Virus record (IMG/VR): IMGVR_UViG_3300048930_000871
Reading direction: 5' to 3' (one strand)
From: an uncultured virus (IMG/VR IMGVR_UViG_3300048930_000871)
Taxonomy: Duplodnaviria > Heunggongvirae > Uroviricota > Caudoviricetes
Length of the DNA stretch: 20,000 nt
A model generated the notes under the pieces. That model did not search any database and was not told the origin of the DNA. It saw only the letters and a list, made by a program, of their open reading frames with translations. This document shows, in pieces, positions 1-20,000 of the stretch (position 1 is its first letter; every line of letters starts with the position of its first letter). Position numbers and translations under genes: made by a program.

Positions 1-1238
1 GCTTCTTCGAGAATCAACCGACGACGCGCTGCCCATTCCGCCGCCCGCTGTTCCTGGCCCTGCTGAATTCTCCGGGCGTCTGCAGAGTATTCCTCCATAG
101 CGCCGCGTTCTTGAATATCAGCCCGCTCACGGTTGATAGCTTCCAGCTGCTGACGGGCTTCGGCGAGCTGCTGCTCTTGCTGCGCTCTGTTCTGTCCGGG
201 CGCGCCACCTCGTACGCCAAACGGAGTCACTTCAATCCGGCCAATCGACCGAATGCTTGTCTCTAGTTCCTGAATTGTCCGATTGGCTGCTCGAGCCTGC
301 TCATCGAGATAGACAATTCTCGCCGCCGGCCCGGAATTCGGGTTGGCGCCCTCGATTCCCTGGGCCGTGAGCGCCGTCACCTGACCAAGGTTGTTCAGCA
401 GTCGAGCCAGAAATTCCGTAGCTCCGATACGACGGTCGATAGCCGCGACCATCGCCAACGCGGCATCCTGCGCGACCTGCCAGCCCTGGCGAAGTGTCAG
501 GGGGAGACCCTGAAGCTGAGCCTGTAGAGCACCCCCCGCACGGAGCAAGGCTGGGAATACACGATCAGCCGTCAGCTTTCCCTCTTCACCCATCTGGCGA
601 AGCTGCCCAACGGTGACCCCCAATTCACGGGCCAGCGCCTGAGCGAGCTGGGGCATGTTCTCAAGAACAGATCGCAGTTCATCACCATTCAGCCTGCCGG
701 ATGCGAGACCCTGGGACAGCTGAGTGATGGCAGCGGCTGCCTCCTGTGGCGCTTGACCAGATAGCTGGGAGAAGCCGGCCAGCGTATTGACCAGACCTAG
801 AAGCTGCGCTCTCGTAGCGCCTAGAGAGGCGGTGGCTACCGAGAATCTTTGGAATTGGTTGACCAGGTCTTGAACAGGCTGCCCCGTACGAGCAGCGATG
901 TTCTGGATATCGGTGAACAGACCGACCGCAGAAGCTCGCGTGGTTCCAGTGATGACCTGAAGACGACGGATGGACGAGTTCAGATCATCAACCTGAACAG
1001 CCAGATTTCCGAGTGCCTGAAGTCCCTGTAGTCCCACATAGGCCAGGACGAATGCCTTCACGCTCTTCGCCGCCTCGTCGAACGACTTAGCCATCAGGCT
1101 AGTGCTCTGTTCGATCTTTGTATTGGCGCCTTGAGCCCGGGTCTCTATCTGACCCATCCTCGTCTCAACTCGCTTCAGCGAGGCTTCGAGGCCCTCCAGC
1201 TTCGCACTAAATGCGACGACGAGTTCGGCGGTAGCCAT
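1..1238 (-). CDS. Tail tape measure protein, N-terminal part (truncated by window edge)
   Basis: Not in the ORF track because it has no stop in the window. ATG at 1238 overlaps the upstream TGA (TGATG). Hand translation gives MATAELVVAFSAKLEGLEASLKRVE...QLSQGLASGRLNGDELRSVLENMPQLAQALARELGVTVGQLRQMVEEGKLT, the typical tape-measure domain, and the frame stays open to base 1. Confidence 0.95.
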   Translation of the reverse strand, partial: MATAELVVAFSAKLEGLEASLKRVETRMGQIETRAQGANTKIEQSTSLMAKSFDEAAKSVKAFVLAYVGLQGLQALGNLAVQVDDLNSSIRRLQVITGTTRASAVGLFTDIQNIAARTGQPVQDLVNQFQRFSVATASLGATRAQLLGLVNTLAGFSQLSGQAPQEAAAAITQLSQGLASGRLNGDELRSVLENMPQLAQALARELGVTVGQLRQMGEEGKLTADRVFPALLRAGGALQAQLQGLPLTLRQGWQVAQDAALAMVAAIDRRIGATEFLARLLNNLGQVTALTAQGIEGANPNSGPAARIVYLDEQARAANRTIQELETSIRSIGRIEVTPFGVRGGAPGQNRAQQEQQLAEARQQLEAINRERADIQERGAMEEYSADARRIQQGQEQRAAEWAARRRLILEE

Positions 1239-1849
1239 CAGAGATACTTCCTATTCAAGCGGTTTATCTCGGCCTGGATACCTCGATCGTAGGCATCACG
1301 TAGCTGAGCCCCGACCTCCCCCTGCGCATAGGAAGTTCCCTGCGCAGTAGCCTTCTCCCAGAAATGCGGGTTCTGCTTGCGTCCCCACATCATACCGCGG
1401 TTCGCACCAGCGCGAGTCTTGCGTTGACGCGTCCCTAGAACAACTAGATGAAAGTGCGCTGCCCTGGGCGCCAGCACCGTCATCTGTGCCGCCTTGCGGG
1501 ACTTACGCGCCCTGCCGGGAGTGCGGCCGCTGCTCTGTCGAGTCAGCCGAGAAGACCGAGTAGAAGTCGCCCCATATGCGATGGCACGCGATATAGTGTT
1601 CGGAAACGACTTCACCCGGCGAACTCGAGATGCCCGGATAGCCCGCCACAGCCTTGCAGATTCCGGCTTGCGACGAGGCTTCCTTCTGTCTCGGGGAGCC
1701 AATCGCTTGGCTATTCTGGCTGTCCGCTGCGCTTGCTTGAACACCCAGGCGTCCATAATCTTCTTGACCACCCGCCCAGGCAGATTCTTCATCGCGCTGA
1801 CGAATTCTCGCCTGCCCAGGATTACGGCGCTTCCGGTGTTCAGGGCCAT
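1238..1849 (-). CDS. HK97 gp10-like tail completion protein (putative)
   Basis: Very basic 203-aa protein with gp10-like motifs (AKRLAP..., G/SARLWRAI, HFHLVVLGT, PHFWEKA); lies in the tail module. Confidence 0.7.
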   Translation of the reverse strand: MALNTGSAVILGRREFVSAMKNLPGRVVKKIMDAWVFKQAQRTARIAKRLAPRDRRKPRRKPESARLWRAIRASRVRRVKSFPNTISRAIAYGATSTRSSRLTRQSSGRTPGRARKSRKAAQMTVLAPRAAHFHLVVLGTRQRKTRAGANRGMMWGRKQNPHFWEKATAQGTSYAQGEVGAQLRDAYDRGIQAEINRLNRKYL

Positions 1850-2184
1850 TACAGCGAACCCCCCATCTGCAGGATGAACGCCTTCATGTGAATAGCCTCG
1901 CGGTCTTCACCTTCTTGTTCGGCGTATGTCTTCTCAACACCACGTCGTATCAACATGAACGAGTCGATGTCGTACCGATGCCGCTTGGAATTGATGTTCG
2001 CCATCGTGGACGCGATGATCGCGGCCCCCAGGTCTACCCTCTCTTCCACAAACGGCTCCATGGCGTAGAACTCCTGCCAGTCGTGATACTCAGCTAGGGA
2101 GAGTCGCTCTCCGAGTTCATCGACGGTAGTTCCCCCAATGGCAATGGCGAGCCGGTGGAGGAACCGCTCGTCACGTCCAAAGGG
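1849..2184 (-). CDS. Tail assembly chaperone, frameshift extension (gpT-like part of G-T)
   Basis: FLHRLAIAIGGTTVDELGERLSLAEYHDWQEFYAMEPF is the typical gpT pattern. It lies in the -1 frame relative to the upstream chaperone and is entered at C-CCT-TTG. The track's start at 2535 is spurious. Confidence 0.85.
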   Translation of the reverse strand, partial: PFGRDERFLHRLAIAIGGTTVDELGERLSLAEYHDWQEFYAMEPFVEERVDLGAAIIASTMANINSKRHRYDIDSFMLIRRGVEKTYAEQEGEDREAIHMKAFILQMGGSL

Positions 2185-2426
2185 CTCTTTCTCGGCTGGG
2201 ATAGTTTCCCAACCGCCTCCGACAGAACGTCGAACACCCGAAGTGGCAGTTCGTAGACTCGTTCGATTCCAAAGGATTTCCCCTTGTCGTCGATGAGCAT
2301 GCCGGCGAGCATGCGGTAGGCGAATTCGTCGTTGGGATGCTTCCGGGTCTCCAGATAGTCCGCAAGGCGCGGTTCCCGAAGACGGAAGATGTCCCCGTCG
2401 ATATTCAGCTCCTGGACTTTCAACAC
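2094..2426 (-). CDS. Tail assembly chaperone (gpG-like)
   Basis: 110 aa, GTG start with GAGGAG RBS, directly after the major tail gene, overlaps the T frame. Confidence 0.85.
   Translation of the reverse strand: MLKVQELNIDGDIFRLREPRLADYLETRKHPNDEFAYRMLAGMLIDDKGKSFGIERVYELPLRVFDVLSEAVGKLSQPRKSPLDVTSGSSTGSPLPLGELPSMNSESDSP
2178..2184 (-). promoter_or_regulatory. -1 programmed ribosomal frameshift heptamer C-CCT-TTG
   Basis: X-XXY-YYZ pattern in the correct phase of the G frame (AGC CCT TTG); the -1 frame reads CCC TTT GGA CGT GAC = PFGRD, the start of the T region. Confidence 0.8.
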
Positions 2427-2438
2427 GACGGGGACTCC

Positions 2439-3083
2439 TCAGGCTTGCTTGTCGAGATAGACCGGCGCTTCCTTGATCTGGAACGTGCCGTTGAACGTCA
2501 CGGCCTGTTCCACACCCGGCGGGGCGGCAGCCCAAGAAGATACGACGCCCGCCATGATGCCCGTCTGCCCGCCACGGGTGATCCAGATCATGTTGCGCGT
2601 CAGGCCATCCTTCTGGGCCTTAATCAGCTCCTTTTGTCCGGCATCGCTGAGATCCAGCGGGCCGCTGAAGGTGGCCGAACCGGGGCTGCTGAGGCCGGCG
2701 ACATTCCGACGTTCCAGGTCACACATCGTGGTGACGTCGACCTCGCCCGGCTGCGAGGCTTCATTGCCGAATTCGGAGAAGCAGGTCTCGACCAGACCAA
2801 CCTTCCGCATGGTGCCGGCCGTCGCCGTTCCGGTCTCGGCCGTGGTGTCCGTCTCGACAGTAACGCTCGTGGCGGTTGCCAAGAATACCCGATGCGCCGT
2901 CAGCCGGTCGAGCGTCTTGAAGCCCGTGCCCTGGATGACAATGAAGTCACCCTTGACCAGAGTCGCACCGACCGTCGTGAGAACTGCCATCGTCGCCTTG
3001 GTTGCACCCGTGGCCGGCGTGGTTGCGGCGGTTGGCATGGTCTCCGTCTTGAAGACCGAGCCAATGGTGGATTCGCGTGCCAT
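2439..3083 (-). CDS. Major tail (tube) protein
   Basis: 214 aa with siphovirus tube motifs (EVDVTTMCD...VAGLSSPGSATFS, DAGQKELIKAQ, GVEQAVTFNGTFQI); GGAGG RBS; lies between terminator and chaperones. Confidence 0.9.
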   Translation of the reverse strand: MARESTIGSVFKTETMPTAATTPATGATKATMAVLTTVGATLVKGDFIVIQGTGFKTLDRLTAHRVFLATATSVTVETDTTAETGTATAGTMRKVGLVETCFSEFGNEASQPGEVDVTTMCDLERRNVAGLSSPGSATFSGPLDLSDAGQKELIKAQKDGLTRNMIWITRGGQTGIMAGVVSSWAAAPPGVEQAVTFNGTFQIKEAPVYLDKQA

Positions 3084-3086
3084 GAA

Positions 3087-3509
3087 TTAAGACCCTCCTC
3101 TGGTCTGGTATCGGTAGTTGAGACTCACTGCCAAGCGATACATGTCGCCGACAGCTTCGGTATCGGGAGCGGTCGGGGGGTCCACCGACTGGATCCAGAG
3201 CGTGCGCTCAGGATTGATCCACATCTCCCAGGCTTTCGTGACGACGTCGGCCATTGCGGCGATATCATCGTCGGATATACCCGAATAGCCGACCAGCGCA
3301 ACCGAGGCACTGCCCTGCTCTTCGATCCAGGGGCGGCTGCCCATGGTCTCGTGGTTGCGGACAGAGGCGTCGAATATGAAGCTGCCCCATATCGGAACCT
3401 CGGTCTCGCTGAAATCAACGGGTTCGTTGATCGTTGCCACAAAGGGCAGCGAAGGCGTGAGAATAGGCCAGTACGCGATAAGCGTCTGACGAACGTAGAT
3501 ATTACTCAT
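3087..3509 (-). CDS. Tail terminator protein (putative)
   Basis: 140 aa immediately upstream of the tube gene, ending in a beta-rich YRLAVSLNYRY; called mainly from synteny. Confidence 0.65.
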   Translation of the reverse strand: MSNIYVRQTLIAYWPILTPSLPFVATINEPVDFSETEVPIWGSFIFDASVRNHETMGSRPWIEEQGSASVALVGYSGISDDDIAAMADVVTKAWEMWINPERTLWIQSVDPPTAPDTEAVGDMYRLAVSLNYRYQTRGGS

Positions 3510-3802
3510 CCTCGCACCCTCAGCATATACACGATGGGTTCGCCCCTCAGGGTCTCCTCGTGTGCTTCCTCCACCGCCCGTATCTGACCGCGGACCTTTA
3601 CGCGATCAAACTTCGTGGGCAGAGAGGGAACATCGCCAACACGAATGTAGACGATGAAGGCCCCCACTTCGAAATCGTTGAACAGTGAGTCCGCAACGGG
3701 GGACTGAACAGACGCCGTGATGAAGAGGGTCGAGCCTCCCTTTGGGGTGAACTCGATGGGTTCCCCGTACTTCGCGATCGTCTTGTCAATGGAGTCTTTC
3801 AT
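3506..3802 (-). CDS. Head closure / head-tail joining protein (gpFII-like)
   Basis: 98 aa with GEPIEFTP...PTKFDRVKVRG pattern; ATGA coupling on both sides; synteny. Confidence 0.7.
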   Translation of the reverse strand: MKDSIDKTIAKYGEPIEFTPKGGSTLFITASVQSPVADSLFNDFEVGAFIVYIRVGDVPSLPTKFDRVKVRGQIRAVEEAHEETLRGEPIVYMLRVRG

Positions 3803-4470
3803 GTCCCCACCAGAACGAACCTGGACCGCAGAGGATCCAGAACGCCCTTGTAGGGGGAGAGAGCATCGACGGACAAACCCCCCGCGCCGGAAGTGCGGAT
3901 GGTCTGCAGATTGCCGGGCACGGCATACTCGACCCGAAGAGTGCCGATTGTGACAGCCTTTTCGGGAGGAACTCCGGAGGCATTTCCGCCAAAGTCCTCG
4001 TACCCGAGAGCGATCATCTGCTGCTTGATCAACTCCATGACGACCATGCGAAGACTGGCCGGCAGGGTTTCGTAGCCGGCGGAGTATAGGACCTCTGTCT
4101 CGGGGCCGGCCGGAATGAGGACTCGCGAAGTGGCTTTGTTGAGAATGATCGTGTCGTTGATCGATGTGATCTCGTCCAGCGGTGTTTCGCGAAGGAACCG
4201 ATCACCATTGCGATCTTCGATATCGCGCCACACTTCCCTGAATTCCATGTAGCTTAGATACCGTCCGGTGTAATCCCGAATCAGCTGGCTGACGGCTTCG
4301 ATGGAACCGATCAGCTGGATGTCCATCGGAGATTCCAGCGGATAGGTGATGCCGAACCAGTCTTTCGTCTCCTGCTCGGTGACCAGGCCCGGGATAGGAT
4401 CGGTCACCACGGAGAAGTCAGAGAACCGGCTGCTGGTGATTCGTCCGGGCTCGTATAGATTCTGGCTCAT
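3799..4470 (-). CDS. Head-tail adaptor (gp6-like with inserted domain)
   Basis: [10 protein letters not shown]...[20 protein letters not shown]...[10 protein letters not shown]...[20 protein letters not shown] pattern. Confidence 0.8.
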
Positions 4471-6047
4471 TCTTCGCCCTCCACCTTCATGGGCACCGCG
4501 ATGACTTCACCACCATCCATAGTCATGACTACGCCCGAACCTTCCCACAGGACGTTCTGAATTCCCCGACCGCGGGGACCTTCCGGACCCCTCGGGCCTT
4601 CTGGACCCGGCGGGCCAGCTTCTCCGCGCATGCCGCTCTTTCCACGCTGCGAAACCAGCCTCCACTCTGCGCCGGGGGGCTGGGTATCGGTGACGGCGAG
4701 TGCTCGCCATGTTGCCCCGTTGACCGCGACTTCTTGGTTCGGCTGGTAGAATACGCCTTCGGTCCATGGGCCAACGTGTTCGACCGGAGATAGCGAAAGA
4801 TCGAATTGCTGACGAGTCCCATCAGAAAGGATGTAGGCCAGAGTGGCCTTCTGTCCATCGGGCGCGTATTCGAGGTCCACCTTCTGCACCCCGTTGACGA
4901 CGAGGAACCAGTTTGCGTCTTTGTCCGGGGAAGACAACGTCGCGTTTCGCGCATACCACAGACCTCCTCTCCAAACCCCCCAGGTATCCGCAGGGGCACC
5001 CTGCCCATCTGCGAGTATCGTGGGTGGCGGGATTTGCCCCGCAGGACCCGCTGGACCCTGGGCGCCCGGCATGCCCTGCACACCCGGCTCGCCAGCGGCG
5101 CCACGTTCTCCGGCTTCGCCTCCCGGACCCGGAGGGCCAGGAGGTCCCTCTTTTCCCGGGGGGCCGGGGGGTCCAGGAGGGCCCGCCTCGCCTGCTTCGC
5201 CGTCTCGCAGGGAGCTGATGCGTTCTTCGGCCTTCGCCAGCATTTCGGCGTTCTGGGCCTGAAGACGTTCGATTACCTGAGTGGCCTGTTCACGAATTTC
5301 CAGGACTTCGCGTTCAGTTTTCTGGACTGCCAGCCCCGCTGTCGTATGGACATGGGTGGTCAGCTCGGAAAGATCCACTGCGGCCAGGGTGCTTTCCACA
5401 AATTCCAGTCGACCACCCAAATTGTCGATGGTCTTCGTGGCTTCTGCCAGGACATCAGTGAGATCTGAGCTGTCCACCTTCAGGATGAGTTCCTGCACGG
5501 AAGTCTCAGCCTTCTTCTCCAGCGTCTCGAGTCGCTCAGACAGGAGAATGCGGAACTGCTGCTCGTCTGTGAATCCCGTATCGACTCGTGACGACAGTGA
5601 CCAGAAATTGTCCCCCCGCTTGGGCAGGTAGTCAATTGAAGAAAGCACCAGCGACTGAACTCCGCTCAGCGTCACGGATGAATCGCTGAGATTCGCGGTA
5701 AACATTTCCAGATCACGAAGCTTCGAACTGAGCGACTCGACTTCAGCCTGGGTGCGGGACAACTCCGTCCGGGTGTTGTCCAAAACTCTTGCTGCGATGC
5801 GCTCGATGTCATCCAGGGTGTGGACACTGGCGGCCGCCGCCTTGTCACTCAACTGCTCCCGTAGTTTTCCAGCCTCCGACTTCAGGGCGGCCACCTCCAT
5901 CGTGAGGATGTTGTTCGCGGACACGGCGGCCAGAGCTTCTTCCTTAGCCGCAGCGGCCACCTTCTTCAGCTCTTCGATCTGTGGCTTGATAACCGCCTTG
6001 ATCGCGAGCGTGACATCAACGATGATCTGCTTCGTGTTCACGCCCAT
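4467..6047 (-). CDS. Portal-adjacent virion protein: coiled coil, collagen (Gly-X-Y) segments and Trp-rich repeat modules
   Basis: About 280 aa helical N-terminus, about 19 GXY triplets, two modules (WRGGLWYA...W and [16 protein letters not shown]...W), then a second GXY run. Confidence 0.75.
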
Positions 6048-7399
6048 ACCTCCGCGACCAGGTTTTCCAATTCCTCGGCCGACATATTTTCGCCCTCCTG
6101 CTCCTCTTCCTTCTTGTTATCCGGAGGGGGTGTCTGCTTTGCACCGCCCGGCGGGTTAGCCGCAGGGGCGGATGGAGCAGTCTCCGGAGGCTTGGAAGCG
6201 AACGAAAGGGGAACGACCTGCGCCTGGACGCGAGGTTCATCGCCGAATTTCACGGAAGGCAGCCCTTCCCGGGCACGGCCTTCATTGGGGGAGAACAATC
6301 CCCCCTGGATGCCCTTGACTATTCCCTCGATGCGAGCAGCGAAGTCGGCCCGCAGAAGATAGTCGGCATCGAATGCAATCCACTCACCTTCAGGCAGCTG
6401 GAACAGGAAATCCAGTGCGAGTTCGATGTGTTCGAGAACATAGCCCAGTCCCGTGGCGAGCCAGTTCTTCATCAGCACTTCGGTGTTGTTGTAGGTCTGG
6501 CCGCCAATTTCTCCGATGATAGGCAGCGGCGTACGGAAGACGCGCGCAATGTCTGCGACGCTCATCTTGTACGATTCCACGACCGCGGCATCCACCGCAT
6601 TCATGGACAACGCCTGCCATTCAACCCCGTTCTGCAGAACTGCTGCCCTACCAGAGTTCACGCCCTGATAGGCACTCTGCCATTCGGTGCGCAGCACTTC
6701 AACCATTTCTGGCTTCAGTGTGCCCGGAGTCTTCAGGTAGCCGCTCGGCCGGGCCATGTTCTTGTGGAACGCGGCCATCGCCTCCTGGATCGCATTTCCA
6801 CTGTCGATCGCATAGGCGGCTGCCAACATCGGCGATTCTCCGACGAGTGGCGATACCGGCGTGTGCATGCGGATATGGAGAACATCGCGAGCGGGGTAGA
6901 AATCCCCCACCACAGGATCTGCACCGGGAGCAATGGGGTCCTGCGGGAAAGTGTAGTAGACGCTGCCATCTTCTGGATTGATGTACGGCGTCGTATTGTT
7001 CGGCCGCATCAAATGCAGGCCGCTGATCTCGTTTCGATTGTTGCGCTCAGCCAGTGCGTACCCGTTGCCGGTGACGAGTTCGGCCCGCACAAGATTAAGG
7101 AAGAAATCTGCCTTGGTCTGGTAACCGTTGGGGCGGCGAAGAACTCTGGAAGCAGCTGAGTTCTTAACTCGGTCGCTCCCACCTCTGTCGTTTTCCCTCC
7201 AGTGACCGATAGGAAGCATCGCTACCGTCTGCGTTATCGCCCCGATGCAGGCCTCTACGACGGCGTTTCGCCCGGTGGCCGGGATACGAAATCCCTGCTG
7301 CCACCACGTGATCGGCCAGAAAGAGGGGGGCTTCCGGGTATCATCCCCCCGCCAGTAGCGGCCGATGACGGATTGTGCGAACGACTGGATAGCGCCCAC
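6038..7399 (-). CDS. Portal protein, HK97 family
   Basis: [52 protein letters not shown] motifs; GTG start with GAGGAG RBS. Confidence 0.97.
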
Positions 7400-7411
7400 G
7401 ACGGGAACTCC

Positions 7412-7600
7412 TCAGGTGGGAACAGTTCCCTTTGGAACAATGACGTCCCCAGCGGAGATTCCGGTCGCCAGATTGGCGTCCGAAAGTGCCACCACCAGAG
7501 TCTTACCGCGATAGACGCCATTGACGAAGTGGCAGTCCGTCATGGTATTCTTCTCTGCACCGCCGACCTGGGCTGGCGTCAGGGGAGTTGGGAACGGCAT
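7412..7600 (-). CDS. Small putative capsid-associated protein (paralog 3, shared domain only)
   Basis: 62 aa, in operon; PLTPAQVGG...GVYRGKTL...GDVIVP is shared with the two upstream genes. Confidence 0.7.
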   Translation of the reverse strand: MPFPTPLTPAQVGGAEKNTMTDCHFVNGVYRGKTLVVALSDANLATGISAGDVIVPKGTVPT

Positions 7601-7603
7601 GGC

Positions 7604-8185
7604 TCAGCCCTCCCCACCGCTGATCGTATCTTCCACCTCGTGTAGGGTGAAAGACGATTCGTTGCTGTTCGCCCCATGGATGGTCTGCACACGAACCATC
7701 ACGTCCATGGGGCCCTCGAACGACAGATTGTCGAACTGCGCACTCAGGGACGATGACGAGACGAAGGTCACAGCATCCGCCTCGACATCGTCGAGGAAGA
7801 CCATGTCGCTGTCCGCAAAGTCAGTGCCCGAAATGACCAGGGCAACACTGGCGGACGTGTAGGCGGCCGATGTCGGTGACATTCCGGTGATGGCCGGTGT
7901 GCGAAGATCGGGCGGATCCGGCGGGGATTCGGGGAACAGATGCTCGATCGGCGAAGATGGGATCAAGGTTCCCCCCTGGACCGCTTCGGCCAGCCCGTCA
8001 TCGGTCAGGTTGTTCGCGAGCAGCATGCCCGCATACGGGCCAGACGTCCGCACTCCCAGAAACGAGGTCTCGTCGATTTGCCCGCCGATGGCCGCGGACG
8101 TTGCCGGAGGCGGTGCTCCGGAAACCGTATCCTCATGCGCCACCGGAACCTCGCCGGGCGGATTCGGATCGTAGATATCGGACAT
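7604..8185 (-). CDS. Putative capsid decoration protein with IPT/TIG-type Ig-like domain (paralog 2)
   Basis: PAITGMSPTSA...LVISGTDF...VTFVSSSSLSA...SNESSFT is IPT/TIG-like; GGGAGG RBS. Confidence 0.75.
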   Translation of the reverse strand: MSDIYDPNPPGEVPVAHEDTVSGAPPPATSAAIGGQIDETSFLGVRTSGPYAGMLLANNLTDDGLAEAVQGGTLIPSSPIEHLFPESPPDPPDLRTPAITGMSPTSAAYTSASVALVISGTDFADSDMVFLDDVEADAVTFVSSSSLSAQFDNLSFEGPMDVMVRVQTIHGANSNESSFTLHEVEDTISGGEG

Positions 8186-8197
8186 AAAAGTCCTCCC

Positions 8198-8638
8198 TCA
8201 GGTGATGGTGAAGGTGGCGTAGTTCGTGATGACCTGTCCGGCCACCACGACGACCAGCTGGACAGCCCCGGCCGACGATGGAGTGAGAACGGCCCTCAGT
8301 TCCGTCGGGCTGACGTAGGTCGTTGGAAGAGCGACGCTGCCCCCAGAAACCATGAACACCACGCTTGAGGGGCTGAACGAGGTGCCCGTGACGGTGATCT
8401 CGATCGGTGTGTCTGAGTGCGCGATGGTGTTCGGGGTCAGCGTGGGCGATGCCATGAGCGCCCAACGATTACGCGGAAGCTGGATCTCGCCCGCCAGCAC
8501 AGCATTCGTGAGATCAGTGCCGCTGTTGAACGCCAAGAGAAGTCCCCGAAAAGGCCCCTTCAGGCCGTACCCGAACGCGACGCTGGGGACTACTTGACCG
8601 CCTATCTGAGCTGGAGTCAGGGGAACCGGGTCTGCCAT
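8198..8638 (-). CDS. Putative capsid decoration protein with IPT/TIG-type Ig-like domain (paralog 1)
   Basis: LTPNTI...ITVTGTSFSPSSVV...LPTTYVSPTELRAVL is IPT/TIG-like; follows the capsid gene; GGAG RBS. Confidence 0.75.
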   Translation of the reverse strand: MADPVPLTPAQIGGQVVPSVAFGYGLKGPFRGLLLAFNSGTDLTNAVLAGEIQLPRNRWALMASPTLTPNTIAHSDTPIEITVTGTSFSPSSVVFMVSGGSVALPTTYVSPTELRAVLTPSSAGAVQLVVVVAGQVITNYATFTIT

Positions 8639-8688
8639 ATCAAGTCTCCGAGGTCACGGTGTTATCCGGATTCTCGGCCTTCACCGAG

Positions 8689-8717
8689 AAAAGGAGGGGA
8701 GCCGAAACCCCCCTCCT
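8689..8717 (-). terminator. Intrinsic terminator after the capsid gene
   Basis: Minus strand AGGAGGGGGGT-TTCG-GCTCCCCTCCT followed by TTTC, a few nt after the stop codon. Confidence 0.8.
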
Positions 8718-8721
8718 GAAA

Positions 8722-10569
8722 TCACCAGGCGACGCCGGTCTTGTACTGGATCGCACCCGCGCGGCGGGAGGCCCAGGAGATATCCCAGATCAGGCGCAGC
8801 GCGAGGCTGTCCGTCTGGAACAGCGACCGAGTGGGGGTCGCAAGCACGCCCGAACCCTGCGCGCCGGTGGCGATCGGCAGCGGGGCCGAGTCCTCCATGT
8901 GGAGGGTGGCCTGGTTGCTCATGTCGAGCGCCGGCGAATCACCGTAGCCCTGCACGAATTCCGCCTGGTCGATCAGGAACACGATGGCGGAGGGCACGTT
9001 GATCGACGTGATGATCGGATAGCCGAACAGCCGGCCCTGGGAGACTTCGTCCGCGAACGGGCGGGAATCCTCGGTGGAGGACAGCGCGGTCAGCAGGCCG
9101 ATACGCCGGCTTTCGTTCATGATCCACACCGGGCGCCGACCGGCACCGGCATCGATCATGCTCTGCACCATCGCGCGAAGATCCGCGACGATGTTGGCGA
9201 CGGTATTGCCGGCGGAGGCGGAGCCGGTTCCCATCACCTGGAGGCCGGCCGGGCGGATTGCCGAAGCCGCTGAGTTGTCCATCAGAGCCGCATCGATGTT
9301 GACCGCGGTATCCTCGATCATCATCTGGCGGAACAGCGGTTCGGCCGCCGGGGACGAGCGCTGCGCGAGTTCGCGGGTCATCGTCGTGATGACGCCGAGC
9401 TTGAACGGCGTGATGAGGACGCTGGTCAGCGCCGCCTGCTTGACCGGGATCGGAGCGCCTTCACCGACGAACGAACCCCCCAGGCTGCGGGCGGTACGGC
9501 CCGGCAGACGAACGGCGCCCGTGCGATCGAACGTGAGGCGCAGGCCGTTGAGAGCCGCCCACACGGATTCCGGCGACAGAAGGTCGAGGAACTCGCCGAT
9601 CTGCGTCTCGATCAATTCCGCGGCCCAGCCGGCGACGTTGGTCATCGCGGGGTTGGTCGCTGCGAGGGTCATCACCTCGACTTCCTTGTCGCCGCCGAAG
9701 TCGTTCAGGATGATGTCCTGCAGCGATCGGTTGGTGACATGGGACTTGGCGACGATGAAGGCGGAACGGAACAGGAGTTCGGCCTTCTGCCGCTCCTTCT
9801 TCGGCTGGGCGTGGGTGCGGCCACCGCCATTCGCCGGCTTGGAGCCGAGAGCGAGGGCGGCTTCGGCACGCTTCAGCGAAGCGAGGGTGGTCTCGGCAGA
9901 CTCCAGCTGGGCGGACAGCCCTTCCAGCGTGGCCGAATCACCTTCGTCCATGTCGTCCTTGGCGGCGAGATCGGCCACCTGATCCTTCAAATTGGTGACC
10001 TTTTCGGTCTGGGCACTGATGCGGTCGGCGAGGGTCGCCATTCCCGTATTCCTCTTGCTGGTGTGGGGACGAACGGCGGACTTGCCGGACTTGACTGGAG
10101 GCCGCGCCATGCTGTCTCGCATCTGCGCGTCCGCCAGGGTCTCCATCAATCGCAACGCCCCGGCATCGCCGGGTACCGTCACGAGACTGATTTCTCGAAG
10201 CTCCGCCTTGGTGACGGTCAGCTTGTCGGTCTTGGGATTATAGTCATGCTCGACCATCTTGAAGCCGACACTCGCGGCCTTCAAGATCTTCTGGTCGAGT
10301 AGACTCCACAGCGTATCGATGAAGGCGCTGGTCCCGCGAACGGCCAGCTTCAGCGTCGCCATGAGCTGGCCGCCTTCGACTCGGACATCTTCCCATAGAC
10401 CGATGGGGACGTCCGAATTGTGCATCCAGAGAGCGATGGGGTTCTTGCGGAAATCCGCAAGCTGCCACCCATCTTGGTTGATGGAAAACCCCTTCCGGTT
10501 CTGCCCCTCGCGGGACACCACGAACCGAAACGGATTGGCTGAGTCGGCGGTTGCGAGGAGCGTCTGCAT
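8722..10569 (-). CDS. Prohead protease-major capsid protein fusion (HK97 family)
   Basis: N-terminal protease (NPIALWMHN...PIG, LKAASVGF, ELREISLVTVPG), coiled-coil scaffold segment, then HK97-fold capsid (FVGEGAPIP, WIMN, RLFGYPIITS, SLFQTDSLALR). Confidence 0.96.
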   Translation of the reverse strand: MQTLLATADSANPFRFVVSREGQNRKGFSINQDGWQLADFRKNPIALWMHNSDVPIGLWEDVRVEGGQLMATLKLAVRGTSAFIDTLWSLLDQKILKAASVGFKMVEHDYNPKTDKLTVTKAELREISLVTVPGDAGALRLMETLADAQMRDSMARPPVKSGKSAVRPHTSKRNTGMATLADRISAQTEKVTNLKDQVADLAAKDDMDEGDSATLEGLSAQLESAETTLASLKRAEAALALGSKPANGGGRTHAQPKKERQKAELLFRSAFIVAKSHVTNRSLQDIILNDFGGDKEVEVMTLAATNPAMTNVAGWAAELIETQIGEFLDLLSPESVWAALNGLRLTFDRTGAVRLPGRTARSLGGSFVGEGAPIPVKQAALTSVLITPFKLGVITTMTRELAQRSSPAAEPLFRQMMIEDTAVNIDAALMDNSAASAIRPAGLQVMGTGSASAGNTVANIVADLRAMVQSMIDAGAGRRPVWIMNESRRIGLLTALSSTEDSRPFADEVSQGRLFGYPIITSINVPSAIVFLIDQAEFVQGYGDSPALDMSNQATLHMEDSAPLPIATGAQGSGVLATPTRSLFQTDSLALRLIWDISWASRRAGAIQYKTGVAW

Positions 10570-10579
10570 AATGGGAAGC

Positions 10580-10611
10580 AGTATAACTCCGATTTCTTAG
10601 ACTGCGCAAGG
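10580..10611 (-). promoter_or_regulatory. Putative promoter for the protease-capsid gene
   Basis: TTGCGC-18 bp-TATACT, ending 10 nt upstream of the ATG. Confidence 0.6.
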
Positions 10612-10612
10612 G

Positions 10613-12343
10613 CTAAATAATCGCAATAGGCGAAATATTCCCCGTGTCTGCAAAGGGGAGTTCCTTGGCTCGGATAGCCATCGCCATGGCGACAAAGCCA
10701 TCGATCCTGGCCGTGCGACTGGACTTGTCGAACTTGCGATTTCCCGCAGGATCCTGAAGAGCCCGAACGTTCATCGCGTTCCACTTCAGAACCGGATGGT
10801 TGTCGTGGATGATAGTAGCGTTGAGAAGTGCCGTCTCTGTCGCTTCTACCATCAGCGAACCATCTTTGTATCCCTGACCGATGGGTGTCAAGGGAACTTC
10901 AACGCCGTATTCGTCGAACCACGTCTTCAGCACATCGACGCGCCAGCGGTCAAACCCGATGACACGGATGTTATACAGAGCCGATAGTTCGGCAATTCTC
11001 TGCGTGACAAATCGGAAATCTACCGACTTGCCAGGGATGGCTTCCAAGTACCCCCCGGCAGCCCAGGCTTCGTACGGAACCTTATCCTTCTTGCTGCGTT
11101 CGCTGAGTGTGTCTTCTGGAGTCCAGAAGAAAGGCAGCACGACTTGAGGATCGTCGAACACCAGCACCAGGGAGGACAAGTCCACCTTCGAGGACAAGTC
11201 GAGGCCGGCCGTGCAGGATTGACCCTCAAGCTGATCATAGTCCACGGGTTGGTAGCACCGCGCCCAGGTGACTTCGTCGACCAAGGTTGCTTGCTGCGAT
11301 ACTCGCTGATTAAGGTATAAATTCCTAAAAGAATTCATCATCGTCGGCAGCATTCTCGCCCGACCGGCGTACTGCCTCATCTCGTCCAGGCTTCGAAAAT
11401 CTCCCAGCGCGGGATTGGCTAGGTGCCACTTGGACTCGTCGAACGGGTCCTCGTTCATGGGGAGAGCGTACTTGGTCAGGTGAAAGGTTGGGTCGTCGAC
11501 CTCGCCTTTCTGTATCTGCTCTCCGTAGTCAATGAGTTCGCTGAGAACTGCCGAATCCTCGGGCGCCTGCGTGCTGATGACGAGAGACAGCGGTTCCTTC
11601 TGCGCGCCCATGGACGTCGTCATAACGTCGAACAGCATACGGTCATGGCTGAACTGCGCGAATTCATCGAACAGCACGAAATTTGGGTTAAGACCGTGCT
11701 TGGAGCGGGATTCGGAGGACAGTGCGCGAAAGACACTGTTCGAGACCTGGCAAGTCGCCCGTTTGTTGGATTCGGTGAGAATAATGCGACTAGCTAGATC
11801 TTCATCCTGAAGCACCATGGACTGCAGGACACGGAACGCCAGCGCCGCCTGACCGACCTCGAAGGCTACGCTGAATAGCTGCCCGTTCCATATCGCACAG
11901 GGTCCCGTCAGGTGACCGAGGATCAACCCCCCGGCCAGCGAGGTCTTGCCATTCTTGCGTGCCATGGTCCACACGGCTTGCCTGATAGCCCGAACGATCT
12001 CACCCTTGTCGTTCTTCCTCGTCGGAGCGTAGACCTGCCTGATCATTCGCTTCTGCCAATCGCGGAGTTCAATCAGCTTTCCGACATCTGGGCCATCAGG
12101 AACCTTCAGCGTGTGGATGAAGGCGATCATCTTCTCCTCGATCGGCATCGTTGGCTCGACGCGAGGCTTCTTGGGCGAGGCCGGGATGCTGGTGATAGAG
12201 CCGGCTGCCTTCCTGGTTGTGCTGACCGCAGCCGTCGCCAGCCCGAGCACTGCTCCGAGACCATCCACATTGGACTTGCTCGGAGAACGCTTGGGCGGCA
12301 GGAAGTCTAGATTGGGCTTCTTCGTTCTCTTGATGACTTGCAT
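10613..12343 (-). CDS. terL: Terminase large subunit (HK97-like)
   Basis: LRDWQK Q-motif, Walker A MARKNGKT, Walker B VLFDE, ISTQ, ANPALG, GLDLS and RIDGFVA nuclease motifs. Confidence 0.97.
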   Translation of the reverse strand: MQVIKRTKKPNLDFLPPKRSPSKSNVDGLGAVLGLATAAVSTTRKAAGSITSIPASPKKPRVEPTMPIEEKMIAFIHTLKVPDGPDVGKLIELRDWQKRMIRQVYAPTRKNDKGEIVRAIRQAVWTMARKNGKTSLAGGLILGHLTGPCAIWNGQLFSVAFEVGQAALAFRVLQSMVLQDEDLASRIILTESNKRATCQVSNSVFRALSSESRSKHGLNPNFVLFDEFAQFSHDRMLFDVMTTSMGAQKEPLSLVISTQAPEDSAVLSELIDYGEQIQKGEVDDPTFHLTKYALPMNEDPFDESKWHLANPALGDFRSLDEMRQYAGRARMLPTMMNSFRNLYLNQRVSQQATLVDEVTWARCYQPVDYDQLEGQSCTAGLDLSSKVDLSSLVLVFDDPQVVLPFFWTPEDTLSERSKKDKVPYEAWAAGGYLEAIPGKSVDFRFVTQRIAELSALYNIRVIGFDRWRVDVLKTWFDEYGVEVPLTPIGQGYKDGSLMVEATETALLNATIIHDNHPVLKWNAMNVRALQDPAGNRKFDKSSRTARIDGFVAMAMAIRAKELPFADTGNISPIAII

Positions 12344-12344
12344 G

Positions 12345-12833
12345 TCAGCCGTGTCCGACGTAAGTCAGGCCAGTCCTCATATCCCTCGACGATTCTCCAA
12401 CCTCATCTTGACGCTTGGCTTGGTTGGCGACACGAACCTCCGCACGAGCACGAAGTACCATCTGGATGATGTGGCTGGTGCCGAGGGATAGCTGGTTCTC
12501 ATATCTCGTGACAATGCGAGACATGCGATCCCAGTTCATCATGGCCCGAGTATCGTCGGGATCCTTTTCGAAGATGTCGCTGAATCGCATCATGTGCTCC
12601 ACGGCCCGGACATACTGAATCATCATCGGTATGTGTCGGGCGCGGAAGAACTCCAGCGGGACATCGCTCAGCGCGGCGATCCACAGATTCCGCTGCATGT
12701 CCGTCAGGAATTCCGGCGGGGGAAATCTTTCCAGGGCAGCGGTCATCAGCGCCGTATTGCCGAACGATGACTGGCGGAGCATCGTACCCTGACGAGGAGA
12801 CGCTCTGCCGTTCTGGCTACTCCGACTTACCAT
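12345..12833 (-). CDS. terS: Terminase small subunit (putative)
   Basis: PPPEFLTDMQRNLW motif and helical body; lies between HNH and TerL; AGGAG RBS. Confidence 0.8.
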   Translation of the reverse strand: MVSRSSQNGRASPRQGTMLRQSSFGNTALMTAALERFPPPEFLTDMQRNLWIAALSDVPLEFFRARHIPMMIQYVRAVEHMMRFSDIFEKDPDDTRAMMNWDRMSRIVTRYENQLSLGTSHIIQMVLRARAEVRVANQAKRQDEVGESSRDMRTGLTYVGHG

Positions 12834-13200
12834 GATATCTCCTGTTCAGGAATTGCGAGCGGGCAGATTTTCCCATCTGCCTAGCCTGCAACACCACTGT
12901 CTTTCCGTTGAGGCTGCCATCCAGCGATACGTCCGGGCGAGTATCCACTTCGCCGTGTTTTTCACGCCCGGACTTCGCATCGTGACAATCCTTACATAGC
13001 GATTGAAGATTGTCATCTCCGAGACTCCCCCCACGGGCTCTCGGAATAATGTGGTCGACTGTAGTCGCTGGAGTGGTGTAACCTAGCTGAGCGCACGTGC
13101 GACAGTTTGGTTCTTTCAATAACCACTCTCTTCGCCTTCGTACCCACCCAGGATCTGCTTTCAGCAAGTGTGGGATCTTGCGGTTGTAGGTTGACATCAT
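12817..13200 (-). CDS. Terminase-associated HNH endonuclease (HK97 gp74-like)
   Basis: EPNCRTC...ATTVDHIIP...GG...NLQSLCKDCHDAKS. Confidence 0.95.
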   Translation of the reverse strand: MMSTYNRKIPHLLKADPGWVRRRREWLLKEPNCRTCAQLGYTTPATTVDHIIPRARGGSLGDDNLQSLCKDCHDAKSGREKHGEVDTRPDVSLDGSLNGKTVVLQARQMGKSARSQFLNRRYHGKSE

Positions 13201-13594
13201 CCCCTATCCATTGTCTGAAGAGACGTGACATCTGGGACATCGCATAGCACTTCTGTGACAAGCACCCGTTGCGAGAACAGTCTCTGAAATCCCCCGCCTC
13301 CACATGCCAGAATTGCGTTTTGTCTCTACTGTTCCAGGCAAGAATGTGGACTATACCTCCTCGCCCAGCGTGTTCTTCGGCCCAATTTATCTGCGTAGGG
13401 CGAACTTTGATTCTAGCATTCGGCCCCTTAGCTATCTTCAACTCAACCCAGATGTGCAGATCGTCTTGTCCACGTAGCAAGACATCAGGCCACCCATCGT
13501 CTACTGCGTTCTCCAAGCGGCCTGGATTTAGCCCGACGCGTATCGCGGACCGTCTCACAGATACATAGAACCGCTTTTCATCTAGAGTAGACAT
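13013..13594 (-). CDS. VRR-NUC / PD-(D/E)XK Holliday-junction-resolvase-like nuclease
   Basis: RLEN...GWPDV...WVELK...RPTQINW...GG motifs; the C-terminal ~60 aa overlap the HNH gene. Confidence 0.85.
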   Translation of the reverse strand: MSTLDEKRFYVSVRRSAIRVGLNPGRLENAVDDGWPDVLLRGQDDLHIWVELKIAKGPNARIKVRPTQINWAEEHAGRGGIVHILAWNSRDKTQFWHVEAGDFRDCSRNGCLSQKCYAMSQMSRLFRQWIGDDVNLQPQDPTLAESRSWVGTKAKRVVIERTKLSHVRSARLHHSSDYSRPHYSESPWGESRR

Positions 13595-13599
13595 GTGAT

Positions 13600-13631
13600 A
13601 TCATTGCATCGGGGTGGCTGACTAGGCAAGG
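13600..13631 (-). promoter_or_regulatory. Putative promoter at the head of the late operon
   Basis: TTGCCT-18 bp-(TGc)AATGAT, 5 nt before the ATG; shares CCTTGCnnAGTC with the capsid promoter. Confidence 0.5.
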
Positions 13632-13662
13632 AGCCAAGTTCTGCCCCTGTAGACCTGTTGCA

Positions 13663-13749
13663 GGCGCATGGGTGCTATGCAAGTGCGGCATTGGTCGCTA
13701 GCCCTGTCTTAAGGCTACCCTGCACCGTGGCAATAGGGCCATGAAGGAG
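13663..13749 (+). promoter_or_regulatory. Conserved promoter/leader element, copy 1
   Basis: GCAT-N7-ATGC box, gcTACCCT, then TGGCAATAGGGCCATGAAGGAG. Confidence 0.7.
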
Positions 13750-13757
13750 TTTAGGTG

Positions 13758-14042
13758 ATGCCCAGCAATCGTAAACTAGGTCGTTCCAACGTACAGGTGA
13801 TGTTCCGCATCACCCGAGGCCAGCTTGCCGAACTCTACTGCAAGGGCTACTCGGCCGATCAAATGATGACGCATACCCACCACGTTCTGGATGGGTTCGG
13901 AATCCCCCCGGGCAGCAACACCCGCAGCCGACTCTGCGTCGCGTTATGGAATATCAGCCACCGGCCGGGAGTTCCTTCCATCTGCGACATGCTGGCCGAA
14001 AAGGAACAGTTTGACGTGGAGGGCAAGTTCGATGTCTGCTGA
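13758..14042 (+). CDS. Hypothetical phage protein
   Basis: AAGGAG RBS, ATG at 13758; first gene of cassette 1. Confidence 0.75.
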   Translation: MPSNRKLGRSNVQVMFRITRGQLAELYCKGYSADQMMTHTHHVLDGFGIPPGSNTRSRLCVALWNISHRPGVPSICDMLAEKEQFDVEGKFDVC

Positions 14043-14319
14043 AGTCCTGAAGGCTATCATCGAACTGTTTGAAACGGACAGCGGTTCCCCGTTTCAGCAA
14101 GCAGACATTGAAGAAGCTGATTTCTTGTGGGATCAGCTCAGCAAAGAAGGAAAGGATTTTCTTATCAACCTGTCCCGTGAAGATTTGACGAACGTGGTCA
14201 TTGGTGAAGTTCGCCAGCAAGGGAACATCGAGGTCTGCCTATTCAATGGTGGATGGAAAGAGGTCCCAGCTGAAGTCAGTGGCTTTCTGAATTATGTCTT
14301 CGAAGGAGCTCCGCGATGA
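14032..14319 (+). CDS. Hypothetical acidic protein
   Basis: Start revised to ATG 14032 (MSAEVLKAII), GGAGGG RBS; ATGA-coupled to the next gene. Confidence 0.75.
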   Translation: MSAEVLKAIIELFETDSGSPFQQADIEEADFLWDQLSKEGKDFLINLSREDLTNVVIGEVRQQGNIEVCLFNGGWKEVPAEVSGFLNYVFEGAPR

Positions 14320-14597
14320 GCAAGTTTCTTATGAATCGAGAACATCGCCGGCGCAAGCGGGCGGCGTTCAATCAGGCCGTTCGCCACTACAAGGATCTAA
14401 AGCTAGCAATCTCGAACATGCAGCGTCTGGCCGCTGAATTCGAGGTGGAATACCGAAAGGTGCCTCTTCGCTCCCACGCGAAAAAGGCCGGGGCCATACG
14501 CGATTCTCTTGGTGTTCTACACGAATCCATGTCGGACAGCGAGATGAACGTGGAGAGTATCTTCCACGAGTTCAACATCCTTCCGGAGGAAGTGTGA
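14316..14597 (+). CDS. Hypothetical helical protein
   Basis: AAGGAG RBS; ATGA coupling. Confidence 0.75.
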   Translation: MSKFLMNREHRRRKRAAFNQAVRHYKDLKLAISNMQRLAAEFEVEYRKVPLRSHAKKAGAIRDSLGVLHESMSDSEMNVESIFHEFNILPEEV

Positions 14598-15082
14598 TGT
14601 CTAATTATCTGGACATGTTGTTCTTCTCGGCCATGCTTCTGCTGATATGCGTATTCGGTGGATGCGCCAGCACGCAACCGGCGGATTACGAAATCGCATG
14701 TCGGGCCGAGCAACCGGCTCGAGAAATCGAACGGGCTGCACGCATTCGTCGAGATGCTGCCTCCATCCGAAGAAATATCGCTATCCGGGAACAGCACCCG
14801 CTTCCGGATTCCAGTCAGGAACTGGCCTATAGCCGAAATCTTCTGCGCCTCCTGGAAAATCCAACGGAGGAAGAAACGGCTCAGCGCCTTGCTGACCAGC
14901 AAGATCTCTGTGTCCATCTTCGAGTGGCGGGGGCTGAACGCAGAAATGACAGGGCTTTGCTCGCTGGACTAGCCGTGGGCCTGGGTGCGGCCAGCGACGC
15001 CCTGTGGATCAACAATATCCAGACGGCACCTCTGCAGACAATTGCCCCCCTGCGGCGTGATAGTTTGCTGGACGCCCGGTGA
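14597..15082 (+). CDS. Putative lipoprotein
   Basis: Hydrophobic N-terminus ending VFGG-C-AST (lipobox-like) and a second hydrophobic Gly/Ala segment; GGAGG RBS. Confidence 0.6.
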   Translation: MSNYLDMLFFSAMLLLICVFGGCASTQPADYEIACRAEQPAREIERAARIRRDAASIRRNIAIREQHPLPDSSQELAYSRNLLRLLENPTEEETAQRLADQQDLCVHLRVAGAERRNDRALLAGLAVGLGAASDALWINNIQTAPLQTIAPLRRDSLLDAR

Positions 15083-15092
15083 CTGTGCGGCC

Positions 15093-15187
15093 GGCGCATA
15101 GGCCCATGCAGTGAGCGCATGCCCGACATGTTGCTCTTGCATAACTCCTATGCCACACTGCCATGTGGCAATGGGGCTACGAAGGAG
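15093..15187 (+). promoter_or_regulatory. Conserved promoter/leader element, copy 2
   Basis: Three GCAT..ATGC-type boxes; TTGCTC-17-CACACT with extended -10 TG; TGGCAATGGGGCTACGAAGGAG. Confidence 0.7.
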
Positions 15188-15194
15188 CTAATTC

Positions 15195-15419
15195 GTGTCT
15201 AAGCGCAATAACTCCATGTTCAAGAGACTTCCGGATCGTTGGTTCGTGGATTTCAACGCCTGGAAGATGGAAGTGTCCAACATCATCCGCCGTCGCACAG
15301 GTTTGTCAGCGGATGATTTTCCAGACTGGAACTATCGCGAAGCATTCGACAATCGTGTCAAGCCCCCGCAGGCGGCCACCCGCGCTATCAACACCTTCAA
15401 GAAGGACATGGGTATATGA
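15195..15419 (+). CDS. Small hypothetical phage protein
   Basis: GTG start after AAGGAG; 74 aa; ATGA-coupled downstream. Confidence 0.75.
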   Translation: MSKRNNSMFKRLPDRWFVDFNAWKMEVSNIIRRRTGLSADDFPDWNYREAFDNRVKPPQAATRAINTFKKDMGI

Positions 15420-16042
15420 GCGACCAGACCGAAGAGAATGTTGTCACCCTCGCGCTTGCCATCGGCAAAGTCTGGAATGGACACAGCGACGAAGAGGTGG
15501 GGCCGGACGTTATTCAACTCTGGCAATACATTCTTCGCTGTCTACCTTCCAGGGACTTCGAGTTCCTTTGGGGTCTAAACAGGGAAAAAGGTGGCGCTCT
15601 CGACACTCTTATCATGGAATCTGTTACCGATGACATGATAGAAGATTCACCTGAACGCTCAGTTATGATAGCGATCGAGCACTACTTCGGTCTATATGAG
15701 GAATGGACTTCCGATAAAAACGATTTCCTGACACAGCTCGTGGAGGCGTGCGGGTATAGACATCCCCTCGGTGGCTACGAGGAATGGGTGTGGATGTTCT
15801 GCCACCTGCCAATTCGTGAAGATGATCTGGTTCTTCTGCAGGGCTTGTCCCCGGAACAGCTAGAAGTCATCATGCCGGGATCGTCCTACGGCAGCATCGA
15901 AAACGATCCGGACCTGGCAAAGCTTCTCGATCGGGCTCCCAAGGAAACCTGGGTGGAGTTGGACAAACGTCTGAATCACACCTACGCCCTATTCGAGGAG
16001 TTCGTGGCTGACCACCCGGAAAACTGGCGCGACCTTCCCTGA
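15416..16042 (+). CDS. Hypothetical highly acidic protein
   Basis: 208 aa, strongly Asp/Glu-rich; AAGGA RBS. Confidence 0.8.
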   Translation: MSDQTEENVVTLALAIGKVWNGHSDEEVGPDVIQLWQYILRCLPSRDFEFLWGLNREKGGALDTLIMESVTDDMIEDSPERSVMIAIEHYFGLYEEWTSDKNDFLTQLVEACGYRHPLGGYEEWVWMFCHLPIREDDLVLLQGLSPEQLEVIMPGSSYGSIENDPDLAKLLDRAPKETWVELDKRLNHTYALFEEFVADHPENWRDLP

Positions 16043-16053
16043 GGCGTGCGGCG

Positions 16054-16150
16054 GGCGCAAGGCGGGCATGCGGGTCTTGCATGGCTCCTAGGCTGGTCTT
16101 GCGCCCACTCTACATGGCACAATGCCCCTGGCAATAGGGCCAAGAAAGGG
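16054..16150 (+). promoter_or_regulatory. Conserved promoter/leader element, copy 3
   Basis: Two degenerate GCAT-N7-ATGC boxes, TGgCACAAT, TGGCAATAGGGCCAAGAAAGGG. Confidence 0.7.
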
Positions 16151-16159
16151 ATCATCACC

Positions 16160-16711
16160 GTGCGAAATCCTGTCACCGTTGCGGGCCACCGCAATCGTCT
16201 CCGGCAACACCTTCGCGAACACCCTGTCGCGCAGCGCATTCTTCTTCGAATCCTCAACACTGCTCCTGAATCGCATCTGGTTTCCTATCTGGAGGGTGCC
16301 CGCTGCTATTCTTTCGAAATGCCGGTGTCTGGCATCGAGCAGATGTTATCGTCCGCAATCGCCGTGGTCTCTTCTCCCAACGGGGCCAGCGAATTGCTGT
16401 CGATTGTCGTTCCTCGCACAGCGAAAATGCCGAAGGGAGCGCACGCATCCCTCTACGTGCAAGAGATCAAGCGCCTCATCACCGCTTCTCCCAAGGTACA
16501 GGAGCAGATGAGTCAATTGCTCACCTTCGAAATCATTCCCCCCACCGGTGAACTCGCTGTGTCGCGGTGGGTGCATTGTCGTCAGATATGGTTGGACAGC
16601 GAGCATCCCGATAAGGATGCGGTGGCTGACTGCCTGCAACTCGCCATTGACCTGGTCGGTGTCTTTGATATGGACCCGTCCGATGTTCGTATCAAGATCC
16701 TGGGGGAGTAA
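16160..16711 (+). CDS. Hypothetical protein
   Basis: Start revised to GTG 16160 (MRNPVTVAG), downstream of the conserved leader and AAGGGA RBS. Confidence 0.7.
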   Translation: MRNPVTVAGHRNRLRQHLREHPVAQRILLRILNTAPESHLVSYLEGARCYSFEMPVSGIEQMLSSAIAVVSSPNGASELLSIVVPRTAKMPKGAHASLYVQEIKRLITASPKVQEQMSQLLTFEIIPPTGELAVSRWVHCRQIWLDSEHPDKDAVADCLQLAIDLVGVFDMDPSDVRIKILGE

Positions 16712-16716
16712 AGAAC

Positions 16717-17121
16717 ATGGAAATCCGTAAGCACGCTACGAATGAAGAAGCCCTGGTCGCATGTCATCAAGTCCGGGAGCAACTGATATCATCCGGAATC
16801 AAGCATGCCAATCGCCTGCGTGAACTCCGCACCGCCAACCTGAACTACGATATTGCGGTGATGAAGGGCGGCGGGATGGGCCTGATTTTCATCAAGGGAG
16901 GATCCAGTCTTCACGGTCAATACAAGTTCGGCCCGCTATGGTCATCCAATATTCATCGCTGTGGGCCGGATCTGGTGAGAAGGTGGAATGGGCACGCCGG
17001 CGAAAATCATGAAGTGGGGCTAGTCAAAATCCAAGAAGCCCTGGCGCAGGAGTGCGTGAAAATACTTACGCTGATGGCTGATCTCGAGAAATCTCGCGAG
17101 CGTCTGGAGTCAAGACAGTGA
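16717..17121 (+). CDS. Hypothetical protein
   Basis: GGGGAG RBS; 134 aa; in operon. Confidence 0.75.
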   Translation: MEIRKHATNEEALVACHQVREQLISSGIKHANRLRELRTANLNYDIAVMKGGGMGLIFIKGGSSLHGQYKFGPLWSSNIHRCGPDLVRRWNGHAGENHEVGLVKIQEALAQECVKILTLMADLEKSRERLESRQ

Positions 17122-17525
17122 ATCGATCCTCTGCCATTGGCACGAAATTGGCTCAGTTTTCTGTCGGCGATTTCAACCGAGCTCACATCCGGGTGGGCGT
17201 GCTTGAGATCTATGTTCGCCGAGGCCCGCTATTCCATGATAGGAAGTGGTATAGCGGGTTCACTCTGGCAAGCGTCAGCCTCCACCTTCCTCTCGTGGAT
17301 GGGCAGCCTCCTGAAAAGACTGGTCTGCTGCGGCCTGTCTTCGATTGGATGGAACGAAGCAGCTACCAGATGATAAAGGTCGAGAACGTGATATCCCCCC
17401 GGATGCTGGATATCGTTCTCCGTAACGGGTGGATGGAACTACCCGCGATGGGTGAACTTTCGGACGTCCGATCCTACGCCAAGGTGCGGCCCGGTGCCCA
17501 GGGTGGCACCGAGCGACCAATTTAG
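17118..17525 (+). CDS. Putative GNAT-fold (acetyltransferase-like) protein
   Basis: TLASVSL...EKTGLLRPVFDWME...IKVENVISPRMLDIVLRNGW resembles GNAT motifs A and B, with a degenerate CoA loop. Confidence 0.5.
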   Translation: MNRSSAIGTKLAQFSVGDFNRAHIRVGVLEIYVRRGPLFHDRKWYSGFTLASVSLHLPLVDGQPPEKTGLLRPVFDWMERSSYQMIKVENVISPRMLDIVLRNGWMELPAMGELSDVRSYAKVRPGAQGGTERPI

Positions 17526-17539
17526 GGCCTATTTAGAGC

Positions 17540-18478
17540 CTAGGGGGAGCCCTTTGGGCTTGCGGGCGCCACTGCCCTACCGCCAATGCGCCCAGGGGCT
17601 CTGGCGGCCCCTCCCAGCCCCGGCATTTGCACTGTTGTCAGCATGTGCTGGTAGGCTCCACCATAGAAATCGCATTTGGCGCACAGTGGAACGATAGTGC
17701 GGTCTCTGTTCTGCAGGGCCGCACGAATTTCATGCAGCCGCATGTCGTTCCATATATCCACGATGCTGCGATCAGCCACATTTCCGAATGTCTCTTCTCC
17801 ATGATAGTCATTGCAGCACAGGATCGCTTCTCCCTTCCAGTTGATGTTGAGCACACGCCAGGGGCGAACGCACGTCTTCTTCAGCGGTTCGGTCAGCGCG
17901 GCCGCAGACCATTCGATGTTTCCGCTGCGGTTGGTCTTCTTGTGTCCTCCCTCGAAATACTTCCCGTACTTGCGGTTGATTTCCACGACTCCCTTCTTCA
18001 AGTAGGCGGAGCCAGACCCTTCCTCCGCGAACATTGACGAGAGTCTCTCATAACGCTTGTCGGCTAGAGCAATTCCCCTTGCCGTGTTGTCCTTGGCAGC
18101 ATAGATGTTGATGACAATACTGTCGAGTCCGGCAGCGAAGAGATCAAGCACATCCTCCCTCCGCCGGATATAGTCACCGTTCGTGTTCGTCATGAGGTTC
18201 GCACGCGGGCAGGCTTTCCTCATCAGACGCAGAAAGTCCGGCAGGCGGGTATCCCTCATCGGTTCGTTGTAGATATAGGGAGAGATGCGGCCCGAATACT
18301 TGAGGCGGCCGAGTTCTTCCGCTATCTTCTCGACAACCCCCCACGGCATCTCGTCGTCGGGCCTGTCCGTTCCATTGTTGGGGCAGAAGAAACAGGTGCG
18401 ATTGCATTTCGCCGCGGTCTCGATGCAGATAGAATTGAAGAGCTTGATCTGGTCTTGTCCGGCGATGATCGTACGCAT
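17540..18478 (-). CDS. Radical SAM enzyme with SPASM/twitch domain
   Basis: CNRTCFFC (CxxxCxxC), NEP, TNGD, CVRPW...GEAILCC...FGNV...IWN...CAKC; AGGAGG RBS. Confidence 0.93.
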   Translation of the reverse strand: MRTIIAGQDQIKLFNSICIETAAKCNRTCFFCPNNGTDRPDDEMPWGVVEKIAEELGRLKYSGRISPYIYNEPMRDTRLPDFLRLMRKACPRANLMTNTNGDYIRRREDVLDLFAAGLDSIVINIYAAKDNTARGIALADKRYERLSSMFAEEGSGSAYLKKGVVEINRKYGKYFEGGHKKTNRSGNIEWSAAALTEPLKKTCVRPWRVLNINWKGEAILCCNDYHGEETFGNVADRSIVDIWNDMRLHEIRAALQNRDRTIVPLCAKCDFYGGAYQHMLTTVQMPGLGGAARAPGRIGGRAVAPASPKGSP

Positions 18479-18501
18479 TGGGGACCTCCTATGGATAGAC
18501 C

Positions 18502-18530
18502 AGTATAGCAGGGGGTTGCTCCTCGGACTA
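18502..18530 (-). promoter_or_regulatory. Putative extended -10 promoter of the radical SAM gene
   Basis: TGcTATACT about 25 nt upstream of the ATG; weak -35 (TAGTCC) at 17 bp. Confidence 0.55.
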
Positions 18531-18743
18531 GCGGGGTTTGTGCCTGGATATCCTGGGACAGAATTCGTGATATTCTAGGTTGAGGCGCCCGGCGTAGGGA
18601 CCGGACCGGATCTGGCCGGCCAAGTCGGGATGGGGGCAAACCAAACTTTGCGTGCTGGGGGCCGTTCGGTTTCAGCCTCTCGTCGCGTTTTTTCGTCCTC
18701 CCCGCCCCTGATCGCGTCAGTTTCGTGTCATCTTCGAGTCTGC

Positions 18744-18967
18744 GCAACCTCGGGTTGCATTCTGCGTCGGCCGGCACGTTCTGGTTGCACACGTCCTGGT
18801 TGTATTCCCCGACATGCACGCTCTGGTTGCACACACGTTCTGGTTGTGGTCTGTGTCCCAGCACACCCTCTGGTTGTGCTCTCTCGGGTTGCAGGGTCGG
18901 GGGTATCTGCAAGTTCTAGTTGCACACGTTCTGGTGGTAAATCCTGCACCCTGCACGCTCCGGTTGC
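18744..18967. repeat. Array of ten degenerate 15-bp repeats (RCACGYTCTGGTTGY), mostly in tandem pairs
   Basis: Units start at 18744, 18774, 18789, 18816, 18833, 18863, 18878, 18909, 18924 and 18953. Confidence 0.9.
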
Positions 18968-19056
18968 GCAAATGGGCCAGACTATTTCGCTTCTGTAATA
19001 GCCGGCGCTGCTAGAAAGACCCCTGCCATGGGCTTATCCCGCCGTAATCTTTACGG

Positions 19057-19073
19057 CTGGCACGAGTCTTGCT
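19057..19073 (+). promoter_or_regulatory. Sigma-54 (-24/-12) promoter consensus
   Basis: CTGGCACGAGTCTTGCT matches YTGGCACGrNNNTTGCW exactly; intergenic. Confidence 0.65.
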
Positions 19074-19232
19074 TACGCGCAGGCGGGTTGCTGCCCTGCC
19101 CTATGGGGAAGCCATGCGGCACTTGCATGGCAGCCATGCAGAAAAATGGGGTGCTAATGCGCGCAGTCCCCGGGCTACAAAATGGCCACCGGCGGCGCAG
19201 TGCTTCCGGGTTCAACCAAGGGTTTTCATACC

Positions 19233-19640
19233 ATGGCCACCATCCCCGCCACCGTTTCCTCCACCTCCACCAAGGCGCCCAAGGCTGCCACCAAGGTTGC
19301 CACCGCCAAGGCGCCCAAGGTTGCCACCGCCAAGGCGCCCAAGGTTGCCACCGCCAAGGCGCCCAAGGCTGCCGCTGGCACCGCCACGCCGCCGGCCGGG
19401 GGTTACCTGGTCCTGGTGTCCACCTGCCCGGCCCGGCCCGACAGCAACCGCGCCATGCGCTGGCCTTTGCTGGTGCAGCACGCCGGCAAGCCCAACGGGA
19501 TCGCCGCGCTGCACAAGGCGCTAAAGGCCGCCAACGAATGGGCCAGCGCCAAGGGCATGTTGGGCTGGTGCGCCGGCAAGGGCTACGTGGTGGCCGATGG
19601 CATTGCGGGCAAGGCGCCCAAGGCCGCGCCCAAGGCGTAA
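19233..19640 (+). CDS. Basic Ala/Lys/Pro-rich histone-H1-like protein
   Basis: ATG 19233 preferred (AAGGG upstream); (ATAKAPKV)n encoded by a 24-bp tandem repeat, a small globular domain, a KAPKAAPKA tail, then a terminator. Confidence 0.75.
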   Translation: MATIPATVSSTSTKAPKAATKVATAKAPKVATAKAPKVATAKAPKAAAGTATPPAGGYLVLVSTCPARPDSNRAMRWPLLVQHAGKPNGIAALHKALKAANEWASAKGMLGWCAGKGYVVADGIAGKAPKAAPKA

Positions 19641-19665
19641 CCCGCCCGCCAGAAAATCGCCTTAA

Positions 19666-19701
19666 CGGCGCCCGTGCAGCAATGCGCGGGCGCTGATTTT
19701 T
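19666..19701 (+). terminator. Intrinsic terminator
   Basis: CGGCGCCCGTGCA-GCAA-TGCGCGGGCGCTG followed by ATTTTT. Confidence 0.75.
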
Positions 19702-19862
19702 GCGTTGCGATTGTTACGCTGCCGGTATTTATGCCTTAGCATGCCAGGCGCCATTTTAAGCGTTCTGGGAGCCCTTTAGGCGCCTGCCCGCACCTGCCCT
19801 AGCACCCCTGCCACAAAAACCCGCTGTAGCCCGCTCCAGGGCGGCGCATGCGCAAGCCTAGG

Positions 19863-20000
19863 CTGGCCGGTGGCGCCGTGGTCGCCCTGGCCGGTGGCGC
19901 CGTGGTCGCCCTGGCCGGTGGCGCCGTGGTCGCCCTGGCCGGTGGCGCCGTGGTCGCCCTGGCCGGTGGCGCCGTGGTCGCCCTGGCCGGTGGCGCCGTG
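19863..20000. repeat. Perfect 24-bp tandem repeat CTGGCCGGTGGCGCCGTGGTCGCC (at least 5.75 copies, truncated)
   Basis: Directly visible; runs off the window edge. Confidence 0.97.

Follow-up and report, generated by a model that had tools for sequence, protein, structure and literature searches.

Why should the last kilobase of a phage contig, coding and non-coding DNA alike, be so poor in one dinucleotide step? The question was raised by a preliminary description of the 20,000-nucleotide stretch analysed here (the window), which reported an island of strong GA and TC avoidance and ascribed it to a context-specific DNA modification. The depletion in the last kilobase of the window was confirmed. 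Sliding 600-nt windows over 19001−20000 gave observed/expected (o/e) ratios for GA+TC of 0.30−0.35, against a mean of 1.28 (sd 0.121, minimum 0.93) for the 356 windows of the same length outside the region, placing the island about 8 sd lower. Over 19021−20000, GA was found 11 times against 48.3 expected (0.23) and TC 22 times against 57.3 (0.38), or 33 against 105.6 in sum, and the enriched dinucleotides were AA (2.06), TT (1.51), TG (1.46) and GC (1.38). All four NTC trinucleotides were depleted about equally. The left edge is staggered: on the plus strand GA thins out near 18740, whereas TC persists to about 19000, being carried by the iteron-like repeats in between. The earlier hand counts were exact, both for 19261−19860 (15 GA+TC, where base composition predicts 64.5; o/e 0.23) and for a capsid-gene sample at 9301−9360 (11), and the encoded 135-aa protein does hold only three acidic residues (2 Asp and 1 Glu). 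A similar depletion claimed for 17520−17660, the 3' end of a radical SAM gene, was also reproduced (6 against 16.3 expected, o/e 0.37). The same claim for the plus-strand promoter regions stood only in part: the early stretches are low (0.57 at 13595−13754 and 0.42 at 15083−15162), but the effect is partial, and since the three promoter-like stretches are paralogous, their depletions are not independent. Intergenic stretches of the structural module range from 0.91 to 1.69.

Composition, repeats, amino acids, codon usage and hidden repeats do not account for the depletion. With repeats collapsed (818 nt), 29 GA/TC remained against 91.2 ± 7.3 expected (z = −8.5), and none of 5000 shuffles was as low. 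Non-coding DNA is affected on both sides of the gene for the 135-aa protein (ORF135), with 10 against 25.2 in 19021−19232 and 7 against 26.2 in 19641−19862, the two flanks pooled (434 nt) holding 17 against 51 expected. In a codon-shuffled control that fixed the amino acids and the gene's own codon usage, ORF135 showed 1 junction GA/TC against 9.9 ± 2.2 (0 of 5000 permutations as low); the expectation was 8.4 with repeats collapsed (P about 1e-4) and 5.6 for the C-terminal 89 non-repeat codons (P = 0.0017), again with 1 observed. The third base ahead of A-starting codons is C in 30 cases, with a single G and a single A, none of the 22 C-starting codons is preceded by a T-ending codon, and no A-starting codon comes after one that has to end in G (Lys AAG, Met, Trp). 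Low-complexity SSB-like Q/A/P tails in the phages iggy and Seurat also reach low values in 500-nt windows (0.31−0.46); their junction effect is slight or absent, with z = +0.6 for the Seurat tail and −2.3 for the iggy tail, against −4.07 for ORF135. An origin in hidden repeats was rejected, as 6−8-mer repeats in the non-coding flanks did not exceed dinucleotide-preserving shuffles (z = 0.4−1.0, the same as in controls). Avoidance of a TTC-type CRISPR PAM was rejected as well, since TTC accounts for 5 of the 17 TC sites outside the array and is thus not singled out. Nor is the depletion confined to motifs of 4 nt or longer, as restriction-site avoidance would have it; it acts at the dinucleotide level and in every context. 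The fact that both strand versions are low, in coding and non-coding DNA alike, implicates the duplex and not RNA or protein.

The features around the island are collected in Table 1. The end region of the window is probably the first, variable cassette inside the cos end of a cos-type siphovirus of about 66 kb, ordered as end, conserved element, iteron-like repeats, promoter-like region, ORF135, terminator and 24-nt array. In sequencing run X1, a 37,828-nt Logan contig stops at 18661 and the next begins at 18642, with no bridging 31-mers; two IMG/VR relatives (G003 and G004) stop at the nucleotide homologous to 18661. The contig ends of three assemblies thus agree on this position, although the candidate cos lies 5.8 kb away from terS and does not adjoin it. 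The 20-nt overlap is read through in the window and in another relative, G002. An assembly chimera was rejected, given that G002 comes from a separate assembly and continues across the junction, and that an island element of the promoter type recurs in it. HK97-like cos siphovirus traits are present, namely an HK97-type large terminase and an HNH endonuclease adjoining the small terminase; TerL is 38% identical to that of HK022 and HK97-like phages, and PHROG matches were obtained for TerL, TerS, HNH, portal, a protease-capsid fusion, the major tail protein and the tape measure.

Table 1. Features of the genome end and its surroundings (positions in the window).
Feature	Position	Strand	Details
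Radical SAM/SPASM enzyme, neighbour outside the island	17540..18478	−	Pfam PF04055 and PF13186
Conserved 75-nt element spanning the end	18634..18708	+	79% identity to G002 266−339
Probable physical genome end (cos)	18642..18661		20-nt overlap of two ends; from contig ends
About 8 iteron-like repeats, GTYCTGGTTGCA(CAC)	18770..18970	+	Repeat families D4 and D5; similar repeats at the same place in G002
GA/TC-poor island	19021..20000	none	From dinucleotide counts; extends beyond the window end at 20000
Promoter-like region and 5' leader of ORF135	19090..19232	+	GCATG/TGCA-rich motif
ORF135, 135-aa basic protein	19233..19640	+	17 Lys, 36 Ala, 13 Pro, 3 Asp/Glu
In-frame tandem repeat inside ORF135	19291..19373	+	24-nt unit, 3.5 copies, 98% identity
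Strong intrinsic terminator after ORF135	19666..19705	+	13-bp stem, 10 G-C pairs, then ATTTTTGCGT
Tandem array	19863..20000	+	24-nt unit, perfect, at least 5.8 copies, runs past the window

Within 18500−20000, the conserved element is the sole part with a homologue in a relative. The iteron-like repeats beyond it may be terminase-binding (cosB-like) sites or origin/enhancer sites. After these repeats the sequence of G002 differs from the window; G002 breaks about 340 nt beyond the end, and up to the break its GA/TC content is only mildly low (GA 5 against 20.6 expected, TC 12 against 17.0). The motif of the promoter-like region is common, by alignment, to 13630−13760, 15075−15200 and G002, with a 36-nt match (83% identity) to G002 3634−3669; no match to the sigma-70 consensus was found in 19090−19232. 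The array sits within a possible ORF beginning at 19848 (MRKPRLAGGAVVAL...), and a Logan depth of 140 for its unit against 26 for the flank indicates about 5−7 copies. The radical SAM gene is missing from G002; its homologues lie on contigs of about 48−70 kb, the longest in its own cluster being 66,389 nt. An Rfam search of 17400−20000 gave no match at E values up to 0.1. In G005, a relative that is 93% complete, the ends overlap by about 35 nt, the order is HNH-cos-TerS and there is no island; with so different an end architecture, that absence is uninformative. Further copies of the island were sought by megablast of a phage collection, by two metagenome scans and by family-based scans of viral and genome contigs, all with no result, and by exact-pattern scans of viral contigs, which gave only G002 or chance matches; little weight is attached to these negatives.

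ORF135 has an N-terminal tail of AKAPKVAT repeats, a predicted winged-helix domain (residues 51−122, approximately) and a short KAPKAAPKA tail, an architecture common to a small family of 70−131-aa proteins. Its GC content by codon position is 0.61/0.63/0.90. The AlphaFold2 (AF2) model built from a 9-sequence alignment gave pLDDT values of 84−92 for the domain; a single-sequence model was discarded (pLDDT 48). The best structural matches of the retained model were winged-helix domains, at weak scores (Z = 3.6−5.4), and they include the peptide-binding RRE as well as DNA-binding types. No match was found in Pfam, PHROG or NCBIfam, nor in the PDB by Foldseek, and the ESM Atlas returned only unnamed viral clusters (score 0.92). 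A search of 5.8 billion clusters recovered only a near-identical copy, the family members being distant. ORF135 may be a linker-histone-like (H1-like) DNA-binding protein, judging from the model and the composition of its tails.

The precedent invoked in the preliminary description, 7-deazaguanine in a GA context in siphoviruses, exists: in Pseudomonas phage iggy, DpdA is reported to follow a strict GA motif, and dPreQ0 to occupy the G in some 97% of the GA sites (PMC10484667). The terminal non-coding DNA of iggy (MN029011.1, 59949−60628) was found to have a GA/TC o/e of 0.16, against 0.68 in its 32 internal intergenic stretches, 0.80 in coding DNA and 0.79 overall. Genome-wide mutational equilibrium is no explanation there, since the island lies so far below the phage's own intergenic DNA. 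This island is newly recognised here; a search by term of the main text of PMC10484667 returned no mention of a terminal island. Among 21 phage genomes surveyed, a 500-nt window below 0.35 of the genome's own GA/TC baseline was found in two, this phage (0.19) and iggy (0.21), the lowest windows reaching 0.39−0.89 in 10 non-DpdA controls and 0.42−0.83 in five other DpdA phages. The end windows of T7 (0.93 and 1.02) and HK97 (1.08 and 1.20) are not low. Iggy and this phage share a terminal island of about 0.7−1 kb with GA/TC at 0.16−0.3 of expectation, five-fold below the genome baseline. In iggy, a siphovirus of about 60 kb, the early arm opens with the island; the arms are convergent in both phages, and both islands are enriched in AA/TT and GC and contain short iterated motifs and A-tracts. 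The differences are also considerable. Iggy carries dpdA, folE and queC/D/E, of which none was seen in 69% of the present genome; iggy is GA/TC-poor genome-wide, whereas this phage is GA/TC-rich outside the island; the iggy island is non-coding with about 50% GC, whereas the present one includes ORF135 and is GC-rich; and the proteins of the two are unrelated except for tape-measure and tail-tip pieces.

The search for modification genes covered 45.8 kb of the phage, i.e., the window and 25.8 kb of the same phage in a second record (G001), or about 69% of some 66 kb. With six DpdA queries (tblastn, E < 0.01) and the iggy FolE, QueC, QueD and QueE proteins, no match was found in the window, in agreement with the preliminary description, nor in G001, the relatives G002−G006 (190 kb of relatives in all) or five fragments; as a positive control, all queries, including 6/6 DpdA, matched iggy. 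A PF01702 search recovered none of five phages known to carry DpdA, so tblastn was used instead and the PF01702 result was not taken as evidence. The extension beyond the window that the preliminary description proposed returned nothing in 25.8 kb, about 20.6 kb lying outside coverage. In iggy the dpdA/que cluster immediately precedes the DNA polymerase gene; G001 starts inside PolA, and the equivalent stretch of this phage falls outside the span covered. No methyltransferase or other modification family was found among the scanned open reading frames of the window and G001. The neighbouring radical SAM/SPASM enzyme gave only sub-threshold maturase and MoaA-type matches in NCBIfam. QueE proteins are not known to carry a SPASM domain. 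Outside the island, synonymous codon junctions of the phage are enriched in GA/TC (o/e 1.21, z = +13.6), whereas they are depleted in iggy (0.68, z = −21), Seurat (0.90) and Rosebush (0.81). Genome-wide synonymous avoidance as a marker of DpdA modification is our own proposal, not an established test, and is not seen here; the DpdA phages NP1, MMDA13 and RHEph06, at 1.00−1.11, indicate that it is not a general marker of such phages.

The observations to be explained are thus the depletion, its robustness to the controls, its position at the genome end and its parallel in iggy. The explanation tentatively preferred is local selection on the DNA of the end cassette against the GA:TC step, imposed by a GA-specific agent. 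Selection would act on the DNA duplex, in which GA and TC are one step read on opposite strands, and would oppose some GA-context-specific transaction in the kilobase next to the end. That transaction could be a base mark from which this DNA has to stay free, or an attack to which it must offer no target. The pattern is that of the terminal non-coding DNA of iggy, a modifier of G in GA, and we infer that selection rather than history maintains the depletion and that the agent is GA-specific. Against this stand the lack of any visible GA-specific enzyme in the 45.8 kb, the richness in GA/TC of the DNA outside the island, even at synonymous junctions, and the fact that the iggy parallel is a single characterised phage.

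Since the cassette looks mosaic, the signature may instead be inherited rather than maintained. The cassette would then have been gained recently by recombination at the end, for instance from a GA-avoiding or GA-modifying lineage, and would keep its donor's signature with no present purpose. This is unlikely, but several observations fit it: both TerL and the radical SAM gene have a GC3 of 0.70 but ORF135 one of 0.90, the island reaches a GC content of 0.61−0.83 in a window with 0.59 overall, in run X1 the island contigs are deeper (26−31) than the 37.8-kb backbone contig (18.8), G002 diverges past the iteron-like repeats, and ORF135 has only its near-identical copy and distant family members. 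Three wastewater runs from another study (X2−X4; low depths of 2−6) match 17000−18646 with 0−1 differences and have no cover past about 18650, a hint of mosaicism. The depth differences may, however, reflect GC bias or strain mixtures, and the explanation shifts the question to the donor and leaves it unanswered there; with a junction o/e of about 0.1 in ORF135, far below the genome-wide 0.68 of iggy, the donor would itself have to harbour a local island just as extreme.

The model of the preliminary description, in which 7-deazaguanine replaces the G of GA genome-wide and GA/TC has been purged where host proteins read the DNA on entry, fares less well and is improbable. The statistics, the iggy precedent and the partial depletion of early-promoter-like stretches speak in its favour, a terminal island occurring in a phage whose DpdA is reported to have a strict GA motif (PMC10484667), as does the layout, in that the arms converge in both phages and the stretch equivalent to the iggy dpdA/que cluster lies outside coverage here. 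It is opposed by the tblastn negatives in the phage and its relatives, by synonymous junctions whose bias outside the island is the opposite of that in iggy, Seurat and Rosebush, and by the SPASM domain and the maturase/MoaA-type matches of the radical SAM enzyme. The purging of host-read sites, moreover, leaves unexplained why synonymous positions within a coding region were purged too.

A mutational footprint is more improbable still. End DNA that is repeatedly single-stranded would have C in TC deaminated by an APOBEC-like or DddA-like activity, so that TC>TT changes on one strand would appear as GA>AA on its complement. The expected products, AA and TT, are indeed the most enriched dinucleotides in an island that adjoins a DNA end, and the rare A/T-ending codons (GTT, ATT, CTA) before AAG, in a gene with such a high GC3, fit such changes. 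However, the island is GC-richer than the genome, the 17 Lys AAG codons supply much of the AA, intergenic DNA elsewhere in the phage is unaffected, and we know of no phage-targeting TC-specific deaminase. Equally improbable, and largely refuted as a sole cause, is a by-product of a Lys/Ala/Pro-rich protein, of promoter and terminator motifs lacking GA/TC and of the codon-pair preference of a highly expressed gene: the acid-poor protein, the paralogous promoter-like stretches and the low SSB-like tails of iggy and Seurat speak for it, but the junction test, the non-coding flanks, the Seurat tail without a junction effect and the absence of any other 600-nt window of the phage below 0.93 speak against it.

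A further reading, distinctly unlikely as matters stand, would make a GA:TC-free "clean strip" at the end a functional requirement of phages with GA-context-marked DNA, iggy being the first recognised example and this phage the second. Terminase sites, first promoters and the first gene would have to remain unmarked, and the marking enzyme of this phage would lie in the other 20.6 kb or be of a new kind. If so, terminal dinucleotide-free islands would predict the modification context from sequence alone. The occurrence of the same pattern in the one phage proven to modify G specifically in GA makes a link between local composition and hypermodification testable; should the link hold, modified phages and the context that they modify could be picked out of metagenomes by an inexpensive scan of their sequence, even where homology misses the enzymes. 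If it fails, the island would still mark a fast-turnover end cassette with a linker-histone-like early gene, possibly an anti-defence or nucleoid factor.

Several known systems resemble parts of this locus. Lambda cosB, the terminal short-repeat arrays of T7 and the injection-stop region of T5 are terminal control regions of linear phages in which, as here, iterated short motifs or arrays adjoin the genome end; to our knowledge, no dinucleotide-free zone has been described in them. Linker histone H1 and, in bacteria, the H1-like Lys/Ala/Pro-repeat proteins AlgP and Hc1 offer a comparison for ORF135, which is like them, by sequence and AF2 model, in the predicted winged-helix globular domain flanked by Lys/Ala/Pro-rich tails, and unlike them in the lack of a sequence-family match and in the low structural Z scores. 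APOBEC3 leaves TC-depletion footprints in mammalian DNA viruses, and bacterial DddA prefers TC; the island shares the low TC and GA and the excess of TT and AA, but its effect is local, not genome-wide, in GC-rich DNA, and we know of no enzyme of either type acting on phage ends. The avoidance of restriction sites, PAMs or other motifs in phages concerns 4−8-nt motifs, usually across the whole genome. It is alike in that a short sequence occurs less often than composition predicts, presumably owing to selection at the DNA level; what sets the present island apart is that one dinucleotide step is excluded over a single end-proximal kilobase, synonymous sites included.

The scarcity of GA and TC, one base step read on opposite strands, was confirmed for the stretch 19021–20000. 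The hand counts of the preliminary description, 15 GA+TC in 19261–19860, 11 in 9301–9360 and three Asp/Glu residues in the basic 135-aa protein encoded inside the island (ORF135), all proved exact on recounting. In 600-nt windows, the GA+TC ratio of observed to expected from base composition (o/e) was 0.30–0.35 over 19001–20000 and averaged 1.28 (sd 0.121, minimum 0.93) in 356 windows elsewhere. Within 19021–20000, GA reached 0.23 and TC 0.38 of the expected number, with AA (2.06), TT (1.51), TG (1.46) and GC (1.38) in excess. Plus-strand GA was scarce already from about 18740; since TC occurs in the iteron-like repeats, its scarcity begins later, at about 19000. Collapsing the coding repeat and the terminal array left 818 nt with 29 GA+TC, against 91.2 ± 7.3 expected from mononucleotide shuffles, none of 5000 being as low. 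The non-coding flanks held 10 against 25.2 and 7 against 26.2 expected, and hidden repeats in them showed no excess over dinucleotide-preserving shuffles (z 0.4–1.0, the same as control regions). The stretch 17520–17660, reported earlier as similarly poor and comprising the radical SAM gene's 3' end and a short downstream spacer, also contained few (6 vs 16.3 expected).

For the genes, each amino acid's synonymous codons were permuted over the positions where it occurs, leaving protein and codon usage fixed. The 10 GA/TC within codons of ORF135 cannot be changed in this way; those spanning neighbouring codons (junctions) numbered 1 against 9.9 ± 2.2 permuted (0 of 5000), 1 against 8.4 ± 2.1 with repeats collapsed (P about 1e-4) and 1 against 5.6 in the 89 non-repeat C-terminal codons (P = 0.0017). 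Ahead of codons starting with A, the third base was C in 30 cases, G in one and A in one, and no T-ending codon preceded a C-starting codon in this gene. The 23 other genes tested in the window showed the opposite tendency (junction z −0.2 to +4.1). The depletion in coding and non-coding DNA survived the window, repeat-collapse and codon-shuffle controls; neither composition nor repeats, nor the usage of amino acids or codons, explains it, and the original observation therefore stands.

Logan contigs of X1, the sediment metagenome run that best represents this phage, were mapped to 17000–20000. A 37,828-nt contig (depth 18.8) ended at 18661 and a 679-nt contig (depth 30.7) began at 18642, followed by contigs at 19291–19344 and 19339–19892 (depth 26) and by a 24-nt unit (depth 140). 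The contigs on either side of 18642–18661 shared a 20-nt overlap, and no bridging 31-mers across it were found among the X1 Logan contigs, as is expected from filled-in cohesive ends. The relatives G003 and G004, which come from other assemblies, ended at the nucleotide homologous to 18661, so that three independent assemblies agree. The window and another relative, G002, run through this end, as circularised or concatemeric DNA would. From these contig ends, 18642–18661 is a probable cos site with ends of about 20 nt; the small terminase gene does not adjoin it and lies 5.8 kb away. A genuine and unusual feature, the island lies at this probable genome end. In the relative G005 (57,115 nt), the two ends share about 35 nt with a single mismatch, and this overlap falls between the HNH and small terminase genes; the record amounts to a complete genome whose order is the classical HNH–cos–TerS, unlike that of the window's phage.

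Features of the window and of the region inward of the probable genome end
Feature	Position	Strand	Basis or remark
Tape measure	3–1238	minus	PHROG/Pfam
Major tail protein, head-tail connectors, collagen-like fibre protein	between tape measure and portal	minus	PHROG/Pfam
Portal	6038–7399	minus	PHROG/Pfam
Two TIG-domain proteins (IPT/TIG)	7604–8185 and 8198–8638	minus	PHROG/Pfam
Protease-capsid fusion (putative), 615 aa	8722–10569	minus	matches prohead protease and major capsid families
Large terminase	10613–12343	minus	PHROG/Pfam
Small terminase	between large terminase and HNH gene	minus	PHROG/Pfam
HNH endonuclease	12817–13200	minus	PHROG/Pfam
Eight ORFs, no family match	13755–17525	plus	PHROG/Pfam
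Radical SAM/SPASM enzyme	17540–18478	minus	PHROG/Pfam
75-nt element	first inward of end		conserved in G002 (79% identity)
Iteron-like repeats, about eight	inward of 75-nt element		
Promoter-like stretch	inward of iteron-like repeats		motif common to leaders of two plus-strand gene blocks and G002
ORF135	19233–19640	plus	GC by codon position 0.61/0.63/0.90
Terminator	after ORF135		13-bp stem
Spacer, about 150 nt	between terminator and 24-nt array		
Perfect 24-nt array	19863–20000		at least 5.8 copies; about 5–7 by depth

In G002, the iteron-like repeats were followed by a (CAGGGC)n array, where its contig stops. The 24-nt array unit of the window was 79% identical over 38 nt to bases 650–687 of Pseudomonas phage iggy (MN029011.1), a weak match of low complexity falling in a 44-aa hydrophobic ORF near iggy's left end; translated in frame, the window's array would specify MRKPRL and then a repeating, membrane-like AGGAVVAL segment. 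The top inverted repeat of the region was a 25-nt match, 84% complementary, between 17544–17568 and 19481–19505, joining the 3' end of the radical SAM gene with the middle of ORF135. A 23-nt GTGGCAATGGGGCTACGAAGGAG-like motif (15165–15187) that includes the ribosome-binding site lies immediately before the second block of plus-strand genes. It recurred at several places in G004 and a further relative, G006, at 96–100% identity, and probably represents a conserved element of leaders or translation starts.

By PHROG and Pfam scans, the window belongs to a siphovirus. No cultured phage has a large terminase more than 38% identical to the one encoded here, the closest being those of HK022 and HK97-like cos phages. 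From its family matches, the 615-aa protein looks like a fusion of prohead protease and major capsid protein, and the two small IPT/TIG proteins that follow its gene are possible capsid decoration proteins. Bases 25779–31611 of another IMG/VR record, G001, were identical to 1–5833 of the window (100%) and thus come from the same phage; this record adds 25.8 kb, beginning within a family-A DNA polymerase gene and including a SNF2 helicase and tail genes. In the cluster with the window's own radical SAM protein, the longest contig was 66,389 nt. Given this overlap and this contig, about 45.8 kb of a genome of about 66 kb is known, and about 20.6 kb past base 20000 is not.

A word-index search with ORF135 matched only a 99% identical copy, and an exhaustive HMMER search with residues 48–135 gave 10 proteins at E ≤ 0.001, three of them at E < 1e-10. 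Eight of these 10 were compared (70–131 aa); in most of them, the conserved domain comes after an N-terminal tail rich in Lys, Ala, Pro and Thr. Residues 51–122 were modelled by AlphaFold from a 9-sequence alignment (pLDDT 84–92) as a strand, three helices and a strand. The model had no Foldseek match; a representative-wide structural search returned nearly exclusively winged-helix domains, some of them DNA-binding (Fur/Zur, PadR, MCM and ORC) and others, the RRE domains found in RiPP pathways, peptide-binding; Z values this low (3.6–5.4) indicate a common arrangement and nothing more. Linker histones, with a winged helix and Lys/Ala/Pro tails, have the same architecture, and ORF135 may bind DNA. 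An RRE-like role with the nearby radical SAM/SPASM enzyme is possible; against it, the two genes occupy opposite strands and opposite ends of the linear genome, and G002 lacks the enzyme. The enzyme's gene adjoins the probable genome end, and its homologues (31–73% identity) were found on phage-sized contigs of up to about 48–70 kb.

The most economical reading, held tentatively, is that selection at the DNA level would act against the GA:TC step in an end-proximal early cassette. Somewhat unlikely, yet to be taken seriously, is a signature inherited with a swapped cassette. X1 depth was 26–31 over the cassette and 18.8 on the backbone contig; three wastewater runs of another study covered 17000–18646 with 0–1 differences and nothing past about 18650, at depths of only 2–6; cassette GC and GC3 differ from those of the backbone; and the G002 sequence differs after the iteron-like repeats. 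On this evidence of mosaicism, the signature was possibly set in another genome.

The mechanism first proposed, modification of virion DNA in a GA context, has a real precedent, since the DpdA of iggy has a strict GA motif according to its published description (PMC10484667). Six phage DpdA proteins and iggy FolE, QueC, QueD and QueE were used as tblastn queries against the window, G001–G006 and five fragments, with iggy, matched by every query, as control. In these targets, which span about 69% of the genome of the window's phage, none of these 7-deazaguanine modification genes was found, the sole non-control match being noise (E = 0.062), and no modification enzyme family occurred among the scanned ORFs. 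The Pfam TGT family PF01702 matched none of five DpdA-annotated phages (Seurat, NP1, MMDA13, RHEph06 and Rosebush), so its search of five relatives is unusable for excluding a phage DpdA; tblastn with DpdA proteins works for detecting one. As a genome-wide marker of our own proposal, based on very few phages, the ratio of observed to permuted junction GA/TC was summed over genes: it was depleted in iggy (0.68, z −21), Seurat (0.90), Rosebush (0.81) and Xp10 (0.83), neutral to enriched in NP1 (1.06), MMDA13 (1.00) and RHEph06 (1.11), and enriched in the window's phage (1.21, z +13.6), G002 (1.18) and G005 (1.31). If GA-directed modification leaves an iggy-type genome-wide trace, the window's phage does not carry it. 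The mechanism first proposed conflicts with the GA/TC-rich backbone and is improbable, as it would require its genes to sit within the third of the genome not covered here. Each of two further rivals, a mutational footprint of the TC>TT kind and ordinary constraints on coding and regulation, is decidedly improbable.

The rarity of such islands was assessed in 21 phage genomes (the window's phage, four relatives, six DpdA phages and ten non-DpdA phages), an island being a 500-nt window below 0.35 of the genome's own GA/TC baseline. Only iggy (0.21) and the window's phage (0.19) had one. The lowest windows were 0.42 in Seurat, 0.60 in NP1, 0.64 in MMDA13, 0.83 in RHEph06 and 0.69 in Rosebush among the other DpdA phages; 0.74 in T7, 0.71 in phiKMV, 0.89 in YuA, 0.80 in DMS3, 0.39 in phage 73, 0.85 in vB_SBP33, 0.70 in HK97, 0.60 in N4, 0.57 in Xp10 and 0.67 in T1 among the non-DpdA phages; and 0.60–0.97 in the relatives, with the minimum at the G002 end beside the probable cos site. 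Other dinucleotides passing the same threshold were mostly TA or CG, where expected numbers are small, the exceptions being AA/TT in phiKMV and G005 and AT in iggy. Low windows of 0.31–0.46 also lay in GC-rich DNA of Seurat (35699–36580, minus) and iggy (42647–43528, minus), in genes for SSB-like proteins with long Q/A/P-rich C-terminal tails, and those of NP1 and phage 73 were likewise in GC-rich stretches (GC about 0.7). Since these tails reach about 0.3–0.46, amino-acid composition alone can yield such values, a caution for composition scans; their junction effect was little or none (z +0.6 in Seurat and −2.3 in iggy, vs −4.07 in ORF135).

The paper on iggy reports dPreQ0 at about 97% of GA sites and direct terminal repeats of 1,091 bp, for which the passages found give no position (PMC10484667). 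Term searches of its main text turned up neither a depleted or non-coding terminal region nor the avoidance at codon junctions, and passages of the CAjan paper (PMC7544227) likewise mention no such region. Genome-wide, GA+TC o/e in iggy was 0.79 (coding DNA, 0.80; 32 internal intergenic stretches in total, 0.68, by the record's annotation). Its lowest 500-nt windows (0.16–0.20) made up the record's final 700 nt, while its opening 600 nt came to about 0.5, and the terminal non-coding stretch 59949–60628 held 10 GA+TC vs 62 expected (0.16). Like the island of the window, that of iggy has an excess of AA/TT and GC, together with short iterated motifs and A-tracts. The sole known parallel to the island belongs to a phage whose mark falls on the G of GA.
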